NCBI GenBank assembly: GCA_016699875.1
Contig: CP064989.1
Span: 392,788-456,787 of the forward strand
Source of the DNA: Candidatus Moraniibacteriota bacterium
GTDB taxonomy: Bacteria; Patescibacteriota; Minisyncoccia; Moranbacterales; UBA1568
DNA: 64,000 nucleotides
Direction of reading: 5' to 3'
Part shown: in pieces, positions 1 through 64,000 of the stretch
Layout of the letters: every line of letters starts with the position of its first letter
Position numbering within the stretch: position 1 is the stretch's first letter
Made by a program: the position numbers and the translations under genes
Notes under the pieces: model-generated
Database searches by the model: none
What the model was told of the DNA's origin: nothing
What the model saw: only the letters and a program-made list of their open reading frames with translations

Positions 1-633
1 ACCCTCAATGAGCCCCGGAATGTCTGCGATGATCGTGTCAAAATACACCCCGAGATGCGGTTCAAGCGTCGTAAACCGGTAATTCCCCACCTTGCTCGAC
101 GCATCAGTAAGCGCATTGAGAAGGCTCGACTTTCCCACATTGGGATACCCGATAAGCCCGATATCAGCTATCATTTTGAGCTCCAAACGGAGCGTCACCG
201 ATTCTCCGGGCAGCCCCGGATTCGCTCGATTCGGCGTCGTATTCCGACTCGACCGAAAATGGAAGTTTCCAAATCCGCCGTTTCCGCCACGCGCCACCAA
301 CACTTTCTGCCCGGGAAACACAATGTCATAGTCTTTGCCCTGTGCCACATCATGTGCCACCGTCCCTACCGGCACACGCACTATCTTGTCGGCACCATCG
401 GCACCGGTCCGCATGTTCTGCTCGCCATTGCCGCCATTTCCCGCACGCGCGCTCTTCACCGATCGAAACTGGCGAAGCGCGCCCAGATCCGACACACCCA
501 ACAGAAAGACGCTTCCACCGCGCCCGCCATTCCCGCCGGTCGGACCCTCATTCATCATGGTCCGCGTGAACCGCACCACGCCGTCCCCACCCTTCCCAGC
601 GGAAACCTCAAGAGTAACATCATCGATAAGCAT
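1..633 (-). CDS. obg: GTPase Obg/CgtA, 3'-truncated at the window edge (Obg N-domain plus start of G domain)
   Basis: Minus-strand translation from 633 reads MLIDDVTLEVSAGKGGDGVVRFTRTMMNEGPTGGNGGRGG (Gly-rich Obg fold) and continues to ADIGLIGYPNVGKSSLLNALTDASSKVGNYRFTTLEPHLGVYFDTIIADIPGLIEG (P-loop and switch regions). The ORF runs off coordinate 1, so it is absent from the six-frame list. The plus-strand ORFs 55-648, 92-331, 335-676 and 342-569 are antisense artefacts. Confidence 0.85.
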   Translation of the reverse strand, partial: MLIDDVTLEVSAGKGGDGVVRFTRTMMNEGPTGGNGGRGGSVFLLGVSDLGALRQFRSVKSARAGNGGNGEQNMRTGADGADKIVRVPVGTVAHDVAQGKDYDIVFPGQKVLVARGGNGGFGNFHFRSSRNTTPNRANPGLPGESVTLRLELKMIADIGLIGYPNVGKSSLLNALTDASSKVGNYRFTTLEPHLGVYFDTIIADIPGLIEG

Positions 634-767
634 AGACCGCTATCCTAGCACGGAAATTGTCAGAAGACAAGGATAACTTCCCTATTTTTTGACGCTTATT
701 TGTTGTTTCATCGAACTCAAACAGGCTGTGCTACAGTTTCATTTAACCAAAACTTTATAATAAAAAC

Positions 768-795
768 CCCGCGATCACCTCTCGGTAACCGCGGG
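768..795 (-). terminator. Putative rho-independent terminator downstream of the 842-1261 membrane-protein gene
   Basis: cccgcg...cgcggg 6-7 bp GC stem with a large loop; on the minus strand it is followed by tttttattat. Weak because of the loop size. Confidence 0.35.
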
Positions 796-841
796 TCACA
801 GTCAAATGCCTACACGTTTTTTCATTCGGATGAAGGAATGT

Positions 842-1261
842 TCACTCCCCGTCTTCCTCTTCCGGCGATTCTACAACAGCTGTCGAATAGACACCTGTAA
901 CGCCTCGGCGAATGCGCGGCCACAACAGGCAAGTGGCAACGCCAACTGCCGCGAGTAGATACCACACGCAGAGCGATATCCATTGATTCGAAAACAAAAC
1001 ATCCGCTTGATAGTAGTAGAGGTTATACAACAGAAGCCCCATACAGATAAGCACGACCCCTGTAACCACTACGCGAGTGCTAATGTACACGAAGTACAAG
1101 ACGGCGCACCAGACAGCGAGAAACACGGCTATGATAATCCATCCAATCGGATTCTTCGCAAGATCGATTACTTGAGTCGCGAACGAATACCCGGACGGGT
1201 TATACGTCAAAAAAAACAGGATGTATACCAGAATAACGGTAACAGCAAATCGTGTTTTCAT
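842..1261 (-). CDS. Small integral membrane protein (about 4 TM helices), function unknown
   Basis: ORF 842-1306; internal ATG at 1261 gives MKTRFAVTVILVYILFFL..., strongly hydrophobic throughout with an acidic C-terminus (SPEEEDGE). No recognisable catalytic motif. Confidence 0.55.
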   Translation of the reverse strand: MKTRFAVTVILVYILFFLTYNPSGYSFATQVIDLAKNPIGWIIIAVFLAVWCAVLYFVYISTRVVVTGVVLICMGLLLYNLYYYQADVLFSNQWISLCVWYLLAAVGVATCLLWPRIRRGVTGVYSTAVVESPEEEDGE

Positions 1262-1350
1262 GAGATACTCTCCAAAAGAATGAGAAAGAGAACGGCTCGA
1301 ATCCAAAAGGGAAACGAGCCGTCAAAACAACACTATTACCTAACCAGCAC

Positions 1351-2349
1351 TCACTTGGTGAGGGACGATAAGCGCTCCTTTGCGCCACTCGCCAATGATT
1401 TCGCTCGCGTTACCAGCGCATCGGTCCCCTGCCCGATCTTGGTTGATGCTGCATTGATAAGGCCTTGCATCCAGTCCGCCGGAGGCATGAGGGCAACTTC
1501 TTCAGTTGCAGCAACCTTTTTGATTGCCGCCGCCAATGTCCTCTGCTGCGCCGGATCCTGGATCAAGCGCGGATCACGAGCAACTACGCCAACCGGAACC
1601 GTGACCGTCTCAATCGACTTGGCAGATCCGCCAAAGCCCCACATCCTGGCATTCCCCACCATAACCGGCTTTACGGCGAACTTCTCGCCAAACAGCATCT
1701 GGGAAAAGTCCGGATCGATGACGCCCATGATAACCAACCCGGCATCATTGATAGCCCTGAAGGTGGCATTATCTGGATTCGGATACTGCACCAAGAAGCC
1801 GATTTTCACCCTCCCGCTTTCCACGGCAGAGACCAGCTCCGCGCGATCCTTGAAAACGGTTACATCGGCATCTTTGAGCGATGACCCTTGCACACTCTGC
1901 AACGAGCGGAAGAGTGCCGCATCACCCGATTTCTCCCCCGGCAGACCAATGGAAACCAGAAAGGCATTCTCCTTCACACCCACCCAGCTGCCGACGGCCG
2001 CCGCGATTTCCGGCTTCATAAAAACCAGAACGGCTTCGCCGGCAACATACCGAATCACATTGACTTTGCCGGGATTATTATCGGCGAGAGCGGCGGCGAC
2101 ATCACCCTTCATCAGAGCGATGTCCAGCGTTCCCGCCAGCAGACGTTCGCCGTTATCGACGGTGCCACCGGTTTCTTCCGGAGTACAGCTAAACAAGGTG
2201 CCGAGAGTCGAGCAAATCGACCCGGCAATGTTGATGTATTCCCCTGTCTTACTCCCCCCGCCCACGTGAATAGTAGGCGCTGCAAAGACTGGGAATGAAG
2301 AGATGACCAGCAGCAAACACAAAAACCGAAAGACTGCCTTAATTTTCAT
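1351..2349 (-). CDS. Secreted periplasmic substrate-binding protein, TAXI-family-like (TRAP-associated)
   Basis: N-terminal signal peptide MKIKAVFRFLCLLLVISSFPVFA. Mature start TIHVGGGSKTGEYINIAGSIC resembles the TAXI solute-receptor N-terminal Gly-rich motif. No cognate permease is nearby. Confidence 0.5.
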   Translation of the reverse strand: MKIKAVFRFLCLLLVISSFPVFAAPTIHVGGGSKTGEYINIAGSICSTLGTLFSCTPEETGGTVDNGERLLAGTLDIALMKGDVAAALADNNPGKVNVIRYVAGEAVLVFMKPEIAAAVGSWVGVKENAFLVSIGLPGEKSGDAALFRSLQSVQGSSLKDADVTVFKDRAELVSAVESGRVKIGFLVQYPNPDNATFRAINDAGLVIMGVIDPDFSQMLFGEKFAVKPVMVGNARMWGFGGSAKSIETVTVPVGVVARDPRLIQDPAQQRTLAAAIKKVAATEEVALMPPADWMQGLINAASTKIGQGTDALVTRAKSLASGAKERLSSLTK

Positions 2350-2578
2350 GAGACACCTCTCAAATATTGTTAATGTCCTGAAATATGCGCCATGGACTTT
2401 TCCATAGACGATCGCTTCCCTGTGTTCAAGAGAACACCGCGATGTTGGAACCCTAGCATAAGACTAAATAACTGTCAAGTACGACAGACAAAACGTTATT
2501 GAGTTCATCTTCAATCGGTGCCTATTGCCACTTTCTATAGTTTCATGCAGTAAATCACATTTCGTTATAAATTACTCT

Positions 2579-3601
2579 CTACCTCCACCCCTGCCCGACA
2601 ATGCGCCAGACGATTTGTTCTTGTTGGACATTTACGACGCCGCCGGGAGTTTGTTGCGGGACGAGCTGCTGGAGTTTTTTGAATGCCAGAGAAATTCCGA
2701 AAGCGGCGCTTTTCTCGCGTGACTCGACAAAGGCAATGTTGTAGTCGCGCTGATTCTCGCTCCGCCCATCTATTTCCATTTCCGGATTCCACGGCTCGGT
2801 AAGATGCATATCGGCAGCATAGGACTCATAGAGCCGAGAGAGCCTCTCGGAAAGTTCCGACGCAGCATCAACAATCGTCGAGACGCTGAGATCCTCGCGC
2901 GCTTCTTTTCTCCCGATATAGTACTGATGCGAATAGAGTTTCTCCGTAAAGTGTTCGATAATGCTCGCAATCTTTTCTTTCGACATCGGGTGCGCGTGAC
3001 TCTTGAGCAGTCGCTCGGCAAGCACCTTGATGAGATTGTGCGTCCGATTCACATTGCCCAAGGCAAGCGGATGAATTGAGGGCGTCGCCTCCATGAATTT
3101 CATGAAGATATCCGCGAGTTTCTCGTCGCTCTTTACGCCAAATTTGTTCTTTGCAAGGTCAAAGTAGCTCATCACTTCTTCAACCGAAATCTGGATGCGT
3201 CCGTCCGGATTCTTGGGATCGGCGGGATTGAAAAAGTTCGATGTCGACGGATCGATCGGCGAAAGCTCGCTCATATCACTCATGACAATCTCATCCGCGC
3301 CGAGCGCAATCATCGTCGCCGCAGAGTGCGCTTTGTACGGCACAAGCACGCCGAATTCATCGCAGTATTCGCGTATCATCGAGACGAGCCGCCACGGCAC
3401 CATCGTGTCGCCGCCGGCGCTATAGAGCACGAGATCGATGCGCTTGACCTTTCCGATCGCGCGCAGTTGTTTGCTGACAATCGGAATGATATCCATCGCC
3501 ACCCGCGCATTGACCGGCCCCTGTCGATCACTCGTCACATATGCCACAACACGTGACCCTCGCAACATCTCTATCTCCTCGAAAATTTTTGAACGTTCCA
3601 T
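2579..3601 (-). CDS. ClpP/crotonase-fold serine protease, SDH (S49-like) family
   Basis: Internal ATG at 3601 (MERSKIFEEIEMLRGSRVVAYVTSD...). Motif LVLYSAGGDTMVPWRLVSMIREY...VLVPYKAHSAATMIALGADEIVM is typical of Clp-fold periplasmic serine proteases. Confidence 0.6.
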   Translation of the reverse strand: MERSKIFEEIEMLRGSRVVAYVTSDRQGPVNARVAMDIIPIVSKQLRAIGKVKRIDLVLYSAGGDTMVPWRLVSMIREYCDEFGVLVPYKAHSAATMIALGADEIVMSDMSELSPIDPSTSNFFNPADPKNPDGRIQISVEEVMSYFDLAKNKFGVKSDEKLADIFMKFMEATPSIHPLALGNVNRTHNLIKVLAERLLKSHAHPMSKEKIASIIEHFTEKLYSHQYYIGRKEAREDLSVSTIVDAASELSERLSRLYESYAADMHLTEPWNPEMEIDGRSENQRDYNIAFVESREKSAAFGISLAFKKLQQLVPQQTPGGVVNVQQEQIVWRIVGQGWR

Positions 3602-3729
3602 ATATATCTCGTGAATAAAAGAAATAGTCCTCGCAGTATACCGCGGAAGAAACCGCGAAACAAGACAAAAAGACAAGAGCGATACCCTAAAAGTACCGCT
3701 CTTGTTAATCGCTCTTTCCAAGTAAACGT

Positions 3730-4191
3730 TTACCGGCTCGTCATCACAGTGACACCGCCTTCGGCATTGCAGGCGCGAACGGTCACCATATTGTTAGAGT
3801 CTTTAACAATGGAATAGCCCGTGAGTGCCGCTGTACCGTTCGGATCGGTCGGAATGCTCTTCAGATAGCTCCCAAGTGCCGTCGAGAGATCGACGCAGTT
3901 GGTTGCACCCGCAACATTGCAGCCTCCGGTTGAAATAGCACATCCGGTTGTTGCTGTCCCGATTTGCATCTCCGTCGAAGTAATCGCCGCGGGGAAGATT
4001 CCCTTAGAATCGTTCACATACGTATGCACCGCTGAGAGAATATTTTGGATATCCGTCGTACGACGTGCATTTCGCGTATCTTGGAATCGCTTCGCCGGAT
4101 CAAGCGCAACGAATACCACTACCGCGAGCACCGCGAGCAAACCGATCACCAAGAGAATTTCCATGAGCGTAAACCCTTTCTGCTGCCTCAT
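3730..4191 (-). CDS. Type IV (major) pilin, class III signal peptide
   Basis: MRQQKG|FTLMEILLVIGLLAVLAVVVFVALDP: Gly-1, Phe+1, Glu+5 prepilin peptidase site and hydrophobic alpha1 helix. C-terminal Cys pairs (CAISTGGC, CVD...C) suggest a disulfide-bonded D-region. Confidence 0.8.
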   Translation of the reverse strand: MRQQKGFTLMEILLVIGLLAVLAVVVFVALDPAKRFQDTRNARRTTDIQNILSAVHTYVNDSKGIFPAAITSTEMQIGTATTGCAISTGGCNVAGATNCVDLSTALGSYLKSIPTDPNGTAALTGYSIVKDSNNMVTVRACNAEGGVTVMTSR

Positions 4192-4364
4192 ATATTTTTC
4201 ATTTATATGATTTAAACACTATCCATATTGCACATAAAATCCTTGCCACACACTGGCGAAGCAAGAGAATTACAAGATGATGCTATTATCTCACCATATC
4301 GTTTTTGTTTTTAACGGATAGATATAGAAACACTTTCCAGTATATCACATTTCTCAGAGTCGCC

Positions 4365-4850
4365 TCAGCGCGAAACGGAAATATTCGTCCCCCCTTCTGC
4401 ACTACAGGCCTTTACAGTTACGATGCCATTCGTATCAACCACCACGGAATACCGCGTCAGCGCCACTGTTCCGCCATTCGGATCTTTTGGAATCGTTTTC
4501 AGATATTTGGCAAGTGTTGAAGAAAAATCAATGCAATCGGTATTGCCGGCAACCGCACATCCCCCTGTTGAGAGAGCACACCCCGGCCCCGTACCAAGTT
4601 GTTTCTCCGTTGTCGAGAGACCCGCAGGCATCGTCCCCTGGTTGTCCACTATGGAGGTCTGGATTGCCGAAAGAATCGACTGCACATCGGTCGCACGCTT
4701 CGCATCTCGCACATCTCGGAAGCGTTTTGCCGGGTCGAGCGCCACCAAAACAACGGTTGCCAATACAGCAATCATCCCGATAACCAAAAGAATCTCAAGC
4801 AGCGTAAACCCTCGAGCAGATTGCGTCGGTTTTCTCAGGAGATGCTCCAT
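4365..4850 (-). CDS. Type IV pilin paralogue (tandem duplicate of 3730-4191)
   Basis: ATG at 4850 gives MEHLLRKPTQSARG|FTLLEILLVIGMIAVLATVVLVALDPAKRF. About 60 percent identical to the neighbouring pilin along the whole length, including conserved Cys positions. Confidence 0.8.
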   Translation of the reverse strand: MEHLLRKPTQSARGFTLLEILLVIGMIAVLATVVLVALDPAKRFRDVRDAKRATDVQSILSAIQTSIVDNQGTMPAGLSTTEKQLGTGPGCALSTGGCAVAGNTDCIDFSSTLAKYLKTIPKDPNGGTVALTRYSVVVDTNGIVTVKACSAEGGTNISVSR

Positions 4851-4869
4851 ATTTCGGAAAGAGACGGAT

Positions 4870-6360
4870 TTACAACGAGTTCGAACTGTCTGCTCCAAGT
4901 ACGAGAATCACATCTTCATTGGAATCGTCCGGCATATCTCGACGGCGTTCAAGTGAAAAATTCAACCCGGCATTCGCCAAGAGTTCATCGAGAAATTCAT
5001 CTGGCACGGATTCTTTCGCACGAACAAACGAGACAGCGAAGCGCGACAACGCCGTACGAACCCCGGATATCACAAAGTCTTCTTCGGAAAGATCCTGTCC
5101 AAGATTCGATGCCGCCCCGGGAACACCGCTCCCATTTTCAATAGCTACACGAAAACTCCCATGAGTTATCTCCTCCGCATCCTCCAATGGCAAATCCCCA
5201 CCAGACAAAGAAGCTGTATCATCACCTTCCTTATCGACCGGAGGAGCATCTTCTATCAGAGGAGCTTCTGATTGTGGAAGAGGCGCCGAATCGAGTACTC
5301 CCGATGGCATTTCTTGCCGATTCCGCAGCATCACTGCAATAGCCCCGCCTCCTGCGAGGACAACCGCTACGAAAGCCACGGCAAGCACTTTGGTACGATT
5401 TGAGACGAGCGAATGAGATCGATCAGCCCCGGACGATCGACCGGCGGACACATGTTCATCAAGCTTGTGCAAACCGAATCGCTCAGATGTTTCCGACTCA
5501 GCATTGGCAGATTCTTTCTCATCATCCGGCGAATTTTCCTCCGCAATACTCAACTCGACGGAAAGAACTTCCGAATCCCTTCCGGATATATCTTTCTTCG
5601 ATGCAAGTCCGATCAAAGCATTCTTATCGGAGAATTCTATTGAAAACCCGGATTGTTCCGCTCGCGCCCGATCGAAATCTATTAAATCATTTTCCGTACA
5701 AGAACCAACAAAGATGATCTTCGAGGGAGAAAAATTGAACCGATCCTTCATAAACCGCCCGACCGTTTCCACTGTCTCAAATGTCAGTCCCTGAAGAGAA
5801 GTGGCACTCGAAAGCACAATGCCTTTCATCACACCGGCCACAAAGAAAAATCCGCTCTTGTATACCAAGAGTATCGGCTCTTCCCGATCCGAAAACAGCC
5901 TAGCCACTGCGCATGACTCCGGCAATGAGACCGGTATGCGAAAGCCCGCCTCACGAAGCGCTGGTATCACCACGCGGGCAAACGACGCCACCAATGACAC
6001 AACCTGCACCGGACGCCCGAGCGATGAATCAGGCAACAAAATTTCCTGGTAATCCCAGGCGCTCTCGGCGAGATTTTCCGGAATAAATTTCCCCGCAAGG
6101 TCTCGAACCGCGAGGCGCTCCCTCTCCGAAGAGGAGTAGGTTTCTCCCTGTGGCAAAAAAAGTGTCGCGACATAGGAAAACTGCTCACCAACCAAAAGCC
6201 GCACCGTGCGACCGACTGCCGCTCGAGCCGTTCCCAAAACGGAACCGATATTTTCCGTTGTCCACGAGAGATTCACCAGCTCTGTCACTTTTTCACCCTG
6301 AATCGAAAAGCCTCGAACAGCATTCGGGGTTATAAAAAGAATTCCTTTGGTATCAAACAT
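4870..6360 (-). CDS. PilM-like (actin-fold) pilus assembly protein with one TM helix and a C-terminal LytR_C-like domain
   Basis: N-terminus GILFITPNAVRGFSIQ resembles the PilM/FtsA-like start. Central acidic linker, TM segment VLAVAFVAVVLAGGGAIAV, then a C-terminal FRVAIENGSGVPGAASNLGQDL...ILVLGAD region resembling LytR_C. Domain assignment is by motif only. Confidence 0.45.
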   Translation of the reverse strand: MFDTKGILFITPNAVRGFSIQGEKVTELVNLSWTTENIGSVLGTARAAVGRTVRLLVGEQFSYVATLFLPQGETYSSSERERLAVRDLAGKFIPENLAESAWDYQEILLPDSSLGRPVQVVSLVASFARVVIPALREAGFRIPVSLPESCAVARLFSDREEPILLVYKSGFFFVAGVMKGIVLSSATSLQGLTFETVETVGRFMKDRFNFSPSKIIFVGSCTENDLIDFDRARAEQSGFSIEFSDKNALIGLASKKDISGRDSEVLSVELSIAEENSPDDEKESANAESETSERFGLHKLDEHVSAGRSSGADRSHSLVSNRTKVLAVAFVAVVLAGGGAIAVMLRNRQEMPSGVLDSAPLPQSEAPLIEDAPPVDKEGDDTASLSGGDLPLEDAEEITHGSFRVAIENGSGVPGAASNLGQDLSEEDFVISGVRTALSRFAVSFVRAKESVPDEFLDELLANAGLNFSLERRRDMPDDSNEDVILVLGADSSNSL

Positions 6361-6420
6361 AGGACGACAAACCTTGTACCTTTCAGTATACACCCTTCCG
6401 CGTACGAAAGACGAGCGATA

Positions 6421-6798
6421 CTATGGAACCGCATGCCAGCTCACCATCGTCACCCCCGAACTCGCCCGAGTAAAGATCACTTCCGCTGCCTGATCAAAAG
6501 ATCCGCCAGTTCGCACAGTCGCCGTCCACTGACTTCCCGATTTCGAAATTGTCGCCACACAAGACCCCTCCGGACGCGCAATAGTCCCGCCGGCGTAGGA
6601 ATCGCTCCCTCGCGAAAAGAGCAGCATATCTTCGATGCATCCGTCGAGCATATCGCGAGCTTCCATTCCTTCAGAAATTGCGAAGGATGTCTGTGCATTG
6701 CCAACCGAAAGAATAGTAACCGTCACCCCGAGCGCAAGTGACACTGCGAGAAGAATAAACACCATGGAGAGAACGATGAAACCGCGAGACTGCCGCAT
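6421..6798 (-). CDS. Minor pilin / pseudopilin-like protein lacking Glu+5
   Basis: ATG at 6798: MRQSRG|FIVLSMVFILLAVSLALGV. Prepilin-type leader and hydrophobic helix with Ser at +5, as in PilX/ComGF-type minor pilins. Confidence 0.55.
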   Translation of the reverse strand: MRQSRGFIVLSMVFILLAVSLALGVTVTILSVGNAQTSFAISEGMEARDMLDGCIEDMLLFSRGSDSYAGGTIARPEGSCVATISKSGSQWTATVRTGGSFDQAAEVIFTRASSGVTMVSWHAVP

Positions 6799-6811
6799 AA
6801 ACGGAGAAATA

Positions 6812-7366
6812 TTAAAGCGGGTTTGATCGAAGTTCGGCAGAAGATCGGAGAGCGGTCGAGCTCGCATATTCAAAGCGATTCCCCGAGGATACCGTCCTAA
6901 GCATGATTTCGAAACCGATATTCTTTGAATTTCCATCAGATGAAGAGGCATTGATAAATACAAGAGAACTCACCGCAACATTCGTCGACGTCAACTCAAC
7001 AGGCGCCGAGGCGCCGACAGCAACCCGAAGCATCCTATTCGCAACATCGACCACAATCGGCGTATTCGGAGCAACTCCCTGAAGCGTCAGCTTCGATCCG
7101 GGAACCTCTGCCAAATTCACGCCGAAATTCGAATTCGCCGTATCGACGTCCGTCGCTTCTCGAATAAAGAAAGCAATCTTTTCAGATGCCAACCGCACAT
7201 TTGAAACAGCATCATTGTGTGTTCCGTTCTTAGCACCAATACCGATCATATTCCACCCAAACGCAACGAGCGATGTCAGAACAATCCCGGCGACACCGAC
7301 ATAGAGCAACATCTCTATGAGCGTAAATCCTTGCTGCCTCCGGATTCTTCCCGAAAATATCATCAT
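6812..7366 (-). CDS. Minor pilin, prepilin-type N-terminal cleavage/methylation domain
   Basis: MMIFSGRIRRQQG|FTLIEMLLYVGVAGIVLTSLVAFGW with Glu+5. Confidence 0.7.
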   Translation of the reverse strand: MMIFSGRIRRQQGFTLIEMLLYVGVAGIVLTSLVAFGWNMIGIGAKNGTHNDAVSNVRLASEKIAFFIREATDVDTANSNFGVNLAEVPGSKLTLQGVAPNTPIVVDVANRMLRVAVGASAPVELTSTNVAVSSLVFINASSSDGNSKNIGFEIMLRTVSSGNRFEYASSTALRSSAELRSNPL

Positions 7367-7383
7367 AGTTCCAAAATATGCGA

Positions 7384-8844
7384 CTACGGCGCAAACACAA
7401 CAAACTCCCCTGTGTTGGAAGCACTGGCACCAAGTACCTGGTCCAATGTATCACTATACGCAATGCCAAGAAGATCGGTGTTGCCGGAAACATCCACGGA
7501 ACTAACAATAGAAGGAGATGTCGGCGAGGAAATATCCACCACTTGAAATTCAGCTGAATTGCTGCTCGTCGCCAAGAAAGCAAGTGTATTGGAATTTCCA
7601 AACGTGAGCGCGATATCATTCACCGTATCTGACACGTTGACGGAACCAAGAAGCGAGGGGCTTCCCGGATTCGAAACGTTCACTGTGTATAAAGCATTCC
7701 CTCGCCCCACCAAGAGTGTCGTCCCCGCAAGCGACACCGTCGTCGCGTCGGTCGTTCCAGAAAGGTTGAGCGCTCCCACAAGAGACGGCGAGGATGGTAT
7801 TGCAATATTCACCACTTGTACTTCCCGCGTATCATTCGCCGATGCCACAGAGGCGAAGTTCCCCGAAACAACCACTTCATTTCCACTATCGCCGAGATTC
7901 ATTGAGCCGACCAGAACCGGCGAATTCGGCGTCGAAACATTTGCAATAACAAACTCATCATCCGAACCGATTGCTCGAACCACATATGCCGTTGCACCAA
8001 CCAAGAAAACACCAAGAGCATCTTCCGTACCGGGAGCATTGAGCATACCAACAACACTCGGTGAAGACGGCACGGCTATGTCCACCACTTGCAACTCTTG
8101 GTTATTGTTTTTGTTCGAAATAACCGCAATCCCGCCGGAAATAGAAATATCCGTTGGCGTTCCTGTCATTGCCAGGGACCCGACTATCATTGGATTCGAT
8201 GGATTACTCACATCAAAGATTAAGAAATTCGGACTCCCGCTCGGACGAATCATATAGGCGAAATTTCCCTGCGTTTGCATTCTAATGCCATCATTCGTTC
8301 CGGACACATCCACACTCGCAACCTGTGTCGGATTCATCCAACTGCCACCACTGCTTATTGGTAAACGCCAATCGTCAAGATACGATACAAATGAAACCGT
8401 ACTTGTTCGCGCCGCCGTAACCGGCCACGTCACCGTCGACGTCACTTTCCGACTCAAAGGATCGTTTGTTCCGCCACTCGAGACAATATTCCCACTGCCA
8501 TCGCGAGCAACCGGTGCCACCGATATCGTTCGCACATATTTCCCATAGGAGGTCGACGTGCCCGAAAATGCCCACGTACCTCCGGACCCTACACGATCAA
8601 TACCGGAAGTAGCTGTTGTTCCGAGCGACGCAAACGATTGATTCTTCATCGATCGAAGAGCCTCTATCCCTTCGTTCGCGTAATTCGACGCAATGCTTTC
8701 TTCTTCCGCAAGTCGATCCGCATCAAGTCCCTGCAAGAGGAGCGCGATCGATCCTGACGCGAACACCGCAAAAAGCGCCGCGCCGAGCAACACCTCGACA
8801 ACGGAAAACGCGCGAACGCAAACAGCTCGTTTCCAAATATCCAT
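7384..8844 (-). CDS. Pilin-anchored LVIVD-repeat (beta-propeller) protein, putative pilus-tip adhesin
   Basis: ATG at 8844: MDIWKRAVCVRA|FSVVEVLLGAALFAVFASGSIALLL (pilin-like helix, Glu+5). This is followed by about 9 repeats of the form ..FxxVSNPSxPxxVGSxxxxGxxxDIxxxGxxAxV.. (e.g. LQVVDIAVPSSPSVVGML, VQVVNIAIPSSPSLVGAL, FQVVDISSPTSPSIVSSV), characteristic of LVIVD repeats. Confidence 0.6.
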   Translation of the reverse strand: MDIWKRAVCVRAFSVVEVLLGAALFAVFASGSIALLLQGLDADRLAEEESIASNYANEGIEALRSMKNQSFASLGTTATSGIDRVGSGGTWAFSGTSTSYGKYVRTISVAPVARDGSGNIVSSGGTNDPLSRKVTSTVTWPVTAARTSTVSFVSYLDDWRLPISSGGSWMNPTQVASVDVSGTNDGIRMQTQGNFAYMIRPSGSPNFLIFDVSNPSNPMIVGSLAMTGTPTDISISGGIAVISNKNNNQELQVVDIAVPSSPSVVGMLNAPGTEDALGVFLVGATAYVVRAIGSDDEFVIANVSTPNSPVLVGSMNLGDSGNEVVVSGNFASVASANDTREVQVVNIAIPSSPSLVGALNLSGTTDATTVSLAGTTLLVGRGNALYTVNVSNPGSPSLLGSVNVSDTVNDIALTFGNSNTLAFLATSSNSAEFQVVDISSPTSPSIVSSVDVSGNTDLLGIAYSDTLDQVLGASASNTGEFVVFAP

Positions 8845-8875
8845 ATTCGTCCCTATTGTACCATGAAGGAGAACG

Positions 8876-9622
8876 CTATCCCGTCCAATCAAGAAAACTT
8901 TTGAGCGCGCGACGAAGCGAGATAGCCGTCTCGCGATCAACAGAGAGCTTCGGAAGCGAAGTCAGTGAATTTACAAACAAGAGTCGCAAGAATTTCACGG
9001 CATTTTCCCCGAACGGAAGAGTGAGACGCGCTCCCTCCCGATGACGCGAGCACACAATGCCGCCAAGATCCGGACTAAAACAATATCGCTCGCCCGCCAC
9101 CAAAGACTCCTGTCCTGCTGCGCATCGACGCACTTCAATACGATAGCCGAGCCGATCAAGAAACTTCCAGAGAAACCCCTGCGAAAGCAGAAATACTTTC
9201 TCAGAAAATCGAGATACTTCATCACTCCCCTGCCGCGGCAATGCACTCACAATCTCAAGTGCTCGCAAGAATCCCAGAAGCAGCAAAAAAACTTCCGCAT
9301 CCACTTCGCCATCCTCCATGCGCCGATCAATGATAGATACCGCTTCGAGTGCTGTTCGAAGCGACACCTCATCTCTCCGTATATGTGGAAACATATTCTC
9401 CACAACCGCACTCGAGATATTCCCCCGCCCGCGGCTCCGCGCAATCGAAAGATCAATCAGCGAAAGCGTCTCCAAGTGCCCTGCAAGCTTCGCGGCTGGT
9501 TTCCGCGATCCGCGCCCCATCGCTTTCACCTTTCCTCCTTCCTGCGTGAAGAATGTATACAGCCGATCCGTCTCGCCGATATCCCGTTTCCCAAGCACGA
9601 TAGCAGTATAAGAGAAGTCCAT
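8876..9622 (-). CDS. recO: DNA repair protein RecO
   Basis: ATG at 9622: MDFSYTAIVLGKRDIGETDRLYTFFTQEGGKVKAMGRGSRKP, a RecO N-terminal OB-fold signature; length about 248 aa. Confidence 0.8.
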   Translation of the reverse strand: MDFSYTAIVLGKRDIGETDRLYTFFTQEGGKVKAMGRGSRKPAAKLAGHLETLSLIDLSIARSRGRGNISSAVVENMFPHIRRDEVSLRTALEAVSIIDRRMEDGEVDAEVFLLLLGFLRALEIVSALPRQGSDEVSRFSEKVFLLSQGFLWKFLDRLGYRIEVRRCAAGQESLVAGERYCFSPDLGGIVCSRHREGARLTLPFGENAVKFLRLLFVNSLTSLPKLSVDRETAISLRRALKSFLDWTG

Positions 9623-9662
9623 GGAAAAAAGAATTCGGAATAAAGAAGGAAGAAGTAGGAAA

Positions 9663-10196
9663 TTACGAATCACCGAGAAAGCTCATCGCTTTTCCCAGAA
9701 TTTCTTCATGTGATACCGACGTATCGAGAAAGATTTTCCTTCCCGGTATACACTCATAATCAAAATCTTCGTCTCCGAAGTTTGTTTTCAGTTCTAAACG
9801 TTTCTGATCGTGATGCGCGTCATGTCTCGGACGCTCTCGCATTCTTCGCATTCGTTCCTCTGTATGCACCAAACACACAATACTCTTTACCTCTACACCA
9901 TATTCATCAATCCATCGTTTAAATGTCTTTGGGTTATCCGGGTGATTGAACGGGCTTTCCAGAATAATATCCACCCCATTCCGGACCATGTCTTCCCCGA
10001 TCGCGAGAAGAAGTTGTATTGATATTCGGCCAAAGAGTTTACTTTCCTCCAGCGTCTTCCCATCAAGAAAATCATACAGTCGTTCTTTGATTGCATCCTT
10101 GTGCAGACAAACGATATGTAACTTCCGAGAAAGTTCCGCCGCAAGCGTCGTTTTTCCAGACCCAGGCAATCCGCACACAACAATTAATTTACTCAT
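9663..10196 (-). CDS. P-loop NTPase / AAA_33-like kinase family protein
   Basis: MSKLIVVCGLPGSGKTTLAAELSRKL Walker A; about 177 aa. Start ATG overlaps the ileS stop (ATGA). Confidence 0.6.
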   Translation of the reverse strand: MSKLIVVCGLPGSGKTTLAAELSRKLHIVCLHKDAIKERLYDFLDGKTLEESKLFGRISIQLLLAIGEDMVRNGVDIILESPFNHPDNPKTFKRWIDEYGVEVKSIVCLVHTEERMRRMRERPRHDAHHDQKRLELKTNFGDEDFDYECIPGRKIFLDTSVSHEEILGKAMSFLGDS

Positions 10197-13100
10197 ACCC
10201 GTTTCAGCCAAAAATGAAATACCCCTCCTTCAATCTTCACTTCCTCCGAATATTCAGAATTGGCAACTTCACCCTGCTTCACTTCCGTCGCCAATACCTC
10301 CCGCGCGATCATGTCTTGGAATCCGGAAATATTCTTCGACGCATCACCTTCAAACACCTCCTTCTTCCCATCATACCCAAGCACAATTCTGTCCTCCACA
10401 TTGAATCCCGCCTTCTTTCGCCCCTCCTGAATCGCCCGAATAATCTCCCTCGCCTCGCCTTCGAGCTTGAGTTCGGGAGTGATGTTAGTGTCCACAACTA
10501 CCACTGGATTATTTATATACGCCCTAGCCGAGACAACATTCACGTGAACAACAACATCAACACATTTAGCATTCAGTTCATCAGCTATAATAGCTTTGAA
10601 TTCTTGCGTCAGATTCATCTCAATTTCCGCCTTAACATTAGATATGGGCTGCCTCACCTTTATCTTCGCTTCCGCACGTTTCAAAAGTCCCACACTGACA
10701 ATCTCGCGAACCAATCTCATGTCTGTATTCAGTTTCTCATCAACCAAACCTTCATTCACTTCCGGAAAATCCGCCAAATGCACCGACTGTTCTCCGGTAA
10801 GATTCCGATACAACTCTTCCGCAATAAACGGCGTGAACGGCGCCAAGAGTTTCGAAAGCGTCACCAAAACATCATAGAGCGTTTGATACGCTTGTTCCTT
10901 ATCAACGTCATTTTCATTCTTCCAGAAGCGTTTTCTCGAACGACGAATGTACCAATTGGAAAGCTGATCAAGGAATACCTCTACTTTCTGCGTCGCCCCG
11001 TACACATCATACATTCCAAGTGCTCCATCAACATCGCGGATCACAAGTTGCAATTCGGAGAGAATCCACCGATCCATCACATTCGAAGCATTGAAATCGG
11101 AAGTGGAGCGATTTGGCTTCCAATTATCGACACTTGCGTAGGTTACAAAGAAGAGATACGAATTCCAGAGCATACGGAAGACGCGATTTTGTACATCGCG
11201 CATGCCTTTCACATCGAAGCGCTTTGGAAGTCCAGGCTGGTTGAGCGAGAACAAGAGCCAGCGAAGCGCGTCCGCGCCGTACTGATCAAACATCTCAAAC
11301 GGATCAACGATATTCCCCTTCGACTTCGACATCTTCTTGCCCTTCGAATCGAGAATATGCCCGAGACAGATCACGTTCTTGTACGCACGGTGTTCTTTCA
11401 CGATGCTCGCCTTTGCCAAGAGATTCTCGACCGCATGAAGCGTATAGAACCACCCGCGCGTCTGATCGATCGCTTCGCAGATATAGTCCGCCGGAAATGT
11501 TTTTCCGGTTTCGATATTTTTCTTTTCTTCGCCACTTGTCGATGCCGGATAGCCAAATTGCGCCAGAGGCATCGCGCCAGAGTCGAACCACACGTCCAAC
11601 ACTTCCGGCGTCCGGCGCATCGTACTACCGCACTCGCACGAAAACTCAACCTCGTCGATATACGGTTTGTGCAAATCATCGAGTTTCTTTCCGGAAAGTT
11701 TTTCCAATTCGGAGACAGATTCGATCACTCTCATTTTTCCGCACGACGCCGACTCGCACACCCAAATAGGAAGCGGCGTCCCCCAATACCGCTCACGCGA
11801 AATCGCCCAGTCCTTCACGCCTCGCAACCACTCGCCAAAGCGACCGTCTTTGATATGTTCCGGCACCCAATTGATCGATTCATTTCCTTTCGAGAGTTCC
11901 TCCCGCAATTCCGACATGCGGATAAACCACGAGGGCTTCGCATAATAGATAAGCGGCGTATCGCATCGCCAGCAGAACGGATACTCGTGTTCGTACGGTT
12001 CTTCCTTGAAAAGCAGTCCGCGATTCTTCAAATCTTCAATCACCAAGTCATCCACCGCGTATCGATTCTTGTCATTCATTTTCTTCACCGGAATCCCTTC
12101 ACACGCCGGAAGACCGAATCCTTTCTTCATCGTTCCATCTGTTTCAACCGTCAGCAGTGTTGGCAGATCATTCTCCCTCGCCACATTTGCATCATCTTCC
12201 CCGAACGCCGGCGCGATATGCACGATTCCTGTTCCTGAATCCGTCGTCACAAAATCTCCTGCAACGACCTTGAAACTTTTCTTCACATCTTCTTCTCCTG
12301 CAACATGAAAGAGTGGTTCATATCTAATTCCAATAAGACTCTTTGCCTTTATTCTTGTACCTGATGGAGACTCATAGCGGAAACCGCTACGCCCGGTCTT
12401 ACTAATATAGTCAGATTGTTCTTTAGAAATATATCCTCCTTCTTTTTTTCCAAGATTCAACAAAAATTCTTGCGAAAGAATGAGATATTCACTCTCACAG
12501 CCTTCTATAATTGATTCTTTCTTTTCTGCATCGTCCCACCATTTCAAGTATTCCCCATTGGGCGATCGTGAAAATTTCAAGACACGATATTCGGAATCCT
12601 CATTCACCGCGAGCGCCACATTTCCCGGCAACGTCCATGGCGTCGTCGTCCAGGCGAGAAAATACGTTTTATCATCCGTCGTAAAGTCGCCGATTTTCTG
12701 TCCGGGTATTGCTTTGAATTTCACATACACGGAGTTATCTGTCGTTTCTTTGTACCCTTGCGCCACTTCGTGCGACGAGAGCGCTGTCCCACATCGGTAA
12801 CAATACGGCACCACCTTGTGTCCCTTATAAATAAATGACTCGCCTTTTGCATTCTTCAATTTCGCAATCTGCGCAAGTTGCCACCAGAGCGACTCGATAT
12901 AGCTGTTCTCATAGGTGACATACGGGTGCTCCATATCCACCCAGTAGCCCATCCGCCGCGTGAGCTTCTCCCACAAGTCACGATACTCCCACACGCTTTC
13001 TTTGCATTTCTTATTAAACTCAATCACGCTCGCGCGCGCATCGCCCGGCACGATACTTTCGATCTCCTGTTTGTTCTTCAATCCCAAAGCCTTCTCCACC

Positions 13101-13384
13101 TGAAGCTCAACCGGAAGTCCGTGCGTATCCCACCCGGCCTTTCGCACCACGCGATAGCCCTTCATCGTTTTGTACCGCGGAATCACATCTTTAAAGGAGC
13201 GCGCCAACACATGGTGAAGCCCCGGCCTTCCATTGGCCGTCGGCGGTCCTTCATAGAATACAAAGTCTCCCTTCGGCGCATCCTTCTCCACCGACTTTTC
13301 AAAAATTTTCTCCCTCTCCCAAAACTTGAGAATTTCTTCTTCCATCTTCGGAAACGAAACCTTCGGATCAACTTTTTCAAACAT
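10193..13384 (-). CDS. ileS: Isoleucyl-tRNA synthetase (class I, type 2)
   Basis: PTANGRPGLHHVLARSFKD (HIGH-type), [10 protein letters not shown]1 editing region, 1063 aa from ATG at 13384 (MFEKVDPKVSFPKMEEEILKFWE). The six-frame start at 13417 is a TTG. Confidence 0.95.
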   Translation of the reverse strand: MFEKVDPKVSFPKMEEEILKFWEREKIFEKSVEKDAPKGDFVFYEGPPTANGRPGLHHVLARSFKDVIPRYKTMKGYRVVRKAGWDTHGLPVELQVEKALGLKNKQEIESIVPGDARASVIEFNKKCKESVWEYRDLWEKLTRRMGYWVDMEHPYVTYENSYIESLWWQLAQIAKLKNAKGESFIYKGHKVVPYCYRCGTALSSHEVAQGYKETTDNSVYVKFKAIPGQKIGDFTTDDKTYFLAWTTTPWTLPGNVALAVNEDSEYRVLKFSRSPNGEYLKWWDDAEKKESIIEGCESEYLILSQEFLLNLGKKEGGYISKEQSDYISKTGRSGFRYESPSGTRIKAKSLIGIRYEPLFHVAGEEDVKKSFKVVAGDFVTTDSGTGIVHIAPAFGEDDANVARENDLPTLLTVETDGTMKKGFGLPACEGIPVKKMNDKNRYAVDDLVIEDLKNRGLLFKEEPYEHEYPFCWRCDTPLIYYAKPSWFIRMSELREELSKGNESINWVPEHIKDGRFGEWLRGVKDWAISRERYWGTPLPIWVCESASCGKMRVIESVSELEKLSGKKLDDLHKPYIDEVEFSCECGSTMRRTPEVLDVWFDSGAMPLAQFGYPASTSGEEKKNIETGKTFPADYICEAIDQTRGWFYTLHAVENLLAKASIVKEHRAYKNVICLGHILDSKGKKMSKSKGNIVDPFEMFDQYGADALRWLLFSLNQPGLPKRFDVKGMRDVQNRVFRMLWNSYLFFVTYASVDNWKPNRSTSDFNASNVMDRWILSELQLVIRDVDGALGMYDVYGATQKVEVFLDQLSNWYIRRSRKRFWKNENDVDKEQAYQTLYDVLVTLSKLLAPFTPFIAEELYRNLTGEQSVHLADFPEVNEGLVDEKLNTDMRLVREIVSVGLLKRAEAKIKVRQPISNVKAEIEMNLTQEFKAIIADELNAKCVDVVVHVNVVSARAYINNPVVVVDTNITPELKLEGEAREIIRAIQEGRKKAGFNVEDRIVLGYDGKKEVFEGDASKNISGFQDMIAREVLATEVKQGEVANSEYSEEVKIEGGVFHFWLKRV

Positions 13385-13394
13385 AGGGATTTGA

Positions 13395-13700
13395 ATGGCT
13401 ATATGGTTGAAAAACAAAAAATCCTCAACGCAAAACCTGCGCCAAGGACGTCGGAACTTCGTCGCAACGTGGTACCACCTTGTTTCCCCCGATTTGCCGA
13501 AACGACAAAAGTCAGGGCTTCATATTCGCTCTAACGGGCGATCCCGGGAGAATCTACTCTCTCGCTGTTTATCACAACAGCGAGATTTCTCTCTCCGGCT
13601 CCGAGGCGATACATCCGTCCAAAGACAGATCCTCATCACTGCCATTACAGAAAACGTATCACAATTCCCCTCCCCAAAGCAAGCTCCCTCTGGACAACTT
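13395..13700 (-). promoter_or_regulatory. Candidate T-box riboswitch leader of ileS
   Basis: The minus strand reads ...GGGGGAAACAAGGUGGUACCACGUUGCGACG (plus coords 13468-13481), matching the T-box core AGGGUGGNACCGCG at 11 of 13 fixed positions. The UGGU tetranucleotide is complementary to the ACCA end of tRNA-Ile. An upstream 9-bp hairpin CUCGCUGUU-GUGAUAA-AACAGCGAG with AUA/AUU triplets in flanking loops could be Stem I. A downstream U-run (GGAUUUUUUGUUUUUC) precedes the start codon. Boundaries are approximate. Confidence 0.4.
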
Positions 13701-14468
13701 CTCCATATTTTGTAGAATGACAGAGCTGTTTAACAACAAGAAGAGGATGCAACGTGTATAGACGCAGACAAAGATTGCTTCTGAGAGATAAAGGACTTCA
13801 GATGGCTGTCGGCGCGCGACGTCGAATAGCCTTTATGAGCCAGCAAAACTCTCCCGAAACACCTCTTTCTCTCTGGGACAATACCACCCAAGAACCCTGC
13901 CGAACATCTCTTGAGATTCACGAAGAAAAGATTTAACATATCGTTTCTTTTTGTTTTTTGGTTCCCGATAGTCCATCCTGCCGAACAGAAGGAGAGAAAT
14001 ACGTGAGACTGCTTACTGAAGCAAGAAGAAAAAATTCTTCCCTTTTTACTCCCCAGAAAGTACCGAAAGACACATCAAGCACTCGCCCTGGGAACAATGC
14101 TCGGATCAATCCACCCTCTCGCGTCCATCGCAGCAGAAAAGAAGGTCGTCGCCAGCTCCCGCATTGGCTACACGGTTCCAGATAAGGAGACTTTTTATGA
14201 ACCACCCGTCCATCGGAACTACTCAGTACTCCGCTCGACAATTGACAAGTCCTCTCCGTCGTAGCACGCACCCGGTACTACCAACACCGGACGAATACCT
14301 CGACAATGCTACAAGTATCGGGATAGCTTTCATGCAAAAACCACCAAACCCAAGAAACATGAAGGCGTCCGAATTAACTTGATACCCAACCTCCCCGCAG
14401 TGACAAGGTGACAAAAGCCCATCGCAACGACACGGTGGGCGTTTTTATATTCGAATTATTTCCAAGAA

Positions 14469-15038
14469 TCACACTTCAACCCTTACCATTTCCCCGCGGT
14501 GAAATCGACAACGTTTCTCGGATAAAACCGATTCTTCAAGAGTTAGTCCAACGAGAATACCGTGAAGCAATTGCAACGTATTTCCGTGTGAAACAACAAC
14601 AATTCGCTTCCCAGCATACTGAGACAACACAAAATTACGAAAAGACGCGAGTCGCTCCCGGACACTTCCAGAATCTTCAACGCCGTCTGTTCCGTCGGTC
14701 TCGAGCCGACGCTTCGGTGGCGGATACTTTGCAACCAGCGCCGACCAGGAACCGCCTTCAAACAGTCCATACCCCGGTTCCCGCAGGCGCAGGTCCTCCA
14801 TACGAGGCGCACCGATTTTCTCTGCAATTATTTCCGCCGTTTCGCGCGTCCGCGTAAGCGGAGAAAAGAAAATGACATCAACGGATTCTCGAGCCAACTC
14901 CTCGGCACGCGCCAAAACCTGCCGTCTGCCCTCTTCAGTAAGATGATACGCGCGCTCCTCCGGATATGAACTCGCTACATCAAGAATATTGTGCTCGGCT
15001 TCTCCGTGCCGCACGAGAAAGAATGTCGTTTTCCCCAT
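14469..15038 (-). CDS. Histidine phosphatase family protein (phosphoglycerate-mutase-like)
   Basis: ATG at 15038: MGKTTFFLVRHGEAEHN (RHG catalytic motif), with HGNTLQ near the C-terminus; about 189 aa. Confidence 0.75.
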   Translation of the reverse strand: MGKTTFFLVRHGEAEHNILDVASSYPEERAYHLTEEGRRQVLARAEELARESVDVIFFSPLTRTRETAEIIAEKIGAPRMEDLRLREPGYGLFEGGSWSALVAKYPPPKRRLETDGTDGVEDSGSVRERLASFRNFVLSQYAGKRIVVVSHGNTLQLLHGILVGLTLEESVLSEKRCRFHRGEMVRVEV

Positions 15039-15063
15039 ACGAAACACTTTTGAAAGATATTTG

Positions 15064-15195
15064 CTATTGCTCGAGAAATACCGAAATATCTTCAAAGATT
15101 CCAAACAGGAAGTACGTGACCACCACTAAAAAGAGTGTGATAGCGAATCGCCCCACACGATTATCCAGACTCGTCTTTTCCTTGACAAACAACAT
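15064..15195 (-). CDS. Small single-TM protein, possible SecE-like translocon subunit
   Basis: MLFVKEKTSLDNRVGRFAITLFLVVVTYFLFGIFEDISVFLEQ: a charged amphipathic stretch, then one TM helix and an acidic residue, the same architecture and length as short SecE. Lacks the usual WP motif. The longer six-frame start (15246) would overlap the tRNA-like element. Confidence 0.3.
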   Translation of the reverse strand: MLFVKEKTSLDNRVGRFAITLFLVVVTYFLFGIFEDISVFLEQ

Positions 15196-15237
15196 ACTCA
15201 GGTACCCAATAAAACAAAAACTTGCAGTAAGACAATG

Positions 15238-15310
15238 TACCGCCAAGGGGATTCGAACCCCTGATTTCCAGGATGCCAGCCAGCGGCTGGTCAGCCTTTG
15301 GACGAAGAAC
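15238..15310 (-). ncRNA. tRNA-like element with a canonical T-arm and 3' acceptor strand but no matching 5' acceptor (degenerate tRNA or tRNA half)
   Basis: Minus strand: ...CAGGGGTTCGAATCCCCTTGGCGGTA (perfect T-stem/loop GGTTCGAATCC). No complementary ACCGCCA 5' strand and no 5-bp anticodon stem could be found in the 100 nt upstream. Confidence 0.3.
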
Positions 15311-15337
15311 CTCGGGTCTGATCCCTATTCATTTCTG

Positions 15338-15409
15338 TAGCCTCAAGGGGAATCGAACCCCTCTTTTCAGGATGAGAACCTGATGTCCTAACCGATAGAC
15401 GATGAGGCC
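15338..15409 (-). tRNA. tRNA-Glu (anticodon CUC)
   Basis: Minus strand: GGCCTCATCGTCTATCGGTTAGGACATCAGGTTCTCATCCTGAAAAGAGGGGTTCGATTCCCCTTGAGGCTA. Cloverleaf with anticodon stem TCAGG/CCTGA and loop TTCTCAT; no encoded CCA. Confidence 0.85.
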
Positions 15410-15425
15410 AAAACGATACTCTCGG

Positions 15426-15496
15426 CAGGAGCGGAAGGAATCGAACCTTCACCGCTGGTTTTGGAGACCAGCATTCTACCACTAAACTACGCTCCC
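15426..15496 (-). tRNA. tRNA-Trp (anticodon CCA)
   Basis: Minus strand: GGGAGCGTAGTTTAGTGGTAGAATGCTGGTCTCCAAAACCAGCGGTGAAGGTTCGATTCCTTCCGCTCCTG. Anticodon loop CTCCAAA; close to the E. coli tRNA-Trp pattern. Confidence 0.85.
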
Positions 15497-15511
15497 GAAG
15501 CAAGGGAAACC

Positions 15512-15652
15512 CTACTTCGACTCCGTTTGCAAAGTATGCTTTCGACACGATTTGCAAAACTTCTGAAGCGACAGCTTCTCCTTTACCTTCTTCTTATTCC
15601 GCTTCGTATACCCGACAATCTTCTTGCACTCGCTGCAACGAAGCTTCACCAT
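15512..15652 (-). CDS. rpmG: 50S ribosomal protein L33 (zinc-ribbon type)
   Basis: MVKLRCSECKKIVGYTKRNKKKVKEKLSLQKFCKSCRKHTLQTESK with CxxC...CxxC. AAGGA Shine-Dalgarno 6 nt upstream of the ATG at 15652. Confidence 0.85.
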   Translation of the reverse strand: MVKLRCSECKKIVGYTKRNKKKVKEKLSLQKFCKSCRKHTLQTESK

Positions 15653-15702
15653 ATTTTCCTTAATCGCACCCATAACGCATATCTTAAAATATTCTCTACC
15701 TG

Positions 15703-15775
15703 AGCCGTTGACCGGAATCGGACCGGTGACCTTCTCCTTACCATGGAGATGCTCTACCGACTGAGCTACAACGGC
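15703..15775 (-). tRNA. tRNA-Thr (anticodon GGU)
   Basis: Minus strand: GCCGTTGTAGCTCAGTCGGTAGAGCATCTCCATGGTAAGGAGAAGGTCACCGGTCCGATTCCGGTCAACGGCT. Anticodon loop ATGGTAA; T-loop TCCGATT. Confidence 0.8.
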
Positions 15776-15822
15776 CGCGCGCCTCAAATCTCTGAAAACG
15801 GAGACACCTCCAGAAAACCCTG

Positions 15823-15905
15823 TGGGCAGGGAGGGATTCGAACCCCCGTAGACCGAAGTCGGCAGATTTACAGTCTGCTGCGATTGACCGCTCCGCCACC
15901 TACCC
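15823..15905 (-). tRNA. tRNA-Tyr (anticodon GUA), long variable arm
   Basis: Minus strand: GGGTAGGTGGCGGAGCGGTCAATCGCAGCAGACTGTAAATCTGCCGACTTCGGTCTACGGGGGTTCGAATCCCTCCCTGCCCA. Anticodon loop CTGTAAA; variable-arm hairpin CGACTTCGGTCTAC. Confidence 0.85.
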
Positions 15906-15955
15906 AATACGGCAATGTACTTTCATTCGACAATATTCTCTTCTCTCCCCGGCAG

Positions 15956-16029
15956 AGCCTGAGGTCGGATTCGAACCGACGACCTGCTGTTTACAAAACA
16001 GCTGCTCTAACCAACTGAGCTACTCAGGC
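15956..16029 (-). tRNA. tRNA-Thr (anticodon UGU)
   Basis: Minus strand: GCCTGAGTAGCTCAGTTGGTTAGAGCAGCTGTTTTGTAAACAGCAGGTCGTCGGTTCGAATCCGACCTCAGGCT. Anticodon stem GCTGT/ACAGC, loop TTTGTAA. Confidence 0.85.
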
Positions 16030-16074
16030 ATTTCATCGCTGAAACGAGCGCTCCCAGCGACATTCCGCACTCTA

Positions 16075-17025
16075 TCATGGTGTTCGGTCCTTTTCAAGCA
16101 GACGCTCGAGTTTCCGAATCTTTATCTTCACCAAGCGATATGCCGGACTCAACTTCAACACCTGGCGATAGCATTCTTTCGCATCGACCAGATTCTGCTG
16201 TTCGAGATAGTAATCCCCGAGCCGCTCATAAGCCTCGATATCCCTCGGATTGAGCGAGATACGCTCAACGAGTATATCCTCCAGCTGTTCCTTCTTCTGC
16301 GGGACAGTCGGTTCGATCTCGCGCGACGGAGATGCTGTTCGTACCCGTGCCGGACGAAGACGCCGCACTGTATCCCGGAGTGTCCGCCCGGCATAGGACG
16401 GCACACTCCTTGCCCTGCGATCCGGATATTGCTCCGGTATCGGCTGGAGCGGCTCAGAGACAAGTGGCGGCAAATCCTCTCCCGACTCAAAATTCTCATT
16501 CGATACGGCTTCACCCGGCAGAGAACTTGGAAATGTATCTGCCGGAGACCGATCGTTATCTGACCGACGCGTACCGAACCACCGACGAGGCCGATGTGGT
16601 TGAGTAGGAAGAGGAGAGTGAGAGTCGAGTTCCTTTTCGGTCAGCTGTTTACTGGAGCGTTCAAACAAGCTCTTCTTCGGTGCTGATTCAAAAGGCGCCA
16701 CATTCATTTTCATTTGGTCCAGGCGATCCTGCTTTCGCTCTGCGATTCGGTCTGCCACACGAACACGCGCCGAATGCGCCGAAGCGGCAAGCGTATTGAG
16801 CTTGTTATGAATTTTAAGTGACAAAAGCTTCGAAAGACGAGCGAATCGTTCGACCATGCCCAGAAACATCCTCTTGAACCGATCGCTCACCGAGAGAAGC
16901 GACCCGGAAGAACCGGTCTGTTCACGCTCACGACGCTCCACTTCCGGCAGTTTTCGAAAGAAAAGATACAGTAAGAGAGCAAGCGCAAGAACGACAAGAA
17001 TCGGAGGAATAATAAGGGCAAGCAT
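16075..17025 (-). CDS. Membrane-anchored low-complexity protein with C-terminal TPR repeat
   Basis: N-terminal TM (MLALIIPPILVVLALALLLYLFF); Arg/Pro/Ser/Glu-rich middle; C-terminal ...IEAYERLGDYYLEQQNLVDAKECYRQVLKLSPAY is TPR-like. Start ambiguous (TTG at 17067 or ATG at 17025). Confidence 0.5.
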   Translation of the reverse strand: MLALIIPPILVVLALALLLYLFFRKLPEVERREREQTGSSGSLLSVSDRFKRMFLGMVERFARLSKLLSLKIHNKLNTLAASAHSARVRVADRIAERKQDRLDQMKMNVAPFESAPKKSLFERSSKQLTEKELDSHSPLPTQPHRPRRWFGTRRSDNDRSPADTFPSSLPGEAVSNENFESGEDLPPLVSEPLQPIPEQYPDRRARSVPSYAGRTLRDTVRRLRPARVRTASPSREIEPTVPQKKEQLEDILVERISLNPRDIEAYERLGDYYLEQQNLVDAKECYRQVLKLSPAYRLVKIKIRKLERLLEKDRTP

Positions 17026-17107
17026 AGAAAACACAATTCGGAATCCAGGCGAAAGAAGCCAATTCAATCATAGCAGAAAAGACGCGTATGCGGCAGAGGA
17101 TATTCCA

Positions 17108-17698
17108 CTAAATATCGAAACGGACAAATCCGCCGACCTGAATGCGCTCCCCCATTTTGGCAACCGCTTCCGTCACCACATCTCCGACAGTTTTCGATGG
17201 ATCCTTCACGAAAGACTGCGTCAGAAGCGCGGCTTCCTCGCGAAACTTCTTTTCCTTCCCTGCCAAGATTGTTTGCGCAATCGCCTCCGGCTTCTTCTCA
17301 GCAGCAAGTTGCTCTCGCCATACAATCCGCTCCTTCTCAACATCGAGATCGTTCACCTCTTCCGGCGATACCACGCGCGGATTCATGGCGGCAACATGCA
17401 TGGCAATATCCCGCCCAAGAACAGCGAATGCTTCATTCCGAGCAACAAAATCCGTCTCACACAAGAGCTTTACAAGAACGCCAATGCGGGCATTCGAATG
17501 AATATATGACGCCACGATACCCTCTTTCGCTTCGCGGTCCGATTTTTTCAGAGCCTTCGCCTGTCCGCGTTTCTTCAAGAGATCGATTGCTTTCGCCTCA
17601 TCTCCCTTGGCTTCGTCCAGCGCCTTCTTGACATCAACAACGCCGGCGCCCGTCATCTCGCGAAGTTGTTTTATCATCTCAAGAGATATTGTCCCCAT
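17108..17698 (-). CDS. tsf: Elongation factor Ts (short form)
   Basis: ISLEMIKQLREMTGAGVVDVKKALDEAKGDEAKAIDLLKKRG (UBA-like N-domain) plus dimerisation-core motifs; 196 aa. Confidence 0.9.
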   Translation of the reverse strand: MGTISLEMIKQLREMTGAGVVDVKKALDEAKGDEAKAIDLLKKRGQAKALKKSDREAKEGIVASYIHSNARIGVLVKLLCETDFVARNEAFAVLGRDIAMHVAAMNPRVVSPEEVNDLDVEKERIVWREQLAAEKKPEAIAQTILAGKEKKFREEAALLTQSFVKDPSKTVGDVVTEAVAKMGERIQVGGFVRFDI

Positions 17699-17774
17699 AG
17701 AACTCTGCGTTTAAAGAAAACTTGATCCTCGTAAAGAAAATAGGCGATTTTCAATGCCATGTACAAACACGCAC

Positions 17775-18599
17775 CTATTTGGACGCTGGCGCCGAAGCTG
17801 ACTCCACCTTGGTCGATTCAAGCGTTTTCCCAATAACACCGAGCAGGAGACGAAGTGATGAAATAGCGTCGTCATTCCCTGGAATAGGATAATCAATGAA
17901 AGAAGGGTCGGCATTGCTGTCAACGATACCAACAAGCGGAATACCGGCGCGACGCGCTTCGCGAATCACAATCGATCCCTCCTTGGCATCGGCGAGAAAC
18001 ACCGCGCCGGGAAGTTCGTTCATATATTTAATGCCGCCCATGCTTTTCTCAAGTTTTTCAAGTTCCTCGGCGATTTTCATCCGCTCAAACTTGGTATACC
18101 CCTTGAAATCTCCGCGATCGAGCTTTTCCTCCGTTTCGCGCAAAAATTTCGTGCGGCTGCGAATAACGGAAAAATTTGTAAACGTCCCGCCAATCCAGCG
18201 ATCAACCACAAAGAAGAGCCCGAGCCGCTTCGCAAATGACCGGACAAGATCATGCGTCTGTTTCTTAGTGCCAACGCAGAGAATAGGTTTGCCGCTCTTC
18301 TTAATTGATGCAAGAAACGCCGCCGCCTCCTCAAGCTTTGTGAGTGTCTTCTTAAGGTCCAGAATATTGAGGTTATTCCTCGTGGTATAAGTGTACGCTT
18401 CCATCTTCGGATGTCGGCGAGACTTCATATGTCCAAAATGGACACCTGCCTTCAGGAGCGACTCGAGCGTTGCATTCACCGTCTCAAAATCAATGTTTGC
18501 AAAATAGTCCGACGTCAGAACATCGGCAGCACTCGCCGACGGAGTCACGGATACTTCTTCTTTCAACGGCATAGCCGTCTTCACTGTCTCATCAGCCAT
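17775..18599 (-). CDS. rpsB: 30S ribosomal protein S2 with an N-terminal extension
   Basis: [38 protein letters not shown]...ILCVGTKKQ...[13 protein letters not shown], conserved S2 blocks. Confidence 0.9.
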
Positions 18600-18801
18600 A
18601 CGATTCTTCTCAAAAAATTATCCTTGATTCTTCTGCTCCCCTCCGGCAACAAACAACAATTGCGCTAAAGTGACCCCACAAATCCCGCTCGAAAGCGAGA
18701 CTCAGGAAAGGATCTGCGGATGGAAGCATGAATGATCTCTCGTTCCACCGCCAAAAAGAATGCGAAACGAGTCAAAAAGATTCTAGCGGATGACTCCCCT
18801 C

Positions 18802-18830
18802 TTGTCAATTTCCAAGAGGCATGATACACT
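18802..18830 (+). promoter_or_regulatory. Sigma70-like promoter upstream of rpmE (TTGTCA-N17-TACACT)
   Basis: -35 TTGTCA at 18802-18807, 17-nt spacer, -10 TACACT at 18825-18830, about 35 nt upstream of the rpmE ATG. Confidence 0.4.
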
Positions 18831-18865
18831 CGCCAAGAACTGGAATTTGAATCTAAAGAACGTCT

Positions 18866-19168
18866 ATGAAAACCGGAATCCACCCGACCTACACCCGAGA
18901 AGCCATCATCACCTGCGGTTGCGGCGCCACCATCAAAACCGGCTCAACAAGAAGCGAGATCAATATAGACGTCTGCGCCAACTGCCACCCGTTCTATACC
19001 GGCAAAAAGAAGCGTATTGACTCAACCGGTCGCGTGGATCGGTTCGAGAAACTGTCCAAAAAGACCGAGGGACTTAAAACAACCGCACGCCCGAAGCGCG
19101 TAAAACTTGCCGAAAAATCCAAGCGCAAAGCCGAAAAGACCGCCACTGCTTCCAAAAACAAGAAATAG
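18866..19168 (+). CDS. rpmE: 50S ribosomal protein L31 with a Lys-rich C-terminal tail
   Basis: [48 protein letters not shown]; the tail [24 protein letters not shown] is extra. Confidence 0.9.
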
Positions 19169-19185
19169 TGACATCACTCCCAAGG

Positions 19186-19224
19186 AACGATAGCCCTGTT
19201 TTTTCGAGGGGTATCGTTTTTTGT
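19186..19224 (+). terminator. Rho-independent terminator after rpmE
   Basis: aacgatagccc-tgttttttcga-ggggtatcgtt (11-bp stem, one mismatch) followed by ttttgtttcc. Confidence 0.55.
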
Positions 19225-19341
19225 TTCCCTCCGAATCATCCCTCGCGGTATACTCTAGAGTACAAAGGAGGAACGGAAGACATTCCCCTTCCTGCGATCT
19301 TTCAGAGATTTTTTTTGGAAACATTGCATTAGGAAATTATT

Positions 19342-20430
19342 ATGCACGATCTTATTACAGCTATTCGCAAAGAATTTGAAATTCTCGAGCAGGAACTCTC
19401 CGACCCGAGCATTGTTTCACGACCGGAAAAACTCGCCGAACTCGGCAAACGGCGAACAGAACTTATGGAGATTCTCTCCGCTGCGGAGACGCTTGAAAAA
19501 ACCGAGCGCACGATGCAAGAGAATGCCACAATTATAAATTCGGATACCGACCCCGAAATACAAGCGCTCGCCATGGAGGAGAACACCCTGCTTGCCGCCA
19601 AGAAGCCGCTCGAAGAAGCCACTCTCAAGAGACTCCTCCTCCCAAAAGACCCGCGCAATGCCCGCGACGTCATCGTGGAAATTCGCGCCGGCGCAGGCGG
19701 AGACGAGTCAGCTCTCTTTGCCGGAAGCCTCTTTCGTATGTATGCGCGCTACGCCGAACAGATCGGCTGGAAAACTTCGCTGCTTCATACCAATGAAACC
19801 GGACTGGGAGGCTTCAAGGAGATTGTTTTCGAAATAAGTCACGGGAATGGTCCGGAAGTTTACAAGAGCATGAAATACGAATCCGGCGTACACCGCGTCC
19901 AGCGAATTCCTGAGACCGAAAAATCCGGACGTATCCACACATCAACCGCCACCGTCGCCGTTCTTCCTGAAGCGGAAGAGACGGACCTCGTGATCAATCC
20001 GAATGATCTCCGTATCGACACCTATTGTTCATCCGGACCCGGCGGACAGTCTGTCAATACAACCAAGAGCGCGATTCGCATTACTCATATCCCAACGGGA
20101 CTCGTCGTCACCTGCCAAGACGAAAAGTCTCAACACAAAAACAAAGACAAAGCGCTCACTGTCTTGCGAGCGCGACTCCTCGAAGCGGAAGAAGCGCGAC
20201 AAGAAAAAGAGCTCGGTGACGCACGACGAACCCAAATCGGCACCGGAGACCGGAGCGAGAAGATTCGCACCTATAACTTCCCGCAAGACCGTATTACTGA
20301 TCATCGCATCAAAGAATCCTGGAGCAACATCGAAAATATTCTCGCCGGCGATCTTGAACGCATCCTCTCTCGCCTCGAAGCGGAAGACATGGCGCGACTC
20401 CTCGAAAAAGAATCGTCTGGCGAGAAATAA
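19342..20430 (+). CDS. prfA: Peptide chain release factor 1
   Basis: [23 protein letters not shown] (PxT-type tripeptide region, RF1-like) and [24 protein letters not shown] (GGQ). Confidence 0.92.
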
Positions 20431-20466
20431 GTCCGTCGCAAAAACACTTGACTCCCACATATCACC

Positions 20467-21390
20467 ATGTCCTCGACTGTTCAATCACTTCTTTGCGAAG
20501 CGGAAACACGTATTCCGCGATTCGAGGCGGAGCTCTTGCTCGCACACACACTCAAGAAAAACCGGTCGTTCGTCATCGCACATCCGGAATATTCCACGAC
20601 TCAAGAAGAAAGATACCAATTCGATGCGTTTGTCACTCGAAGAACCGAACATGAACCGGTCGCGTTTCTCGTTGGACGCAAAGAATTCTACGGGCGAGAA
20701 TTTCTCGTAAATGAGCACACACTCATCCCGCGTCCCGAAACGGAACTTTTGGTAGAGAAAATACTGGAACACATATCAAACATTGAAAACGGATCGCAAG
20801 CACCCCGATTGGAAAATCGCTCGATAGTTATTATCGATATCGGAACCGGATCGGGAAATATCATCACTACGATCGCAACAGAACTCTCATCGCGCGAAAA
20901 TCACGAAAAACATTTCTCATTCATCGGAACAGACATTTCAAAAGATGCTCTCGACATTGCAAAAAAAAATTCCGAAAAATTATCAGTATCGGACAAGATT
21001 CGATTCATTCAATCCGACCTTCTTGAAAATATTCCGAAAGAATTTTCTTCCCGCGCACAGGAAAGCATCATCGCAGCCAATCTTCCATACCTCTCCACAG
21101 AAGAATTTTCCAACGCGCCAATTGATGTAAAGCATTTCGAGCCAAGATCCGCGCTCGAAAGCGGCACAGACGGATTCGATCATTACCGAAGACTCCTCGA
21201 AGAGCTGCGAAAAAATTTTCAGCGACAAAAACGAAATTCCAAGACCACGCTCTTCTTCGAAATCAGCCCGTCACAAAAATCGCAGATATCATCGCTTATA
21301 CAAGCCATATTCCCAAGAGCAAACAGCGAAATCTTCCGAGACCTCGCACAAAAGTACCGTCTCGTAAAAATCTCCATCGACCGGATATAA
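20467..21390 (+). CDS. prmC: Release factor glutamine N5-methyltransferase PrmC/HemK
   Basis: IIDIGTGSGNI (SAM motif I) and IIAANLPYLS (NPPY-type motif, NLPY variant); immediately downstream of prfA. Confidence 0.85.
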   Translation: MSSTVQSLLCEAETRIPRFEAELLLAHTLKKNRSFVIAHPEYSTTQEERYQFDAFVTRRTEHEPVAFLVGRKEFYGREFLVNEHTLIPRPETELLVEKILEHISNIENGSQAPRLENRSIVIIDIGTGSGNIITTIATELSSRENHEKHFSFIGTDISKDALDIAKKNSEKLSVSDKIRFIQSDLLENIPKEFSSRAQESIIAANLPYLSTEEFSNAPIDVKHFEPRSALESGTDGFDHYRRLLEELRKNFQRQKRNSKTTLFFEISPSQKSQISSLIQAIFPRANSEIFRDLAQKYRLVKISIDRI

Positions 21391-21475
21391 AAGTTAGCGC
21401 AAAGATATTGAAGAAACAAAAACAACAACGCCCCGAAAAACCGGGACGTCGTTTACCAACGAAGAAAAGACGAAA

Positions 21476-21565
21476 CTACTTCTTCTTTTTCTTGGTTGCC
21501 TTTTTCTTTGTTGTTTTCTTGGCCGCCTTCTTTACTGTTTTCTTGGCCTTCTTTTTTGCTGCCAT
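21476..21565 (-). CDS. 29-aa Lys/Ala/Thr-rich micro-protein (MAAKKKAKKTVKKAAKKTTKKKATKKKKK)
   Basis: Not in the six-frame list (shorter than 60 aa). ATG at 21565 is preceded by GGAGGTG with a 6-nt spacer; upstream TTGTGT-N17-TATATT promoter-like element. The plus-strand 75-aa Phe-rich ORF 21408-21635 is its antisense mirror. Confidence 0.5.
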   Translation of the reverse strand: MAAKKKAKKTVKKAAKKTTKKKATKKKKK

Positions 21566-21623
21566 GTATACCACCTCCTTCTATTTTATTTTTCTTTTTT
21601 CGAGAAAAAACTTCTCTGCGATA

Positions 21624-21652
21624 AATATACACTAATTTTTTTTGCAACACAA
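21624..21652 (-). promoter_or_regulatory. Sigma70-like promoter for the Lys-rich micro-ORF (TTGTGT-N17-TATATT)
   Basis: Minus-strand -35 at 21647-21652 and -10 at 21624-21629. Confidence 0.35.
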
Positions 21653-21893
21653 ATTTTTTCGGAAAAAATTTCACAAAATATTTCGAATAATAAAAACCAT
21701 GTCAATACTCTCATCAAAAAAATACTTCGATCTTCTTCAAGAAGAAACAGATTCGTTCAAAAAATATGAAATATCTACAAACACGACCTCTTCCCGAGAC
21801 AAAACCCTTGGTATATGCTAAAAAGTGAGAATAATGCCCACAAGAAATCTATACTCAAGGAAGCGGAGGAATAATAACAGCACTATCCGGACT

Positions 21894-23324
21894 ATGATCA
21901 CCTTCTACAACACGCTCGCGAAGAAAAAAGAAATTTTTGAACCGCTCCATGCCGGAAAAGTCGGCATGTATACCTGCGGACCGACCGTATACGGGAAAGT
22001 ACATATCGGCAATATCAGATCCTACCTCACGGCAGACACGGCACGTCGACTGCTCGAACACGACGGATACGAAGTGCGCCATATCAAGAACATCACCGAT
22101 GTCGGACACTTAACCGAAGATGACACCGCGCAAGGCGACAGCGGCGAAGATAAAATCGCCAAAAAGGCGCTTGCCGAAAAAAAGACAGCGGAAGAAATCG
22201 CGCGGTTCTACGAACAGTACTTCCGGGAAACAGAGAAAAAAATGAACATTCTCCCCGCACATTTCTCCCCTCGAGCGACCGCGCACATTCCGCAGATGAT
22301 CACACTGATTGAAACATTGATCGAAAGACATCACGCCTACGAGGCGAACGGCAATGTTTTCTTGGATGTCACTTCATTTGCAAACTACGGACATCTCTCC
22401 GGCAACACACTCGACAAACTCAAAGTCGGCGCGCGCCTCGAGGAACACCCGGATAAAAAGCATCCGTGGGATTTTGCCCTCTGGCTAAAAGCTCCGGAAA
22501 ATCACCTCATGCACTGGCCGTCACCCTGGAGTGAAGGCTATCCCGGCTGGCACATCGAGTGCTCAACCATGAGTATGGAATACCTCGGAGAGCAATTTGA
22601 TATCCATACGGGCGGCGAAGACAATATCTTCCCCCATCATGAGGCAGAAATCGCCCAATCCGAATGCGCCACCGGACGCGTGCCCTTCTCACGCTACTGG
22701 ATACACTCGCGCCATCTCCTCGTCGACCACGAAAAAATGTCGAAATCCAAAGGAAACCTGTACACATTAGAAGACATCGAGGACAAAAACTTCTCTCCCG
22801 CAGACCTTCGCTTGGCGCTCCTCTCATCACACTACCGTTCACAGATGAATTTCTCATGGAGTGCTCTGGAACAGGCTCGTATCAACAAGAAAACATTTGA
22901 GTCATTTCGAGATCGTCTCAGTATCGTTCCCGAAAAACACGTGGGCTCGAAAAACTTTGACAGCGCCTTCTATAGAGAGAAGTTTCTCGAGGCACTGCGA
23001 GATGATCTCAATACGCCCGAAGCACTCGCGGTCCTTCTTGCCTTCATTCGCGAAGGAAACAAAGCTCTGGACACAGAGGCAATCACAAATATTGAAGATG
23101 TGCGAAAAACATTTCTTGAATGTCTCGACCTTCTCGGTCTCATCCTTGAAGAATCAGGGTCCATTCCGACAGAGATACGCCACCTCGCCGAAGCGCGACA
23201 GAAAGCTCGCGAAGAAAAAAATTTCCCCGAAGCCGACCGACTCCGGGGAGAAATAGAACGCGCAGGCTTCACCGTGGAAGACACGGCAAACGGATTTGAG
23301 TTAAAGGTACAAAAAAATAGATAG
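21894..23324 (+). CDS. cysS: Cysteinyl-tRNA synthetase
   Basis: [17 protein letters not shown]...[19 protein letters not shown] (HIGH) ... KMSKSKGN. Preferred start is ATG 21894; the six-frame start at 21825 is a GTG. Confidence 0.92.
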
Positions 23325-23750
23325 ACACTTCAAAGAAGACTTTCAGCGGCTGCCCTCCCAGCCTTTTATCCGCGAGCCTTTGCAAATCGAGGAGCGAGTC
23401 GTCTTCTCTTTTTGTTCTGATTCCTTGCTTTTCCTCGCTTCTTTCTGGACTGCGACCAACCAAGATATTTGCCACCGCGAGATCGCTGGTCGTTTTCTCG
23501 ATCACACTTCCACTGACCAAAAACCACGCCAATAAAGAACATCTGCAACAGACACTCTTGCTGGTTCATTGAAGTACTCCTATATAAACAGGAAAGAAAT
23601 CAGCACTGTTTAATAATAAGGAACAAGAAGCATGAAAAGTGTTTCTGAAATTCATGAAACTAAAAATGCTCAACCCTGTCAAGACTGCCATTTACCAGTG
23701 TTTTCACCTACAATAGAGGGACATATCGAAAAGAAATCTTTTGTCGTATT

Positions 23751-25118
23751 ATGCCCCGCCACAGATCTTCCGCAGATACCCTCCGCATACCGCCTCACTC
23801 AGAAGAAGCGGAGCAATCGGTCTTGGGTTCGCTCATGCTCGACAAGAGCGCCATCACCAAGATTGCCGATATCCTCAAAACAGGCGATTTCTACCGCGAT
23901 ATCCACAACCTGATCTACGAGGCAATGGTTGAGCTCTACGAAGCGAGCGAGCCGATCGATGTGCTCTCCGTCGCCAACCGCCTCGAAGAGAAAGGCCAGA
24001 TAGATACCGTCGGTGGTCCAACCGCACTGGCAACACTTGTCAACAGTGTCCCGAGCGCCTCAAATGTCGCCCACTACGCCAAACTCGTCCAACGAAAAGC
24101 AACACTCCGCCGCCTCATCGCCGCCGGGAGCGATATCGCCGAAATGGGCTACGACGAAAGCGAGGATGTCGAAAAACAGCTCGACGAAGCCGAACAAAGA
24201 CTCTTCAAGGTCTCGCAAAAGTTCGTTAAACAGGATTTCGTTCCCATCAAGCCCATTCTCGAACACGCCTTCGAACGCATCGACCAGCTCCACAAAAGCG
24301 ATCATGCTTTCCGTGGCGTCCCGACAGGATTTCCCGATCTCGACGGGCTCCTCTCGGGGCTCCAGAAATCCGACCTTATCATCCTCGCCGCACGCCCCTC
24401 CATCGGGAAGACCACTTTCGCTCTCGATATCGCACGCCAGGTCGGCGTCTATGCCAAGATTCCTGTCGGCATATTCTCCCTCGAAATGGGTTCGGATCAG
24501 CTCGTCGATCGTATGATCGCCGCTCATTCCAATGTCGATCTCTGGCGCCTCCGAACCGGCAAGCTCCAAGATAACGACTTCCGATTGATCGGCGACGCCA
24601 TCGGTGCCCTCAGCGAAACACCCATCTTCATCGATGACACCGGCTCGGTTAATATCATGGAAATGCGCACCATGGCACGTCGCCTCCAAGCGGAGCATAA
24701 ACTCGGACTCATCATTATCGACTATCTCCAGCTCATGGAAGGTCGCGGCGGACGAGGGGGCGACAATCGCGTTCAAGAAATTTCCGAAATATCCCGCGGA
24801 CTCAAACAACTTGCTCGAGAACTCAATATCCCCGTACTTGCCCTCTCGCAGCTCTCACGCGCCGTCGAGTCACGCCCGGACCAAGTGCCGAAACTCTCCG
24901 ACTTGCGCGAATCAGGCTCTATCGAACAAGACGCCGATGTCGTCATGTTCCTCTATCGCGAAGACCGCGCCAAGCCGGACACGCCGAATAAAAACATCGT
25001 CGACGTCATTGTCGCCAAACACCGTAATGGTCCCGTTGGTCGCGTCCAGCTCTACTTCCACGAAACCGCTGCCACCTTCAAATCGCTGGAGCGTTTTCAT
25101 GCGGAAGAACAGCGATAA
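23751..25118 (+). CDS. dnaB: Replicative DNA helicase DnaB
   Basis: PPHSEEAEQSVLGSLMLD N-domain; Walker A ARPSIGKTTFALDIA; RecA-like fold motifs through ...VIVAKHRNGPVG. Confidence 0.92.
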   Translation: MPRHRSSADTLRIPPHSEEAEQSVLGSLMLDKSAITKIADILKTGDFYRDIHNLIYEAMVELYEASEPIDVLSVANRLEEKGQIDTVGGPTALATLVNSVPSASNVAHYAKLVQRKATLRRLIAAGSDIAEMGYDESEDVEKQLDEAEQRLFKVSQKFVKQDFVPIKPILEHAFERIDQLHKSDHAFRGVPTGFPDLDGLLSGLQKSDLIILAARPSIGKTTFALDIARQVGVYAKIPVGIFSLEMGSDQLVDRMIAAHSNVDLWRLRTGKLQDNDFRLIGDAIGALSETPIFIDDTGSVNIMEMRTMARRLQAEHKLGLIIIDYLQLMEGRGGRGGDNRVQEISEISRGLKQLARELNIPVLALSQLSRAVESRPDQVPKLSDLRESGSIEQDADVVMFLYREDRAKPDTPNKNIVDVIVAKHRNGPVGRVQLYFHETAATFKSLERFHAEEQR

Positions 25119-25200
25119 CTTTCAAATCTCAAATGATACAACAGCCCAAAGTCCAAAAAATCTTGAAACTTGAAGTGTATCATTTGAAATTCTGTCTCTC

Positions 25201-25797
25201 ATGTACCCGAAAACATTCAAAAAACTCATCGAGCATTTCTCGTCACTTCCGTCCGTAGGACCGAAAATGGCAGAGCGGCTCACGCTCCATCTCTTCAAGC
25301 AGTCCGAAGAAACTCTCAACGATTTCGCCGAAACACTCCGCACTCTTACTGAACTGCAAACGTGTTCGCAGTGTTTTCACATTGCCGAAGGCGATCTCTG
25401 CGGTATTTGCAACGACACCAATCGAGACGATTCGATGCTCTGCGTCGTCGAAGAACCCATGGATGTGATCGCTATCGAGCGAACCAATCACTATACCGGT
25501 CGCTATCACGTCCTCGGCGGAACACTCGATGTCTCTCCGAAGAAACAATCGGAACATACTCTGCGCATTGCCGAATTGCTCCAGCGTATCGAACACGAAT
25601 CGATCCGAGAAGTCATCCTCGCCACCAACCCCACCACGGAGGGCGACTTAACCGCGCTCTATTTGAGCCGAAAGCTCGCCCCCTTCCGTATAAAGATAAC
25701 CCGCCTCGGTCGCGGACTCTCTACCGGCGGCGACATCGAATACGCCGACGAATTCACTCTCTCATCCGCACTTACCCACAGAAGAGAGTTGGTATAA
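25201..25797 (+). CDS. recR: Recombination protein RecR
   Basis: LPSVGPKMAERL (HhH), CSQCFHIAEGDLCGICND (C4 zinc finger), Toprim region. Confidence 0.9.
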   Translation: MYPKTFKKLIEHFSSLPSVGPKMAERLTLHLFKQSEETLNDFAETLRTLTELQTCSQCFHIAEGDLCGICNDTNRDDSMLCVVEEPMDVIAIERTNHYTGRYHVLGGTLDVSPKKQSEHTLRIAELLQRIEHESIREVILATNPTTEGDLTALYLSRKLAPFRIKITRLGRGLSTGGDIEYADEFTLSSALTHRRELV

Positions 25798-25822
25798 TGC
25801 AAGTCAACGGAGATCTCGTCGC

Positions 25823-28168
25823 CTATTCTGTTGCACGACTCCATGAAGCAAAGGCGATAAAAGCCGCCGTAAAGACAAAAGTCATAACAAACGGAGCAAC
25901 TGCCGAAAGATAATTCTTCTTTCCCGGACGGAAAAAACGAAGAAGAAGCGAATTGCCAACTACCGACACCGAACTCATCGCCATCGCAAGTCCGGCAAGC
26001 TCCGGCTTCAGCACCAGTCCGAATGCAACAAATGCTCGCGCCGCAATCGGAATACCGATCACATTGTAAAAAAGCGCGAAGAACATATTCTGTTTTATCT
26101 TCGAAAAGGTTTCTCGTGAAAGCTCAAGAGCTGTCACCACATCCATAAGGTCGCTCTTCATAAGAACAATGTCTCCCGTCTCCATCGCAACATCCGTTCC
26201 ACTCCCCAGAGCAATGCCGACATTCGCCTGCGCCAGAGCCGGTGCATCATTGATGCCGTCTCCAACGAATGCAACGCTGTTCCCTCTCGCTTGAATTTTT
26301 TTCACTTCGTCCGCTTTCGCATCCGGAAGCACGTCAGCCAACACATGCGTTATGCCAACCTGCTGAGCGATAGCCCGTGCCGTCCGCATATTATCGCCAG
26401 TAATCATCCACACTTCGATACCTCGCCGTTTCAACTTCCCAATCGCTCGGCGCGAAGAATCTTTAACCGTATCCGCAACAGCAATCATGCCGAGAATTAC
26501 TTCTCGAGTCGCCAGCATCATCGCCGTTTTCCCTGATTCCTCCAGGGACAACAATGCCTGTTCCGCCGATGACGCATCCAGTCCCAGTGTTTCCGTTATC
26601 AGTCTTCTATTGCCAAAAAAGTACTCCGTGCCATTTACCGTACCTTGCACGCCGTGTCCCGGCACGGCCAGAAAATTCTGTGTGTTTTCCAAAACAATCG
26701 ACCGTATATTCGCATGAGAGCAAATTGCTTCCGCAAGCGAATGTTCCGAGAGTTTTTCAAGACTCGCCGCCTTGAGAAGAATATCTTCTTCACTCATCCT
26801 CCCGAATGAAACGATATCCGTCACTTCCGGCTTTCCCTTGGTAATCGTCCCCGTCTTATCAAAGACCACTGCCGATATCCCGCTTGCCGCCTCGAGCGCC
26901 TCGCCGCCTTTGACCAGTATCCCATACTCGGCGCCTTTCCCCGTTCCCGCCATAAGAGATGTTGGTGTCGCAAGTCCGAGAGCACACGGGCACGCAATCA
27001 CAATCACTGATATGAACGCCATCAGAGAAAAAGAGAGGGTCACACCGAACACAAAGTACCACACGAAAAACGTGAGAAGCGCTATCCCGATAACTATCGG
27101 CACAAACCACGCCGACACCGTATCGGCAAAATTTTGTATGGGAGCCTTCGATCCCTGTGCTTCCTCGATAAGCCGGATGATCTGTGCCAGCACCGTTTCA
27201 CTCCCCACCTTCGTTGCTTCGAATTCGAAACTTCCCGTTTTATTCAGCGTCGCACCAGTCACCGGATCACCGATATTCTTCTCAATCGGAAGACTCTCCC
27301 CGGTAATCATGGATTCATCCACCGACGAACTCCCCATGCGAATCACGCCGTCAACCGGAATCCTCTCTCCCGGACGAACCAGAATCATATCGCCATGCAC
27401 AACATCCTCAATCGGGATATCAATCGATTGTCCATTGCGAATCACGCGCGCTGTCCTAGCTTGAAGTCCCATCAGCTTTTTGATCGCATCGGATGTTTTC
27501 CCCTTCGTTCGCATCTCCAACCACTTCCCAAGAAGGACAAATGTGACCAGATAAGCTGCCGTTTCAAAGTAGAGATGCGGAATTTTCTCGCCATGAACAC
27601 CAATGATCGAACCATTCGTCCACGCATAGTCAGCATAACCGTACACACTGTACAGAAACGCCGTTGATGTACCGATCGCGATCAAACTGTCCATGTTGAA
27701 CGTTCGCACCTTGAGTGCCGACCAAAATCCCCGATAAAATCCCTTCCCGAGAATAAACTGGATCGGCATTGTCAAAAGAAGCGAAAATATTCCGACATAC
27801 GGCGCCACCCATCTGCTTCCCGAGGAATCCGGGAAAAAATCCGCGAGCATAAAAAGGAACATCGGAAAACTCAACACGAAGCTCCAGACAAACGCACGGA
27901 AATACGATGTGATCTCCCGTTCGCGCTTTTTCTGTTCGGATTGAGTATCGCCCGATCGCACTTCTTCCGCTCGGTATCCGGCGCGCGACACAGAGTCAAT
28001 CAAATTTTCCACAGATGCATTTGTCTCATCAAATGTCACCAGTGCCTTCTCGGCGGCAAAATTCACGTTCGCATTCGTCACTCCCACCGTTTTCTTGAGC
28101 GAATTCTCAATAAGCCGGGCACACGAAGAACAGTGCATACCGGAAAGAGAAAGAGAAATTTTTTTCAT
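25823..28168 (-). CDS. copA: Copper-translocating P1B-type ATPase
   Basis: N-terminal [15 protein letters not shown]; CPC ([13 protein letters not shown]); DKTGTIT phosphorylation site; [10 protein letters not shown]; 8 TM pattern. Confidence 0.92.
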
Positions 28169-28177
28169 AGAAGAACA

Positions 28178-29581
28178 TTATTTCACAACGATAGCCCCGC
28201 CATACATACCCATCGAACAAGAGAATGGGATAGTTCCCGCCTCCGTTGGCGTAAATTCAATAACATTCTCTCCCGACTGAAGATTTTTCCGTACATTCAT
28301 CTTCGGAATAACAAACGAGCTCGCGCAAGAATACGGGTTGGTAGAGGTCATGATAATTCTCACCGGACGACCGCGCTCCACGGAAATCGTCTGCGGATGA
28401 TATCCATATCCATCCTGCGTCATTCGCACAATCTGTACACCACCTCGAGAAGCAGACGGATCGACCGACATGCGAGGCGTCTCTTGAAGTTGAGATGGTG
28501 ACTGATCAGAAACAGGAAGATCAACATTCCTCCATCCGGCAAGCGTGAGTCCATTCGATATATTGAAGAATGCGAAGAGTATCACGAGAACACCGGAGAA
28601 TGCGAAGAATCGCTTTGCAAATACGCCCTTCACTGCCGACGCAAGCCCCCCAATACCCAGAAGTCCCGGCGCCGTTCCCAAAGCGAAAATCCCAAGAATA
28701 AATGCACCACTCACAAAAGATCCGCTAGCAATAGCAAGGAGTTGCATTGACTGTGTAAATCCGCAAGGCAAAAAAAATGTAAGCGCACCGAGAATCAAGG
28801 CATTCCGGTGGCTATACTCCCGACTCTTTCGGTCAAGCCCGAAAAAACGGCCAATGCCTTTCGGAAGCGTGAGACTCACCCTCTCAAGTATCGGAAAAAT
28901 ACCTGTCAATTTGAGTCCAAGCAAAAGCATCACGATACCTATCATTAGAGTCAGTATGCCAAGCGAGACCCCCGACAGCGCAAAGAACGAACCCAAAACG
29001 CCAAGAACGCCACCTAGCACCACATAAGAAGCGATGCGCCCCGCATTGAAGAAGAGATGGGGACGGAATTTCTGAAACACCGTCGCCTCCGGATGTTTCT
29101 CCGCATGACGCGCCGAAACACCAAGTACCAATCCGCCAACCAATGCCATACAAGTGGACAGCCCCGCCGTAAGCCCAACCAAGAGAATGATACCCGGCGA
29201 TGTGGACCCGAGAGAACTTTCCGGAACCAGGGAAATATTCGACAGTCCCGCAGAGCGAATCGCTCCCCAAAGAATCAGGAGCGCCACAATGGCAATACCA
29301 AGATCCTGATAATCAGCGATATTTCGACTCAGAAAAGACAGCTTCTGAGTTGTTCCGACAGCATACCCAGCCTCACGAATCGCTGTTTCCACATGCTCCT
29401 GATTCGGTTTCTCCGCAGCATAAGAAATTGTTGCTACTCCCTTCCGGTATTGCACGTCAGCCTTTTTTATTCCGGGAACTTCCAAAAGTTTTTCTTCAAT
29501 CAATATTTCACACGATCGGCAATGCATACCGGCAATAGGGACACTAAACGTTCGATTATTATTCTTCGTATTTGATGTCAT
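28178..29581 (-). CDS. Fusion protein: HMA metal-binding domain + DsbD/CcdA-like (DsbD_2) polytopic membrane domain + C-terminal cupredoxin-like domain
   Basis: AGMHCRSCEILIEEKLLEVPGI (HMA); multi-TM core with paired Cys (FLPCGFTQS); C-terminal TISVERGRPVRIIMTSTNPYSCASSFVIPKMNV...FSCSMGMYGGAIVV resembles cupredoxin_1 copper-binding domains. ATG at 29581. Confidence 0.6.
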   Translation of the reverse strand: MTSNTKNNNRTFSVPIAGMHCRSCEILIEEKLLEVPGIKKADVQYRKGVATISYAAEKPNQEHVETAIREAGYAVGTTQKLSFLSRNIADYQDLGIAIVALLILWGAIRSAGLSNISLVPESSLGSTSPGIILLVGLTAGLSTCMALVGGLVLGVSARHAEKHPEATVFQKFRPHLFFNAGRIASYVVLGGVLGVLGSFFALSGVSLGILTLMIGIVMLLLGLKLTGIFPILERVSLTLPKGIGRFFGLDRKSREYSHRNALILGALTFFLPCGFTQSMQLLAIASGSFVSGAFILGIFALGTAPGLLGIGGLASAVKGVFAKRFFAFSGVLVILFAFFNISNGLTLAGWRNVDLPVSDQSPSQLQETPRMSVDPSASRGGVQIVRMTQDGYGYHPQTISVERGRPVRIIMTSTNPYSCASSFVIPKMNVRKNLQSGENVIEFTPTEAGTIPFSCSMGMYGGAIVVK

Positions 29582-29662
29582 AAGAAAAAGATAGAGCAAA
29601 ATAAAAAACCTCGAACCAAAACAGCGAGACATTCGCCGCAGCTTTCCGAGGCAAAAAGAATT

Positions 29663-30109
29663 CTAGTGGGAAATTTTCGCGTGCAGCACGCCCGAGTAGA
29701 AAGCGCGCAGGAACGGCCGAGAAAGAGCCGCCCTCGCATCGAATCGTTCCGGAGGGCGAAAGAGTGTCCGATGAAACTCAAAAAGCCGATTCCACTTGAA
29801 GAATAACTCTTTTCTCTGTCCAAAGTTCAGAAGAGTTGCTCCAAGAAGAACAAAAAAGACAACCGGTAACGACGATGAGAAAAAATCCCTCCACGAGGCA
29901 ATATGATCAAAGAGGCTCATACTCATCGTCCCATGTTCAGCATTCTGAGCGTGCACACCAAGAGAAAGACTGCCGCATGAATCATCCGCCGCGAGCGCAA
30001 GAAATTCATTCGAGCACACGCACGGTAAGGCAACCGAAAAAAAGAGGAAAACACCGACAAGAATGAGTGATCGATACATGGCGCACAGACAATATAAAGA
30101 TATTTCCAT
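29663..30109 (-). CDS. Small secreted/membrane Cys-containing hypothetical protein
   Basis: ATG at 30109: MEISLYCLCAMYRSLILVGVFLFFSVALPCVCSNEF (signal/TM, then Cys cluster) followed by a second hydrophobic segment. Adjacent to the copper genes. Confidence 0.4.
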   Translation of the reverse strand: MEISLYCLCAMYRSLILVGVFLFFSVALPCVCSNEFLALAADDSCGSLSLGVHAQNAEHGTMSMSLFDHIASWRDFFSSSLPVVFFVLLGATLLNFGQRKELFFKWNRLFEFHRTLFRPPERFDARAALSRPFLRAFYSGVLHAKISH

Positions 30110-30323
30110 TGTATTCCGTCCTTTTTGGAAAAACAAGCACCGACAAGTATGGCAATTCCCTTTCGTTTCAATGAAGAGTCCGACTGTGTTTGCGCGCAGA
30201 AAAAAATTAGTATAGAATTTACATAAGCGAAAGAAAAACAAAAAAGTGATTCTCCTTCGATCTTTTGTCGTCTCGAAAAAGAGAGGTCTGACACAGAGAG
30301 CGTTGCGAGAACACGCACGACAC

Positions 30324-31076
30324 ATGACAACCGATACCGAAACACCACAACCGGAAACCGACGCCGCCGGCGAAGATCGCGGACAAAAAATTCAGTCGCT
30401 CCGAGAAATGATCGCCAATGCCGAGCGAACTATGCAGAGTGCCAAGGCGATGCTTCTTCAGCTCGAGGGCAAGAAGCGTGTTGGCCGTCCGCGCAAGGTT
30501 GAAGAAATCGAAGACGGCACCGTCGTCCAAGGAACCTTCGACGGACAAGTGATGCAGGGGTCGGACGGCAAACAATATCCCGTCCCGGCGAATTACGCTT
30601 CAAAGTCAAAACTCGTTGAAGGAGATGTCCTCAAACTCACCATCACGCCGGACGGGTCGTTTATTTACAAGCAGATCGGTCCCGCCGAGCGTCGCCACGC
30701 CATTGGCGTCGTCATTCAGGATGATCGGGGAAATTTCATGGTTATGGCAGACGGACACCCATATCGCGTCCTTCTTGCTTCCATCACCTTCTTCAAGGCA
30801 AATCCCGGCGATGAAGTCGCCATTGTCTTTCCGCGAAGCGAAGGAGCTACGTGGGCATCCATAGAAAATGTCCTGCAAAAAGGAGCTCTCCACAGTGAAG
30901 CAAGCGTCGCGCAGAACATTTTCCCCAATACCGCTCCATCGCCACAGACCGCACCCAAAAACGATACCGAACTTCCGGAATCGCCAAAAGATGATATTCT
31001 CAGTGAGTGGGAGAAAGATTTCGCAGAGCTCAAGAGAAATAATGATGCAACGCCCGGAGAAGAACATTCAGAATAA
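30324..31076 (+). CDS. Hypothetical protein with an acidic N-terminus, a GRPRK (AT-hook-like) motif and a central beta-rich domain
   Basis: MTTDTETPQPETDAAGEDRGQKIQSLREMI...KKRVGRPRKVEEIEDGTVVQGTFDGQVMQGSDGKQYPVPANY...; no recognised catalytic motif. Confidence 0.45.
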   Translation: MTTDTETPQPETDAAGEDRGQKIQSLREMIANAERTMQSAKAMLLQLEGKKRVGRPRKVEEIEDGTVVQGTFDGQVMQGSDGKQYPVPANYASKSKLVEGDVLKLTITPDGSFIYKQIGPAERRHAIGVVIQDDRGNFMVMADGHPYRVLLASITFFKANPGDEVAIVFPRSEGATWASIENVLQKGALHSEASVAQNIFPNTAPSPQTAPKNDTELPESPKDDILSEWEKDFAELKRNNDATPGEEHSE

Positions 31077-31082
31077 GTAGCT

Positions 31083-31748
31083 GTGACCCATATCACCTCT
31101 ATGCAGCCGGAAATACCAGGGCAATCCCTCCACATACTCGAGAAGCGAGATCTTTTTTTTGCCGCCATCAACGGACTCTTCATCGGTATTTTCGCGCCGT
31201 TTATTTTCAGAAACCTCGGAACGGCGCTCCCGGTATCAATTCCGCTCTTCGCGCTTATCCTCGCACTCCTGTGTGTTATCGGCATCACGATTGGTTTCCT
31301 GCTCTCGAAGATTTCGCCGAAGCTCCGATTCTTTTTTCAACTCGCGAAGTTTGGCATTATCGGCGTCACCAATTTCATTGTTGATCTCGGCATCTTTAGT
31401 CTTCTCATCTGGGCCACACACATATCGACCGGCGGGAGCATCTTGCTTTTCAAAGTAGCGTCCGTCTCCATCGCGATCATCAATAGCTACATTTGGAACA
31501 AGTTCTGGTCATTCGAAGAAAAGCACACCGATGAAGCTACGGTGCGTCGGCAATTCTTTCAGTTCATTGCGGTTTCCATAGTCGGGTTAGTGCTCAATGC
31601 CGGCATCACGTATTCTCTTATCACTTTCGCCACCGGATTCATGGACGTCTCTCCGGAAACATGGGCGACAATTTCGAGCGCCATCGCCTCCGTCACTGTC
31701 CTCTCCTGGAATTTCATCGGGTACAAATTCTTCGTGTTCAAGCGATAG
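31083..31748 (+). CDS. GtrA-family membrane protein (polysaccharide-synthesis associated) with an N-terminal 2-TM extension
   Basis: C-terminal half FQLAKFGIIGVTNFIVDLGIFSLL...IINSYIWNKFWSF...SWNFIGYKFFVFK matches the GtrA-like 4-TM pattern. Confidence 0.6.
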   Translation: MTHITSMQPEIPGQSLHILEKRDLFFAAINGLFIGIFAPFIFRNLGTALPVSIPLFALILALLCVIGITIGFLLSKISPKLRFFFQLAKFGIIGVTNFIVDLGIFSLLIWATHISTGGSILLFKVASVSIAIINSYIWNKFWSFEEKHTDEATVRRQFFQFIAVSIVGLVLNAGITYSLITFATGFMDVSPETWATISSAIASVTVLSWNFIGYKFFVFKR

Positions 31749-31848
31749 GCAAGCCCTTCGCTCTCTGATATACTCAAAAGACAAGGGAATCTTGTCTTTT
31801 TTGTTTGCATCCGATGACTGCAACAGTTAAATCTCCCGCAAAACGGCT

Positions 31849-33474
31849 ATGGCAACCCTCTACCGAAAATACCGCCCCGAGCACTGGAGTGATGTTGCCG
31901 GGCAAGAGCATATTGTCACCACGCTGACCAACGCAATCATCGGCGATCTCCTCGCCCATGCTTATCTCTTCACCGGTCCCAGAGGCACCGGCAAAACCAC
32001 CGTCGCAAGACTCCTCGCCAAGTCCATCAACTGTACCAATCGCCGCAATGCCAAAGAGCCGTGCGATACCTGCGACAATTGCCGAGCGTTTTCTGAAGGG
32101 CGCGCTTTTGACATCATTGAAATAGACGGCGCTTCAAACAACAGTGTCGAAAATATCCGCGAACTCCGCGAAACAGTCAAGCTTCCGCCGGCAATCGGCG
32201 CACGAAAAATTTACATTATCGACGAAGTTCACATGCTCTCCGGCGGCGCCTGGAATGCCCTCCTCAAAACACTCGAGGAGCCGCCGACACATGTCGTATT
32301 CATTCTCGCCACCACCGAGCTGCACAAAATCCCCGCAACCATTTCTTCTCGTTGCCAGCGCTTCGATTTCAGTCGATTCCCGACCGCTGTCATCATCGAA
32401 AAACTTTCCCGCATCGCTCAGTCCGAAGGCATTACAATTGATGCTGACGCCCTCGAAATGATTGCTCTCTCTGCCGAAGGCGGCATGCGTGATGCCGAAA
32501 GCCTTCTCGCGCAGACAATCGCCCTCGAAGATAAACACATCACCGGATCCGAAGCCGCTTCCATCCTCGGTATAACCGAGCGAAAAACCGTCTTCGATAT
32601 CGTCGCCGCACTCGGCAATCGCGATCTCGACACAGCGATCCTTACACTCGAATCGCTCGCGCAAAAAGGCGTCGACTTCCGATCCTTCGCCGGAACGCTC
32701 ACACACTTCCTTCGCGAAGTTCTCTTCCGCAAACTTGGGAGTGTTGCCCAATCATCCCTCGCCGCGCAATCCTCCGCCGAAGAGAACGACACGATCGCAA
32801 CACTCGCCACGCAATTCTCATTTGCCGAGCTCGCCCGCCTCATGGAGCTCATCCACCATGCCCGCACGGAAATCCGACACGCCCCCATCCAGCAAGTCCC
32901 GCTCGAAATCGCCATGCTTGCCTTCATTTACCCGGAGGATATAGAGACACCCACATCACCCGCTCCCACATCACGCCCAGTCCCTCCACCCGCACCTGCC
33001 AAGCCATCCGTATCACCAAAGGAAGAATCACCATCGAAAGCCTCTTCTTTGACAGAGAAAACCGCTGCGACGACATCGGAAAAAACATCGCCTCATCAGA
33101 ATCCCGAGCCCGAGCATCGCGCGCCGGAAGCGCCAAGCGGCGCAAGCACATCATCTCCGCTGACACTTGCCATTATCCAAAGCAAATGGAAGCTCTTTCT
33201 TGAAGAGATAAAACGCCAAAATGCTTCCCTTTCCCTCTCCCTCTCCGGCAGCACGCCGCAGCTCTCCGAAAGTGGCGCGATCGGCGTGTCCGTGCGACAT
33301 GCTTTTCACAAAGAACGGCTCGAAAAACCCGAAAGCCGCTTGACCATCGAACAGGCACTTGCTACCATTTTCGGAACACCAGCCCGCCTCGCTATCGACG
33401 TTGTCGCTGAAGATCCAGCAGATCCTCTCCTCGACAGCGCCCTCAATATCCTCGGCGGCAAGGTGGTCAGTTAG
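31849..33474 (+). CDS. dnaX: DNA polymerase III subunits gamma/tau
   Basis: MATLYRKYRPEHWSDVAGQEHIV...FTGPRGTGKTTVARLLAKSINC (Walker A), zinc module CDTCDNC, SRC motif; Pro/Ser-rich linker; C-terminal domain. Confidence 0.92.
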   Translation: MATLYRKYRPEHWSDVAGQEHIVTTLTNAIIGDLLAHAYLFTGPRGTGKTTVARLLAKSINCTNRRNAKEPCDTCDNCRAFSEGRAFDIIEIDGASNNSVENIRELRETVKLPPAIGARKIYIIDEVHMLSGGAWNALLKTLEEPPTHVVFILATTELHKIPATISSRCQRFDFSRFPTAVIIEKLSRIAQSEGITIDADALEMIALSAEGGMRDAESLLAQTIALEDKHITGSEAASILGITERKTVFDIVAALGNRDLDTAILTLESLAQKGVDFRSFAGTLTHFLREVLFRKLGSVAQSSLAAQSSAEENDTIATLATQFSFAELARLMELIHHARTEIRHAPIQQVPLEIAMLAFIYPEDIETPTSPAPTSRPVPPPAPAKPSVSPKEESPSKASSLTEKTAATTSEKTSPHQNPEPEHRAPEAPSGASTSSPLTLAIIQSKWKLFLEEIKRQNASLSLSLSGSTPQLSESGAIGVSVRHAFHKERLEKPESRLTIEQALATIFGTPARLAIDVVAEDPADPLLDSALNILGGKVVS

Positions 33475-33511
33475 CGGATACACGACACGATTCACTCTTT
33501 GAAAATTTTCT

Positions 33512-33583
33512 TGGGGAGTAGCCAAGCGGTAAGGCAGGGGCCTTTGAAGCCCCCACGCGCAGGTTCGATCCCTGCCTCCCCAG
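33512..33583 (+). tRNA. tRNA-Gln (anticodon UUG)
   Basis: TGGGGAGTAGCCAAGCGGTAAGGCAGGGGCCTTTGAAGCCCCCACGCGCAGGTTCGATCCCTGCCTCCCCAG; U1-A72 pair and CUUUGAA anticodon loop as in bacterial tRNA-Gln. Confidence 0.88.
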
Positions 33584-33594
33584 CTGACAAATCT

Positions 33595-34056
33595 ATGAAT
33601 ATTCAAAATCTTGCTTGCTTTCTTAATGAAGCAAACAAAGAAACATATGCAAACAAGAATGCATCAAAGGCTACTCCCACACGCTTAGCTTCAGAAGATT
33701 ATCATTTTGAAAAAGGAAATATTATCTATCACGATACTTACTTTGGCGGTCGTGATTTTATCGGAGAAGAAATTGTATATGAAAGTAATAAGCCAGTATG
33801 GGGAGCAAATTACTTTGGATTTATCCTTAATAAAAATATAGACGAAAAGGAGGTCTATACTTTCCTTCGAGAAGCTCTGATGCAAAAATGCAATGATGTA
33901 ATCCCTGTTCGTGGTCCATCTTCATTTTCAAAGGACAATAATCGGTATACTTTTACGGTTGAGGGAAATCTTTCAAGCTTTAGCGGAACAGAAGAAATCT
34001 CATTCAACGGGACAATTGTTTATCGTTGTTTACTCCACGGAGGACTAATTGTTTAG
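33595..34056 (+). CDS. Hypothetical protein (first gene of the tRNA-Gln-adjacent AT-rich island)
   Basis: ATG at 33595 (MNIQNLACFLNEANKETYANK...YHDTYFGGRDFIGEEIVYESNKPVWGANYFGF...). Possibly DUF5680-like by motif memory only. Coding sequence is AT-rich versus flanks. The six-frame ORF start at 33499 overlaps the tRNA. Confidence 0.45.
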   Translation: MNIQNLACFLNEANKETYANKNASKATPTRLASEDYHFEKGNIIYHDTYFGGRDFIGEEIVYESNKPVWGANYFGFILNKNIDEKEVYTFLREALMQKCNDVIPVRGPSSFSKDNNRYTFTVEGNLSSFSGTEEISFNGTIVYRCLLHGGLIV

Positions 34057-34108
34057 AATCAGCCGAATTGTGTTTCCATGTCGTTCCAGAACGTCATCTG
34101 ATAAATTT

Positions 34109-34486
34109 ATGAAAACTATTGCTATCGGATGCAGCATGAAGTATCGCAGTTTAGTAAGAGAAACTGTAGAAGCGTTGACTGTTTTAAGACTAAAACCTAT
34201 CTTTCCTAATTTAGACTACAGCCATGAAAACGAAGATAAGGCAGATACTCCTGGAGAAAAGAAACGTTTGGCGCTAGAACATTACAAAGCCATTGATAAA
34301 GCTGATATAGTTTACTTGATTACTCCAAATGGCTACATGGGAACAAGTTGCAAATTAGAACTTGGCTATGCTCTTGCGAAAAACAAGACTATCTATTTTT
34401 CAGAACCAACGAACGATCCGGCATTGGATTGCTACGTAGAAAAATTTATCAGCATCGATTCCTTAGAAGAGTTTCTGGATAAATAA
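34109..34486 (+). CDS. Nucleoside 2-deoxyribosyltransferase-like protein
   Basis: ...AIDKADIVYLITPNGYMGTSCKLELGYALAKNKTIYFSEP fits the Nuc_deoxyrib_tr / DNPH1-like C-terminal signature (hydrophobic strand, G..D.GT..E.G.A.A..K). Confidence 0.55.
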   Translation: MKTIAIGCSMKYRSLVRETVEALTVLRLKPIFPNLDYSHENEDKADTPGEKKRLALEHYKAIDKADIVYLITPNGYMGTSCKLELGYALAKNKTIYFSEPTNDPALDCYVEKFISIDSLEEFLDK

Positions 34487-34532
34487 GTTCTCACTTCATC
34501 CCACAGCCCCAGAAACTCGTATGCTCCACACA

Positions 34533-34865
34533 ATGAAACTCAATCATAGTCCGTTTGAGAAAATTAGAAACGGAACTAAGGTTATTGAGATTAGATTGAA
34601 TGATAAGAAAAGAAAACTCCTCAAAGTCGGAGATGAGATTGAATTTAGACGAGTTGATGACGAACGAAAAAAGATTCTCACAAAGGTCCTCGATCTTTCC
34701 CTCTTTCCATCCTTTCAAAGGATGTTCGCCGCATTTCCGCCTCATGAATACGGGAGTCAGAGCGCAGAAGAATATACGCAGATGTACGAAGTTTACTCGC
34801 CAGAAAAAGAAAGAAAATTCGGCGTTCTAGCAATCAGGATTCAATTTCTTTCAGAGACAAAATAG
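34533..34865 (+). CDS. ASCH-domain protein
   Basis: MKLNHSPFEKIRNGTKVIEIRLNDKKRKLLKVGDEIEF (ASCH beta-barrel start, GxKxxExR pattern). Confidence 0.55.
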   Translation: MKLNHSPFEKIRNGTKVIEIRLNDKKRKLLKVGDEIEFRRVDDERKKILTKVLDLSLFPSFQRMFAAFPPHEYGSQSAEEYTQMYEVYSPEKERKFGVLAIRIQFLSETK

Positions 34866-34928
34866 ACTCACGCAGAAATTGAAAGCTTTTCTGGAATCAC
34901 AAAAAAATCGGTCGAATCCGAAAGCCTG

Positions 34929-35590
34929 AGAACCTGTTTACAATCTTCCGGTACACTGAGGACATAATCCTCAAACCAAAAGAACCATGTATCCAAGCGA
35001 CATAACCCGAGAACAATTCGAACACATCAGACCATTTCTCGAATCAACCAGGAAGAGAACCAAACCAAAGACACTTGATTCCTATGACGTATTCAACGCT
35101 CTGCTCTACATTCTGGTCACGGGTTGCCAATGGAGGGCACTTCCCAAGGATTATCCAAAATGGCAGAGTGTCTATCGACACTTCCTTGTCTGGAAGGAAC
35201 GAAAAAACAAACAGACAGAGAGTATGCTTGAGCAAGTCTTAAAAAAAATTGGTCGAACAAGAACGTATGAAAAATGGCAAACAATGCAAAACCAGTTTCT
35301 GCATCGTTGATGCTCAAAGTGTCAAGAATACAGATACGGCTCGAGAAAAAGGTTATGATGCAGGAAAAAAAGTTTCCGGTATCAAGCGACATATTCTCGT
35401 TGACACCAACGGATTGCCGCATGCGTTCACGGTAACCACTGCTAACGTCACTGATCGAAAGAGAAGTTTCTCCTGGCTGGAGAAATGCCGAAGGCTCTGG
35501 AAGAATTGCGAACGGACACTGGATTCGAGCTTACAGATGATGGTTTTAAGTTTTGATCGATTGTTGTTGAAAAGATTGTAAACAGGTTCT
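34929..35590 (+). mobile_element. Degenerate IS5-family insertion sequence (662 bp) with 19-bp perfect terminal inverted repeats
   Basis: Left end AGAACCTGTTTACAATCTT (34929-34947) and right end AAGATTGTAAACAGGTTCT (35572-35590) are exact reverse complements. Interior encodes an IS5/DUF4096-type transposase broken by frameshifts. Confidence 0.7.
34987..35560 (+). pseudogene. IS5-family (IS427/IS1031-like, DUF4096 N-domain) transposase, frameshifted and C-terminally truncated
   Basis: OrfA: MYPSDITREQFEHIRPFLE...YILVTGCQWRALPKDYPKWQSVYRHFLVWKE. OrfB in another frame: VDAQSVKNTDTAREKGYDAGKKVSGIKRHILVDTNGLPHAFTVTTANVTDRKRS. A third frame reads LEKMPKALEELRTDTGFELTDDGFKF then stops; the third catalytic (E) region is missing. 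Confidence 0.7.
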
Positions 35591-35602
35591 AAGAATAATT
35601 CC

Positions 35603-36175
35603 ATGAAACAGAAGGTACTCAAAACCAATCTCGAGTCACTCAAATACCTCCGTTTCATTTCGTGGGGAGAAGTGTTTGACACTTGGCGAGAACTCGAAGC
35701 ATGGCAAGAATTATGGAAAGCACACTGGACCGAGCGCGGCTTTGAATCCTGGGACGAGTGGCGGCACGCCTATGCCAAACCGTTACATCCCGAAGCACTC
35801 GACTGGCAGCTTTATCATCTGACTCACCCTCTCGCCGACAGCCCCCTCCTCTATGGCACCCCGACCACGGGATGGATCAAGAAAGCATACCAAGGAAAGA
35901 TCACAAAACAATTGAAAGATCTCGTCCGTCTTCCCATTATTTCCCAAAACGAAAAGATTCGAGATATCCAACGAGCATTCCCCGAAGAGACCCAACTAAC
36001 CGGCATCGTCCACAACGGGAATGTCATCCTCATTGAAGGCATGCACCGCGCCGCAGCGCTCGCCAGTTGGAACTCAGACATCCCTTTTGCGGGAAAAGTC
36101 ACCCTCGCGCTCGCCGAATGGACAGAAGCTGTTCCGGCACTTGGCGGAAATTACAAGATGCCTTCCCGTGAATAA
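35603..36175 (+). CDS. Hypothetical protein with a ParB/Srx-like (ParBc) motif
   Basis: ...TQLTGIVHNGNVILIEGMHRAAALASW resembles the ParB N-terminal / sulfiredoxin-fold GxHR..A signature. Trp-rich N-terminal half. Confidence 0.4.
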   Translation: MKQKVLKTNLESLKYLRFISWGEVFDTWRELEAWQELWKAHWTERGFESWDEWRHAYAKPLHPEALDWQLYHLTHPLADSPLLYGTPTTGWIKKAYQGKITKQLKDLVRLPIISQNEKIRDIQRAFPEETQLTGIVHNGNVILIEGMHRAAALASWNSDIPFAGKVTLALAEWTEAVPALGGNYKMPSRE

Positions 36176-36198
36176 CAACAAGCCGAGAATCTGACATT

Positions 36199-36705
36199 AT
36201 GAAAATAACGAATTACCAAGGGGCTCCCTCCGATATTTCTTGTCTCGGATGCGCAAGAGAGGAAGGAAAAATAGAACGGGTAGGAGACATATTCACAACT
36301 GCCTATTTTGATGTTCACCAAGATTTTGAGATTCCCATACCGGGATTCATTATTATCTCTTCGCGACGACACATCCGAAGCATTGATGAGCTCACTAATG
36401 AGGAAAAGATTGATTTCATAAACACAGTGACATCCACTCGCACAGCAATGCGAAAAACTCTCGGCATAGACACGGTATATCTCATCCAAGAAGAAGATTC
36501 AGCGCATCACTTTCACCTCTGGATATTCCCTCGATACCTCTGGATGTCCGAGAAATTTGGAACGAAGACACCGTCACTCCGACCAATTATGGAGTACGCT
36601 CGAGAAAATATGAAAACAAAAGAAAACCTTGAAAAGGTGGAACAGGCTATCGAAAAACTGCAACAATACTTGAAAACCTCGGACAAGAATGACTACTCCA
36701 TATGA
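36199..36705 (+). CDS. HIT-family (histidine triad-like) nucleotide hydrolase/transferase
   Basis: CLGCAREEGKIERVGDIFTTAYFDVHQD...GFIIISSRRHIRSIDELTNEE...SAHHFHLWIFPR (His-triad variant). Confidence 0.55.
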   Translation: MKITNYQGAPSDISCLGCAREEGKIERVGDIFTTAYFDVHQDFEIPIPGFIIISSRRHIRSIDELTNEEKIDFINTVTSTRTAMRKTLGIDTVYLIQEEDSAHHFHLWIFPRYLWMSEKFGTKTPSLRPIMEYARENMKTKENLEKVEQAIEKLQQYLKTSDKNDYSI

Positions 36706-37364
36706 ACCCACAAAACAAGAGTATTATTATTTTTGATTTCGATGGCACACTGGCCGACACGGAAGAAATACTTTTTCGCGCATTCAACGGTCTCGCCGAT
36801 CAATATCACTACCCGCCAATTACCAAAGAAGAAATCTTGAAACTCGAAGATAAAGACATCAAGAAATTTATTTCGACACACGCAAAGATCCCCCTCTGGA
36901 AACTCTGGAGATTTACGCAACGTCTCAGAGAGGAATACAAGCTCTATATCGACACCGTACAGCTCTTTCCCGATATCAAGGAAGTTCTCGATGCCCTGCA
37001 AAAACAAGGGTGCGTAAGAGGAATCGTTTCGTCCAATTCAACTGATACCATATCGAAAATCCTCAGAAGATTCGATATATCGGTCGACTTTATCATAACC
37101 AGTTCCCTGTTCGGAAAGTCAGGCGCGCTGAATGCTCTCGCAAGAAAACACCGTTTCGATAAAAGTAAAATACTCTATATCGGCGACGAGGTGCGCGATG
37201 TAGAAGCCTGCCAGAAGAGTCACATCGACATGCTCGCCGTCACTTGGGGATTAAACAGTAAAGCCACTCTCCAAAAAGCAGACATAGTCACAGTCGACTT
37301 TCCAAGGCAAATCCTTGAATCGCTGGGAATAGATACCACACTAAACAAAACAAATAGCATATGA
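36702..37364 (+). CDS. HAD-superfamily hydrolase (subfamily IA-like phosphatase)
   Basis: IIIFDFDGTLADTEE (motif I DxDGT), SSNS (motif II), K...GDEVRD (motifs III/IV). Start overlaps the HIT gene stop. Confidence 0.8.
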   Translation: MNPQNKSIIIFDFDGTLADTEEILFRAFNGLADQYHYPPITKEEILKLEDKDIKKFISTHAKIPLWKLWRFTQRLREEYKLYIDTVQLFPDIKEVLDALQKQGCVRGIVSSNSTDTISKILRRFDISVDFIITSSLFGKSGALNALARKHRFDKSKILYIGDEVRDVEACQKSHIDMLAVTWGLNSKATLQKADIVTVDFPRQILESLGIDTTLNKTNSI

Positions 37365-37428
37365 AAACGGCAATTATTATTCATGGGCAGCGCGCTCACT
37401 GAGCAATGTAGCGCAAACTAAACTAACT

Positions 37429-37833
37429 ATGAACATACACAAAGCAGCTGGCATCATCATACGAGACAGAAATCTACTGGTAGAGAAATCGAAAAATAAA
37501 GACTTCTTCATCTCTCCAGGAGGATCCATTGAACCAGGAGAAACTGCCAAGCAGGCTCTCGCAAGAGAGTTGATGGAGGAATTCCAGATAATTGTCGAGG
37601 AGGGTGATATGGAGTCATTTGGAACATTTTCTGCAGCAGCCGCAGGAAACGAATCAAAGACAGTTATCATGGAAGTTTTTATGATTAAAGCTTTCCGAGG
37701 CGAACCGACGCCTGATAGCGAAGTAGAAAAAATAGCATGGATAAACTCCGTCATTCCCCAAGAAATGAAAGTCGGATCAATATTCGAACATCAAGTTATC
37801 CCTCTCCTCAAGAAACGCGACCTTATAGATTAA
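37429..37833 (+). CDS. NUDIX hydrolase
   Basis: GGSIEPGETAKQALARELMEEFQI = Nudix box GX5EX7REUXEEXGU. Confidence 0.8.
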   Translation: MNIHKAAGIIIRDRNLLVEKSKNKDFFISPGGSIEPGETAKQALARELMEEFQIIVEEGDMESFGTFSAAAAGNESKTVIMEVFMIKAFRGEPTPDSEVEKIAWINSVIPQEMKVGSIFEHQVIPLLKKRDLID

Positions 37834-37955
37834 ACACTTGGTTGAGCAAGAAATAAGGGTGTCATTTTCCGGACACTCTTTCTTATTGGAGCTGTATCCT
37901 TGCCAATAGCCCATTGCTCCCGTATACTCCCAAGGAATTTTCAAGCTCATCCGCT

Positions 37956-39068
37956 ATGCATGACAGCCTATTCCTCCACTGCCTCGGAAAAATATCCGGT
38001 GTCGGCGCCGAAAAACTTCGGAAAATCGCCGCTCACTTCGAGACATTCGAATCGGCATGGGACGCGCCACTCGAAGAATTCATCCGCGCTGGCATTCCAA
38101 GCAAACTTGCCGAGACAATCGTTCACACTCGCAAACACATCTCACCGGAAAGAGAATTCGAAACTCTGGAACAGCACCGGGTTCGCCTCATCTCCAGAGA
38201 AAGCGAGAATTACCCCGCTCTCCTCGCAGAAATCCCCAATCCGCCGGCACTACTCTATCTTCGTGGAGACATTGATTTCAACAGACGTCCCATGATCACA
38301 CTCGTCGGTACCCGGAAACCCACCGAATACGGTATCGGCATCGCGAGAGAATTTGCGAGCGAGCTCGCAAAAAGCGGCATCGCAGTGATCTCAGGTATGG
38401 CGCTCGGCATCGACAAAGCAGCGCACCAGGGCGCCCTCGATGGCGGAGGCGTCACGATTGCCGTTCTCGGCAACGGACTCGACGACGCCTCGATTTCGCC
38501 GCGCACCCACCTCGATCTCGCTCACACCATCAGCCTTCATGGCGCGCTGCTCTCCGACTACCCGCCGGGAACCGGCGCTTCCGAAGGCACCTTCCCCGCG
38601 CGCAATCGCATCATGGCAGGATTGTCGCTCGGCACCGTCGTCATCGAAGCATCGGAAAAAAGCGGCACGCTCATCACGGCAAACCTCGCACTCGATTTCA
38701 ATCGCGAAGTCTTCGCCGTTCCGGGATCAATCTATTCCGAGAACTCCCGCGGACCGCACGCGCTCATCAAGAGAGGAGCTATTCTCACTGCAAGTCTCTC
38801 AGATATTCTCGATGCCCTCCCGCTTTCGAAAGAGCGCGAAAATCGCGAAATACTTTCCGAACAAACCGAATCCGATCAGGAAAATATCTCCGCTGATGAA
38901 GAACGTCTTCTCAAAATATTGGGAAGTGATACCATGCACATTGACGCGCTCATCAAACACTCTACACTGGAAACATCGAACGCACTCTCCGCACTCGCCT
39001 TTCTCGAAATGAAAGGCTTGGTAAAAAACATCGGCAACATGCACTATATTCGAACATATCGAGTATAA
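37956..39068 (+). CDS. dprA: DNA processing protein DprA (Smf)
   Basis: ITLVGTRKPTEYGIGIAREFASELAKSGIAVISGMALGIDKAAHQGALDGGGVTIAVLGNGLD (Rossmann DprA core) plus C-terminal winged helix. Confidence 0.88.
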   Translation: MHDSLFLHCLGKISGVGAEKLRKIAAHFETFESAWDAPLEEFIRAGIPSKLAETIVHTRKHISPEREFETLEQHRVRLISRESENYPALLAEIPNPPALLYLRGDIDFNRRPMITLVGTRKPTEYGIGIAREFASELAKSGIAVISGMALGIDKAAHQGALDGGGVTIAVLGNGLDDASISPRTHLDLAHTISLHGALLSDYPPGTGASEGTFPARNRIMAGLSLGTVVIEASEKSGTLITANLALDFNREVFAVPGSIYSENSRGPHALIKRGAILTASLSDILDALPLSKERENREILSEQTESDQENISADEERLLKILGSDTMHIDALIKHSTLETSNALSALAFLEMKGLVKNIGNMHYIRTYRV

Positions 39069-39151
39069 ATTCAAAGGGATCGCCTCCAACACAATGCTCG
39101 AGGAATCCTTTTAGAGCACACACTATATTATTTGAAATCCCCTCATTTTCT

Positions 39152-41329
39152 ATGAAACTTGTTATCGTTGAGTCACCATCGAAGGCGAAAACCATCCAGA
39201 AATACCTTGGAAAGGAATACCAGGTTGTCGCCTCCGTGGGACACATACGCGATCTCCCAAAAAGCAATAAAAAGGCGATCGATGTCAAAGGCGGATTCAT
39301 CCCGCATTATGAAGTAACCCCCGGCAAAGAAAATATCGTCTCAACGCTATCGCGCCTCACCAAAAAGGCAGGCGAAGTCTACCTCGCCACCGACCCCGAC
39401 CGCGAAGGCGAAGCTATTGCCTGGCACATTGCCGAAGCCTGCGGATTAAAGCGCCCGAAGCGCGTCGCCTTCCACGAAATCACGAGAAACGCTGTTACCG
39501 AAGGCATACGCCACCCGCGATCCATAGACCAGAATCTCCGTCGAGCCCAAGAAGCACGGCGTGTTTTGGATCGGCTTGTGGGATATGACCTCTCGGGACT
39601 CATCTGGAAAAAACTCCGCTACGGTCTCTCTGCCGGCCGCGTCCAATCCCCCGCACTCCGTATCTTGGTCGAGAAAGAACGGGAAATAGCCGCCTTTGTC
39701 CCTGAAGACTTCTGGGTTATCACCGCACATGCCGACTGCCCCGATAAAACACCGATCACGCTCACCTGTTCCAAGGAACCGCGCGAAGAACATGAAGTCG
39801 ATGACATTCTGAAAAGAGCGCGCGCCGGTTCCTGGTCCGTACTCGATGTCAAAGAATCCGAAGCATCGCGGGCACCCTCTCCACCATTCACTACTTCAAC
39901 CCTTCAGCAGTCCGCGAGTTCCCGACTCGGATTCTCACCCGCAAACACCATGCGAATCGCACAGAAGCTCTACGAATCGGGATTCATCACCTACATGCGA
40001 ACCGACAGCGTCACCATTAGCAAAGACGCGCAGAAAACAGCGACCGATTTCATTCTCAAAAAGTTCGGCGACCAATTCTCCGAGCCTCGCATCTATACCA
40101 CGAAGTCAAAGAATGCTCAGGAGGCACACGAGGCTATTCGTCCGACAGATCCCTCGCGCGAGAAAGCCGGCGCAAGCCCCGACCAACAGAAACTCTACAC
40201 GCTCATATTTCGCCGTACCATCGCCTCGCAAATGGCGAGCGCCCGCATGCTTCGCACCAAAGTCATTGCCAATATCGCCGATCGGTCGATTCCCGACTTC
40301 GTCGCCAATGGCTCGCGACTTCTCTTCCCGGGCTGGCTCGAGATTGATCCCTTTGCACGGCAAGACGATATGGATGTGCCAAAACTCTCTCCGGGCAGCA
40401 CTCTCAGACTTCGCTCGGTCGATTCCGAAAAGAAGCAAACCGAGCCACCACGCCGTTACTCCGAAGCGGGACTCGTCAAAGAACTTGAGAAGCGCGGTAT
40501 CGGAAGACCAAGTACATACGCTTCGATTATCAAGACGCTTCTTGACAGAGACTACGCCACCAAAGATGGCCGGGCGCTCCATGCCACCGAAACCGGAGAA
40601 GCCGTGAGCTCGTTCCTCGAAAAGCACTTCGCAGAAATCGTGAGCGACACCTTCACAGCCGATATGGAACAAGAGCTCGACGATATCTCAAACGGCGAAC
40701 GCGACTATGAAAAAACTCTCAAGAATTTCTACACGCCATTCTCCAAAGAGGTGAAATCCAAAGACAAACTAGAGAAAATCAACAACCTTGGCGACGCACC
40801 CAAAGACCTCCTCTGCCCCGAGTGCGGCAGCAGCATGGTTCGGAAACTCGGCAAAAACGGCGTTTTCTACAGCTGCTCGCGATTCCCGGACTGCAAAGGC
40901 GCACGCATGAAAGACGGCTCACTCATCCCTGAAGACAAAGATGTTGGCGAGCCCTGTCCCGAATGCGGCAGCCCACTTGTCGAGAAGATGGGGCGGTTCG
41001 GACCATTTATCGCCTGCAGCACCTATCCGAAATGCAAATTTATCAAAGGCTCCGCCACACAGACAACCGGCGTCACGTGCCCCGTCTGTCAAAAAGGTGA
41101 GATGGTCGAAAAACGCGGACGCTTCGGCACATTCTACAGCTGTTCCAACTATCCCGACTGCAAGCACGCCATCAAAGCACGTCCGACCGGCAAGCGCTGC
41201 TCATTCATCCGCGACGGCAAACCCTGTGACGCTCTCATGATGGAAGGAACCAAAACCATCCCCGAACGCTGTTCCGACCGCACCTGCCCCAATCATAACC
41301 CTCATCTCCTCGAGAAGAAAAAGAAGTAA
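39152..41329 (+). CDS. topA: DNA topoisomerase I with C-terminal zinc-ribbon repeats
   Basis: MKLVIVESPSKAKTIQKYLG (Toprim), active-site Tyr region, and four CxxC...CxxC C-terminal zinc ribbons (CPECGS, CPECGSPL, CPVCQKG, CSNYPDC). Confidence 0.92.
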   Translation: MKLVIVESPSKAKTIQKYLGKEYQVVASVGHIRDLPKSNKKAIDVKGGFIPHYEVTPGKENIVSTLSRLTKKAGEVYLATDPDREGEAIAWHIAEACGLKRPKRVAFHEITRNAVTEGIRHPRSIDQNLRRAQEARRVLDRLVGYDLSGLIWKKLRYGLSAGRVQSPALRILVEKEREIAAFVPEDFWVITAHADCPDKTPITLTCSKEPREEHEVDDILKRARAGSWSVLDVKESEASRAPSPPFTTSTLQQSASSRLGFSPANTMRIAQKLYESGFITYMRTDSVTISKDAQKTATDFILKKFGDQFSEPRIYTTKSKNAQEAHEAIRPTDPSREKAGASPDQQKLYTLIFRRTIASQMASARMLRTKVIANIADRSIPDFVANGSRLLFPGWLEIDPFARQDDMDVPKLSPGSTLRLRSVDSEKKQTEPPRRYSEAGLVKELEKRGIGRPSTYASIIKTLLDRDYATKDGRALHATETGEAVSSFLEKHFAEIVSDTFTADMEQELDDISNGERDYEKTLKNFYTPFSKEVKSKDKLEKINNLGDAPKDLLCPECGSSMVRKLGKNGVFYSCSRFPDCKGARMKDGSLIPEDKDVGEPCPECGSPLVEKMGRFGPFIACSTYPKCKFIKGSATQTTGVTCPVCQKGEMVEKRGRFGTFYSCSNYPDCKHAIKARPTGKRCSFIRDGKPCDALMMEGTKTIPERCSDRTCPNHNPHLLEKKKK

Positions 41330-41337
41330 CTCTCTCC

Positions 41338-42327
41338 TCACTCAATACTTGTTCTTCCATCCGAAGAAAGTCTCAGAGGGAATTCCCGAAATGATATCGA
41401 ATTATCCGGAGCAATCGAAGCCTCGACCAAGAGACCCCTCATCGTTTCCGAGCTGAAGTATTGATCAAAAATGAAATTGCCAAGAGAATAATAGATTGTC
41501 TTGCCGCGATAGACCTCGCGCTCTTGAACGACATGCGGATGTGAGCCGATTATCATATCGGCCCCCCGATCGACAAAGAGATGCGCGAGACGCTTTTCTT
41601 CATCGGTTGCCGGAGCATACTCAGCACCCCAATGCGTATAGACAACCAGTATATCTACCGCCGAATGGAGGCGATCGATATCGGAAAGAGCGCGAGACTC
41701 GGCATCCGCGTAAAACTGATTGTAGTTTACAAATCCTATTCTTTTCCCGCGAATAATAGCGTCATATGAGCGAAATGAATCATCTGTCGGGTCGCCAAAA
41801 AATTTCACGCCGGCATCTCGCAAAAATTGCCTCGTTTCAACAAGTCCCGACTCGCCGAAGTTGAGAATGTGATTATTTCCAATATTCACAAGATGGATAT
41901 TCGCATGAGCGAGCACGTCTGCCCATTTGGAATTGAAGGTAAAGACGTAATTCCTCGCTTCGCCGATCGCTGATCCCGCACTCTCTGATTCGCTCGAGGT
42001 AATCGGTCCTTCAAGATTTGCCACCACGAGATCGGCTGACGAGAGCTGAGCTCGAATGCCATCAAATATTGCCTCCTTCCCCATCCTATCCGATTGCGTC
42101 CGAATATACCGGTCGAACATCATATCGCCCGCAAAAAGAAGGCGGATTGGAGACTGAATATCGGTATCACCAAACACTTCCTGACTGCTAATTTCCTCGT
42201 TTTTAATGGGGAAAAATTTCATTTCCATAAAAGATTGCTCGCGAAATTTCGCACGAAAGAGAAAAAACAAGAATCCCGAAAGCACGAGAAGCAACACACC
42301 TGATGCAAGAAGAAGTCTGGCCTTCAT
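41338..42327 (-). CDS. CapA-family (PGA_cap) membrane-anchored metallophosphatase
   Basis: N-terminal TM; GDMMFDR, ADLVVANLE, NHILNFG, VYTHWGAEY, GADMIIGSHPHVVQ, SLGNFIFDQ, the canonical CapA/calcineurin-like motifs. Confidence 0.75.
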   Translation of the reverse strand: MKARLLLASGVLLLVLSGFLFFLFRAKFREQSFMEMKFFPIKNEEISSQEVFGDTDIQSPIRLLFAGDMMFDRYIRTQSDRMGKEAIFDGIRAQLSSADLVVANLEGPITSSESESAGSAIGEARNYVFTFNSKWADVLAHANIHLVNIGNNHILNFGESGLVETRQFLRDAGVKFFGDPTDDSFRSYDAIIRGKRIGFVNYNQFYADAESRALSDIDRLHSAVDILVVYTHWGAEYAPATDEEKRLAHLFVDRGADMIIGSHPHVVQEREVYRGKTIYYSLGNFIFDQYFSSETMRGLLVEASIAPDNSISFREFPLRLSSDGRTSIE

Positions 42328-42479
42328 AACAAAAAATCAACAAGCTAAAAGTATTCCGTCAATCTACCACGATCCCCGAACACGTCAATGGCGACATTGA
42401 CACAACAGAAGCAGTGCCTCTGTGCATTTCGGAAATATGGTATATACTGTGAGCATCCATACATTTCCAAAAAGAATCC

Positions 42480-42896
42480 ATGAAATTCTCTCACACATCG
42501 GCTTATTGCGAGAATTGCGGAGAAAATATTTCCGCCGAGATTGCATTCTGCCGAAGTTGCGGAACCGCTCTTTCTGAAAATCAAGTAAAAAGAAACATCG
42601 AACAATCCCGAGCAGGAAAGAATATTCCGAGAGCTCCCTTAGGAAGCGATCTTTTTTCGCGAAAGATTCCCGGAGCTATCCTTGTCGGCTTCTTGGAATT
42701 CCTTTTTGCAATCGGGATCTTCGTTGTCTCCTTCCTCATAAGTATGAATTTCTTCCCGGATATAGCCGATGGGAAAACAGTCCGCCTTTCAACCTACTTT
42801 ATTGTCATGATGACCACATTTGTCGCTGGACTCACTCTGGGCTCATATATATCAAGAAAATTCCGAGAACGCTACCCGAAAGCATTCGAACAGTGA
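42480..42896 (+). CDS. Zinc-ribbon-containing membrane protein
   Basis: CENCGENISAEIAFCRSCGTAL followed by two TM helices. Confidence 0.5.
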   Translation: MKFSHTSAYCENCGENISAEIAFCRSCGTALSENQVKRNIEQSRAGKNIPRAPLGSDLFSRKIPGAILVGFLEFLFAIGIFVVSFLISMNFFPDIADGKTVRLSTYFIVMMTTFVAGLTLGSYISRKFRERYPKAFEQ

Positions 42897-43052
42897 GAAA
42901 CCGCCAGACTCAAGCAAAAAAGGAACGTGCCCGGTAAGCCTGCATACGGGCTGTTTTTTATTCACAGACATTCCAAAAACATGTCATGAGCAGAGTCAAA
43001 AAAGGGTGGTATTTTGTCTCAAGTGGGATATACTGGATGAAAAACATGCCCT

Positions 43053-44540
43053 ATGTCCCTCGTACTCGAAGACATCTTCAAAGCCTGCAAATTCCCTCCC
43101 TCAAGCGAAGGTCGGCGATTCATCACGTCCGCATTCGCGCTTGCAGATGAAGCGCATCGCGGGCAAAAGCGCAAGTCCGGAGAGAACTACATCGAGCATT
43201 CACTGGCTGTCGGAAAGATCCTCGCAGAAATCGGCATGGAGTCTCGCACTATCGCCGCCGGACTCCTCCATGATGTTCCCGAAGACACCTCCGTCTCGCT
43301 CGAAACCATACGCACGCAATTTGGAAACGAAGTCGCCGTACTGGTCGACGGCGTCACCAAACTCGGGAAGATTCGCCTCCGCGGTTCGCGCGAAGAATAC
43401 TACCTCGAAAATCTCCGCAAGATGTTTCTCGCCATGGCGGAAGATATTCGTGTTGTCATCGTAAAACTCGCCGATCGTCTCCACAACATGCGTACGCTCG
43501 ACTATCTCCCGCCAGAGAAACAGCTTCGAATCGCTCGCGAGACCATGGAAATATTCGCCCCGATCGCAAATCGGCTCGGTATCGGCGAGGTCAAAGGCGA
43601 ACTCGAAGATTTGGCATTCAAATACCTCGATCCCGAAGCACATGAAAAAACTCTTGCGATTGTCAAAGAGTACATGCGCGAAAGCGACTCATACCTCGAC
43701 CGGTGCGTCGCTGGTATCCGCGAAAGCCTCACCAGAGACGGCGTCCGCATCATTCATATTGAGGGCCGCTCCAAGCGACTCTATCGGCTCTACCAGAAGC
43801 TCCGACGCCATGACATGGATATCAAGCGCGTCTATGATCTCGTCGCCGTTCGCATAATTGTGTCTGGTGTCTCCGACTGCTATGAAGCTTTCGGCGCCGT
43901 CCACAAAAGTTACCGTCCCATGGTCGGCCGCATCAAGGATTATATCTCCCTCCCGAAGCCGAACAACTATCAATCCCTCCACACGACTGTCTTCGGTCCG
44001 GAGGGACGCATCATCGAGATCCAGATCCGCACACAGAAGATGCATGACGAGGCGGAACTGGGCATTGCCGCGCACTGGGCCTATGCCGAGAAAGAGCGGA
44101 GCACCAGCTGGCGCAAACTCTTCTTTCGCCGCCATGAAACAGCGCCCCCCAAAGAGCTTGCCTGGGTCAAGCAACTTCAGGAGTGGCAAAAAGAAATCGG
44201 GCAAGACAACCGCGAATTCCTTGAAGGTATCAAGATTGACTTTTTCAAAAACCATATCTTCGCCTTCACTCCCAAGGGAGATATTATCGAGCTCCCCGAA
44301 GAGGCGACACCGGTCGACTTCGCCTATGCTATACACAGCGAAATCGGCAACAGCATGACCAGCGCTAAGGTTGATGGAAAAATTGCCACGCTCGATCATC
44401 ACATCAAGAACGGTGAAGTCATTGAAATCATCACCGACAAAGGCCGCAAGAAACCCAACCAAGACTGGCTCCGATTCGTCAAAACCTCCATCGCCAAATC
44501 CCACATCCAGAAACAGCTCCGCAAAGAGGGGGTAATCTAG
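43053..44540 (+). CDS. (p)ppGpp synthetase/hydrolase of the RelA/SpoT family, short form (HD + synthetase + TGS, no ACT/RRM)
   Basis: HD motif HRGQKRKSGENYIEHSLAV...LLHDVPEDT; synthetase RSKRLYRLYQK...YDLVAVRIIV...QSLHTTV; TGS GDIIELPEEATPVDFAYAIHSEIG; ends about 30 aa after TGS (495 aa). Confidence 0.85.
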   Translation: MSLVLEDIFKACKFPPSSEGRRFITSAFALADEAHRGQKRKSGENYIEHSLAVGKILAEIGMESRTIAAGLLHDVPEDTSVSLETIRTQFGNEVAVLVDGVTKLGKIRLRGSREEYYLENLRKMFLAMAEDIRVVIVKLADRLHNMRTLDYLPPEKQLRIARETMEIFAPIANRLGIGEVKGELEDLAFKYLDPEAHEKTLAIVKEYMRESDSYLDRCVAGIRESLTRDGVRIIHIEGRSKRLYRLYQKLRRHDMDIKRVYDLVAVRIIVSGVSDCYEAFGAVHKSYRPMVGRIKDYISLPKPNNYQSLHTTVFGPEGRIIEIQIRTQKMHDEAELGIAAHWAYAEKERSTSWRKLFFRRHETAPPKELAWVKQLQEWQKEIGQDNREFLEGIKIDFFKNHIFAFTPKGDIIELPEEATPVDFAYAIHSEIGNSMTSAKVDGKIATLDHHIKNGEVIEIITDKGRKKPNQDWLRFVKTSIAKSHIQKQLRKEGVI

Positions 44541-44589
44541 AGTAGGTTAAGCATCTCAAATTCTCGACATTGATTTTTTTCGAAAAAAA

Positions 44590-44611
44590 CCGTCCCGATT
44601 TCTCGGGACGG
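44590..44611. terminator. Bidirectional rho-independent terminator between the convergent rel and groEL genes
   Basis: ccgtcccga-tttc-tcgggacgg perfect 9-bp stem, flanked by aaaaaaa upstream and ttttctattt downstream. Confidence 0.7.
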
Positions 44612-44648
44612 TTTTCTATTTCACTGCATCCGGAATCCCGGAAAAAAC

Positions 44649-46331
<1,683 letters not shown>

Positions 46332-46358
46332 CTAGCACTCAAAGTGTCAGACTGCTAA
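46332..46358 (-). promoter_or_regulatory. CIRCE operator (HrcA binding site) upstream of groEL
   Basis: CTAGCACTC-AAAGTGTCA-GACTGCTAA versus consensus TTAGCACTC-N9-GAGTGCTAA (two mismatches), positioned just downstream of the -10 box. Confidence 0.7.
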
Positions 46359-46362
46359 ACGC

Positions 46363-46391
46363 ATTGTAAGAAAAGAAAAATCACCTGTCAA
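46363..46391 (-). promoter_or_regulatory. Sigma70-type promoter of groEL (TTGACA-N17-TACAAT)
   Basis: Minus-strand TTGACA (46386-46391), 17-nt spacer, TACAAT (46363-46368): a perfect -35 and near-perfect -10. Confidence 0.6.
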
Positions 46392-46468
46392 GGTTCAAAA
46401 AACAAAAGGGCGGCAAATAGTTTTGCACACCCCTTGAAAAGATTCCTCCTTTTCGCCACACGAGAGAC

Positions 46469-46861
46469 CTACGCCACAACTTCCGAAATCGACATGTTGT
46501 TCAAATCGAAAGTCGTGCGTCGGCTATTCAGAAATATCGATACATTACAGAGAATCACGAGGGCAGGGACCTTCATGCAAGGAATTTGATCCAGCATTTC
46601 TTCTGCCTCCTGCAAATGATTCAACAAAGTTGGACTCGTAAGACACCACTCTATTCGAAGATTTTCCCAATCTTGATCATCCAATGAGCCTTCACTCATC
46701 ACTCGATCAATGTCCGATAGAAGATCACGAACATCAGCAAGCATTTGTTTTGGATCATCTCCGTTTGAAAGAAGGTCCTGCGCCATTAGCGCTGCCACGG
46801 CAGTCCCGTGTTTACTGAGATACAAACCATACAACCCAGCATCAAGCGGTGCAAAGATCAT
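46469..46861 (-). CDS. Hypothetical acidic protein (130 aa)
   Basis: ATG at 46861: MIFAPLDAGLYGLYLSKHGTAVAALMAQDLLSNGDDPKQMLADVRDLLSD.... The longer six-frame ORF (to 47152) overlaps the ychF 3' end in another frame. Not GroES. Confidence 0.4.
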   Translation of the reverse strand: MIFAPLDAGLYGLYLSKHGTAVAALMAQDLLSNGDDPKQMLADVRDLLSDIDRVMSEGSLDDQDWENLRIEWCLTSPTLLNHLQEAEEMLDQIPCMKVPALVILCNVSIFLNSRRTTFDLNNMSISEVVA

Positions 46862-46941
46862 GATCTGAAATCCTCCAAGATGAAAAACGCTGAAAGGTGC
46901 TACAACGAAAAAAATACCACATTTCCAAAAAAACACAAGAT

Positions 46942-47991
46942 CTACACCCGGAACACTATCACATCGCCGTCCTGAACGATATACTCTTTTCCTTCCAAAC
47001 GGAGCGTCCCAGCCTCGCGCGCGGCACTCCACGACCCGGCAGCGAGAAGTGCCTCCCAGCCGATCACCTCGGCGCGAATGAACCGATCTTTGAAATCCGT
47101 ATGAATCGCCGCCCCAGCAAGGGGCGCCGTCGATCCCTGCGCCACCGTCCACCCGCGTGTCTCCGTCTCGCCCGTTGTGAAGAACGTCATAAGCCCCAAG
47201 AGCGAATAGGTCTCTCGAATGAGGTCGCCGATTTTCGACGAAAGCCCGAGCTCCGCCTGATCGTCCGCACTCATAGAAAAAAGCTCTTCCTCTATCTTCA
47301 CATCGAGCCGCACATGGGGGCGTGCGGCAAGTTCCGGTGGAAGCGCCGCCTCCGGGTCCGACATATTGTATACAAAGAGAAACGGCTTTGCCGTAAGAAG
47401 TTGCAGCTCACGAAACACCCGCTTCGAATCTTCGCTCTCGACAATACCGGCCTCCCGCACAAGCTTCCCCGCCTGGAGCGCCGACTCGATGTGTTCCAGT
47501 ATCGGCATTTCGGCAAGCGCCTCTTTCTTCCCGGCGCGAGCATCTTTCACAGTCTTCAATTTCCGCTTCTCCACTGTCTCCATGTCCGCCAAGATAAGCT
47601 CGGTATGAATAATGTCGATATCCTCCACGGGCGCGACACGATCGTGTACGTGGATAATATCCGGATTTTCAAAGAGCCTCACCACTTCGACGATCGCATC
47701 CGCCTCGCGGATATTCGCCAGAAACTTATTGCCAAGCCCTTCGCCCTTAGACGCTCCAGCAACAAGCCCGGCAATATCCACAAACTCCACCACCGGCGGA
47801 ATCACTTTCGCCGACTTCGACATCGCCGCGAGCTTCGCAAGCCGCGCATCCGGCACCGGCACGATGCCCACATTGGGTTCGATCGTGCAAAAAGGATAAT
47901 TGTTGATATCGACCGCCTTCCCAGAGAGCGCCTTAAACAAGGTCGACTTCCCCACATTCGGCAACCCGACAATTCCCGCTTTGAGAGACAT
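46942..47991 (-). CDS. ychF: Ribosome-binding ATPase YchF (Obg-family GTPase)
   Basis: MSLKAGIVGLPNVGKSTLFKALS, TGS-like C-terminal domain ...YIVQDGDVIVFRV. Confidence 0.92.
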   Translation of the reverse strand: MSLKAGIVGLPNVGKSTLFKALSGKAVDINNYPFCTIEPNVGIVPVPDARLAKLAAMSKSAKVIPPVVEFVDIAGLVAGASKGEGLGNKFLANIREADAIVEVVRLFENPDIIHVHDRVAPVEDIDIIHTELILADMETVEKRKLKTVKDARAGKKEALAEMPILEHIESALQAGKLVREAGIVESEDSKRVFRELQLLTAKPFLFVYNMSDPEAALPPELAARPHVRLDVKIEEELFSMSADDQAELGLSSKIGDLIRETYSLLGLMTFFTTGETETRGWTVAQGSTAPLAGAAIHTDFKDRFIRAEVIGWEALLAAGSWSAAREAGTLRLEGKEYIVQDGDVIVFRV

Positions 47992-48055
47992 ACTGCCATC
48001 ATCAAAAAAGAAGAGGACTCCGCTCACTGCATGCTAGCGGAATCCAAAGAAAATG

Positions 48056-48526
48056 TCACGCGATACGTTGAATTTTGACACCAAGCTCTCCTTCGGGCAA
48101 ATAAAGATACCCGGCATCACACATCACCTGAATCAAGCCAGGAAAAATAGGTTGCTTCTGCTTCCTACACCGAAGAAGTCGCCCTGGCGTTACCCATGCA
48201 AAATTCAGATGCTCTTCAGGATTCAAAGTCACTACCGTTGACGGGGTCGAGAGATTTAATGCGAAGGAAACACACTCCCACAAACCTTCCAAGCCAAGGT
48301 CGAGACGATGCGTCATGAGACGATGCAATTGACGAGTAGGAGCACTCACAACAATACCTGTTTCCTCCAAAAGTTCTCGCAACACTGCATCGAAAGAACT
48401 CTCACCTGCCTCCGCTTTTCCCCCTGGAATTCCCCAACGGCAATCCTTCTTTCTCCGAAGAACCAAAAAATGGTCCCAACGCCATACGAACACGATAACT
48501 GCCCGCTCATACACACCATCACGCAT
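48056..48526 (-). CDS. NUDIX hydrolase (MutT-like)
   Basis: GIPGGKAEAGESSFDAVLRELLEETGI Nudix box. Confidence 0.8.
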   Translation of the reverse strand: MRDGVYERAVIVFVWRWDHFLVLRRKKDCRWGIPGGKAEAGESSFDAVLRELLEETGIVVSAPTRQLHRLMTHRLDLGLEGLWECVSFALNLSTPSTVVTLNPEEHLNFAWVTPGRLLRCRKQKQPIFPGLIQVMCDAGYLYLPEGELGVKIQRIA

Positions 48527-48561
48527 TTCTTTTCTCCTTTTTCCAAAGAACTACATTTATT

Positions 48562-49197
48562 TCACTGCTTCCCCACCCGATATAAGCACCAGGCAGACAA
48601 GAACCGACTGTTCTCAATTTCGCCTTTCCGTATCATTGACTCGATCTCTTCTTCTGTAAACCAAAAACTTTCGATTGCCCCTTCTTCTTCCGGATCCGGC
48701 GGAAGCGATGCCTCTTTCAGGCTCTCACCCAAAAAGACATACATCCGCCCCTTCGACTTTCGGTGATCATAATAGTAATCACCAAGAGCGGAGAGCGTGT
48801 CCGCCTGATAGCCGGCTTCTTCCATCAGCTCGCGATTCGCACCGACATCGACGCTCTCATCCGGGAGAAGAAGTCCGCCCGGAAACTGGTAGAGGTGTTC
48901 GTTTGCCGGATAGGAATACTCCTTCTGGACAAGAATCTTCCCGTCGGGGCGGCGGCAAATCACTGTCGCACCATCGACAATGTGCTTTGAATAGAGATAA
49001 TTCAGCCGAGCACCACTCGGAAGCTCGACCTCATCTTCGATAAGCGTCACTCGCGGATGAGTAAACACTTCTCGAGAAGAAAGCTTTTTCCACATATAGC
49101 CCATCTTGACGGCTCTTCCTTGAGCTGTCAATGTTGGGGAAGCAAACGTAAAGAACAGACAACTGGCAACAGAACAAGAAACTCTCCACATTCCCAT
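48562..49197 (-). CDS. NUDIX hydrolase (ADP-ribose pyrophosphatase-like) with a signal-peptide-like N-terminal extension
   Basis: QFPGGLLLPDESVDVGANRELMEEAGY Nudix box. N-terminus MGMWRVSCSVASCLFFTFASPTLTAQG is hydrophobic; alternative internal starts at 49104/49095 would remove it. Confidence 0.7.
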   Translation of the reverse strand: MGMWRVSCSVASCLFFTFASPTLTAQGRAVKMGYMWKKLSSREVFTHPRVTLIEDEVELPSGARLNYLYSKHIVDGATVICRRPDGKILVQKEYSYPANEHLYQFPGGLLLPDESVDVGANRELMEEAGYQADTLSALGDYYYDHRKSKGRMYVFLGESLKEASLPPDPEEEGAIESFWFTEEEIESMIRKGEIENSRFLSAWCLYRVGKQ

Positions 49198-49259
49198 CTT
49201 CTATCTTCCACCCGCTATCTCCCTCATTCGTGATTCCTAATTCCTTCTTCACTCACTCT

Positions 49260-50597
49260 ATGAATCCGAGCATCTTCAAAGCCTACGACATTCGCGGCAT
49301 ATACGGCACAGACTTCAATGAGAAAGATGCGGAGAAAATAGGCCGTGCCGCTATCGAAGCACTGCAGCTCAAGACCATAGCCCTCGGTCGTGACGCTCGC
49401 GTCTCGAGTCCCGCGCTCTTCAAAGCTTTCGCAAAAGGAGCCATGGATGCGGGCGCTCACGTGATCGACTTGGGACTCCTCACAACGCCCATGGTCTACT
49501 TTGCCTCGTGGCACCTCGACGTGGACGCTGCCGTCTCCATCACCGCCTCACACAATCCGCCAGAGTACAACGGGATGAAAATTGCTCTCAAGAATGCCCT
49601 CCCGGTCGGAGAAAAAACCGGACTCTTCGATATCCGCGATCGGGTCTTGAAAAACGAATTCGCAAGCACGAATAGGAAGGGTTCGCTTTCGACACAGGAT
49701 ATAAAACCCGCTTACGAAAAACAATTTGCAAAATTCGCTCGGTTCGGGAATCGGCACTTCAAGGTGGTGATCGACACCGCAAATGCCATGGGCATTCTCG
49801 AGCTCCCGATATTCAAAATGTTCCCGGAGAACATCGAACTTGTCACCATGTATGATGATTTGGATCATCCGTTCTCGGCACACGAAGCAAACCCGCTCAA
49901 AACCGAAACCCTCGACGAACTCCGAGAGCGTGTCGTTGCAGAGCGTGCCGATCTCGGCATCGCCTTCGATGGCGACGCCGACCGCGTCGGCTTTGTAGAT
50001 GAAACCGGCGAGATAATTCCCATGGATCACATGACCGGTATCATCGCCAAGGAAGTCCTGAAGTCGCACCCGGGCGCAACCATCCTCTATGATCTCCGCT
50101 CCTCGAGAGCGGTGCGAGAAGTGATCGAAGAATCGGGCGGCGTCGCCAAAGAGTGCAAAGTGGGACACGCCAATATAAAGCAGCAAATGCGCGACGAGAA
50201 AGCCGTCTTTGCCGGAGAACTCTCCGGACACTACTATTTCCTCGAAAACTCCTACGCCGAAGCCGGCTCTCTCGCCGCCCTCATGATACTCTCCGTCATG
50301 AGCGAAACCAAGCAGACCGCATCCCAACTCGCAAGCGACCTGAAACGCTACTTTCATTCGGGAGAGATAAACAGCGAAGTTGAAAACAAAGACGCCATCC
50401 TGAAAAAACTCAAACAAACCTATGCAGATGGAGCCGTCTCTCATCTCGACGGCATCAAGATAGACTTCCCCGACTGGTGGCTCAATGTCCGCCCATCGAA
50501 CACCGAACCTCTTCTCCGCCTCAACCTCGAAGCCAATACCCAGGAACTCATGACAAAAAAACGCGATGAGGTGCTCACAATTATACGAGAGAAGTAA
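49260..50597 (+). CDS. Phosphomannomutase/phosphoglucomutase (alpha-D-phosphohexomutase family)
   Basis: MNPSIFKAYDIRGIY; active-site TASHNPPEYNGMK; Mg loop FDGDADR; sugar-binding GELSGHYYF. Confidence 0.88.
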   Translation: MNPSIFKAYDIRGIYGTDFNEKDAEKIGRAAIEALQLKTIALGRDARVSSPALFKAFAKGAMDAGAHVIDLGLLTTPMVYFASWHLDVDAAVSITASHNPPEYNGMKIALKNALPVGEKTGLFDIRDRVLKNEFASTNRKGSLSTQDIKPAYEKQFAKFARFGNRHFKVVIDTANAMGILELPIFKMFPENIELVTMYDDLDHPFSAHEANPLKTETLDELRERVVAERADLGIAFDGDADRVGFVDETGEIIPMDHMTGIIAKEVLKSHPGATILYDLRSSRAVREVIEESGGVAKECKVGHANIKQQMRDEKAVFAGELSGHYYFLENSYAEAGSLAALMILSVMSETKQTASQLASDLKRYFHSGEINSEVENKDAILKKLKQTYADGAVSHLDGIKIDFPDWWLNVRPSNTEPLLRLNLEANTQELMTKKRDEVLTIIREK

Positions 50598-50601
50598 TAC
50601 T

Positions 50602-51018
50602 ATGCCAGAAGAGTTTTCCCATCCGGCAATGAATTTGCAAGAGAAGAAACCAATCGTTTTTACGGCGCTCTCGAAGAGATACTTCTACATGCGGATGCTC
50701 ATTGTGAAATATGTCTTGGAAAATGGATGCGTCCCCATCAATCCGTTCATGTCCTTCGACTACTATCTCGCAGATACCGTTGGGAGAAATATCGTCCGAA
50801 ATGCCAACAACAATCTCGTAGCGATCGCCGATGAACTCTGGATCTTCGGATCGATAAGCAATGGAGTCATGGCGGAAATACGACAAGTACATAGCACAAA
50901 GAAACCGATACGGTTTTTCACGATAGAGAACGACCAAGAAATTTCTGAAAGTTCAAAAGACAACCTTATCTTCGAAGATGGAATGGAAAAATTTAAGGCA
51001 GAACTTGAAAATCTATGA
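50602..51018 (+). CDS. DUF4406-like protein (nucleoside 2-deoxyribosyltransferase-like superfamily), paralogue A
   Basis: MPEEFSHPAMNLQEKKPIVFTALSKRYFYMRMLIVKYVLENGCVPINPF...NLVAIADELWIFGSISNGVMAEIRQVHSTKKPIRFF. About 45 percent identical to the 52937-53335 gene. Stop overlaps the ispH start. Confidence 0.5.
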   Translation: MPEEFSHPAMNLQEKKPIVFTALSKRYFYMRMLIVKYVLENGCVPINPFMSFDYYLADTVGRNIVRNANNNLVAIADELWIFGSISNGVMAEIRQVHSTKKPIRFFTIENDQEISESSKDNLIFEDGMEKFKAELENL

Positions 51019-51986
51019 TCGCGAAAGTCATCCTCGCTTCGCCACACGGATTTTGCGCTGGAGTGGCGCGTGCTGTGAAAACCGTTGAGGACACGCTCGA
51101 TATCTTCGGCGCACCCGTCTATATCAAGCATGAGATCGTCCACAACAAAACGGTTGTGAAGACATTGAAAGATCGCGGGGCAATCACGATCGACAGCGCC
51201 AAAGCCATCCCGGAAAACTCCGTTGTTGTTTTCTCGGCACATGGGTCGCCACCCGAAGATTTCGAGATCGCACGAAAGAAAAATTGCACGATCATCGATG
51301 CGACATGTCCTCTCGTAAACAAAGTGCACCTCGAAATGCACCGCTTCATGAAAGACGGCTACTCGGTCGTCTATATCGGACACAAGGGACACCCCGAAGG
51401 TATCGGGGTCATCGGAGAAGCGAAGCACACCTACAAGAAATCGGTTCCGTTTATCGAGACCAAAGCCGACATCGAAGCGCTTCATTTTGACAGCAAAGAG
51501 AAGCTCGCCTACCTCACCCAGACAACACTCAGCATCCCCGAAACAGCAGAAATCATCCAAGCGCTCACCGAAAAATATCCGCATATCGTCGCCCCTCCCG
51601 GCAAAGACATCTGCTATGCGACGACCAACCGCCAAAAAGCCGTCTCCGAAATAGCAGAACTCGCCGATATCGTCCTCATCATCGGCTCGAAGAATTCTTC
51701 CAACTCCACCCGACTCGCCGAAACCGCATGCGCCAAGGGAAAACCATCCTATCTCATCGATAGCGCAGATGATATCGATCCCACATGGTTCGACGGTGCA
51801 CAAACGGTTGGCATCAGCGCTGGTGCCAGCGCCCCCGAATCCCGCGTCCAAGAAGTTGCCAAGTATTTCAAAAACCTCGGCGCCACCATCGAAGAACACG
51901 CGACAACCGTGGAATCCACCCGCTTTATGGAGCCACTCGAATTGAAAGAGATGAAGGAGAAATCTTCACGTAAGCGAGCTTCATGA
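51015..51986 (+). CDS. ispH: 4-hydroxy-3-methylbut-2-enyl diphosphate reductase IspH/LytB
   Basis: MIAKVILASPHGFCAGVARAV...HGSPPE...ATCPLV (the three Fe-S Cys contexts). Confidence 0.9.
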   Translation: MIAKVILASPHGFCAGVARAVKTVEDTLDIFGAPVYIKHEIVHNKTVVKTLKDRGAITIDSAKAIPENSVVVFSAHGSPPEDFEIARKKNCTIIDATCPLVNKVHLEMHRFMKDGYSVVYIGHKGHPEGIGVIGEAKHTYKKSVPFIETKADIEALHFDSKEKLAYLTQTTLSIPETAEIIQALTEKYPHIVAPPGKDICYATTNRQKAVSEIAELADIVLIIGSKNSSNSTRLAETACAKGKPSYLIDSADDIDPTWFDGAQTVGISAGASAPESRVQEVAKYFKNLGATIEEHATTVESTRFMEPLELKEMKEKSSRKRAS

Positions 51987-52131
51987 ACACTTCAACAGAA
52001 AAGAAGAAAGTGATCGTTCTCAAAATAGAAAGGCACGCAAAGTAAATTGCGTGCTGAAAGGAACATCTCAATATCTTTCCCCTTCTAAAGAAGCGAGGAA
52101 CAGCTAGGGAATTGGCATCACCTCACATATC

Positions 52132-52617
52132 TCACATACCACATTTGTTTTGAATTTCATCCATCCAACTCGGATCCCATGTTGTCAGACAGACACAGGA
52201 TTCAGAAGAGGTTAGCATCTTAAGCGCTTCATCAAGAAACCTCTTATACCGCTTGCAAAAAATTCTCCGCGCTACAACGAGCATCCAATACCAGAGAACT
52301 TTATTCCTCCTTTCAGTCGCGCCTACAGTGTTCAACATTTGATATCTACTCTCGCGTTCGTTCTCATGTTGCCATCGGACAACAGAAAAGTCGGCAGCAT
52401 AGAAAAACCGGTCAATCGAAATCCTTTCGTCCGCCTGAATTTGCGAATCATCCCGAAAACAAAGTGCCCATGTTCGGAATACTTCTCGAACAGAAGCGGA
52501 GGGAGCGTTTTCAGTATGGAATTTCTTTTTAAACTCACGCTCTGTAAAGAACATCAAAAGCTGATTATGAACCGTTGCTTCTTTCGGAAAAGGAAAACGA
52601 GCAGCTGTTGCAGACAT
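52132..52617 (-). CDS. Hypothetical protein in an AT-rich spacer
   Basis: 161-aa ORF, Trp/Arg-rich, no recognised motif. Local AT-richness contrasts with the flanks. Confidence 0.35.
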   Translation of the reverse strand: MSATAARFPFPKEATVHNQLLMFFTEREFKKKFHTENAPSASVREVFRTWALCFRDDSQIQADERISIDRFFYAADFSVVRWQHENERESRYQMLNTVGATERRNKVLWYWMLVVARRIFCKRYKRFLDEALKMLTSSESCVCLTTWDPSWMDEIQNKCGM

Positions 52618-52881
52618 AGCTATCCCCTTCGGAGATGTGAGGTGATTAAGTTAAGGAACAACAAAAAAAGTATAAACTGTCTTCTAAAAATTTGTCAATC
52701 TTTACACTGCCGAGACTCTGTGCAATAGTGGCAATGGGTAGCCTTCAGAACAGAGGTTCGACAAATTGAGTCCCCCTTGGTTTCCAGGGAAAAAGAACGA
52801 TTTTTTTCCGACACTATCAATTCTTGGGATTCAGACACTCCTCTCGCATTGAGGGCTTTTCCCGTTCTGCCAACTCCAAAC

Positions 52882-52909
52882 AAAAAATCGCCTTCGAAGG
52901 CGATTTTTA
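52882..52909. terminator. Perfect palindromic bidirectional rho-independent terminator
   Basis: aaaaaatcgcc-ttcgaa-ggcgattttttatt: GC-containing stem flanked by A-run and T-run, so it reads as hairpin plus U-tract on both strands. Lies 28 nt beyond the stop of the 52937-53335 gene. Confidence 0.75.
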
Positions 52910-52936
52910 TTTCTCCGTTAAGCACTTTCTTGTGTA

Positions 52937-53335
52937 TTACTCAACGCCGCGTTCGTATTGTACTTGGGATTTGGATATCTCTACGAGGCGATGCGGTTTC
53001 TTGATGGCGAAGTAGCGGATCGGTTTGCCGAGCGATTCGGCAACGCAGATCTCTTTGGCAACGCCCTCCGATACCGGTCCAAACACCCAGAGTTCATTGG
53101 AACGCGCCACAAGCACATTGTTCGCCTCGATCATGAACTTCCGATCTACCGTGTCGAGTAGAAAATAATCATAGAGTGTGAAGACCGTGAGCGGTATCCG
53201 TTTTGCCTCCAAGATATACCGCGTGATAAACATCCGGTAGCAAAACGACCGCTTCGACATCGCCGCAAACACCACCGGGATATCCGCTCGAAACTTCGGC
53301 TTTGCACTACTTTTTCGTTTCCCGGTTTCAGCCAT
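52937..53335 (-). CDS. DUF4406-like protein, paralogue B (inverted relative to paralogue A)
   Basis: ...VVFAAMSKRSFCYRMFITRYILEAKRIPLTVF...NVLVARSNELWVFGPVSEGVAKEICVAESLGKPIRYFAI; follows trpS on the same strand. Confidence 0.5.
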   Translation of the reverse strand: MAETGKRKSSAKPKFRADIPVVFAAMSKRSFCYRMFITRYILEAKRIPLTVFTLYDYFLLDTVDRKFMIEANNVLVARSNELWVFGPVSEGVAKEICVAESLGKPIRYFAIKKPHRLVEISKSQVQYERGVE

Positions 53336-53382
53336 AACAATCGTACTATCGGAAAATCAGAACACCACAACCAATCCGGAAC

Positions 53383-54372
53383 CTATCCGGTCACAAGTCC
53401 TATCTTCTCTCGCACATCGAGCATCTTTCGTTCGGCGATTGCACGCGCCCGCTCCGCGCCACTATGAAGGATTCGAAGCGTATCATCATCGGAAAGAGCG
53501 CGAAACTTCTCCTGGAAGCCGGCAAGGAATTCCGCCACAACATCCGCAAGATCTCGCTTGAAATCCGCATACCCCTTCCCCGCATATCGCGCGACCACTT
53601 CATCCGTCGAGACACCGCCGAGAAGCGAGTATATATTGATAAGATTTTTGAGCGCCGGCTTATCGTCCGCATAAAGTATTTCCGCCCCGGAGTCCGTCAC
53701 CGCTTTCATGATTTTCTTTTTCGCCGCTTCCGGATCATCCATCAGCGCAATGTAATTGTATTCCGAGCTCGCCGACTTCGACATCTTCTTCGCCGGATTG
53801 TCGAGACCCATAATCAAAGCGCCCTGCTTCGAAAGCTTTCCCTCGGGGACAATGAATGTTTCGCCAAAGCGCCCATTAAATCGTTCAGCAATATCGCGCG
53901 CCAACTCAACATGTTGCATCTGATCCTTCCCAACGGGAACCACTGCTGTGTCATACAAGAGTATATCCGCCGCCATCAGTGTTGGGTATGTGAAAAGCCC
54001 CACTCCGGAACTCGACGATTCTCCTTTTTGTGATTTGTCTTTATATTGCGTCATTCGCTCCAATTCCCCCATACGCGCAATCGTATTCAGAATCCACCCG
54101 AGTTCCGTGTGTTCGCGAACATGCGACTGTACAAATAGAGTTGACCGATTTGGATCGATACCGGCGGCGATATATATTTTCGCGATCTCTATCGTACGTC
54201 GGCGAAGCTCTTCGGGATTTTGCGGCACGGTAATCGCATGAAGATCAACCACGCAAAAAATCGCATCATATGCTTCCTGAAGCTCGACCCACTGCTTGAT
54301 CGCACCCAGATAATTCCCGATATGCAGATTCCCCGACGGCTGAATACCTGAGAAAATTCGTTGTTTTTCCAT
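53383..54372 (-). CDS. trpS: Tryptophanyl-tRNA synthetase
   Basis: ATG at 54372: MEKQRIFSGIQPSGNLHIGNYLGA (HIGH) ... KMSKS. Confidence 0.92.
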   Translation of the reverse strand: MEKQRIFSGIQPSGNLHIGNYLGAIKQWVELQEAYDAIFCVVDLHAITVPQNPEELRRRTIEIAKIYIAAGIDPNRSTLFVQSHVREHTELGWILNTIARMGELERMTQYKDKSQKGESSSSGVGLFTYPTLMAADILLYDTAVVPVGKDQMQHVELARDIAERFNGRFGETFIVPEGKLSKQGALIMGLDNPAKKMSKSASSEYNYIALMDDPEAAKKKIMKAVTDSGAEILYADDKPALKNLINIYSLLGGVSTDEVVARYAGKGYADFKRDLADVVAEFLAGFQEKFRALSDDDTLRILHSGAERARAIAERKMLDVREKIGLVTG

Positions 54373-54439
54373 AAAATCCCGCTCATTAGAAAGACGCTTC
54401 CAGCATACTGTTTCCGCAAAGAATAGGCAAATTTCACAG

Positions 54440-55726
54440 CTAGAACTGCCACGCATTGCGATGGTATTTCATCCATTTCTCCGTGCGAAACCACCACGAC
54501 TCTTGCGTCCTCGAAAGCACGATCAGCATCTGAACCGACTCAGCGGATATGTCTTGCGAGAGAAAATTATGAGCTTGCACCGAGAGCTGTGTCGTGCCAC
54601 CGAAAGAAGAAGGCACTCGAAGTTCGAAATACCCTTCGTTGTTTGTAGTTGCTGAAAAATCAGTGCCAGCGGAAACTGTCGCGCCCGCAATCGGCGAACC
54701 AAGCTCGTCACGCACAACACCATAGAATACCTGTGGGGAGAAAAATTCCGCAAGCGTCGCGACAGCTGCACGAGGCGCGCCATTCTCGCTCCACAATGCT
54801 GTCGAACTCCCCGTCTGCGTCCAGTAATTCATACCGAAAATGCGAGGTGTCCGAGCAAATCGAAGCATAACTTCTCGAAGCCAGGAGGACTGTTCTGCTT
54901 CCGTCATCTCTCCGTTAATATCCGGAATCGGAGCGCCGAATTCACCAAAGAGCAACCGCCCACCGCTTTGAGAGATAAAGTTTTCAGCATCCGAAGCCAA
55001 CATATCCGGCGTCTTCACATAGTGGTCGACCGTGACCATACCGCCAAGCACTGCCGTCGTCTCCCTGTCCATCACCAACCGTGCGATGTCGCCATTCATA
55101 GAAAAGAAATTGGAATCAACATGCCTGCCGATTCGCTCGAAGCCCGATTTCGTCGCAGCATATTCATCTATCAGGAATTTTCGATAACCGTCGATATCGC
55201 CGTTCAATCGCGGGTCTCCCGGACCGCCATTCTCGCATTCCGGACAAGCAGAAAACGCATCGCCATCTTGGAATATATCCGGATGCCGACGAATAAACGC
55301 GATGGTTTTTGCAAGATGCTCCGCGCGCGATATTTTCTGATAGCCGAACCACTCCTCCCACCCCGAGAAATTCCCGCGAAACCATACGGCAAGATGATAC
55401 TTCCGCGCAGCAGAAACCCAGCGCTTGAGATACGGAACAAACTCTTCGTCATACGGAGTTGCAATCGCCACATGTGTCGCTCCGATGTCGGCAATGCTCC
55501 GCACTTCCCGATCGATCACCGCATCATAAGAATCGTCATGCAGCTTTTCACGCGCCAGATCCCGCGAATGCTTCATCGTATCGACCGACTGGAATGCCCA
55601 CCACTTCGGATCCGGCTTCGGGTAAATCGTCACCGTCGGTTCGCTCGATGCCAGGAAGACAAATGAAAGGACTCCGATAATAATCAGGGAGAGAGTGGGA
55701 AAGAGAAATATAAGAAATCGTTTCAT
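54440..55726 (-). CDS. Membrane-anchored putative glycoside hydrolase (TIM-barrel-like) with a C-terminal CarboxypepD_reg-like beta-sandwich
   Basis: N-terminal signal/TM MKRFLIFLFPTLSLIIIGVLSFVFLASS; central region with NFSGWEEW / CPECENGGPGDP; C-terminal GVVRDELGSPIAGATVSAGTDFSATTNNEGYFELRVPS. Family assignment is tentative. Confidence 0.4.
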   Translation of the reverse strand: MKRFLIFLFPTLSLIIIGVLSFVFLASSEPTVTIYPKPDPKWWAFQSVDTMKHSRDLAREKLHDDSYDAVIDREVRSIADIGATHVAIATPYDEEFVPYLKRWVSAARKYHLAVWFRGNFSGWEEWFGYQKISRAEHLAKTIAFIRRHPDIFQDGDAFSACPECENGGPGDPRLNGDIDGYRKFLIDEYAATKSGFERIGRHVDSNFFSMNGDIARLVMDRETTAVLGGMVTVDHYVKTPDMLASDAENFISQSGGRLLFGEFGAPIPDINGEMTEAEQSSWLREVMLRFARTPRIFGMNYWTQTGSSTALWSENGAPRAAVATLAEFFSPQVFYGVVRDELGSPIAGATVSAGTDFSATTNNEGYFELRVPSSFGGTTQLSVQAHNFLSQDISAESVQMLIVLSRTQESWWFRTEKWMKYHRNAWQF

Positions 55727-55765
55727 GCATTCACCATACCATGACCAAGAAAAGATCGGGAGACG

Positions 55766-57394
55766 TTAACGGGGATCATTCACATCGGTAATTACGCCGG
55801 AAAGATATTCCGGCTTCAGTTCGTACACATCCGCAAACGGATAGTGATCAACCAATCGGTATCCTTCCAGAAAACCGACATTGTCCTTAAGAAGCCTCCA
55901 GGTCGAGTCACTATCAGAATTACTGCGCACTACGATCCACCTTGCCCAGTTATCCGGATCCTGAATAGCGCTCTCGTAATACGATCCTGTTCCCTCGTGA
56001 ATAAATCGACCCATAGGCAAACCCGAGGAGAAAATAACCGAATCATGCGAAGCGGCGGAAATGAGAATATACCCCTTTTGCTGTCCGGCATTGTCGCGAA
56101 GCCATGCTGCAACTTCCGTCACATTCTTCTGGCTCGCCCCGGTTCGTCCATCGTCAATCGTCACCGCATCCTGACTCGAAAACTGAAAGAACAGCACAAA
56201 GAGAAGCGTCCCAATCAAGACCGGTCGAACCGGCACCGCCCGATGAACAAGATAGCCGACAAAAACCGCGACCGAAGCCATCATGAGAATTCCATAGCGC
56301 ACATTGAACCACGTATCGCCAGAAAGCCCTTGAATAAACAATACGGAATGGCCCAAGTAGAGGGCGAGAATATTGAAGAGAAGCGGCGCAAAGAGCGCAA
56401 GCGATGCAAACCGAGCACGAGAATCTATCTTCCGATCGAAAAAGAAAATGCACGCTCCAATCGCCCCAAGCAACAACACAAACGTATCTGTATTGTACGC
56501 CAAGGCGTAAAAGTACATCTTTACCGAAAGAAACCAGCTCCCTTTGGTAAGCAACACGCCCGCCGCCGCCAAATCATCTTGCTGCGCATGCGCCGAATAG
56601 GGACCGAACGCAAAATAGAGCGGATCGCCGAAAATAAGGAGGTTCCACAAGAGCCAGAGAAACACCCCGAACCCGGCAAGCGTTGCAAAGAGCACGAATG
56701 TCCCCTCAGCTTTCCGATATCCGCCCGACTTCCACGCAGAGACAAATAGCATGAGAGATGCGAAGAAGAAAAGAAACCATCCATCATACCGAATCAGCGT
56801 CGAAAACATGACAAACAAGGCGGAGAGCAAAAGAAACGGAAGTCTCCTGCGCGTATACCACAAGAGCAGAAAATACGATGCTGCCATGGTAGTGCCAATC
56901 AGTGCGAGTTCAGTCATCGCTGTCGACTGGAGATACAGTATGTTCAAATTCGCCGCAAAGACAATGACGCCCACATACCGTCCCAAAAGTCCCACGCCAA
57001 CCTCACGCAAAAAGAGAAAGAGCAGAACACCTGTAGCCACATAGGCAATCATTGACCAGAGTGCGCCGGCAAGTCCGGAGTGCCACATGAAATCATTCCA
57101 AATCGTGAGCGCCATGAGAAGGTGCGTAAATGGTAGCCACACGCTCCCCAACTGCGCAAACCCCGGACGAAGCCCCTCTACTACACGCCGACCGATATCG
57201 AGATGCGAGCGAGCATCGTTATAGGCGAGTCCCAAACCATTGTGGTAGTACTGCGCAAATGCCCACACGGAAACAGCCGAGAGCATACTTACCACAATCG
57301 CTGTCCCATGTCTATCAAAAAAAAGCCGAAGCGATTCCACGCGCTCTCTGGACACGGAGAAAATCGAGAATGTTTTGTTCAAAGAGTATTTCAT
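55766..57394 (-). CDS. GT-C-fold polytopic membrane glycosyltransferase (ArnT/PMT-like, GT39/83-type)
   Basis: About 13 predicted TM helices in the first 400 aa followed by a soluble C-terminal domain; architecture of dolichyl/undecaprenyl-phosphate-sugar-dependent glycosyltransferases. Confidence 0.55.
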   Translation of the reverse strand: MKYSLNKTFSIFSVSRERVESLRLFFDRHGTAIVVSMLSAVSVWAFAQYYHNGLGLAYNDARSHLDIGRRVVEGLRPGFAQLGSVWLPFTHLLMALTIWNDFMWHSGLAGALWSMIAYVATGVLLFLFLREVGVGLLGRYVGVIVFAANLNILYLQSTAMTELALIGTTMAASYFLLLWYTRRRLPFLLLSALFVMFSTLIRYDGWFLFFFASLMLFVSAWKSGGYRKAEGTFVLFATLAGFGVFLWLLWNLLIFGDPLYFAFGPYSAHAQQDDLAAAGVLLTKGSWFLSVKMYFYALAYNTDTFVLLLGAIGACIFFFDRKIDSRARFASLALFAPLLFNILALYLGHSVLFIQGLSGDTWFNVRYGILMMASVAVFVGYLVHRAVPVRPVLIGTLLFVLFFQFSSQDAVTIDDGRTGASQKNVTEVAAWLRDNAGQQKGYILISAASHDSVIFSSGLPMGRFIHEGTGSYYESAIQDPDNWARWIVVRSNSDSDSTWRLLKDNVGFLEGYRLVDHYPFADVYELKPEYLSGVITDVNDPR

Positions 57395-58986
57395 AGACGC
57401 TTTTTCTCAAGAAGACTCTCCCGAACCAGTCCGACAAATAACAGCCCGGATCCGAACACGAGCAGAACTACTATCCCCCAATAATATTGCTCGGCACTCA
57501 CATATCGATGTACCCACGCCCGATAAAGAAACGACTTCGAACCGCTCTCGCGCAAATAATCCCAATTCCGCTCAGCGGTATATTTCTCAACCCTTCCGGA
57601 CAACGCCTCTATCGAGAGCACCTCGTGCTCCGGAGGATTCGCATTTGAGGTAATCGCCCCAAGCGTATTCACCGACATCGAATATGCCAAAACAACAAAG
57701 AATGCTCCCAGAAAAAAGAAGTTCTTGCGCCACTCGGTAAGTGCGATACCAATGCCAATACCAAGAACCGCATAACTCGGGATAAGATATCGCGATCCGA
57801 ACGCCCACCCACCCCACGGGTCACCCCACATTGAGTAAAGCAGAAGATTAATCATGACTGTTGCAATCAGAACATTTGCTACGCCGTATTTATCCTGCCT
57901 TCGAGCGAGAAACACCAAACCAAAGACGCCAAACAATATGACCGGTGCATAGAAGATCACCCCGCGATCTGAACTCACAAGATGTGTCAACAGTCCCTGT
58001 AAAAGATCCCGGGTTTTGAAGAATCCAACCGCAGATTTCGCCTCATTTCCGTTAACACCATCAATAGATGCCGCTTCCAAATCGCGAGATATAGCCTGTC
58101 CATCTGCTGAAAGCTCTGTCACGGCTGGCAACGTTCCCGAAAGCTTCAACGCACCGCCATTCACTGTCGAGTTATACCACAAGAACCCCGCCAGCGGCAC
58201 CACAAGCACAAGGAGACTCGCAACAAGAACCGGGCGAAACATAACCCGAATCTTTTCCCCAATAGAAACAAACATAATCCTGGAAACTGCAAACACACCA
58301 ATAGGTGCCAAGAGAAAGAAATTCGGATTATCGACACTCACAGACAATGACACGCAAAACCATATAGCAACAAGCGACCGCCACCCGCTCGAGCGAAGAA
58401 GCAAAAGAAGCGAAACAAGCAATAGAAAAACTGTTATATGATGCTGGTAGAGTGTCGTCCCGTACGCAAACGCTGGTGTCCCGAAAAGAAAAGCGAGCGA
58501 TCCGAGCGAAGCTGCCAGCGGACGCGCACCAAGCCGAAGCGCAATCGATCGCACCAGCCAAGCATTCAATAGCGCAAACAAAGCAATCATTGAAAACGCC
58601 CCGACTTGCGAAGCACCAAGCCACTTCCCTAAAAGATATCCCGGAGCAACCAAAAGAGACACCGTCGGCGCAAAAAGCGACGCATATCGACCGTCGGGAG
58701 TCAATCCCAAGTCCGGCGTTACAGATCGCGCCACCGGAAGAGAAAAGAAGAACGAGTGATCTTCAATCACCGAGTAAAGCAACGCGAATCGTCCGCGTTC
58801 GGGAGAGAGCTCGAGTGGTCCACCTTTCCGCCACTCAGCAGTATTCAAATCGCCCGATGTTGGGTTCCCGGGCAACCCACGCAAAGAGAGAGCGAAAATA
58901 ATCACCGAGAAGAGAATAAAGCCACCCACTATGACTAGATTATTTCCCCGAACTAATGAGAGAATTCTTTTCATACAAGAGAACAT
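57391..58986 (-). CDS. Second GT-C-fold membrane glycosyltransferase (ArnT-like)
   Basis: Polytopic; start overlaps the previous gene's stop (ATGA); similar hydropathy architecture; tandem to 55766-57394. Confidence 0.55.
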   Translation of the reverse strand: MFSCMKRILSLVRGNNLVIVGGFILFSVIIFALSLRGLPGNPTSGDLNTAEWRKGGPLELSPERGRFALLYSVIEDHSFFFSLPVARSVTPDLGLTPDGRYASLFAPTVSLLVAPGYLLGKWLGASQVGAFSMIALFALLNAWLVRSIALRLGARPLAASLGSLAFLFGTPAFAYGTTLYQHHITVFLLLVSLLLLLRSSGWRSLVAIWFCVSLSVSVDNPNFFLLAPIGVFAVSRIMFVSIGEKIRVMFRPVLVASLLVLVVPLAGFLWYNSTVNGGALKLSGTLPAVTELSADGQAISRDLEAASIDGVNGNEAKSAVGFFKTRDLLQGLLTHLVSSDRGVIFYAPVILFGVFGLVFLARRQDKYGVANVLIATVMINLLLYSMWGDPWGGWAFGSRYLIPSYAVLGIGIGIALTEWRKNFFFLGAFFVVLAYSMSVNTLGAITSNANPPEHEVLSIEALSGRVEKYTAERNWDYLRESGSKSFLYRAWVHRYVSAEQYYWGIVVLLVFGSGLLFVGLVRESLLEKKRL

Positions 58987-58989
58987 GAT

Positions 58990-60195
58990 TTATCGACACT
59001 GCAAAAGAATTCGTTCATAAAATTTTTCAACCAAGCGAGCAAGGTCATCCCAAGAATGTCCGACAGTAAAAGCAATATTTCGCTTGCGAATCGCCTCTAC
59101 ATCGGCATTCCCCTTATTCTCTACAAGGAAACCAATTCTATCGGCAACGCTATTCGCATCCTGCACTGGAACAACATATCCATTAACACCGTCCTTAATA
59201 AGCTCCTCAAGCGCTGTGTCTTTAGCAACAATACAGATACAACCCTGACTCATAGATTCATGCACCGCGTTGCAATAACTCTCCCATGATGCCATGTGTG
59301 TATTTGCAAGAGAATGTCGAAGTAAATAATACTTATCAATTCCATCTACCACACCAAGAAATCGGACCCGATCAACAACACCGAGTCTTTGTATCTCTTC
59401 ATCAAGAAGCCGTTTGTAATCGGGATCGGTCACAGGACCAACAATAGCAAATATAACTCCCGAAACTTTTGCTACAGCTCGAATAGTCGTAAGTTGATTT
59501 TTTATAGGATGGACGCGCCCAACCTGCACAACATATGTCCCCAAGTCACGAACAAGTGAACGAACAGATTCACTTGCCAACCCCTCAATATCCGAATAAA
59601 CTTCTCGTTCAATCCCATTCGGGATTGTCTCTATAATTTCACGACGGACGCCACTCTTCACTGTTTCCTCACTCTCCCATTCGGAAACAGATCGAAGTCC
59701 GTCCACGGCGTGGTTTATTAGAAAAGTACCGATATATTTTTGATATAAACGCTTCATTACTCTCTGAAACGGAGTAAATGTCCACCAACCAGGAGTATAG
59801 CCTCCGTGAGGAATAAGAAAGATGGCGCGACGCATTCGAGAGAATCTTCTCAAAAAAAGTACCTTCACAAGAATCCAACTATGCGGAAATACATTGAAGT
59901 TGTGAAGACAAATAGAACCGGGACGATTCCAGTCTATTTCGGGAACAAACCCATACCACCGCCATTTGTATCTTCGTATGGAGAGGCCACGAATTTCGCC
60001 TTTGGGAGGGAGTATTTCTGAGGAATTTGGAACACTCGTTGAAGTATGAATGACTACTTCCCATCCCTGCTGAGCAAGATAAGAATAAATATTCAATATA
60101 TTTGTCTCAATCCCGGCAACAACGGGATAGAAGAACTTTACAACAACATCGAGTCGCTTTTCTTCCGGTGAGAGCTTCTGAGATTCTGTGTTCAT
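58990..60195 (-). CDS. Glycosyltransferase family 4 (GT-B, Glycos_transf_1)
   Basis: C-terminal E..G.P.I.....G pattern: ...VHESMSQGCICIVAKDTALEELIKDGVNGYVV. Confidence 0.7.
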   Translation of the reverse strand: MNTESQKLSPEEKRLDVVVKFFYPVVAGIETNILNIYSYLAQQGWEVVIHTSTSVPNSSEILPPKGEIRGLSIRRYKWRWYGFVPEIDWNRPGSICLHNFNVFPHSWILVKVLFLRRFSRMRRAIFLIPHGGYTPGWWTFTPFQRVMKRLYQKYIGTFLINHAVDGLRSVSEWESEETVKSGVRREIIETIPNGIEREVYSDIEGLASESVRSLVRDLGTYVVQVGRVHPIKNQLTTIRAVAKVSGVIFAIVGPVTDPDYKRLLDEEIQRLGVVDRVRFLGVVDGIDKYYLLRHSLANTHMASWESYCNAVHESMSQGCICIVAKDTALEELIKDGVNGYVVPVQDANSVADRIGFLVENKGNADVEAIRKRNIAFTVGHSWDDLARLVEKFYERILLQCR

Positions 60196-60215
60196 ACGAG
60201 AGATATTGAGAAAAA

Positions 60216-60932
60216 TTATAGTTTCCTTGCGCGAATACAGACCACTATAGGATACCGTTCATCAACTACAGCCAGTTCTTTCTCGGACAACTCTTCTGCG
60301 GCAAGCCCCACCCAAAACGCCTGTCCGGAAAGCACATTCCCGAGCGTTGAGATTTCAAGAGACTGTTTATCAAAGTATTTTCCAAATACATATCGTGCCG
60401 ATGCCTTGGTAAATCTCCAGAAAGCCGATTCGGGATCCGCAGCCACACCAAGAGAAGACACTGTTGCAATAAGCATGCCGCCCGGCTTCAATACGCGTGA
60501 ACATTCTCGAATAGCCGCCTCGAAATCATCGATAACACCAAAGGTATGTGTTGCAATCATCGTATCAAACGTGTTGCTTGCAACAGATCGCATATCCCGA
60601 AGATCGGCATAAATGGTCGCATGCGGATTCTTTGCGTCGATATCAACAACATGGCTTTCCGTAACAGAAGCGCCACCAAACCGCTTCGTATACGCGTCAT
60701 CCGTCACCTCAAGACACTTCCCCTGAATACTTGATCGAACGTTCTCCAGAAAACTCTCTATATAGAACCGATCAATCGGCGTGCCACGATCATAACCGAA
60801 TTTCGAGCTGATTGGCTTCAATCGACGCTTGGGAACAGAAAAAAGAAAATAACTCGACCTCGGAAATATCGTCCGCATAATAAACGCGCGAATAGGACTT
60901 GCAAATCTGATAAGACTGTCTCGAGTATTCAT
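60216..60932 (-). CDS. Class I SAM-dependent methyltransferase
   Basis: VLKPGGMLIATV and upstream Gly-rich motif I region (Methyltransf_11-like). Confidence 0.65.
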   Translation of the reverse strand: MNTRDSLIRFASPIRAFIMRTIFPRSSYFLFSVPKRRLKPISSKFGYDRGTPIDRFYIESFLENVRSSIQGKCLEVTDDAYTKRFGGASVTESHVVDIDAKNPHATIYADLRDMRSVASNTFDTMIATHTFGVIDDFEAAIRECSRVLKPGGMLIATVSSLGVAADPESAFWRFTKASARYVFGKYFDKQSLEISTLGNVLSGQAFWVGLAAEELSEKELAVVDERYPIVVCIRARKL

Positions 60933-60941
60933 AATCTGTTT

Positions 60942-61760
60942 CTACAAAAATCTTCCGATAATTTTCTTGGCCGCTTTCCGAAAAAGAATAGCCGCATCGG
61001 TATGAATCGCTGAAAATTCGCTCAACGAATGTGTCCGATCAACGCCAATTCTCGGAACGGTCAACGGGTCTGTCTTTCGAGAGAGAAATCCGTCGTCCAT
61101 AGAAAGCGCAAGTGTATATCCAGCCTCAAGAACTAATCGACGTGCTGCCTCAGTATATCGACCCCTCGGATAGGCAAAGTATCGAACAGGGACTCCCAAT
61201 CGTTTCTCAAGCGACGTCTTCGCTTCGACCGTTTCTTGTCGCAGACGAGATTCCGGCATTGCCCAGAAATCGCCATGTGTCGCGCTATGGCATCCGATTT
61301 CCCACCCCAATCCATGAAGCTTCCGGATTTCCGAATCCGAAAGAAACTCGCGGTTCGTTCCCAATTCATCGCCATCGGACCGGCTCGTATCGGAGAGCAC
61401 AAAGAACGCCGGGCGAATGCCTTTCTCATGCAGAAAGTTTTTCACGGTCAAAATGTCCCGATATCCATCATCAAATGTCAAAACGAACGATGGGCGCTTG
61501 ATCGCACGCGAACCACGAAGGAATTCTTCTGCTTCCGATAATGTAATCGGGCTATACTTGCTCAAAAGCAACTCTATTTGATCCCGAAATACATTCGGAT
61601 CGACGCTGAATCGCCAGTTGTCCTGCGAAATACTGTGGTAAGAGAAAATGATCACCTTATCTGATCGGCGAGGAAGCAACCGATCAAAATATCGGAGGCA
61701 ATTGTAGAAACATCGACGCACCAGACAAAATACATTTTTCATAAAAGAAAAATCACGCAA
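60942..61760 (-). CDS. Polysaccharide deacetylase (NodB homology, CE4)
   Basis: VLTFDDGYRDIL (motif 1 TFDDG), HS.TH..F motif region (CHSATHGDF). Confidence 0.75.
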   Translation of the reverse strand: MRDFSFMKNVFCLVRRCFYNCLRYFDRLLPRRSDKVIIFSYHSISQDNWRFSVDPNVFRDQIELLLSKYSPITLSEAEEFLRGSRAIKRPSFVLTFDDGYRDILTVKNFLHEKGIRPAFFVLSDTSRSDGDELGTNREFLSDSEIRKLHGLGWEIGCHSATHGDFWAMPESRLRQETVEAKTSLEKRLGVPVRYFAYPRGRYTEAARRLVLEAGYTLALSMDDGFLSRKTDPLTVPRIGVDRTHSLSEFSAIHTDAAILFRKAAKKIIGRFL

Positions 61761-61769
61761 AAGAAATCC

Positions 61770-62669
61770 TCATCGCACTTTCTTTGAACTCGAAGCAGCA
61801 GTCCATACTTCCTTTTTGACATTCGATTCCGAAGGAAACAGCGCGATGCATATCATAACGCAGATGTATGCCGCAATCGAAAATGGACGCTTCATAAACG
61901 ATATGAAGAGATGCTTCGCAAGTAATGCCTTTGGATATCGATACTCAGCAAAAACATTTCCACTGCCGAATTCATCACGGAACATATCCTGCGAGCATAG
62001 GAATCTCCGACTCTGCTTTTTGTGATCACGAAACGTTTCAGGAACCCGTATGGCGATCGCCGTATCAAGAAGAGACACGTATCGAAAACCGAACTTCTTC
62101 ACAAACAGATACGAGTAAGCATCTTCGCCAATGCTTCCTTTGAAACGAAAAGTCTCGAGAAGCTTCCGGGAGAATGCTCGGGCTGCGCCGTGACACTGGT
62201 AAATATTTTTCCCACCGCGCCACTCTGAAAACATCGCTCGTTTCAAATCATGTCCGGCAACAACAGCACATCCAAATACACTTCTCGGCGGAAGAGCCTG
62301 AAGTTCCGGAGAGACCAGATCCGCTCCGCCCTTAACGCACCGAATCATCGACTCGAATACCATGTCGCCCAACAAAGCAATATCCGCATCGAGAAGTATG
62401 ACAGCATCAGAATCCTTTGATATATCCAATATCTCATTTGATCGCACAGATTTCCCTCGTCGTTCGCCATCGTCAAATACGAGAACACCCGAAGAATCAT
62501 AGCGCCGAGCAATAACCGCCGTTTCATCCGAACTCCCGTCAGAGACAACTACGATTCTCCCGAGGACAAACGACTCGCATCGTTGTTTTAAGATATCCTC
62601 AAGCAGAAACGATATATTCGCCGCTTCGTTATAGGCCGCTATTCCGACAGTAACTGTGAATTTCTTCAT
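61770..62669 (-). CDS. Glycosyltransferase family 2
   Basis: VTVGIAAYNEAANI (GT2 N-terminal), DGSSDETA, DAD. Confidence 0.75.
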   Translation of the reverse strand: MKKFTVTVGIAAYNEAANISFLLEDILKQRCESFVLGRIVVVSDGSSDETAVIARRYDSSGVLVFDDGERRGKSVRSNEILDISKDSDAVILLDADIALLGDMVFESMIRCVKGGADLVSPELQALPPRSVFGCAVVAGHDLKRAMFSEWRGGKNIYQCHGAARAFSRKLLETFRFKGSIGEDAYSYLFVKKFGFRYVSLLDTAIAIRVPETFRDHKKQSRRFLCSQDMFRDEFGSGNVFAEYRYPKALLAKHLFISFMKRPFSIAAYICVMICIALFPSESNVKKEVWTAASSSKKVR

Positions 62670-63997
62670 AGAATTCGACTCTCGTCCCGAGAAAACACCA
62701 CATCAAACATGCGAGCGCTCGACAGATTCCAATCAAAACCCTCCGCCCATTTCCTGGCACCGATATTCATACTCGATCTCAGTTCACGGTCGCGGATAAG
62801 CAAAAGCATCTTCTCTGCGAAAGCATCAGTATCTCCGTACGGAACCAGAAAACCCGAGTGAGGATTCTTCACGGAGTCGCGAAGACCCGGAACATCGGAG
62901 GCAATAACTGGCGTTCCGCACGCATTTGCTTCAATCGCGACAATTCCCCAACCTTCCATCATGGATGGATTCACCAGCATCCACGAATTCTGCAGGAGTT
63001 TTTTCTTCTCCTCTTCGGAAACGCGCCCAAGGAACTCCACACGATCCGTTCCCAATCGCAACGTCTCAAATGCCAACCGTTTGAGATTTGTCTCATCGTC
63101 ACCATCCCCGGCAATAAGAAGCTTCGCCTCCGGGCGCTCGGCGATGACAGATCGAAAAGCCTGCAAAAGCACGTTGACCGATTTGTAAGCCTTGAGCCGT
63201 CCAAGGTAGAGAATTGTCGGCCTATCAGCCTTCTGATCTGCCGGAACAAAATCTTCAAGATGCACGCCTGGGTGAACAATGCTGATCCCCGCCTTTCCGA
63301 TACCCAAGAGCTCCATTTCGCGCTGACTCGAAAGGGATACGGTAATAAAGGGAACGCGAGAATATACCATTGGCATCAGCGTCTTCTCCAAGAAACTTGC
63401 AAAGAGCGCAAGTGGTTTCGGAAGAAACTGAAAAAACACTTCTTGATGCACATGATGCAGCAGACATACAACCGGCTCTCTTACATAGAGTGGCGTAAAA
63501 AACGGAACACCGTTTTCACAATCGATCACCACATCAAACTTTCCTCGAAATCTTGCGAAGTAGTAGATAGCCGCCCACACATATACTAAGTAGAAGCCGC
63601 CGCGCCGAACAATCCGGATGCCATGTCGAATCTCATGGCGAGACTGATGCCCATCATTCCCGCAAAACATCGTCACTGCGTGCCCGTCAGATATCCAGCG
63701 TTTCGCAATTTCTTCGACATACACCTCAGCACCGCCTCCATAGGCGTGTTTCGTATCACGCCAATTGAAGATAAGCACACGCTTTCCACTGGCAGGATTC
63801 ACTTCTTCCGGAAATTTTCCCCGAAATGCATCCAGAAAGTCCCTCGCGGCACGCCCGACAAATCGGAATGACGGCTCGGTAATGTGGAGAATGCTGAGCA
63901 AAATCCAACCAAACAGACTTGAAAGAAAGACACTGTCGACAATATGATCAAGCGATCCATGAAAGAGAACAATGCCAACCGCCTCCGCTATAGACAT
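62666..63997 (-). CDS. Glycosyltransferase family 4 (GT-B)
   Basis: ...NPSMMEGWGIVAIEANACGTPVIASDVPGLRD (E-x7-E type motif); start lies about 3 nt from the window end. Confidence 0.7.
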   Translation of the reverse strand: MSIAEAVGIVLFHGSLDHIVDSVFLSSLFGWILLSILHITEPSFRFVGRAARDFLDAFRGKFPEEVNPASGKRVLIFNWRDTKHAYGGGAEVYVEEIAKRWISDGHAVTMFCGNDGHQSRHEIRHGIRIVRRGGFYLVYVWAAIYYFARFRGKFDVVIDCENGVPFFTPLYVREPVVCLLHHVHQEVFFQFLPKPLALFASFLEKTLMPMVYSRVPFITVSLSSQREMELLGIGKAGISIVHPGVHLEDFVPADQKADRPTILYLGRLKAYKSVNVLLQAFRSVIAERPEAKLLIAGDGDDETNLKRLAFETLRLGTDRVEFLGRVSEEEKKKLLQNSWMLVNPSMMEGWGIVAIEANACGTPVIASDVPGLRDSVKNPHSGFLVPYGDTDAFAEKMLLLIRDRELRSSMNIGARKWAEGFDWNLSSARMFDVVFSRDESRIL

Positions 63998-64000
63998 AAG

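Follow-up and report, generated by a model that had tools for sequence, protein, structure and literature searches.

Type IV pili (T4P) are the best-supported devices for host attachment and DNA uptake in ultra-small episymbiotic bacteria, and in such organisms the pilus machinery has, to our knowledge, been described only for Saccharibacteria, with PilM, PilN and PilO as separate proteins. Pilins carry a class III leader, that is, a short basic stretch ending in Gly and followed by a hydrophobic helix that has Glu at position +5, and are processed by a prepilin peptidase (PilD, Peptidase_A24), which cleaves and N-methylates them; minor pilins of the GspK/PilX type lack Glu5. The T4P-2 locus of the saccharibacterium TM7x (PilA2, PilX2) lies apart from the motor genes and encodes a major pilin and several minor ones, one of them large, with a beta-propeller at its C-terminus and a leader that departs from the canonical form. 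A minor pilin of this kind serves Saccharibacteria T4P-2 as its host-binding factor (PMC12206443).

When considered from the side of the scaffold, the closest described proteins are PilM of the T4aP PilMNO(P) complex (Pseudomonas aeruginosa, 5EOU/5EOX; Thermus thermophilus, 2YCH; Myxococcus xanthus, 3JC8) and GspL/EpsL of type II secretion (1YF5, 4PHT, 5TKW). PilM is cytoplasmic and actin-like, is encoded in the pilus operon beside pilins and acts as a soluble binder of a separate PilN, whose residues 1-8 occupy a channel in PilM (PMC6325625). GspL consists of a reduced actin-like cytoplasmic domain, one transmembrane (TM) helix and a small alpha/beta ectodomain of ferredoxin-like fold, and the PilM of CPR bacteria has already been named 'GspL domain PilM' (Meheust et al.). 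Finally, VirR and Cei of Mycobacterium tuberculosis, with roles in remodelling of the wall and in vesiculation, have a short tail in the cytoplasm, one TM helix and then an extracytoplasmic LytR_C domain. In mycobacteria, LytR_C is a self- and hetero-associating domain of the cell envelope, involved in VirR self-interaction and in the VirR-Lcp interaction (PMC11832169).

The locus described here (g1 to g6, Table 1) lies in a stretch of 64 kb, hereafter the window. All six ORFs, spanning 8844..3730, are co-directional on the minus strand where the earlier note had placed them, and start codons were adjusted by comparison with orthologues. Three minor pilins (g1-g3) are followed by a PilM-like–TM–LytR_C protein (g4) and by two major-pilin paralogues (g5, g6). 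None of the six genes is disrupted, and dN/dS values of 0.03-0.19 indicate purifying selection on each of them. The initial description of a T4P-like cluster from a small-genome lineage is supported by gene content and leaders on the one hand, and on the other by the closest named homologues, which belong to Ca. Moraniibacteriota/Moranbacteria within the Patescibacteria. The gene recO lies 31 nt upstream of the module on the same strand, a synteny also seen in one related locus (L001; related loci are numbered L001 onwards), and dprA and recR are likewise encoded within the window.

Table 1. Features of the module, in order of transcription (positions in the window; cleavage site of leaders marked by ↓)
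Feature	Position	Strand	Basis or remark
g1, large minor pilin, 486 aa	7384..8844	-	A↓FSVVE leader, PilV-like N-terminal part, LVIVD repeats
g2, minor pilin, 184 aa	6812..7366	-	G↓FTLIEM leader, Pfam N_methyl 1.1e-6
g3, small pilin-like protein, 125 aa	6421..6798	-	G↓FIVLS leader, two conserved Cys
g4, PilM-like–TM–LytR_C protein, 496 aa	4870..6360	-	Putative single-chain alignment/scaffold subunit
g4 residues 1-255, cytoplasmic actin-like (PilM/GspL-like) domain	5596..6360	-	AF2 model, Foldseek, profile
g4 residues 255-270, motif K-x-D-x-x-G-x-D-E-x-V-L-N-L	5551..5598	-	Family-wide, directly after PilM-like domain
g4 residues 321-349, single transmembrane helix	5314..5400	-	AF2 helix; hydrophobic segment VLAVAFVAVVLAGGGAIAVML
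g4 residues 403-491, extracytoplasmic LytR_C domain	4888..5154	-	Pfam, PDB profile, Foldseek
g5, proximal major-pilin paralogue, 161 aa	4365..4850	-	G↓FTLLEI leader, 4 Cys
g5-g6 spacer elements	4294..4347	-	Alignment with L001 and L003 spacers
Extended -10-like TGATATACT	4347..4339	-	g5-g6 spacer
Invariant 29-nt block TCTATCCGTTAAAAACAAAAACGATATGG	4322..4294	-	Holds 7-bp bulged inverted repeat
g6, distal major pilin, 153 aa	3730..4191	-	G↓FTLMEI leader, 4 Cys, N_methyl 28.7 bits
Intrinsic-terminator-like hairpin, 15-bp stem then CTTTTTGT	3673..3705	-	25 nt past g6 stop

Class III signal peptides of type IV pilins are present in the cluster. Of the four textbook leaders initially claimed, three stand as such, those of g2, g5 and g6, with the form G↓FTL(I/L/M)E and a Pfam N_methyl match that passes or nearly passes the cut-off, while the g1 leader is a close variant with Ala at -1 and Glu5 present, its orthologues having G or A at -1, and that of g3 lacks Glu5. 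A six-frame motif scan of the whole 64 kb found only four Glu5-type leaders, all within the cluster, and their presence here is therefore not due to chance.

The motor genes, in turn, are missing from the window, as had been claimed for PilB, PilC and PilT: tblastn searches of all frames of the 64 kb, with PilB and PilC from related operons as queries, found no homologue of either; T2SSE, T2SSF and Peptidase_A24 had no Pfam match among about 50 plausibly coding ORFs of at least 150 aa, a set that excludes out-of-frame ORFs overlapping annotated genes; and no PilT or PilD family member was present among the window ORFs scanned. PilB, PilC and the prepilin peptidase would have to be supplied from elsewhere in the genome. 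In distant relatives, a sensor kinase, a response regulator, pilB (MshEN and T2SSE), pilC (T2SSF) and a further small pilin, the latter without an orthologue in the window, directly precede the five gene families of the module, kept in the same order with gene-by-gene orthology. Full operons of this kind, from kinase and response regulator through PilB, PilC and pilins to the g4 homologue and a pilin, are found in L008, L009 and L012, and a PilC-led version in L002, pilB and/or pilC lying directly upstream of the orthologous module. Because relatives show the same order directly after kinase, response regulator, pilB and pilC, the window, as judged from these comparisons, holds the distal half of a T4P operon that is conserved in Patescibacteria (Moranbacteria-like) and is here separated from its motor genes; a similar split arrangement is seen in L001, L003, L004 and L010. 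We consider it rather probable that the region encodes the pilins and scaffold of a Patescibacteria-type T4P, a judgement that also covers the single-chain scaffold mechanism set out below.

The central element of the module is g4, for which the earlier note had claimed a PilM-like N-terminus, one TM helix and a LytR_C-like C-terminus; fold, profile and Pfam agree on this architecture. The two folds had been named beforehand as the decisive check, and structure prediction returned both: the AF2 model shows an actin-like region at residues 1-255 (moderate confidence, pLDDT about 65-88), a TM helix at 321-349 and a beta-alpha-beta-beta-alpha-beta C-domain; the linkers on either side of the helix (259-319 and 350-397) are disordered (pLDDT below 50) and acidic or rich in Pro. 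In Foldseek searches of the PDB with the N-domain, the top 10 matches are all PilM (1.1e-12 for 5eou to 1.8e-10 for Thermus 2ych), with FtsA further down. By sequence profile, PilM is the only match, P. aeruginosa PilM being recovered by the g4 family profile at 5.6e-5. Pfam PilM_2 gives no match to g4 at E<=0.1, its family HMM not being passed, and matches only 4 of 109 relatives, the set used for Pfam and column counts, and these weakly (best 4.1e-5; 105 fail). By modelled fold and by sequence profile, the g4 N-domain is a PilM homologue. Its exact subfamily, PilM or GspL, is uncertain on the model, because the model superposes only loosely on PilM (rmsd 8-10 A, TMt 0.44-0.47), whereas the smaller cytoplasmic GspL fits better and gives the best size-normalised fit (cyto-EpsL/GspL 8.7e-10 to 6.7e-7, TMt 0.57-0.63, rmsd about 5.3 A; 1yf5 8.7e-10, TMt 0.62). 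Compared with PilM, the domain is about 100 residues shorter, lacks subdomain 2B in the secondary-structure order of the model and the alignment, and belongs to a family whose alignment columns at the first hairpin and at the start of the second half show no conserved phosphate-binding DxG motifs; nucleotide binding has probably been lost.

Unlike PilM, the domain continues in the same chain into a TM helix and an ectodomain of its own, and in the model g4 shows the GspL plan. The ectodomain, however, is LytR_C in g4 and ferredoxin-like in GspL, and in contrast to type II secretion, the organism is presumed to be monoderm and the operon has no secretin. Pfam LytR_C (PF13399) scores 27.8-27.9 bits on g4 against a cut-off of 22.2 and matches 108 of the 109 family members. 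Profile searches of the PDB recovered 2m5y (Rv0431/VirR, 7.3e-8) and 6q10 (1.1e-4), which were also the only meaningful Foldseek matches (prob 1.00, TM 0.57-0.58) of the C-domain, modelled separately at pLDDT 82.8; VirR and Cei thus match g4 by both profile and fold, and share with it a single TM helix ahead of LytR_C, but have no counterpart of the 255-residue PilM-like domain and of the pilus-operon setting. No PilN, PilO, GspL or GspM ectodomain appeared in the Foldseek top 50 for the C-domain, and since the LytR_C fold is unlike these ectodomains, the equivalence of g4 to PilN, PilO or GspL is argued from position and topology.

The motif that directly follows the PilM-like domain is well conserved in the g4 family (L266 in 97/109, K255 in 89/109, G260 in 85/109, N267 in 80/109), and some members have NLLP instead of VLNL. 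In sequence, this short VLNL motif resembles the PilM-binding N-terminus of PilN (INLLP), as present in 5eou, a fusion of PilM to PilN 1-12 (MARINLLPWREE). Since the PilN Pfam model has no match at E<=10 to ten linker-plus-TM segments of the family, this is a resemblance only. The HMM annotation of g4 suggested in the earlier note thus came out positive for LytR_C and negative for PilM_2 and, on linker and TM segments, for PilN.

Several assignments of g4 were rejected. A glycopolymer ligase of the LCP (LytR-CpsA-Psr) type is at odds with the lack of any LytR_cpsA_psr Pfam match in g4 or its 109 relatives; an assignment to PilN would rest on the motif, against a negative HMM and an ectodomain that is not PilN-like; and membership of the GspL family is contradicted by Pfam, which finds only LytR_C and weak PilM_2 (E<=0.01), and by a C-domain that matches LytR_C structures only.

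The g4-type fusion is not specific to this locus. At least 1,384 cluster representatives carry it at E<=1e-3, of which 336 also pass E<=1e-10; many match over the full length. Among 11 neighbourhoods of sufficient length for a judgement, 10 have the g4 slot between a Glu5-less small pilin and a major pilin, with 24-28% identity. It is thus a standard component of this slot in a large family of Patescibacteria operons. No match to the PilM, PilN or PilO Pfam families was found within the operons of L008, L009 and L012 (precomputed Pfam), and since PilN and PilO families have been reported in CPR (Meheust 2019), canonical PilM/N/O may lie elsewhere in those genomes; TM7x, in comparison, has separate PilM, PilN and PilO genes, and no LytR_C fusion has been described there. 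Our literature search found no paper describing a PilM–LytR_C fusion.

Of the three minor pilins initially claimed, g1 and g2 hold with their Glu5 leaders. The g1 N-terminus matches NCBIfam PilV at 0.0095, and by sequence its C-terminal part is an LVIVD-repeat beta-propeller (LVIVD 2.1e-21, 75.4 bits against a cut-off of 20.2, in 5 stretches; Beta_propel weak), where that of PilX2 is of RCC1 type. A candidate tip adhesin, g1 has orthologues in the same slot of L009, L008 and L002 (phmmer 4e-43 to 4e-34) and a dN/dS of 0.14. Orthologues of g2 occupy the same position in L009, L008, L007, L010 and L002 (1.6e-47 to 1.3e-16). For g3, without Pfam or NCBIfam match, a conserved orthologue of 124-135 aa lies directly upstream of the g4 homologue in L001, L003-L005, L007-L010 and L012, and g3 may be a Glu5-less minor pilin of GspK/PilX/ComGG type.

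The tandem duplicates g5 and g6, described at the outset as 60-percent identical with Cys pairs, are indeed 60% identical (92/153, BLASTP 8e-69), with four aligned Cys. In g5, N_methyl scores 20.2 bits, just below its cut-off, and TIGR02532 lies above its own; identity to its orthologues is 79-85%, with a dN/dS of 0.07. Unexpectedly, g6 is conserved more strongly than any other gene of the module and than IleRS: its amino acid identity to the orthologues in L001, L003 and L004 is 93-95%, where IleRS reaches 77-81% (dN/dS of g6 0.027-0.035 at dS 0.94-1.39). Even in operons with a g4 homologue of only 24-28% identity, the pilins are 45-57% identical to g6. A word-based search returned 345 homologues, with the names Moranbacteria, Levybacteria and 'Patescibacteria group'. 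The g5-g6 spacer probably contains a promoter of its own and a leader or operator for g6: its 29-nt block is unchanged relative to L001 and L003 although synonymous sites are saturated, and its exact core also occurs in L001, L003 and L004. The block has no Rfam match, and a further promoter-like site, at 4314..4285, came out of a consensus scan. The hairpin past g6 is probably the end of the transcription unit and is truly intergenic, since 3601 is the most likely start of the protease gene that lies downstream (orthologues of 340-342 aa).

The low dN/dS of the major pilin (0.03), unlike that of typical host-facing pilins, favours a short competence (Com-like) pseudopilus for DNA uptake, the pilin conservation reflecting DNA binding or uptake, as do weak ComG and GspG/H matches of the pilins among the NCBIfam results, recO just upstream, dprA and recR elsewhere in the window, and the link between CPR T4P and competence (PMC6744442). 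Yet no PilM-like component is known from Com systems, the large propeller-bearing minor pilin is adhesin-like by analogy with PilY1 and TM7x PilX2, and the three recombination genes are housekeeping in small genomes, the full operons elsewhere not lying beside recO; we regard this use as unlikely. As it concerns what the pilus is used for, it is compatible with the machinery favoured here.

That g4 might instead be a cell-envelope (LCP-pathway-like) factor lodged among pilin genes, with no role in the pilus machine, is suggested by the source names of its family ('LytR C-terminal domain protein' or 'LytR C-terminal domain-containing protein', 'LytR family transcriptional regulator', 'hypothetical protein'), by the role of solo LytR_C proteins in mycobacterial wall homeostasis and by one orphan member (L011), which stands beside an integrase with no pilus genes nearby. 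Against it, PilM homology was found by two independent methods, the slot is kept across deep divergence as given above, and g4-bearing operons have no other PilM-like gene, which makes it quite improbable. Least credible of all is a decaying remnant that makes no pilus, as might be read from the lack of pilB, pilC, pilT, pilD and an orthologue of the first small pilin, since the genes are intact under purifying selection at saturated dS, the same split occurs in L001, L003/L004 and independently in L010, the promoter-like element and terminator are conserved, and split T4P loci are normal, TM7x having four.

In the pilin-plus-scaffold reading, the minor pilins would form a priming or tip complex and show the beta-propeller as an adhesin. 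The PilM-like domain of g4, probably a scaffold rather than a nucleotide-binding switch because it has neither subdomain 2B nor conserved phosphate-binding motifs, would dock with the PilB/PilC motor-platform on the cytoplasmic side of the membrane, and the VLNL motif may fill the groove in which canonical PilM binds the N-terminus of PilN. LytR_C would be carried by the TM helix and the long flexible linkers into the wall zone, where it may oligomerise and/or anchor the machine in the monoderm envelope. A single chain would then do the work of PilM, PilN and PilO, as GspL does in type II secretion; we infer that g4 stands in for PilM/N/O as one GspL-like chain and fastens the machine to the wall. 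As a tentative extension, Patescibacteria of the Parcubacteria/Moranbacteria type could possess a distinct T4P subtype, in which PilM/N/O are replaced by a nucleotide-free PilM-derived chain, LytR_C couples the motor to the wall, the tethered VLNL mimics PilN binding, a hyper-conserved disulfide-bonded pilin reflects a conserved ligand such as DNA, and a swappable beta-propeller tip pilin provides host specificity.

Databases name the g4-type protein without reference to pili, and recognizing a family of at least 1,384 representatives as a PilM-derived pilus component would correct a systematic mis-annotation, while LytR_C would gain a second biological context beside the LCP wall ligases. The strong constraint on g6 contradicts the usual picture of fast-evolving pilins and offers a testable clue to the ligand of the filament. 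A protein that is part PilM-like and part LytR_C seems to take the place of the membrane scaffold usually built from three proteins, which suggests a way for a minimal monoderm envelope to anchor a pilus motor with a single protein.

Among the six genes of the pilus module, numbered g1 to g6 in order of transcription, g4 encodes a protein in which a PilM-like N-terminal domain is joined through a single transmembrane (TM) helix to a LytR_C domain. Its AF2 model, built from ten homologues, is of moderate confidence (mean pLDDT 67, with 70-88 in the domains). When this model was compared with the PDB by Foldseek, the best fold matches were to PilM, first that of P. aeruginosa (5eou, 1.1e-12) and then those of M. 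xanthus and T. thermophilus, while cyto-EpsL/GspL (8.7e-10) gave the best size-normalised fit (TMt 0.62-0.63, rmsd about 5.3 A); FtsA, followed by generic sugar kinases and MreB, ranked below GspL. A profile of 109 g4-family sequences matches residues 55-183 of P. aeruginosa PilM from sequence alone (5.6e-5), and also the LytR_C structures 2m5y (Rv0431/VirR, 7.3e-8) and 6q10 (1.1e-4). At the C-terminus, Pfam assigns LytR_C with 27.9 bits against a gathering score of 22.2, and the domain modelled alone (pLDDT 82.8) matches only 2m5y and 6q10 (prob 1.00, TM about 0.57), with no PilN, PilO, GspL or GspM ectodomain among its top 50 Foldseek matches; a disguised PilN/PilO/GspL ferredoxin-like domain was thus rejected at Foldseek sensitivity. 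The earlier note had proposed this same combination of a PilM-like N-terminus, a TM helix and a LytR_C-like C-terminus and had left it to structure prediction to overturn; because both the actin-like and the LytR_C folds are present in g4, that test does not refute it.

The N-terminal domain differs from PilM in being about 100 residues shorter and, judged by element order, in having no 2B subdomain. At the positions of the DxG phosphate loops of the actin fold, the family reads T/S-K/R-x and Y/H-K-x, with no conserved Asp or Gly, from which we infer that the domain may be a scaffold that has lost nucleotide binding. GspL, likewise, is not known to bind nucleotide. No linear motif is better conserved in the family than the one directly after this domain, K-x-D-x-x-G-x-D-E-x-V-L-N-L (L in 97 and N in 80 of 109 sequences), which reads VLNVNLLP in one subgroup. 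The N-terminus of PilN is known to bind a channel in PilM (PMC6325625), and the 5eou construct, consisting of PilM with PilN 1-12 (MARINLLPWREE) fused to its C-terminus, has the same order as g4. The VLNL motif recalls the PilM-binding N-terminus of PilN, a resemblance that makes g4 "PilN-like" by motif only. The linker and TM helix themselves were rejected as a PilN, since the PilN HMM misses all ten linker-plus-TM segments. A second conserved motif, E-R-F-x-x-H-x-L-D-E-R (g4 residues 286-303, 10/10 close-family sequences), sits between the VLNL motif and the TM helix, in the cytoplasmic linker predicted by AF2 to be disordered.

Word-based searches with g4 or with the 109-sequence profile found only 12 close relatives, and the genome scan for related loci gave one locus only; the family emerged from an exhaustive HMM search, with at least 1,384 cluster representatives at E<=1e-3 and 336 at E<=1e-10, many of them 400-500 aa long and matching end to end. 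LytR_C is present in 108 of the 109 sampled members, and a weak PilM_2 match in only four. Three distant relatives (L008, L009 and L012; g4 homologues 24-26% identical to g4) lie in complete operons, which open with a PAS-HisKA sensor kinase and 1-2 stand-alone receiver-domain response regulators directly upstream of pilB (L008:159-1978, L009:1837-4035, L012:1398-3989) and continue with PilB (MshEN+T2SSE, ~560 aa), PilC (T2SSF, ~360 aa), pilins of 141-160, 580-733 and 180-187 aa, a 124-127-aa protein, the g4 homologue and a major pilin. In a further locus (L002), a PilB fragment and PilC precede the same gene series. By phmmer, g1, g2, g3, g4 and g5/g6 pair one-to-one with the genes at matching operon positions, and therefore what the window contains is the distal portion of a conserved operon, separated in this lineage from the motor genes and the first small pilin. 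No gene of these operons has a PilM, PilN or PilO match among the precomputed Pfam results, which in four operons were the basis for taking PilN and PilO as absent. The close relatives L001, L003 and L004 (g4 67-71% identical) keep the arrangement of the window, from ileS, a kinase gene and recO through g1-g6 to an SDH protease gene, and in an independent lineage (L010) the module likewise lacks pilB and pilC in its neighbourhood. The kinase-regulator genes next to pilB suggest two-component control of the pilus; no such pair adjoins the module of the window. Not every family member is operon-bound: RJQ24417.1 (L011:10001-11428, "LytR family transcriptional regulator", Ca. Parcubacteria) is an orphan beside a phage-type integrase, without pilus genes, and a second LytR_C protein, of 274 aa, lies 4 kb away (L011:15684-16508).

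Gene coordinates in the window, elements of the g5-g6 spacer and segments of the g4 product
Feature	Position	Strand	Length	Description
g1	8844..7384	minus	486 aa	minor pilin
g2	7366..6812	minus	184 aa	minor pilin
g3	6798..6421	minus	125 aa	probable minor pilin
g4	6360..4870	minus	496 aa	PilM-like-TM-LytR_C fusion
g5	4850..4365	minus	161 aa	major-pilin paralogue
g6	4191..3730	minus	153 aa	major-pilin paralogue
Extended -10-like TGATATACT	g5-g6 spacer, within 4294-4347	minus		g6's own
Invariant block TCTATCCGTTAAAAACAAAAACGATATGG	g5-g6 spacer, within 4294-4347, after TGATATACT	minus	29 nt	bulged 7-bp inverted repeat, A-rich loop
g4 product	residues 1-255			two RNase-H-like halves, beta-alpha-beta-beta-alpha insert in the first (AF2)
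g4 product	residues 259-319			disordered (AF2)
g4 product	residues 321-349			one long helix, the TM segment (AF2)
g4 product	residues 350-397			disordered (AF2)
g4 product	residues 400-496			beta-alpha-beta-beta-alpha-beta(-beta) domain (AF2)

The six co-directional genes described in the earlier note at 3730-8844 are indeed six minus-strand ORFs, whose start codons were set from orthologue lengths and leader motifs, and whose intergenic gaps measure 13-60 nt except for a 173-nt spacer ahead of g6. Its four textbook prepilin leaders need some revision: three are textbook (g2, g5 and g6, with G|FTL(I/L/M)E and matches to Pfam N_methyl or TIGR02532), that of g1 is a close variant (A|FSVVE), and that of g3 lacks Glu5 (G|FIVLS). 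A six-frame motif scan of the 64 kb found exactly four Glu5-type class III leaders, all within the cluster. The g1 product carries five LVIVD repeats (75 bits, over the Pfam threshold). For g3, a role as a PilO/GspM-like partner was rejected, its N-terminus being a pilin-type G|F(I/V)A(L/I) helix with no Pfam match. The tandem pilin duplication put at about 60% identity with conserved cysteines holds as well, g5 and g6 being 60% identical (8e-69) with four aligned cysteines, and so does the statement that PilB and PilC are missing from the window. Pfam scans of the window ORFs of at least 150 aa judged plausibly coding gave no T2SSE, T2SSF or Peptidase_A24, and tblastn with queries from three related operons placed PilB and PilC in no frame (best E-values 0.036-0.05). 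The scans show housekeeping and envelope genes, among them ileS, recO, recR, dprA, dnaX, dnaB, topA, groEL, cysS, a trpS/tyrS-type synthetase gene, tsf, rpsB, prfA, prmC, relA/spoT, glycosyltransferases and a copper ATPase. Upstream of the module, ileS, an AAA_33/zeta-toxin-like kinase gene and recO run head-to-tail into g1 (8876-13417, minus strand; overlaps or gaps of at most 31 nt), an order also present in L001, and the pilus module may share a transcript with recO; the window also contains dprA (37914-39068) and recR (25201-25797). Elsewhere (55766-58986, minus strand), adjacent ORFs of 542 and 531 aa with no Pfam match at E<=1e-3, located between a CarboxypepD_reg-domain protein and a glycosyltransferase/methyltransferase/polysaccharide-deacetylase run, possibly encode uncharacterised envelope-glycan proteins.

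The duplication that gave rise to g5 and g6 is old: either paralogue resembles its own orthologue more closely than it does the other paralogue. No gene producing the exact g6 protein is recorded in the assembly collection. When g6 was compared with its orthologues (L001:11029-11493, L003:3351-3812 and L004:5000-5461), identity was 93-95%, as against 77-81% for IleRS and 67-71% for g4. Recent transfer or gene conversion as the source of the 94-95% identities was rejected, since its dS (0.94-1.39) shows the same saturation as in the neighbouring genes; Nei-Gojobori dN/dS is 0.027-0.035 for g6, 0.07 for g5 and 0.11-0.19 for the other genes, including ileS (0.145). The low dN/dS of g6 at saturated dS therefore reflects selection, not recent transfer. 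The pilin also keeps 45-57% identity across operons whose g4 homologues are only 24-28% identical. Such conservation is unusual for a surface filament and points to a ligand that is itself conserved or to very tight constraints on packing; a DNA-uptake role fits it at least as well as host-specific adhesion, but it does not discriminate between the two. In L008, the g4 homologue and the full-length pilin are separated by a 78-aa ORF (L008:9815-10051) that covers just the globular C-terminal part of the major pilin (phmmer 6e-23 to g5), and L010 also has two pilins after its g4 homologue. Duplication and partial copying seem to occur readily at the pilin slot, and the copies could be silent cassettes or products of decay.

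Within the g5-g6 spacer, the 29-nt block is identical in L001, L003 and L004 despite saturated neighbouring synonymous sites, while the spacer otherwise varies. This element, which has no Rfam match, may be an operator or leader element for g6. A terminator-like hairpin with a 15-bp stem lies 3' of g6, and directly downstream of it is an SDH-type ClpP-like serine protease gene (2579-3601, minus strand), which shares 89% identity with its L001 orthologue and keeps its place in L001 and L003/L004; its listed start at 3721, which overlaps the terminator hairpin, is probably too far upstream.

The closest named g4 homologue comes from a Ca. Moraniibacteriota MAG and a further relative from Ca. Parcubacteria, and named pilin relatives belong to Moranbacteria, Levybacteria and the "Patescibacteria group". 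These sequence relatives support the small-genome episymbiont setting suggested earlier, as lineage context only. One close relative, L001 (CAYQPQ010000002.1), is titled "uncultured Bdellovibrionales bacterium" yet its gene order follows that of the window (ileS 77-81% and g6 94-95% identical), and its own relatives carry Moraniibacteriota/Moranbacteria labels; the taxonomic label of this MAG looks wrong.

Type IV pili (T4P) are well known in CPR, and therefore the cluster as a whole belongs to an already known kind: Meheust et al. listed PilB/T, PilC, PilN, PilO and a "GspL domain PilM" in CPR (PMC6744442), and in Saccharibacteria there are two T4P systems, in which PilM/N/O are separate and the pilins have a locus of their own (PMC12206443). 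The PilM-like-TM-LytR_C protein is not covered by Pfam PilM_2, and sources label such proteins "LytR C-terminal domain-containing protein", "LytR family transcriptional regulator" or "hypothetical protein". No paper describing it was found under LytR_C with pilin, pilus, PilM or CPR, in a literature coverage that is incomplete and leaves an earlier description possible. We classify g4 as a putative subunit for alignment or scaffolding in type IV filament machines, set apart by its ectodomain.

In the mechanism proposed here, PilD-processed pilins would be held in the membrane, and assembly would be primed by g2, g3 and g1 plus a small GspH-like pilin whose gene lies elsewhere, all of which would end up at the tip. 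The LVIVD propeller of g1 would be exposed there, by analogy with PilY1 and with the RCC1-propeller PilX2, which TM7x needs for host binding (PMC12206443). The main filament subunit would be g6, with g5 possibly a second. Through its PilM-like domain and its LytR_C domain, respectively, g4 would join the PilB/PilC motor-platform to the wall zone, its long acidic/proline-rich linkers allowing the ectodomain to reach the wall; in M. tuberculosis VirR, LytR_C mediates self-association and Lcp binding at sites of nascent wall (PMC11832169). The one-chain plan is shared with GspL, from which g4 differs in its ectodomain. These pili may thus have adopted a GspL solution, in which one chain would replace PilM and PilN, and apparently also PilO, with LytR_C as an ectodomain borrowed from cell-wall biology.

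Follow-up and report, generated by a model that had tools for sequence, protein, structure and literature searches.

The gene under study lies on the minus strand (7384..8844, read from 8844 to 7384) of the window, that is, the whole 64-kb stretch of DNA that was analysed, and encodes a modular minor pilin of 486 amino acids plus a stop codon, in which a GspI/PilV/ComGE-type module, as judged from sequence, is joined to an LVIVD propeller. Its ATG start codon is located 29 bp past the stop codon of recO, which occupies the place where an H-type pilin gene sits in the family at large. An in-frame TTG at 8940 was considered as an alternative start and rejected, because it would overlap recO and because orthologues start near the ATG. 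Decay into a pseudogene, which the alanine at position -1 of the prepilin site might suggest, was also dismissed: the reading frame is intact, 75-80% orthologues share its synteny, and Ala at -1 is found again in distant lineages.

The genes that follow are encoded on the same strand. The next one (6812..7366, minus strand) specifies a 184-aa minor pilin of the GspJ/PilW/ComGF type, with the motif GFTLIE and a match to Pfam N_methyl, and the one after it (6421..6798, minus strand) a 125-aa pilin-like protein (RG before and FIVLS after the putative cleavage site) that has no Glu at +5 and represents a candidate cap subunit of the GspK/PilX/ComGG type. Also inside the pilin cluster is a gene for a 507-aa protein (4870..6393, minus strand) that has a single predicted membrane segment and, at its C-terminus, a LytR_C domain (Pfam, E=5.1e-6). 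A LytR_C protein is present at the same place in the orthologous locus L001 and in another locus, L002; the window protein had no match among solved structures, and a PilM-like identity was not shown. Two major-pilin-like genes complete the set, one (4365..4850, minus strand) encoding 161 aa from Met17 of the listed reading frame (GFTLLE), with N_methyl and GspH/GspG-type N-terminal matches, and the other (3730..4191, minus strand) encoding 153 aa (GFTLME), with an N_methyl match (E=9e-7) and a GspG-type match. They are paralogues, and their orthologues in L001 are likewise 161 aa and 153 aa long. Scans for promoters and terminators between 3.5 and 10 kb gave nothing clearly over shuffled expectation that would delimit an operon.

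Neither PilB nor PilC was found in the 64-kb window, and the same was true of L001. The window copy is part of a second pilin cluster, located behind recO and without motor genes. In L001 and L002, too, recO lies upstream on the same strand, and it is not adjacent to the copies in main operons.

Pilin module, linker and LVIVD propeller

The protein consists of four parts, namely a leader, a prepilin helix with a beta-sheet head, a linker and an LVIVD propeller, and the full-length AF2 model (pLDDT 91.6) places a helix at residues 15-67, a sheet at 80-156 and the propeller at 173-485. The leader peptide, read from the sequence (residues 1-12, MDIWKRAVCVRA; 8809..8844, minus strand), is basic and ends with Ala at -1, and the mature protein would begin with FSVVEVLLGAALFAVFASGSIALLLQGL, with Phe at +1 and Glu at +5 (E17). 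A stretch of 23 uncharged residues follows this Glu, so that the N-terminus agrees with the features expected of prepilins and their class III signal peptides (a short basic leader, a motif within the first 35 residues and at least 14 uncharged residues after it). The junction of MDIWKRAVCVRA with FSVVE fits the prepilin-peptidase motif [GAS]-x4-[DE], in which Ala at -1 is allowed (PMC3244431), and prepilin peptidase would cut after Ala12. Neither Pfam N_methyl (PF07963) nor TIGR02532 was matched by the window protein at E<=0.1; among the 101 aligned homologues, 61 match PF07963 and 31 match TIGR02532. For the sequence-only reading, a plain signal anchor with no prepilin site in orthologues would have spoken against a pilin, but such a site is general in them: E17 is invariant in 101 of 101 homologues, position -1 is Gly or Ala throughout, and most members have the canonical site with Gly at -1 followed by F-x-x-x-E. 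Ala at -1 occurs in 8 of 80 genome loci (~10%) and also in homologues P0002, P0005, P0015, P0019, P0034, P0048 and P0088.

The mature N-terminus and long alpha1 helix cover residues 13-67 (8644..8808, minus strand); the predicted helix has 53 residues (15-67), with pLDDT mostly 94-95 and lower values at both ends. It is followed by the pilin head (residues 68-160; 8365..8643, minus strand), a small antiparallel beta-sheet packed on alpha1, whose strands fall within 80-156 in both AF2 models, including that of the pilin module alone (pLDDT 89.2; helix 15-69 and a 5-6-stranded sheet). A Foldseek search of the pilin-module model against the PDB gave nothing significant (best E=0.13; EpsI E=1.5). 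Profile matches of this module are weak but consistent: among the 101 members, ComGE was matched by 56, XpsI by 33, PilV by 25 and GspI by 17, with the best matches of homologues reaching E ~1e-8, and the PilV score of the window protein (16.6 bits) is far below the curated cut-off of 52.2. Together with the position in the gene order, the conserved Glu+5 and the J- and K-type genes that come next, these matches suggest a carrier of the GspI/PilV/ComGE-like class, although that of the window protein stays under the curated cut-off and classical members of this class have only ~100-140 aa and no extra domain. The linker between pilin module and propeller (residues 161-172; 8329..8364, minus strand) is short and modelled with low confidence (pLDDT falls to 66 at residues 161-170); it is the least conserved mature region, with an all-pairs identity of 0.32, and is possibly flexible.

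The rest of the protein (residues 173-486; 7387..8328, minus strand) is assigned to a seven-bladed LVIVD beta-propeller by the AF2 model, the repeats and Foldseek. Pfam LVIVD (PF08309) matches the window protein with 76 bits (cut-off 20.2; E=1.3e-21), as well as all 101 homologues. Six complete repeats occupy residues 187-455, and a C-terminal partial repeat (456-486) is completed by the N-terminal strand 173-178, forming a 'velcro' blade 7. When residues 230-274 were used as the repeat unit and compared with 200 shuffled sequences, the five other copies scored 49-116, and the best shuffled scores had a mean of 34, a standard deviation of 5 and a maximum of 53, which puts four of the five copies above every shuffle and leaves the weakest (49) within their range. 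The AF2 propeller contains 28 strands, that is, seven blades of four, with pLDDT 95-98 except for one block of 10 residues, and a Foldseek search retrieved generic seven-bladed propellers (E from 1.8e-13 to 1e-10). The repeats are therefore predicted to fold into a closed seven-bladed propeller. About 45 invariant or near-invariant positions in the homologue alignment are Gly, Pro, Tyr, Glu or Ala and recur once per blade, as is typical of a structural repeat, and neither His nor Cys is found among them.

Sequence, Pfam and AF2 agree on the central proposal of the sequence-only reading, a pilin N-terminus with Ala at -1 and Glu at +5 fused covalently to an LVIVD propeller, and the repeats do model as the propeller that it anticipated (seven four-stranded blades, residues 173-485); its count of about nine repeats has to be lowered to six complete and one split, which make seven blades. 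Proteins with the same 42-45-residue repeat (PF08309) were earlier described as surface proteins with a predicted beta-propeller located on the cell surface (Adindla et al. 2004), but those, such as the ones at L072 and L085, are large archaeal or bacterial proteins that carry no pilin module.

Conservation and operon slot in Patescibacteria

More than 350 full-length homologues were collected, and the family spans at least 458 species-level genomes, almost all of them from Patescibacteria; the search for loci across genomes used a 30-sequence subset of the 101-sequence alignment. At informative loci, the upstream neighbours included PilB (49 of 50), PilC (49 of 50) and a GspH-like pilin (46 of 50), and a J-type and a K-type pilin gene lay downstream at 58 of 58 and 56 of 58 loci, respectively. 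The order is fixed: a response regulator, a PilB-like ATPase, a PilC-like platform protein, a GspH/ComGD-like pilin and the propeller pilin are followed by a GspJ/ComGF-like pilin, a GspK/ComGG-like pilin without Glu+5, and then the major pilin or pilins. The link to type IV pili that had been proposed is well borne out by this embedding in type IV pilus operons. The position of the gene as first in its cluster, from which a priming or tip subunit had been expected, applies to the window only. In the family as a whole the propeller pilin comes second among four minor-pilin genes, and the ATPase and platform genes precede it.

The H, J and K classes of these neighbours were assigned by NCBIfam and Pfam scans of individual members. 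Among the J-type proteins, 22 of 35 matched PRK10557, 20 of 35 matched ComGF, and all 35 have Glu+5; among the K-type proteins Glu+5 is found in none of 40, with weak matches to ComGG (6 of 40) and PilX_N (3 of 40). When profiles of the three neighbouring pilin families were compared with sequences of solved structures, only the shared N-terminal helix was matched, which left the three classes unassigned by this route. Because the propeller pilin retains Glu+5 and its K-type neighbour does not, the propeller pilin is probably not the topmost subunit of the filament.

All-pairs identity is about equal in the two modules (0.43 for the propeller, 0.45 for the pilin head), and the propeller keeps ~43% identity across classes. 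Among paralogues within one genome, the propeller is even better conserved than the pilin module. It had been suggested that orthologues might vary mostly in the propeller, as host-specificity determinants would; this is not borne out as a rule, and the idea of the propeller as a hypervariable determinant of host range was rejected, since a propeller roughly as conserved as the pilin head does not show the pattern of a fast-evolving host-specificity determinant.

Relation to known systems and possible function

Modular pilins, in which a short linker connects an N-terminal pilin module with a large functional one, have been surveyed by Raynaud et al. (2021, PNAS, PMC8179133) and predicted to be exposed at the pilus tip, with the vWA module of PilB and the lectin module of PilC in S. 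sanguinis as examples. The window protein has the domain layout of a modular pilin in this sense, according to its AF2 model. Dataset S1 of that survey lists architectures with IPR012902 and IPR013211 (LVIVD) for ~30 proteins, one of which, from a Candidatus Falkowbacteria organism, has at least 12 LVIVD copies; the motif was termed 'of unknown function' and left unanalysed (PMC8179133). The architecture is already catalogued and the design as such is not novel, but the window protein itself is new, and what is added here to that list is a complete predicted seven-bladed propeller, a GspI/ComGE-type carrier and a gene position that stays the same across at least 458 Patescibacteria species.

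The closest experimental parallel is PilX2 of Nanosynbacter lyticus TM7x (Saccharibacteria), a propeller-bearing minor pilin that is needed for efficient host binding and not for filament extrusion (PMC11623550). The two proteins belong to the same phylum, and both are minor pilins with a C-terminal heptabladed propeller and a non-canonical signal peptide; in each case the gene shares a motor-less pilin cluster with that of a major pilin. The likeness is drawn from the published description, in which the propeller of PilX2 is composed of RCC1 repeats rather than the LVIVD repeats found here, and the name PilX2 was assigned arbitrarily. The motor-less locus three of TM7x comprises pilA2 and pilX2, whose assembly is thought to use machinery encoded elsewhere. 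By analogy, the set in the window (I-, J- and K-type minor pilins, the LytR_C membrane protein and the two major-pilin paralogues) would presumably be assembled in the same manner.

PilY1/PilC of type IVa pili also combines a propeller of about seven blades, a tip and priming complex with four minor pilins, and a role in adhesion. However, it is a non-pilin protein that docks onto the K-type minor pilin by beta-strand augmentation with a 12-residue C-terminal plug, whereas here the propeller is covalently attached to an I-type pilin and the C-terminus is the last strand of the propeller. PilY1/PilC models (Neisseria_PilC/IPR008707) did not match the window protein or any of the 101 homologues at E<=0.01, and PilY1 was absent from the top 50 Foldseek matches. 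The description 'PilY1-like' in the sequence-only reading cannot be kept as a statement of homology; the propeller pilin is an analogue of PilY1, not a homologue, and the covalent fusion forms a counterpart to a protein whose only attachment to the tip is its 12-residue plug.

Considering all of these observations, the protein probably serves a Patescibacteria type IV pilus as a modular minor pilin, with a tip-displayed propeller that acts as a binding module, likely for the host surface; the organism itself is probably related to Candidatus Moraniibacteriota. The pilin module would join the other minor pilins in a complex that primes assembly and later caps the filament, and the propeller would be shown at or just below the pilus tip, where it would do the job of the separate PilY1/PilC protein in classical type IVa pili. 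Its ligand would most likely be a component of the host-cell surface.

The same architecture and tip location might also belong to a Com-like DNA-uptake filament, whose propeller would capture extracellular DNA instead of a host surface. The order of the ATPase, platform, D/H, E/I, F/J and G/K genes mirrors comGA, comGB, comGD, comGE, comGF and comGG, the best family matches are ComGD, ComGE, ComGF and ComGG, and a propeller so well conserved from class to class would suit a universal ligand. The position of recO immediately upstream on the same strand, both here and in L001/L002, points in the same direction, as does the presence of recA/recX in one type IV pilus locus of TM7x. Patescibacteria are also generally described as unable to synthesize nucleotides and as probable scavengers of DNA. 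Such a function is nevertheless considered unlikely, since the main-operon copies have no adjacent recO, a DNA-binding signature was not found in the protein, and PilX2, the one propeller pilin of this phylum that has been studied experimentally, affects host binding.

It is still less probable that the propeller never reaches an extended filament and is held at the cell surface, either with the helix acting as a signal anchor or on a short pseudopilus. The Ala at -1, the absence of an N_methyl match in the window protein, the lack of motor genes in the window and the occurrence of LVIVD propellers in large non-pilin surface proteins (L072, L085) would be compatible with this; however, a plain anchor would need neither the invariant Glu+5 nor Gly or Ala at -1, the family holds a fixed slot among minor pilins beside PilB/PilC, and Ala at -1 is within the accepted cleavage motif and recurrent in distant lineages. 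An enzyme, such as a hydrolase, delivered by the pilus against the host envelope is highly improbable: the top Foldseek match is a propeller phosphotriesterase (5hrm, E=1.8e-13), a few members weakly match SBP56/methanethiol oxidase and lactonase-type NosZ, and modular pilins with peptidase modules are known (PMC8179133), but identity to 5hrm is just 11-13%, WD40 scaffolds score alike, and the lack of His and Cys at conserved positions led to the rejection of an enzymatic role.

A broader version of the favoured reading, a tip-displayed binding module on a minor pilin, may be put forward tentatively and with considerable doubt: the LVIVD propeller on a GspI/ComGE-type pilin might be an ancestral, phylum-wide tip device that replaces PilY1 and recognizes a universal ligand. 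If so, the conservation of the propeller across classes and between paralogues would mean that this ligand is not a receptor specific to one host but, for example, DNA or a glycan common to cell envelopes, and the device would offer a general handle on the first contact of epibionts with prey or nutrients.

Patescibacteria are tiny, mostly uncultured, and represent a large share of bacterial diversity; every member in culture lives, to our knowledge, in attachment to other microbes, and among the contact devices of these bacteria type IV pili have the best support. Pilins have been reported as poorly conserved across this phylum, to which the LVIVD-propeller pilins form an exception, with an easily recognised and presumably surface-exposed module in a fixed slot in hundreds of species. 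If the propeller is a binding module at the tip, it would provide a common target for experimental work on how hosts are recognised or DNA is captured and for antibodies or labels on uncultured cells, and would open the exchange of adhesive modules on an unchanging pilin carrier to comparative study. The same pilin module is found at the same operon position either alone or with other C-terminal modules.

Operon slot and a second pilin set

The window gene, which encodes a pilin module fused to an LVIVD propeller, is a 486-codon ORF on the minus strand (8844..7384) with its ATG at 8844, 29 bp after the stop of recO (8876..9673, minus strand; Pfam RecO_N and RecO_C). A longer, TTG-initiated form overlaps recO and was without support from homologues. 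Neighbours of the family were scored in 85 related loci with HMMs from three annotated loci. A PilB-like ATPase and a PilC-like platform gene were each detected upstream in 49 of the 50 loci with at least 4.5 kb of upstream sequence, and a ~150-aa pilin directly upstream in 46 of them; downstream, a ~175-aa pilin and a ~135-aa pilin-like protein were present in 58 and 56, respectively, of the 58 loci with at least 1.5 kb.

Classes were called member by member by NCBIfam and Pfam scans. The best matches were GspH (28/32) and ComGD (27/32) for the upstream pilin, ComGE (56/101), XpsI (33), PilV (25) and GspI (17) for the pilin module of the LVIVD protein, PRK10557 (22/35) and ComGF (20/35) for the first downstream pilin and, weakly, ComGG (6/40) and PilX_N (3/40) for the second downstream protein; matches of all four classes fall short of curated cut-offs, and the pilin module, modelled on its own with AlphaFold2 (pLDDT 89.2), had no significant counterpart in Foldseek, so that the assignment rests on consistent weak matches and synteny. 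Glu+5 was found in 31 of 32 upstream pilins, all 101 LVIVD pilins and all 35 first downstream pilins, and in none of 40 second downstream proteins. GspK-type cap subunits of T2SS and T4P minor pilins lack Glu+5, a pattern that the second downstream protein follows. Based on class matches, Glu+5 pattern and synteny, the gene order is ATPase, platform, H, I, J, K and major pilins, parallel to comGA-GB-GD-GE-GF-GG and gspE-F-H-I-J-K, with the I slot held by the propeller protein.

The sole exception to this synteny is L001, a locus with an orthologue of the window gene; in the window, L001 and the shorter orthologous contig L002, the gene is preceded by recO. In all three it is followed by genes for a J-type pilin (in the window at 7366..6812, minus strand) and a K-type protein (6798..6421, minus strand), and further on by a pair of major-pilin-like paralogues (4850..4365 and 4191..3730, minus strand). 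As the same Moraniibacteria genome as L001 has a main-operon copy beside PilB/PilC (P0006) and no ATPase or platform gene occurs anywhere within the 64-kb window, the recO-associated cluster is a second, motor-less pilin set, resembling locus three of TM7x (Saccharibacteria), which encodes PilA2 and the propeller pilin PilX2. All three also carry, at the junction of minor and major pilins, a gene for a 507-aa membrane protein (in the window at 6393..4870, minus strand) with one predicted membrane segment and a C-terminal LytR_C domain, whose N-terminal ~330 residues have no family match; it may act in alignment (PilM/N-like), a role for which no supporting family or solved-structure match was found. 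A gene for a ClpP-like SDH-type serine protease (2579-3721, minus strand; Pfam PF01972, E=6e-16) comes next after the pilin cluster, and L001 and L002 have this gene too.

Modular pilins and a probable tip complex

Modular pilins, in which a functional module is grafted on a pilin and predicted to be exposed at the tip, were described by Raynaud et al. 2021, whose Dataset S1 contains ~30 proteins (8+8+7+4+1+1+1) in which one to thirteen IPR013211 motifs come after IPR012902; a Falkowbacteria protein was highlighted and the motif labelled "of unknown function" (PMC8179133). IPR013211 is the LVIVD repeat, and a full-text literature search for LVIVD together with pilin returned a single paper, on an unrelated subject. 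TM7x has the minor pilin PilX2, whose signal peptide is non-canonical and whose C-terminal heptabladed propeller is described as RCC1 repeats; efficient binding to the host depends on it, whereas filament extrusion does not (PMC11623550). Given this listing and the PilX2 precedent, the architecture is already catalogued, and the window protein is a new, uncharacterised member of this established type. The sequence-only reading had proposed a PilY1-like tip adhesin, which holds as an analogy and fails as homology, PilY1 being absent from the top 50 Foldseek matches of the full-length model against the PDB; classical PilC/PilY1 differs in being a non-pilin, which a 12-residue plug attaches to the K-type minor pilin.

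It is reasonably probable that the window protein is a modular pilin of the tip complex. It would join its two neighbours of J and K type, and an H-type pilin from another locus, in a priming or tip complex and display the propeller as a binding module. Its probable place is directly beneath the cap and not the extreme end, since it keeps the Glu+5 that its K-type neighbour lacks. By analogy with TM7x, a host envelope component would be the favoured ligand. Capture of DNA by the propeller is unlikely, yet a serious alternative, since the operon order is Com-like and recO lies next to the gene. One TM7x pilus locus carries recA/recX, and such adjacency, as that of recO, may hint at a link of pili with DNA uptake or recombination.

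Prepilin signal across the family

As a pilin of the tip complex, the window protein would be cleaved by the peptidase after Ala12. Its N-terminus reads MDIWKRAVCVRA/FSVVEVLLGAALFAVFASGSIALLLQGL (slash, predicted cleavage point), with a basic leader of 12 residues, Ala rather than Gly at -1 as noticed earlier, Phe at +1, Glu at +5 and 23 uncharged residues thereafter, and agrees with the published prepilin-peptidase motif, [GAS]-x4-[DE] with a stretch of 14 or more uncharged residues behind it; according to the same paper (PMC3244431), PilD cuts at either Gly or Ala.

A search of 5.8 billion proteins gave 351 matches among the candidates scored, most of them full-length (450-495 aa) and from metagenome-assembled genomes of Patescibacteria (Moraniibacteria, Parcubacteria group), and a few of them with the JGI labels PilV or prepilin-type protein. 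The closest are 75-80% identical and include one from the complete Candidatus Moraniibacteriota genome CP064974. Among GTDB species-representative genomes, a single scan confirmed at least 458 relatives, which among the matches listed span Paceibacteria, Uhr-, Jackson-, Taylor-, Staskawicz-, Terry-, Falkow-, Morani-, Dojka-, Woyke-, Berkel-, Peregrini- and Peribacteria, Gracilibacteria and Saccharimonadales. Nearly all matches of the protein search carry G/F-[SGT]-[LVI]-[VI]-E at the N-terminus; Glu+5 is invariant among the 101 aligned members, 61 of which match Pfam N_methyl. That orthologues keep the peptidase site argues against a plain signal-anchor, and a membrane-anchored protein outside any filament is improbable. 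Ala at -1 is shared with the nearest relatives P0002 and P0005 (Gly in P0001 and P0003) and reappears independently in the distant homologues P0015, P0019, P0034, P0048 and P0088 and in 8 of 80 genome loci (Ser in one). Giant proteins that are not pilins and have many LVIVD repeats were observed in a Bdellovibrionales MAG (L072; 3802 and 1854 aa) and a Methanomethylovorans MAG (L085; 1460 and 1138 aa); the propeller module thus exists outside pilins and outside Patescibacteria.

Predicted propeller fold, module exchange and variation

Pfam detects LVIVD repeats in the window protein at 76 bits (gathering cut-off 20.2; E=1.3e-21). Iterative local alignment with residues 230-274 as the query unit recovered five further copies (scores 49-116), of which four exceed the best match in each of 200 shuffled sequences (mean 34, sd 5, maximum 53) and the weakest (49) lies within the shuffle range. 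Six complete repeats span residues 187-455, accompanied by a partial unit (456-486) and a lone matching strand (171-183). AlphaFold2 with the 101-sequence alignment (mean pLDDT 91.6, pTM 0.74) predicted one helix (15-67), a beta-sheet (80-156), a fall of pLDDT to 66 across residues 161-170, and 28 strands arranged as seven four-stranded blades, the last completed by strand 173-178. The propeller expected earlier is thus reproduced, and repeat count and blade layout together indicate a predicted seven-bladed fold with velcro closure instead of about nine repeats. In the PDB, Foldseek matched generic seven-bladed propellers at 8-15% identity, including many WD40 proteins and, at the top, Sphingobium phosphotriesterase 5hrm (E=1.8e-13). 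Gly, Pro, Tyr, Glu and Ala, each recurring once per blade, make up the conserved positions of the propeller, and the family alignment has no conserved His or Cys in the propeller, which argues against a metallo-enzyme like 5hrm and makes an enzymatic propeller highly implausible.

The pilin module (55-67% identity) keeps the same operon slot across several protein forms. It is bare in L068, L070, L071, L082 and L084 (186-215 aa) and bears other C-terminal parts in L058 (418 aa), L073 and L077 (577 aa) and L081 (589 aa), with match regions near position 8000 of these loci; the parts have no Pfam match and are uncharacterised, putative alternative tip modules. Longer forms with more LVIVD repeats in L021 (803 aa) and L056 (973 aa) probably comprise two tandem propellers, and the L028 protein (954 aa) combines the propeller with fibronectin-III domains. 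In two loci, L041 (11360-14296, 978 aa) and L083 (7923-9863, 646 aa), the propeller is carried by a K-type pilin (ComGG/PilX-like, without Glu+5) rather than an I-type one; grafting of this module has therefore involved more than one minor-pilin carrier.

The suggestion that orthologues vary mostly in the propeller was not borne out in general. Identity over all family pairs was 0.43 for the propeller versus 0.45 for alpha1N, 0.53 for alpha1C and 0.45 for the head; between the window protein and its three close orthologues it was 0.72-0.79 versus 0.81-0.83 for the pilin module, and between two paralogues of one Moraniibacteria genome 0.56 versus 0.40. L041 also encodes two I-type LVIVD pilins in tandem (7974-10879), the one case seen with a clearly faster diverging propeller (0.51 versus 0.73). 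By these four comparisons, the propeller is not hypervariable as a rule.

Elsewhere in the window, a pair of neighbouring ORFs (542 and 531 aa; 55766-58986, minus strand) without Pfam match sits within a gene cluster for glycosyltransferase, polysaccharide deacetylase and methyltransferase (58990-63997). A cluster of five tRNA genes (Glu, Trp, Thr, Tyr, Thr; 15337-16029, minus strand) includes among them an ORF (15512-15907, minus strand) in which a stretch resembling ribosomal protein L33 was recognised by eye, and an L33 gene occupies the corresponding region of L001. All 2-kb bins of 1-64000 have negative GC skew (cumulative -4.87 over 64 kb), and long ORFs lie mostly on the minus strand, which would fit one replication arm seen from its lagging-strand side.

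What the first reader, a model, noticed from the sequence alone, without database searches (positions are those of the whole stretch)
33584..37840. AT-rich island immediately 3' of tRNA-Gln, packed with small nucleotide-acting enzymes and a ParB-like protein: candidate undescribed nucleotide-centred (possibly anti-phage) module
Directly after tRNA-Gln(UUG) the base composition turns AT-rich. Seven short same-strand genes follow, interrupted by a decayed IS: an unknown 153-aa protein, a nucleoside 2-deoxyribosyltransferase/DNPH1-like protein, an ASCH-domain protein, the degenerate IS5 element, a ParB/Srx-like protein, a HIT-family protein, a HAD phosphatase and a NUDIX hydrolase. The core genes dnaX and dprA-topA flank the block. 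Each domain on its own is a housekeeping-type fold. Together they amount to N-glycosidic cleavage, phosphoramidase, phosphatase and pyrophosphatase activities plus two nucleic-acid-binding folds. Collecting these in a tRNA-adjacent mobile island is the kind of arrangement seen in nucleotide-depletion or modified-nucleotide-sanitising defence systems. I do not recognise the combination as any named system.
Basis: partly seen in the sequence, partly recalled or inferred. Interest (0 to 1): 0.7.

Follow-up and report, generated by a model that had tools for sequence, protein, structure and literature searches.

The report
Patchwork of nucleotide-cleaning genes beside tRNA-Gln
The AT-rich gene cluster after tRNA-Gln in this tiny-genome (Moraniibacteriota) bacterium is real, but it is a patchwork of old and newly inserted small nucleotide-salvage or "house-cleaning" genes at a variable chromosome spot, not one mobile anti-phage system.

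Summary
tRNA-Gln(UUG) at 33512-33584 is followed by the lowest-GC 4.2 kb of the window (42.3% vs 50.0%). It carries DUF5680, an NDT-like gene, ASCH, an internally deleted IS5, a 190-aa ParB/Srx-fold protein (p190), a HIT variant (HxHxW), HAD and a MutT-like NUDIX, flanked by dnaX and dprA-topA.

It is not one island. The closest relative (L010) is collinear at 72-85% nt. It keeps p190, HIT, HAD and NUDIX, diverged like the core genes and equally low in GC. It lacks DUF5680-NDT-ASCH-IS5 (33599-35591) and carries SET, a P-loop kinase-like gene, a second NUDIX, a serine hydrolase and another NDT-like gene instead.

p190 has host-like composition and directly follows tRNA-Gln in other Patescibacteria. 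There is no integrase and no repeat of the tRNA 3' end. The only PADLOC hit is a generic NUDIX match.

The seven-gene set recurs nowhere. Only sub-pairs recur: HIT-HAD, HIT-p190, ASCH-NDT, DUF5680 with dCMP deaminase, and NUDIX enriched beside p190 (odds ratio 6.8, p=6e-4).

Best reading: a gene-by-gene variable slot holding nucleotide salvage and sanitation enzymes in a bacterium that scavenges nucleotides. Interest is modest. The uncharacterised p190 family is the most novel part.

The parts
31849..33474 (+). dnaX (DNA polymerase III tau/gamma), conserved left flank
   Evidence: Pfam DNA_pol3_delta2 3e-44 and DNA_pol3_gamma3. 79% aa identity to L010.
33512..33584 (+). tRNA-Gln(UUG); the compositional break begins just after it
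   Evidence: ARAGORN and Rfam tRNA at 63 bits. 94% nt identity to L010 together with the next 14 nt. No second copy of its 3' end in the window.
33599..35591 (+). Block with no counterpart in the closest relative L010. It holds DUF5680, the NDT-like gene, ASCH and the IS5 remnant. L010 has HIT-SET-AAA_18-NUDIX at this position.
   Evidence: blastn of window against L010. The non-IS part has 37.4% GC, the lowest of 1135 windows, and tetranucleotide z=4.8.
33595..34056 (+). DUF5680 protein (153 aa), probably a small-molecule-binding protein
34109..34486 (+). Nucleoside 2-deoxyribosyltransferase/DNPH1-like protein (125 aa)
   Evidence: PF05014 at 27.6 bits, gathering score 28.8. The GTSCKLELGYA motif aligns with the ELGYA motif of solved NDTs. 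233 homologues of at least 61% identity across the CPR; the best is 90% and sits in a different context.
34521..34865 (+). ASCH-domain protein (114 aa)
   Evidence: PF04266 at 34.8 bits. phrog_19935 1.5e-24. Closest solved structures are PH0355 and PF0455. An ASCH-NDT pair with a 4-nt overlap is also present in L072.
34926..35593 (+). Internally deleted IS5-family element. 22-nt inverted repeats at 34926-34947 and 35572-35593; ORF A 34987-35310; ORF B 35249-35581.
   Evidence: Inverted repeat I1, 95% complementary. DUF4096 and the N-terminal third of DDE_Tnp_1; NF033580 positions 1-88 and 84-154 of 258. Matches IS5 transposase genes on plasmids, where 523 query bases span about 708 subject bases.
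35603..36175 (+). p190: uncharacterised ParB/Srx-fold protein with an invariant EGMHR(A) motif. Native gene and ancestral neighbour of tRNA-Gln.
36199..36705 (+). HIT-superfamily protein with an HxHxW variant of the histidine triad
   Evidence: PF01230 at 19 bits, below the gathering score. Profile against PDB HIT proteins: 1y23 5.8e-5, with SHHFHIWVFPRY aligned to FHYHMHIIPRY. Orthologues in L010 (66%) and L011 (68%). Its stop overlaps the HAD start by 4 nt.
36702..37364 (+). HAD-IA phosphatase (Gph/PpaX-like)
   Evidence: HAD_2 3e-32 with a DFDGTL motif. All NCBIfam equivalogs below cut-off. 72% to L010 and 65% to L058, next to HIT in both L058 and L059.
37429..37833 (+). MutT-like NUDIX hydrolase (134 aa)
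   Evidence: PF00293 at 52.5 bits. MutT and pyrimidine dNTP diphosphatase models below cut-off. PADLOC PDC-S07 at 54 bits, about the same score as the Pfam NUDIX domain match. 90% to L010. Terminator-like hairpin at 37855-37880.
37914..41329 (+). dprA (37914-39068) and topA (39152-41329), conserved right flank
   Evidence: DNA_processg_A 3e-72 and Topoisom_bac 3e-123. 84% and 95% aa identity to L010.

Best explanation
The region is a composite, gene-by-gene variable slot in the chromosome of a Candidatus Moraniibacteriota (CPR/Patescibacteria) bacterium. It lies between dnaX/tRNA-Gln and dprA-topA and has three layers.

(1) Ancestral backbone. This is tRNA-Gln followed directly by p190, a 190-aa ParB/Srx-fold protein with a GxxRxxA-type motif (EGMHRAAA). 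I infer that p190 binds a nucleoside triphosphate and acts as a phosphotransferase or NTPase.

(2) An older accessory set. It comprises a HIT variant (HxHxW), a HAD-IA phosphatase translationally coupled to the HIT gene, and a MutT-like NUDIX. All three are shared with the congeneric genome L010 and were inherited vertically since that split. Inferred chemistry:
- NUDIX turns aberrant or surplus (d)NTP/NDP-X into (d)NMP.
- HIT hydrolyses nucleotidyl adducts (NMP-X, ApnA) to NMP.
- HAD dephosphorylates NMP or sugar phosphates.

(3) A lineage-specific 2.0-kb low-GC insertion between tRNA-Gln and p190. It carries DUF5680, a DNPH1/NDT-like N-glycosidase or transferase (catalytic-Glu motif retained) and an ASCH protein, next to an internally deleted IS5.

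The genes arrived and left individually by recombination at a hotspot, not through an integrase-borne island. Together they serve salvage and sanitation of scavenged nucleotides in an organism of a group that generally cannot make nucleotides de novo. They do not form a dedicated anti-phage system.

Shown: gene identities, composition, the orthology and indel pattern, and the recurrent sub-pairs. Inferred: all enzymatic substrates, the p190 activity, and the physiological role.
For: Identity of the organism.

Comparison with L010. The window is collinear with L010 over 26130-45524 at 72-85% nt, except for four indels inside the slot. HIT, p190, HAD and NUDIX are 66, 75, 72 and 90% identical between the two genomes, against 79-95% for the core genes. 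Their L010 orthologues are equally low in GC: HIT 0.40, HAD 0.45, NUDIX 0.405. L010 has a different cargo at the same spots: SET, AAA_18, NUDIX-199, Ser_hydrolase and a second NDT-like gene that is 24% identical.

tRNA-Gln and p190. tRNA-Gln lies directly upstream of p190 in four other lineages. In the window, L010, L020 and L026 it is separated by different inserts of 0.9-2.6 kb.

Composition is heterogeneous.

No island machinery. There is no integrase, no repeat of the tRNA 3' end, and only an IS5 remnant.

No defence signature: no PADLOC hits except a generic NUDIX match.

Recurrent sub-pairs:
- HIT-HAD in the window, L058, L059, L062 and L010.
- NUDIX-HIT-p190 in L011.
- NUDIX within +-2 genes of p190 in 9 of 158 genes, against 5 of 569 farther away; odds ratio 6.8, p=6e-4.
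- Maf, NT5C, MGMT and HAD around p190 in L076.
- ASCH-NDT in L072.
- DUF5680 overlapping a dCMP deaminase gene in L052 and L055.

Fold and motifs.

Background. CPR bacteria often cannot synthesise nucleotides and rely on salvage (PMC7304191). The NDT-fold enzymes DNPH1 and MilB are nucleotide N-glycosidases (PMC10603095, PMC4081090). Some ASCH proteins process N4-acetylcytidine (PMC6972931).
Against: - No enzyme was assayed. HIT and NDT score below Pfam's gathering thresholds.
- The HAD and NUDIX subfamilies reach no NCBIfam equivalog cut-off, so substrates are open.
- The NUDIX genes beside p190 are mutually no more than about 35% identical. The enrichment may therefore reflect co-residence in accessory neighbourhoods rather than a shared pathway.
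- Only one close relative (L010) defines which genes are old and which are new.
- Neighbourhood sampling for NDT and DUF5680 was three contexts each.
- The absence of known defence hits does not exclude an undescribed system.
Confidence: 0.6

Rival explanations
1. p190, the HxHxW HIT protein, HAD and NUDIX are a dedicated Patescibacteria-specific pathway anchored next to tRNA-Gln. For example, an NTP-dependent ParB/Srx-fold kinase or NTPase could have its nucleotidyl or phospho products processed by HIT, NUDIX and HAD. The low-GC left block would be an unrelated insertion.
For: The four families co-occur in three genomes with 66-100% p190 identity, despite a shuffled gene order: the window, L010, and L011 = L067. 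In L011 the fourth gene is only a 149-aa ORF with a DIDGV motif and no Pfam hit. The HIT stop overlaps the HAD start. NUDIX is enriched beside p190 across homologues of 34-75% identity. Maf lies directly after p190 in L076.
Against: The three genomes are the closest relatives, so shared ancestry can explain the linkage. Most p190 loci lack HIT and HAD. Most HIT loci lack p190. The neighbouring NUDIX genes are not orthologous to each other. Rare p190 fusions are to CoA-binding, acylphosphatase and alpha/beta-hydrolase domains, not to NUDIX or HIT.
Confidence: 0.2
2. A single tRNA-integrated mobile island encoding an undescribed nucleotide-depletion or modified-nucleotide anti-phage system.
Against: Composition is not uniform, and p190 is native. 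Four of the seven genes are orthologous in L010 with core-like divergence. There is no integrase or att repeat. The combination is not conserved anywhere sampled. The other six proteins have no PADLOC hit. p190, NDT and DUF5680 relatives are absent from viral contigs. Neighbouring genes are core replication and repair genes.
Confidence: 0.05
3. No functional relation at all. The slot is simply a recombination hotspot or permissive site where any small, dispensable, low-GC gene accumulates. The nucleotide theme only reflects how common NUDIX, HAD and HIT-type genes are among small accessory genes of CPR genomes.
For: L010 carries SET and serine-hydrolase genes in the same slot. L026 has an EamA transporter and L020 an unknown ORF between tRNA-Gln and p190. 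The window holds two more NUDIX genes elsewhere. Other low-GC accessory genes are scattered through the window.
Against: There is local enrichment of NUDIX within +-2 genes of p190 relative to the rest of the same loci. HIT-HAD adjacency recurs, including non-orthologous HADs. Overlapping start and stop codons (HIT/HAD here, ASCH/NDT in L072, deaminase/DUF5680 in L052 and L055) indicate co-expression of pairs.
Confidence: 0.15

Closest known systems
Nucleotide-pool 'house-cleaning' and salvage enzymes (MutT-type NUDIX, Hint/Fhit-type HIT, HAD nucleotidases, Maf, DNPH1/Rcl)
   Same: The same superfamilies are present, with catalytic motifs retained: the REx2EE Nudix box, DFDGT in HAD, the middle His of the triad, and the ELGYA Glu of the NDT fold. 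The proteins are small and single-domain. The organism belongs to a group dependent on scavenged nucleotides (PMC7304191).
   Different: No protein reaches an equivalog-level model. The HIT third histidine is Trp. The genes are clustered beside a ParB/Srx-fold protein and tRNA-Gln, which is not a described arrangement as far as my searches show.
tRNA-associated genomic islands / integrative elements
   Same: The deviant, AT-rich DNA starts right after a tRNA gene. It is partly absent from the nearest relative and contains an IS remnant.
   Different: There is no integrase, no duplicated tRNA 3' end and no uniform composition. Content changes gene by gene at four separate points. The first native gene (p190) lies in the middle of the 'island'.
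ParB/Srx superfamily (sulfiredoxin, ParB/KorB/Noc N-domains, SerK/SbnI kinases, DUF262 of GmrSD/BrxU/SspE)
   Same: p190's best structural matches are exclusively these proteins. It has a GxxRxxA-type motif (G146-M-H-R149-A-A-A) at a strand-helix junction.
   Different: Sequence profiles detect no family member. Met replaces the sulfiredoxin Cys of GCHR (motif recalled from memory). There is no HTH, no dimerisation domain and no nuclease partner. p190 has a unique Trp-rich N-terminal half, stands alone at about 185 aa, and the titled loci recovered are mostly Patescibacteria MAGs.
Nucleotide-targeting anti-phage systems (dCTP deaminase/dGTPase depletion, Thoeris/CBASS effectors with NDT-like or NUDIX domains, PADLOC PDC-S07)
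   Same: They use similar enzyme folds acting on nucleotides. There is one generic NUDIX hit to PDC-S07.
   Different: No sensor, signalling or effector architecture is present. There are no hits for the other six proteins, no conserved co-occurrence, and no defence-island neighbours.
IS5 family (IS427/IS1031-like, DUF4096 + DDE_Tnp_1 with a frameshift site)
   Same: It has terminal inverted repeats, two ORFs in different frames separated by an A8 run, and matches NF033580.
   Different: About the last 100 residues of the transposase are missing, so the element is 668 bp and is presumed immobile.

Membership tests
tRNA-integrated genomic island | Lies immediately 3' of a tRNA gene | tested here: met
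   The tRNA-Gln gene ends at 33584 and the first ORF starts at 33595.
tRNA-integrated genomic island | Integrase/recombinase gene inside the element | tested here: not met
   No such ORF or Pfam hit in 33585-37840. The only mobility gene is a truncated IS5 transposase.
tRNA-integrated genomic island | Direct repeat of the tRNA 3' end (attL/attR) at the far border | tested here: not met
   The 23-nt 3' end of tRNA-Gln occurs once in 64 kb with up to 3 mismatches allowed. No suitable repeat was found.
tRNA-integrated genomic island | Whole block absent from close relatives, with uniform foreign composition | tested here: not met
   Only 33599-35591 is absent from L010. p190, HIT, HAD and NUDIX are orthologous there. 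GC ranges from 35% to 52% between genes.
Known or candidate anti-phage defence system (PADLOC-DB v2) | Component proteins match defence-system models and co-occur as a set | tested here: not met
   8 of the 9 proteins/ORFs scanned (6 of the 7 island proteins) have no hit at E<=0.01. NUDIX matches PDC-S07 at 54 bits, close to its Pfam NUDIX domain score of 52.5 bits. The set was found in no other locus.
ParB/Srx superfamily (p190) | ParB/Srx core fold | tested here: met
ParB/Srx superfamily (p190) | GxxR(xxA) phosphate-binding motif | tested here: met
   E145-G-M-H-R149 is invariant and followed by A-x-A in 29 homologues. The correspondence to ParB GERRxRA and Srx GCHR rests on my recall of those motifs.
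Sulfiredoxin proper | Catalytic Cys in the FGGCHR motif | tested here: not met
   The position before H148 is an invariant Met. The motif is recalled from the literature and was not aligned residue by residue here.
Chromosome/plasmid partition ParB | HTH DNA-binding domain and C-terminal dimerisation domain; parA/parS partners | tested here: not met
   The protein is 190 aa with no ParBc or HTH Pfam hit. No parA gene is nearby.
HIT superfamily | Histidine triad HxHxHxx and HIT fold | tested here: inconclusive
   Pfam gives 19 bits against a gathering score of 21.5. The profile hits solved HIT proteins at E=5.8e-5, and the motif aligns as H-x-H-x-W: the first two His are kept and the third is Trp.
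Nucleoside 2-deoxyribosyltransferase / DNPH1 family (PF05014) | Family HMM above threshold; catalytic Glu in the (T/S)xxElGyA motif | tested here: inconclusive
   27.6 bits against a gathering score of 28.8. Most homologues carry precomputed PF05014. The profile against solved NDTs gives only E about 0.05, but it aligns GTSCKLELGYA with GTGLGMELGYA.
NUDIX hydrolases | Nudix box GX5EX7REUXEEXGU and family HMM | tested here: met
   PF00293 at 52.5 bits. The box reads GGSIEPGETAKQALARELMEEFQI, with REx2EE intact and the last G replaced by Q (sequence). MutT equivalog cut-offs are not reached.
HAD-IA phosphatases | Motif I DxDGT and family HMM | tested here: met
   HAD_2 at 112.6 bits and TIGR01549 HAD-SF-IA-v1 above cut-off. 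The DFDGTL motif is at residues 12-17.
YqfB-type ASCH N4-acylcytidine amidohydrolases | Catalytic Lys/Thr/Glu triad of YqfB | not tested
   Only ASCH domain membership was shown. The closest solved structures are the uncharacterised PH0355 and PF0455. No alignment to YqfB was made.
IS5 family insertion sequence | Terminal inverted repeats plus a complete DDE transposase | tested here: not met
   Inverted repeats are present. The transposase covers only positions 1-154 of 258 of NF033580 and scores below its cut-off. It is a remnant.

The most novel reading that the evidence does not exclude
p190 defines an undescribed ParB/Srx-fold enzyme family found mainly in Patescibacteria (EGMHR motif, Trp-rich N-terminal half). 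It is kept directly downstream of tRNA-Gln and works with neighbouring NUDIX, HIT(HxHxW) and HAD enzymes as a dedicated nucleotide-processing or nucleotide-quality-control pathway, or even as a tRNA-Gln-linked function. The variable slot around it would then be a specialised 'nucleotide-scavenging toolbox' locus of CPR bacteria.
Probability: 0.2. Interest if true: 0.55.

Novelty: new member of a known kind. Interest (0 to 1): 0.3.

Why it matters
The case shows that a striking AT-rich, tRNA-adjacent run of nucleotide-acting genes can be a layered mix of native, old-accessory and newly inserted genes rather than a defence island.

For CPR biology it marks a hotspot, from dnaX/tRNA-Gln to dprA-topA, where small salvage and house-cleaning genes are swapped one at a time. 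These are genes likely to matter for organisms that live on scavenged nucleotides.

It also gives three concrete uncharacterised targets with testable partners:
- the p190 ParB/Srx-fold family;
- the HxHxW HIT variant coupled to a HAD phosphatase;
- DUF5680, which pairs with dCMP deaminase.

Tried and rejected
- Exact-sequence look-ups of p190 and DUF5680 failed. The homologue search nevertheless found both at 100% identity.
- A sequence profile of p190 against PDB gave only a chance hit to a COMM domain, E=0.74.
- Foldseek against PDB was not significant.
- The afdb50 library was unavailable.
- The repeat search and a direct search for the tRNA-Gln 3' end found no att-like repeat.
- Rfam found nothing but the tRNA in 31-41 kb.
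- The promoter and terminator scan was not above shuffled expectation. Only the hairpin after NUDIX and a promoter-like site across the IS right end were noted.
- Viral-contig scans for p190, NDT and DUF5680 found no relatives. These scans are pattern-seeded, so distant viral homologues could be missed. ASCH does match a phage family.
- The literature had nothing on DUF5680 function or on a ParB/Srx-NUDIX-HIT association.
- I considered that the low GC of HIT, HAD and NUDIX marks recent transfer. I rejected this because the L010 orthologues have the same low GC and core-like divergence.
- I considered that the NUDIX genes beside p190 are one orthologous partner. I rejected this because they are no more than about 35% identical to each other.
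- I considered L011's 149-aa ORF to be a HAD because of its DIDGV motif. Pfam does not confirm it.

Full report
**What is there**

The window comes from a Candidatus Moraniibacteriota (CPR/Patescibacteria) assembly. The 190-aa protein at 35603-36175 is identical to IPK84_02165 on a 1.09-Mb contig.

tRNA-Gln(UUG) lies at 33512-33584. Seven same-strand genes follow:
- DUF5680, 33595-34056, Pfam 1e-32.
- A nucleoside 2-deoxyribosyltransferase-like protein, 34109-34486. PF05014 scores 27.6 bits, just under the 28.8-bit cut-off.
- ASCH, 34521-34865.
- A Pfam-less 190-aa protein, here called p190.
- A weak HIT match, 36199-36705, at 19 bits against a cut-off of 21.5.
- A HAD-IA phosphatase, 36702-37364.
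- A MutT-like NUDIX, 37429-37833.

Between ASCH and p190 lies a 668-bp IS5-family remnant with 22-nt inverted repeats at 34926-34947 and 35572-35593. Its two ORFs cover only positions 1-154 of the 258-position IS5 transposase model. IS5 copies on plasmids are about 185 bp longer over the matched part.

dnaX, dprA and topA flank the block.

**Sharpening the weak domain calls**

- HIT. A profile of eight homologues hits solved HIT proteins (1y23, E=5.8e-5). It aligns SHHFHIWVFPRY with FHYHMHIIPRY. The first two histidines of the triad are kept and the third is tryptophan.
- NDT-like. The family profile hits solved deoxyribosyltransferases only at E about 0.05. It does align GTSCKLELGYA with their GT..ELGYA segment, which holds the catalytic Glu.

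**Composition**

The 4.2-kb block is the lowest-GC stretch of its size in the window (42.3% vs 50.0%; 0 of 1017 other windows as low). It is also the most deviant in tetranucleotides (z=5.1).

The signal is not uniform:
- DUF5680-NDT-ASCH has 37.4% GC (z=4.8).
- p190 has 51.3% GC and is indistinguishable from the genome (z=-0.7).
- HIT-HAD-NUDIX has 42.8% GC (z=1.6).

**Comparative evidence**

A scan of species-representative genomes with the p190 alignment returned 42 loci.

The closest is L010. Its record is titled Bdellovibrionales, but it is collinear with the window at 72-85% nt over 19 kb. Its order is:

dnaX, tRNA-Gln, HIT, SET, AAA_18, NUDIX(199 aa), p190, HAD, Ser_hydrolase, NUDIX(134 aa), dprA, a 149-aa NDT-like gene, topA.

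Three points follow:
- p190, HIT, HAD and NUDIX are orthologous (75, 66, 72 and 90% aa). Their divergence is like that of the core genes (79-95%), and the L010 orthologues of HIT, HAD and NUDIX show the same low GC (0.40-0.45). They are old residents, not a recent import.
- Window 33599-35591 (DUF5680, NDT, ASCH, IS5) has no counterpart in L010. L010 has four genes that the window lacks, plus a distant NDT paralogue between dprA and topA.
- The two genomes differ by four separate indels and one relocation (HIT) within 6 kb.

**tRNA-Gln and p190**

tRNA-Gln is immediately (0-40 nt) upstream of p190 in four other lineages. One of them, L001, has a CUG anticodon and a different upstream gene.

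In the window, L010, L020 and L026 the two are separated by different inserts of 0.9-2.6 kb.

So tRNA-Gln followed by p190 is the ancestral arrangement, and the gap between them is a recurrent insertion point.

No integrase, no copy of the tRNA 3' end and no other att-like repeat exists.

**Is the gene set a unit?**

The full combination was found nowhere. Sub-pairs do recur:
- HIT with HAD. Their stop and start overlap here. They are adjacent or near in L058 (HAD 65% identical), in L059 (a HAD only 24% identical), in L062 and in L010.
- A tight same-strand run of ORF-NUDIX-HIT-p190 in L011/L067.
- ASCH overlapping NDT in L072.
- DUF5680 overlapping the end of a dCMP deaminase gene by 4 nt in two different contexts, L052 and L055. 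It is never with NDT or ASCH.

In a census of the two genes on each side of p190 in 37 non-redundant loci, NUDIX was the commonest Pfam family (8 of 144 genes). With an internal control, NUDIX genes make up 9 of 158 genes within +-2 positions of p190 against 5 of 569 farther away (odds ratio 6.8, Fisher p=6e-4). These NUDIX proteins are no more than about 35% identical to each other.

Another p190 locus (L076) has Maf immediately downstream and NT5C, MGMT and HAD nearby. L004 has Cdd1 and a cytidine-deaminase-like gene.

The nucleotide theme is therefore real around p190, at superfamily rather than orthologue level.

**Defence?**

PADLOC gave no hit for six of the seven proteins. The NUDIX hit to candidate PDC-S07 (54 bits) is close to its Pfam NUDIX domain score of 52.5 bits.

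PHROGs matched only ASCH, HAD and NUDIX families. Viral-contig scans found no relatives of p190, NDT or DUF5680.

The neighbours are replication and repair core genes. Nothing resembles a sensor-effector architecture.

**Interpretation**

The best-supported reading is a layered, gene-by-gene variable slot:
1. A native tRNA-Gln/p190 backbone.
2. An older accessory trio, HIT(HxHxW)-HAD-NUDIX.
3. A lineage-specific low-GC insertion (DUF5680, NDT-like, ASCH) next to a dead IS5.

CPR bacteria often cannot synthesise nucleotides and rely on salvage (PMC7304191).

Several precedents make salvage and sanitation of scavenged nucleotides the most economical function, although none of these activities was tested here:
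- NDT-fold enzymes include the nucleotide sanitiser DNPH1 and the hmCMP N-glycosidase MilB (PMC10603095, PMC4081090).
- Some ASCH proteins hydrolyse N4-acetylcytidine (PMC6972931).
- NUDIX, HIT, HAD and Maf are classic house-cleaning folds (established knowledge).

A dedicated p190-HIT-HAD-NUDIX pathway remains possible (about 0.2). A single mobile anti-phage island is unlikely (about 0.05).

**Verdict**

The finding is a new member of a known kind: an accessory nucleotide-metabolism cluster at a tRNA-adjacent hotspot. Interest is modest. The uncharacterised p190 family and its attachment to tRNA-Gln are the most novel elements.

Noticed in passing
window 33512-36175; L001 7899-8570; L004 7923-8558; L016; L024: A p190 homologue starts 0-40 nt after tRNA-Gln in several lineages. 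In L001 the tRNA has a CUG anticodon and a different upstream gene (GIY-YIG). The adjacency outlasts rearrangement of everything around it, which suggests co-transcription or a functional tie to tRNA-Gln.
   Followed up: partly
L052 5229-6462; L055 5219-6462; L056; L057: The DUF5680 gene overlaps by 4 nt the end of a ~150-aa dCMP_cyt_deam_1/MafB19-deam gene, which is preceded by a 95-107-aa ORF. This occurs in two different contexts: behind an HTH gene plus an AAA_15/AAA_21 ATPase gene in L052, and behind NDK in L055. It looks like a conserved three-gene cassette of unknown role.
   Followed up: partly
window 48056-48526 and 48562-49197 (- strand): Two further NUDIX genes lie side by side 10 kb downstream. 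That makes three NUDIX genes in 64 kb of this small genome.
   Followed up: no
window 35567-35596: A sigma-70-like site (TTGAAA-18-AAGAAT) spans the right end of the IS5 remnant and points into p190, whose ATG is 9 nt beyond the inverted repeat. It could be an IS-derived outward promoter. This is a consensus match only.
   Followed up: no
window 34923-34928 and 35591-35596; 35242-35249: The TNA-type triplets flanking the IS5 remnant differ (TGA on the left, TAA on the right). That would fit decay or an IS-mediated rearrangement joining the low-GC block to p190. An A8 run separates ORF A from ORF B, the usual frameshift site of this IS group.
   Followed up: no
L010 (CAYQPQ010000010.1): The record is titled 'uncultured Bdellovibrionales' but is collinear with the Moraniibacteriota window at 72-85% nt over about 19 kb, with topA 95% aa identical. 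The bin label looks wrong. Several other p190 loci carry similarly unlikely labels (Micavibrio, Lutibacter, Gammaproteobacteria).
   Followed up: partly
window 9663-10211 (- strand): A low-GC (0.44) AAA_33/Zeta_toxin-like P-loop kinase gene lies next to a 1074-aa gene. It is the same kind of small kinase-like gene that L010 carries inside the tRNA-Gln slot.
   Followed up: no
window 58990-62669 (- strand); also 20467-21635: There are other low-GC patches. One is a 401-aa gene with GC 0.43 and GC3 0.35 at the head of a run of genes with GC 0.46-0.47 (one looks glycosyltransferase-like by sequence, not checked with Pfam). Another is a 0.37-0.45 GC stretch around 20.5-21.6 kb. Compositional mosaicism is not confined to the finding.
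   Followed up: no
L064/L065/L066/L068 5983-6501: The HIT homologue is split into two ORFs (90 and 73 aa), so it looks like a pseudogene. It sits beside a pair of small ORFs that look by eye like a BrnT/BrnA toxin-antitoxin pair (no family search was run on them).
   Followed up: no
P0167, P0169, P0300 (p190 homologues): Rare fusions of the p190 domain to CoA_binding_2, acylphosphatase and alpha/beta-hydrolase domains. They may be real Rosetta-stone hints (phospho/acyl chemistry) or gene-calling read-throughs.
   Followed up: partly
window 15337-16029 (- strand): A cluster of five tRNA genes (Glu, Trp, Thr, Tyr, Thr).
   Followed up: no
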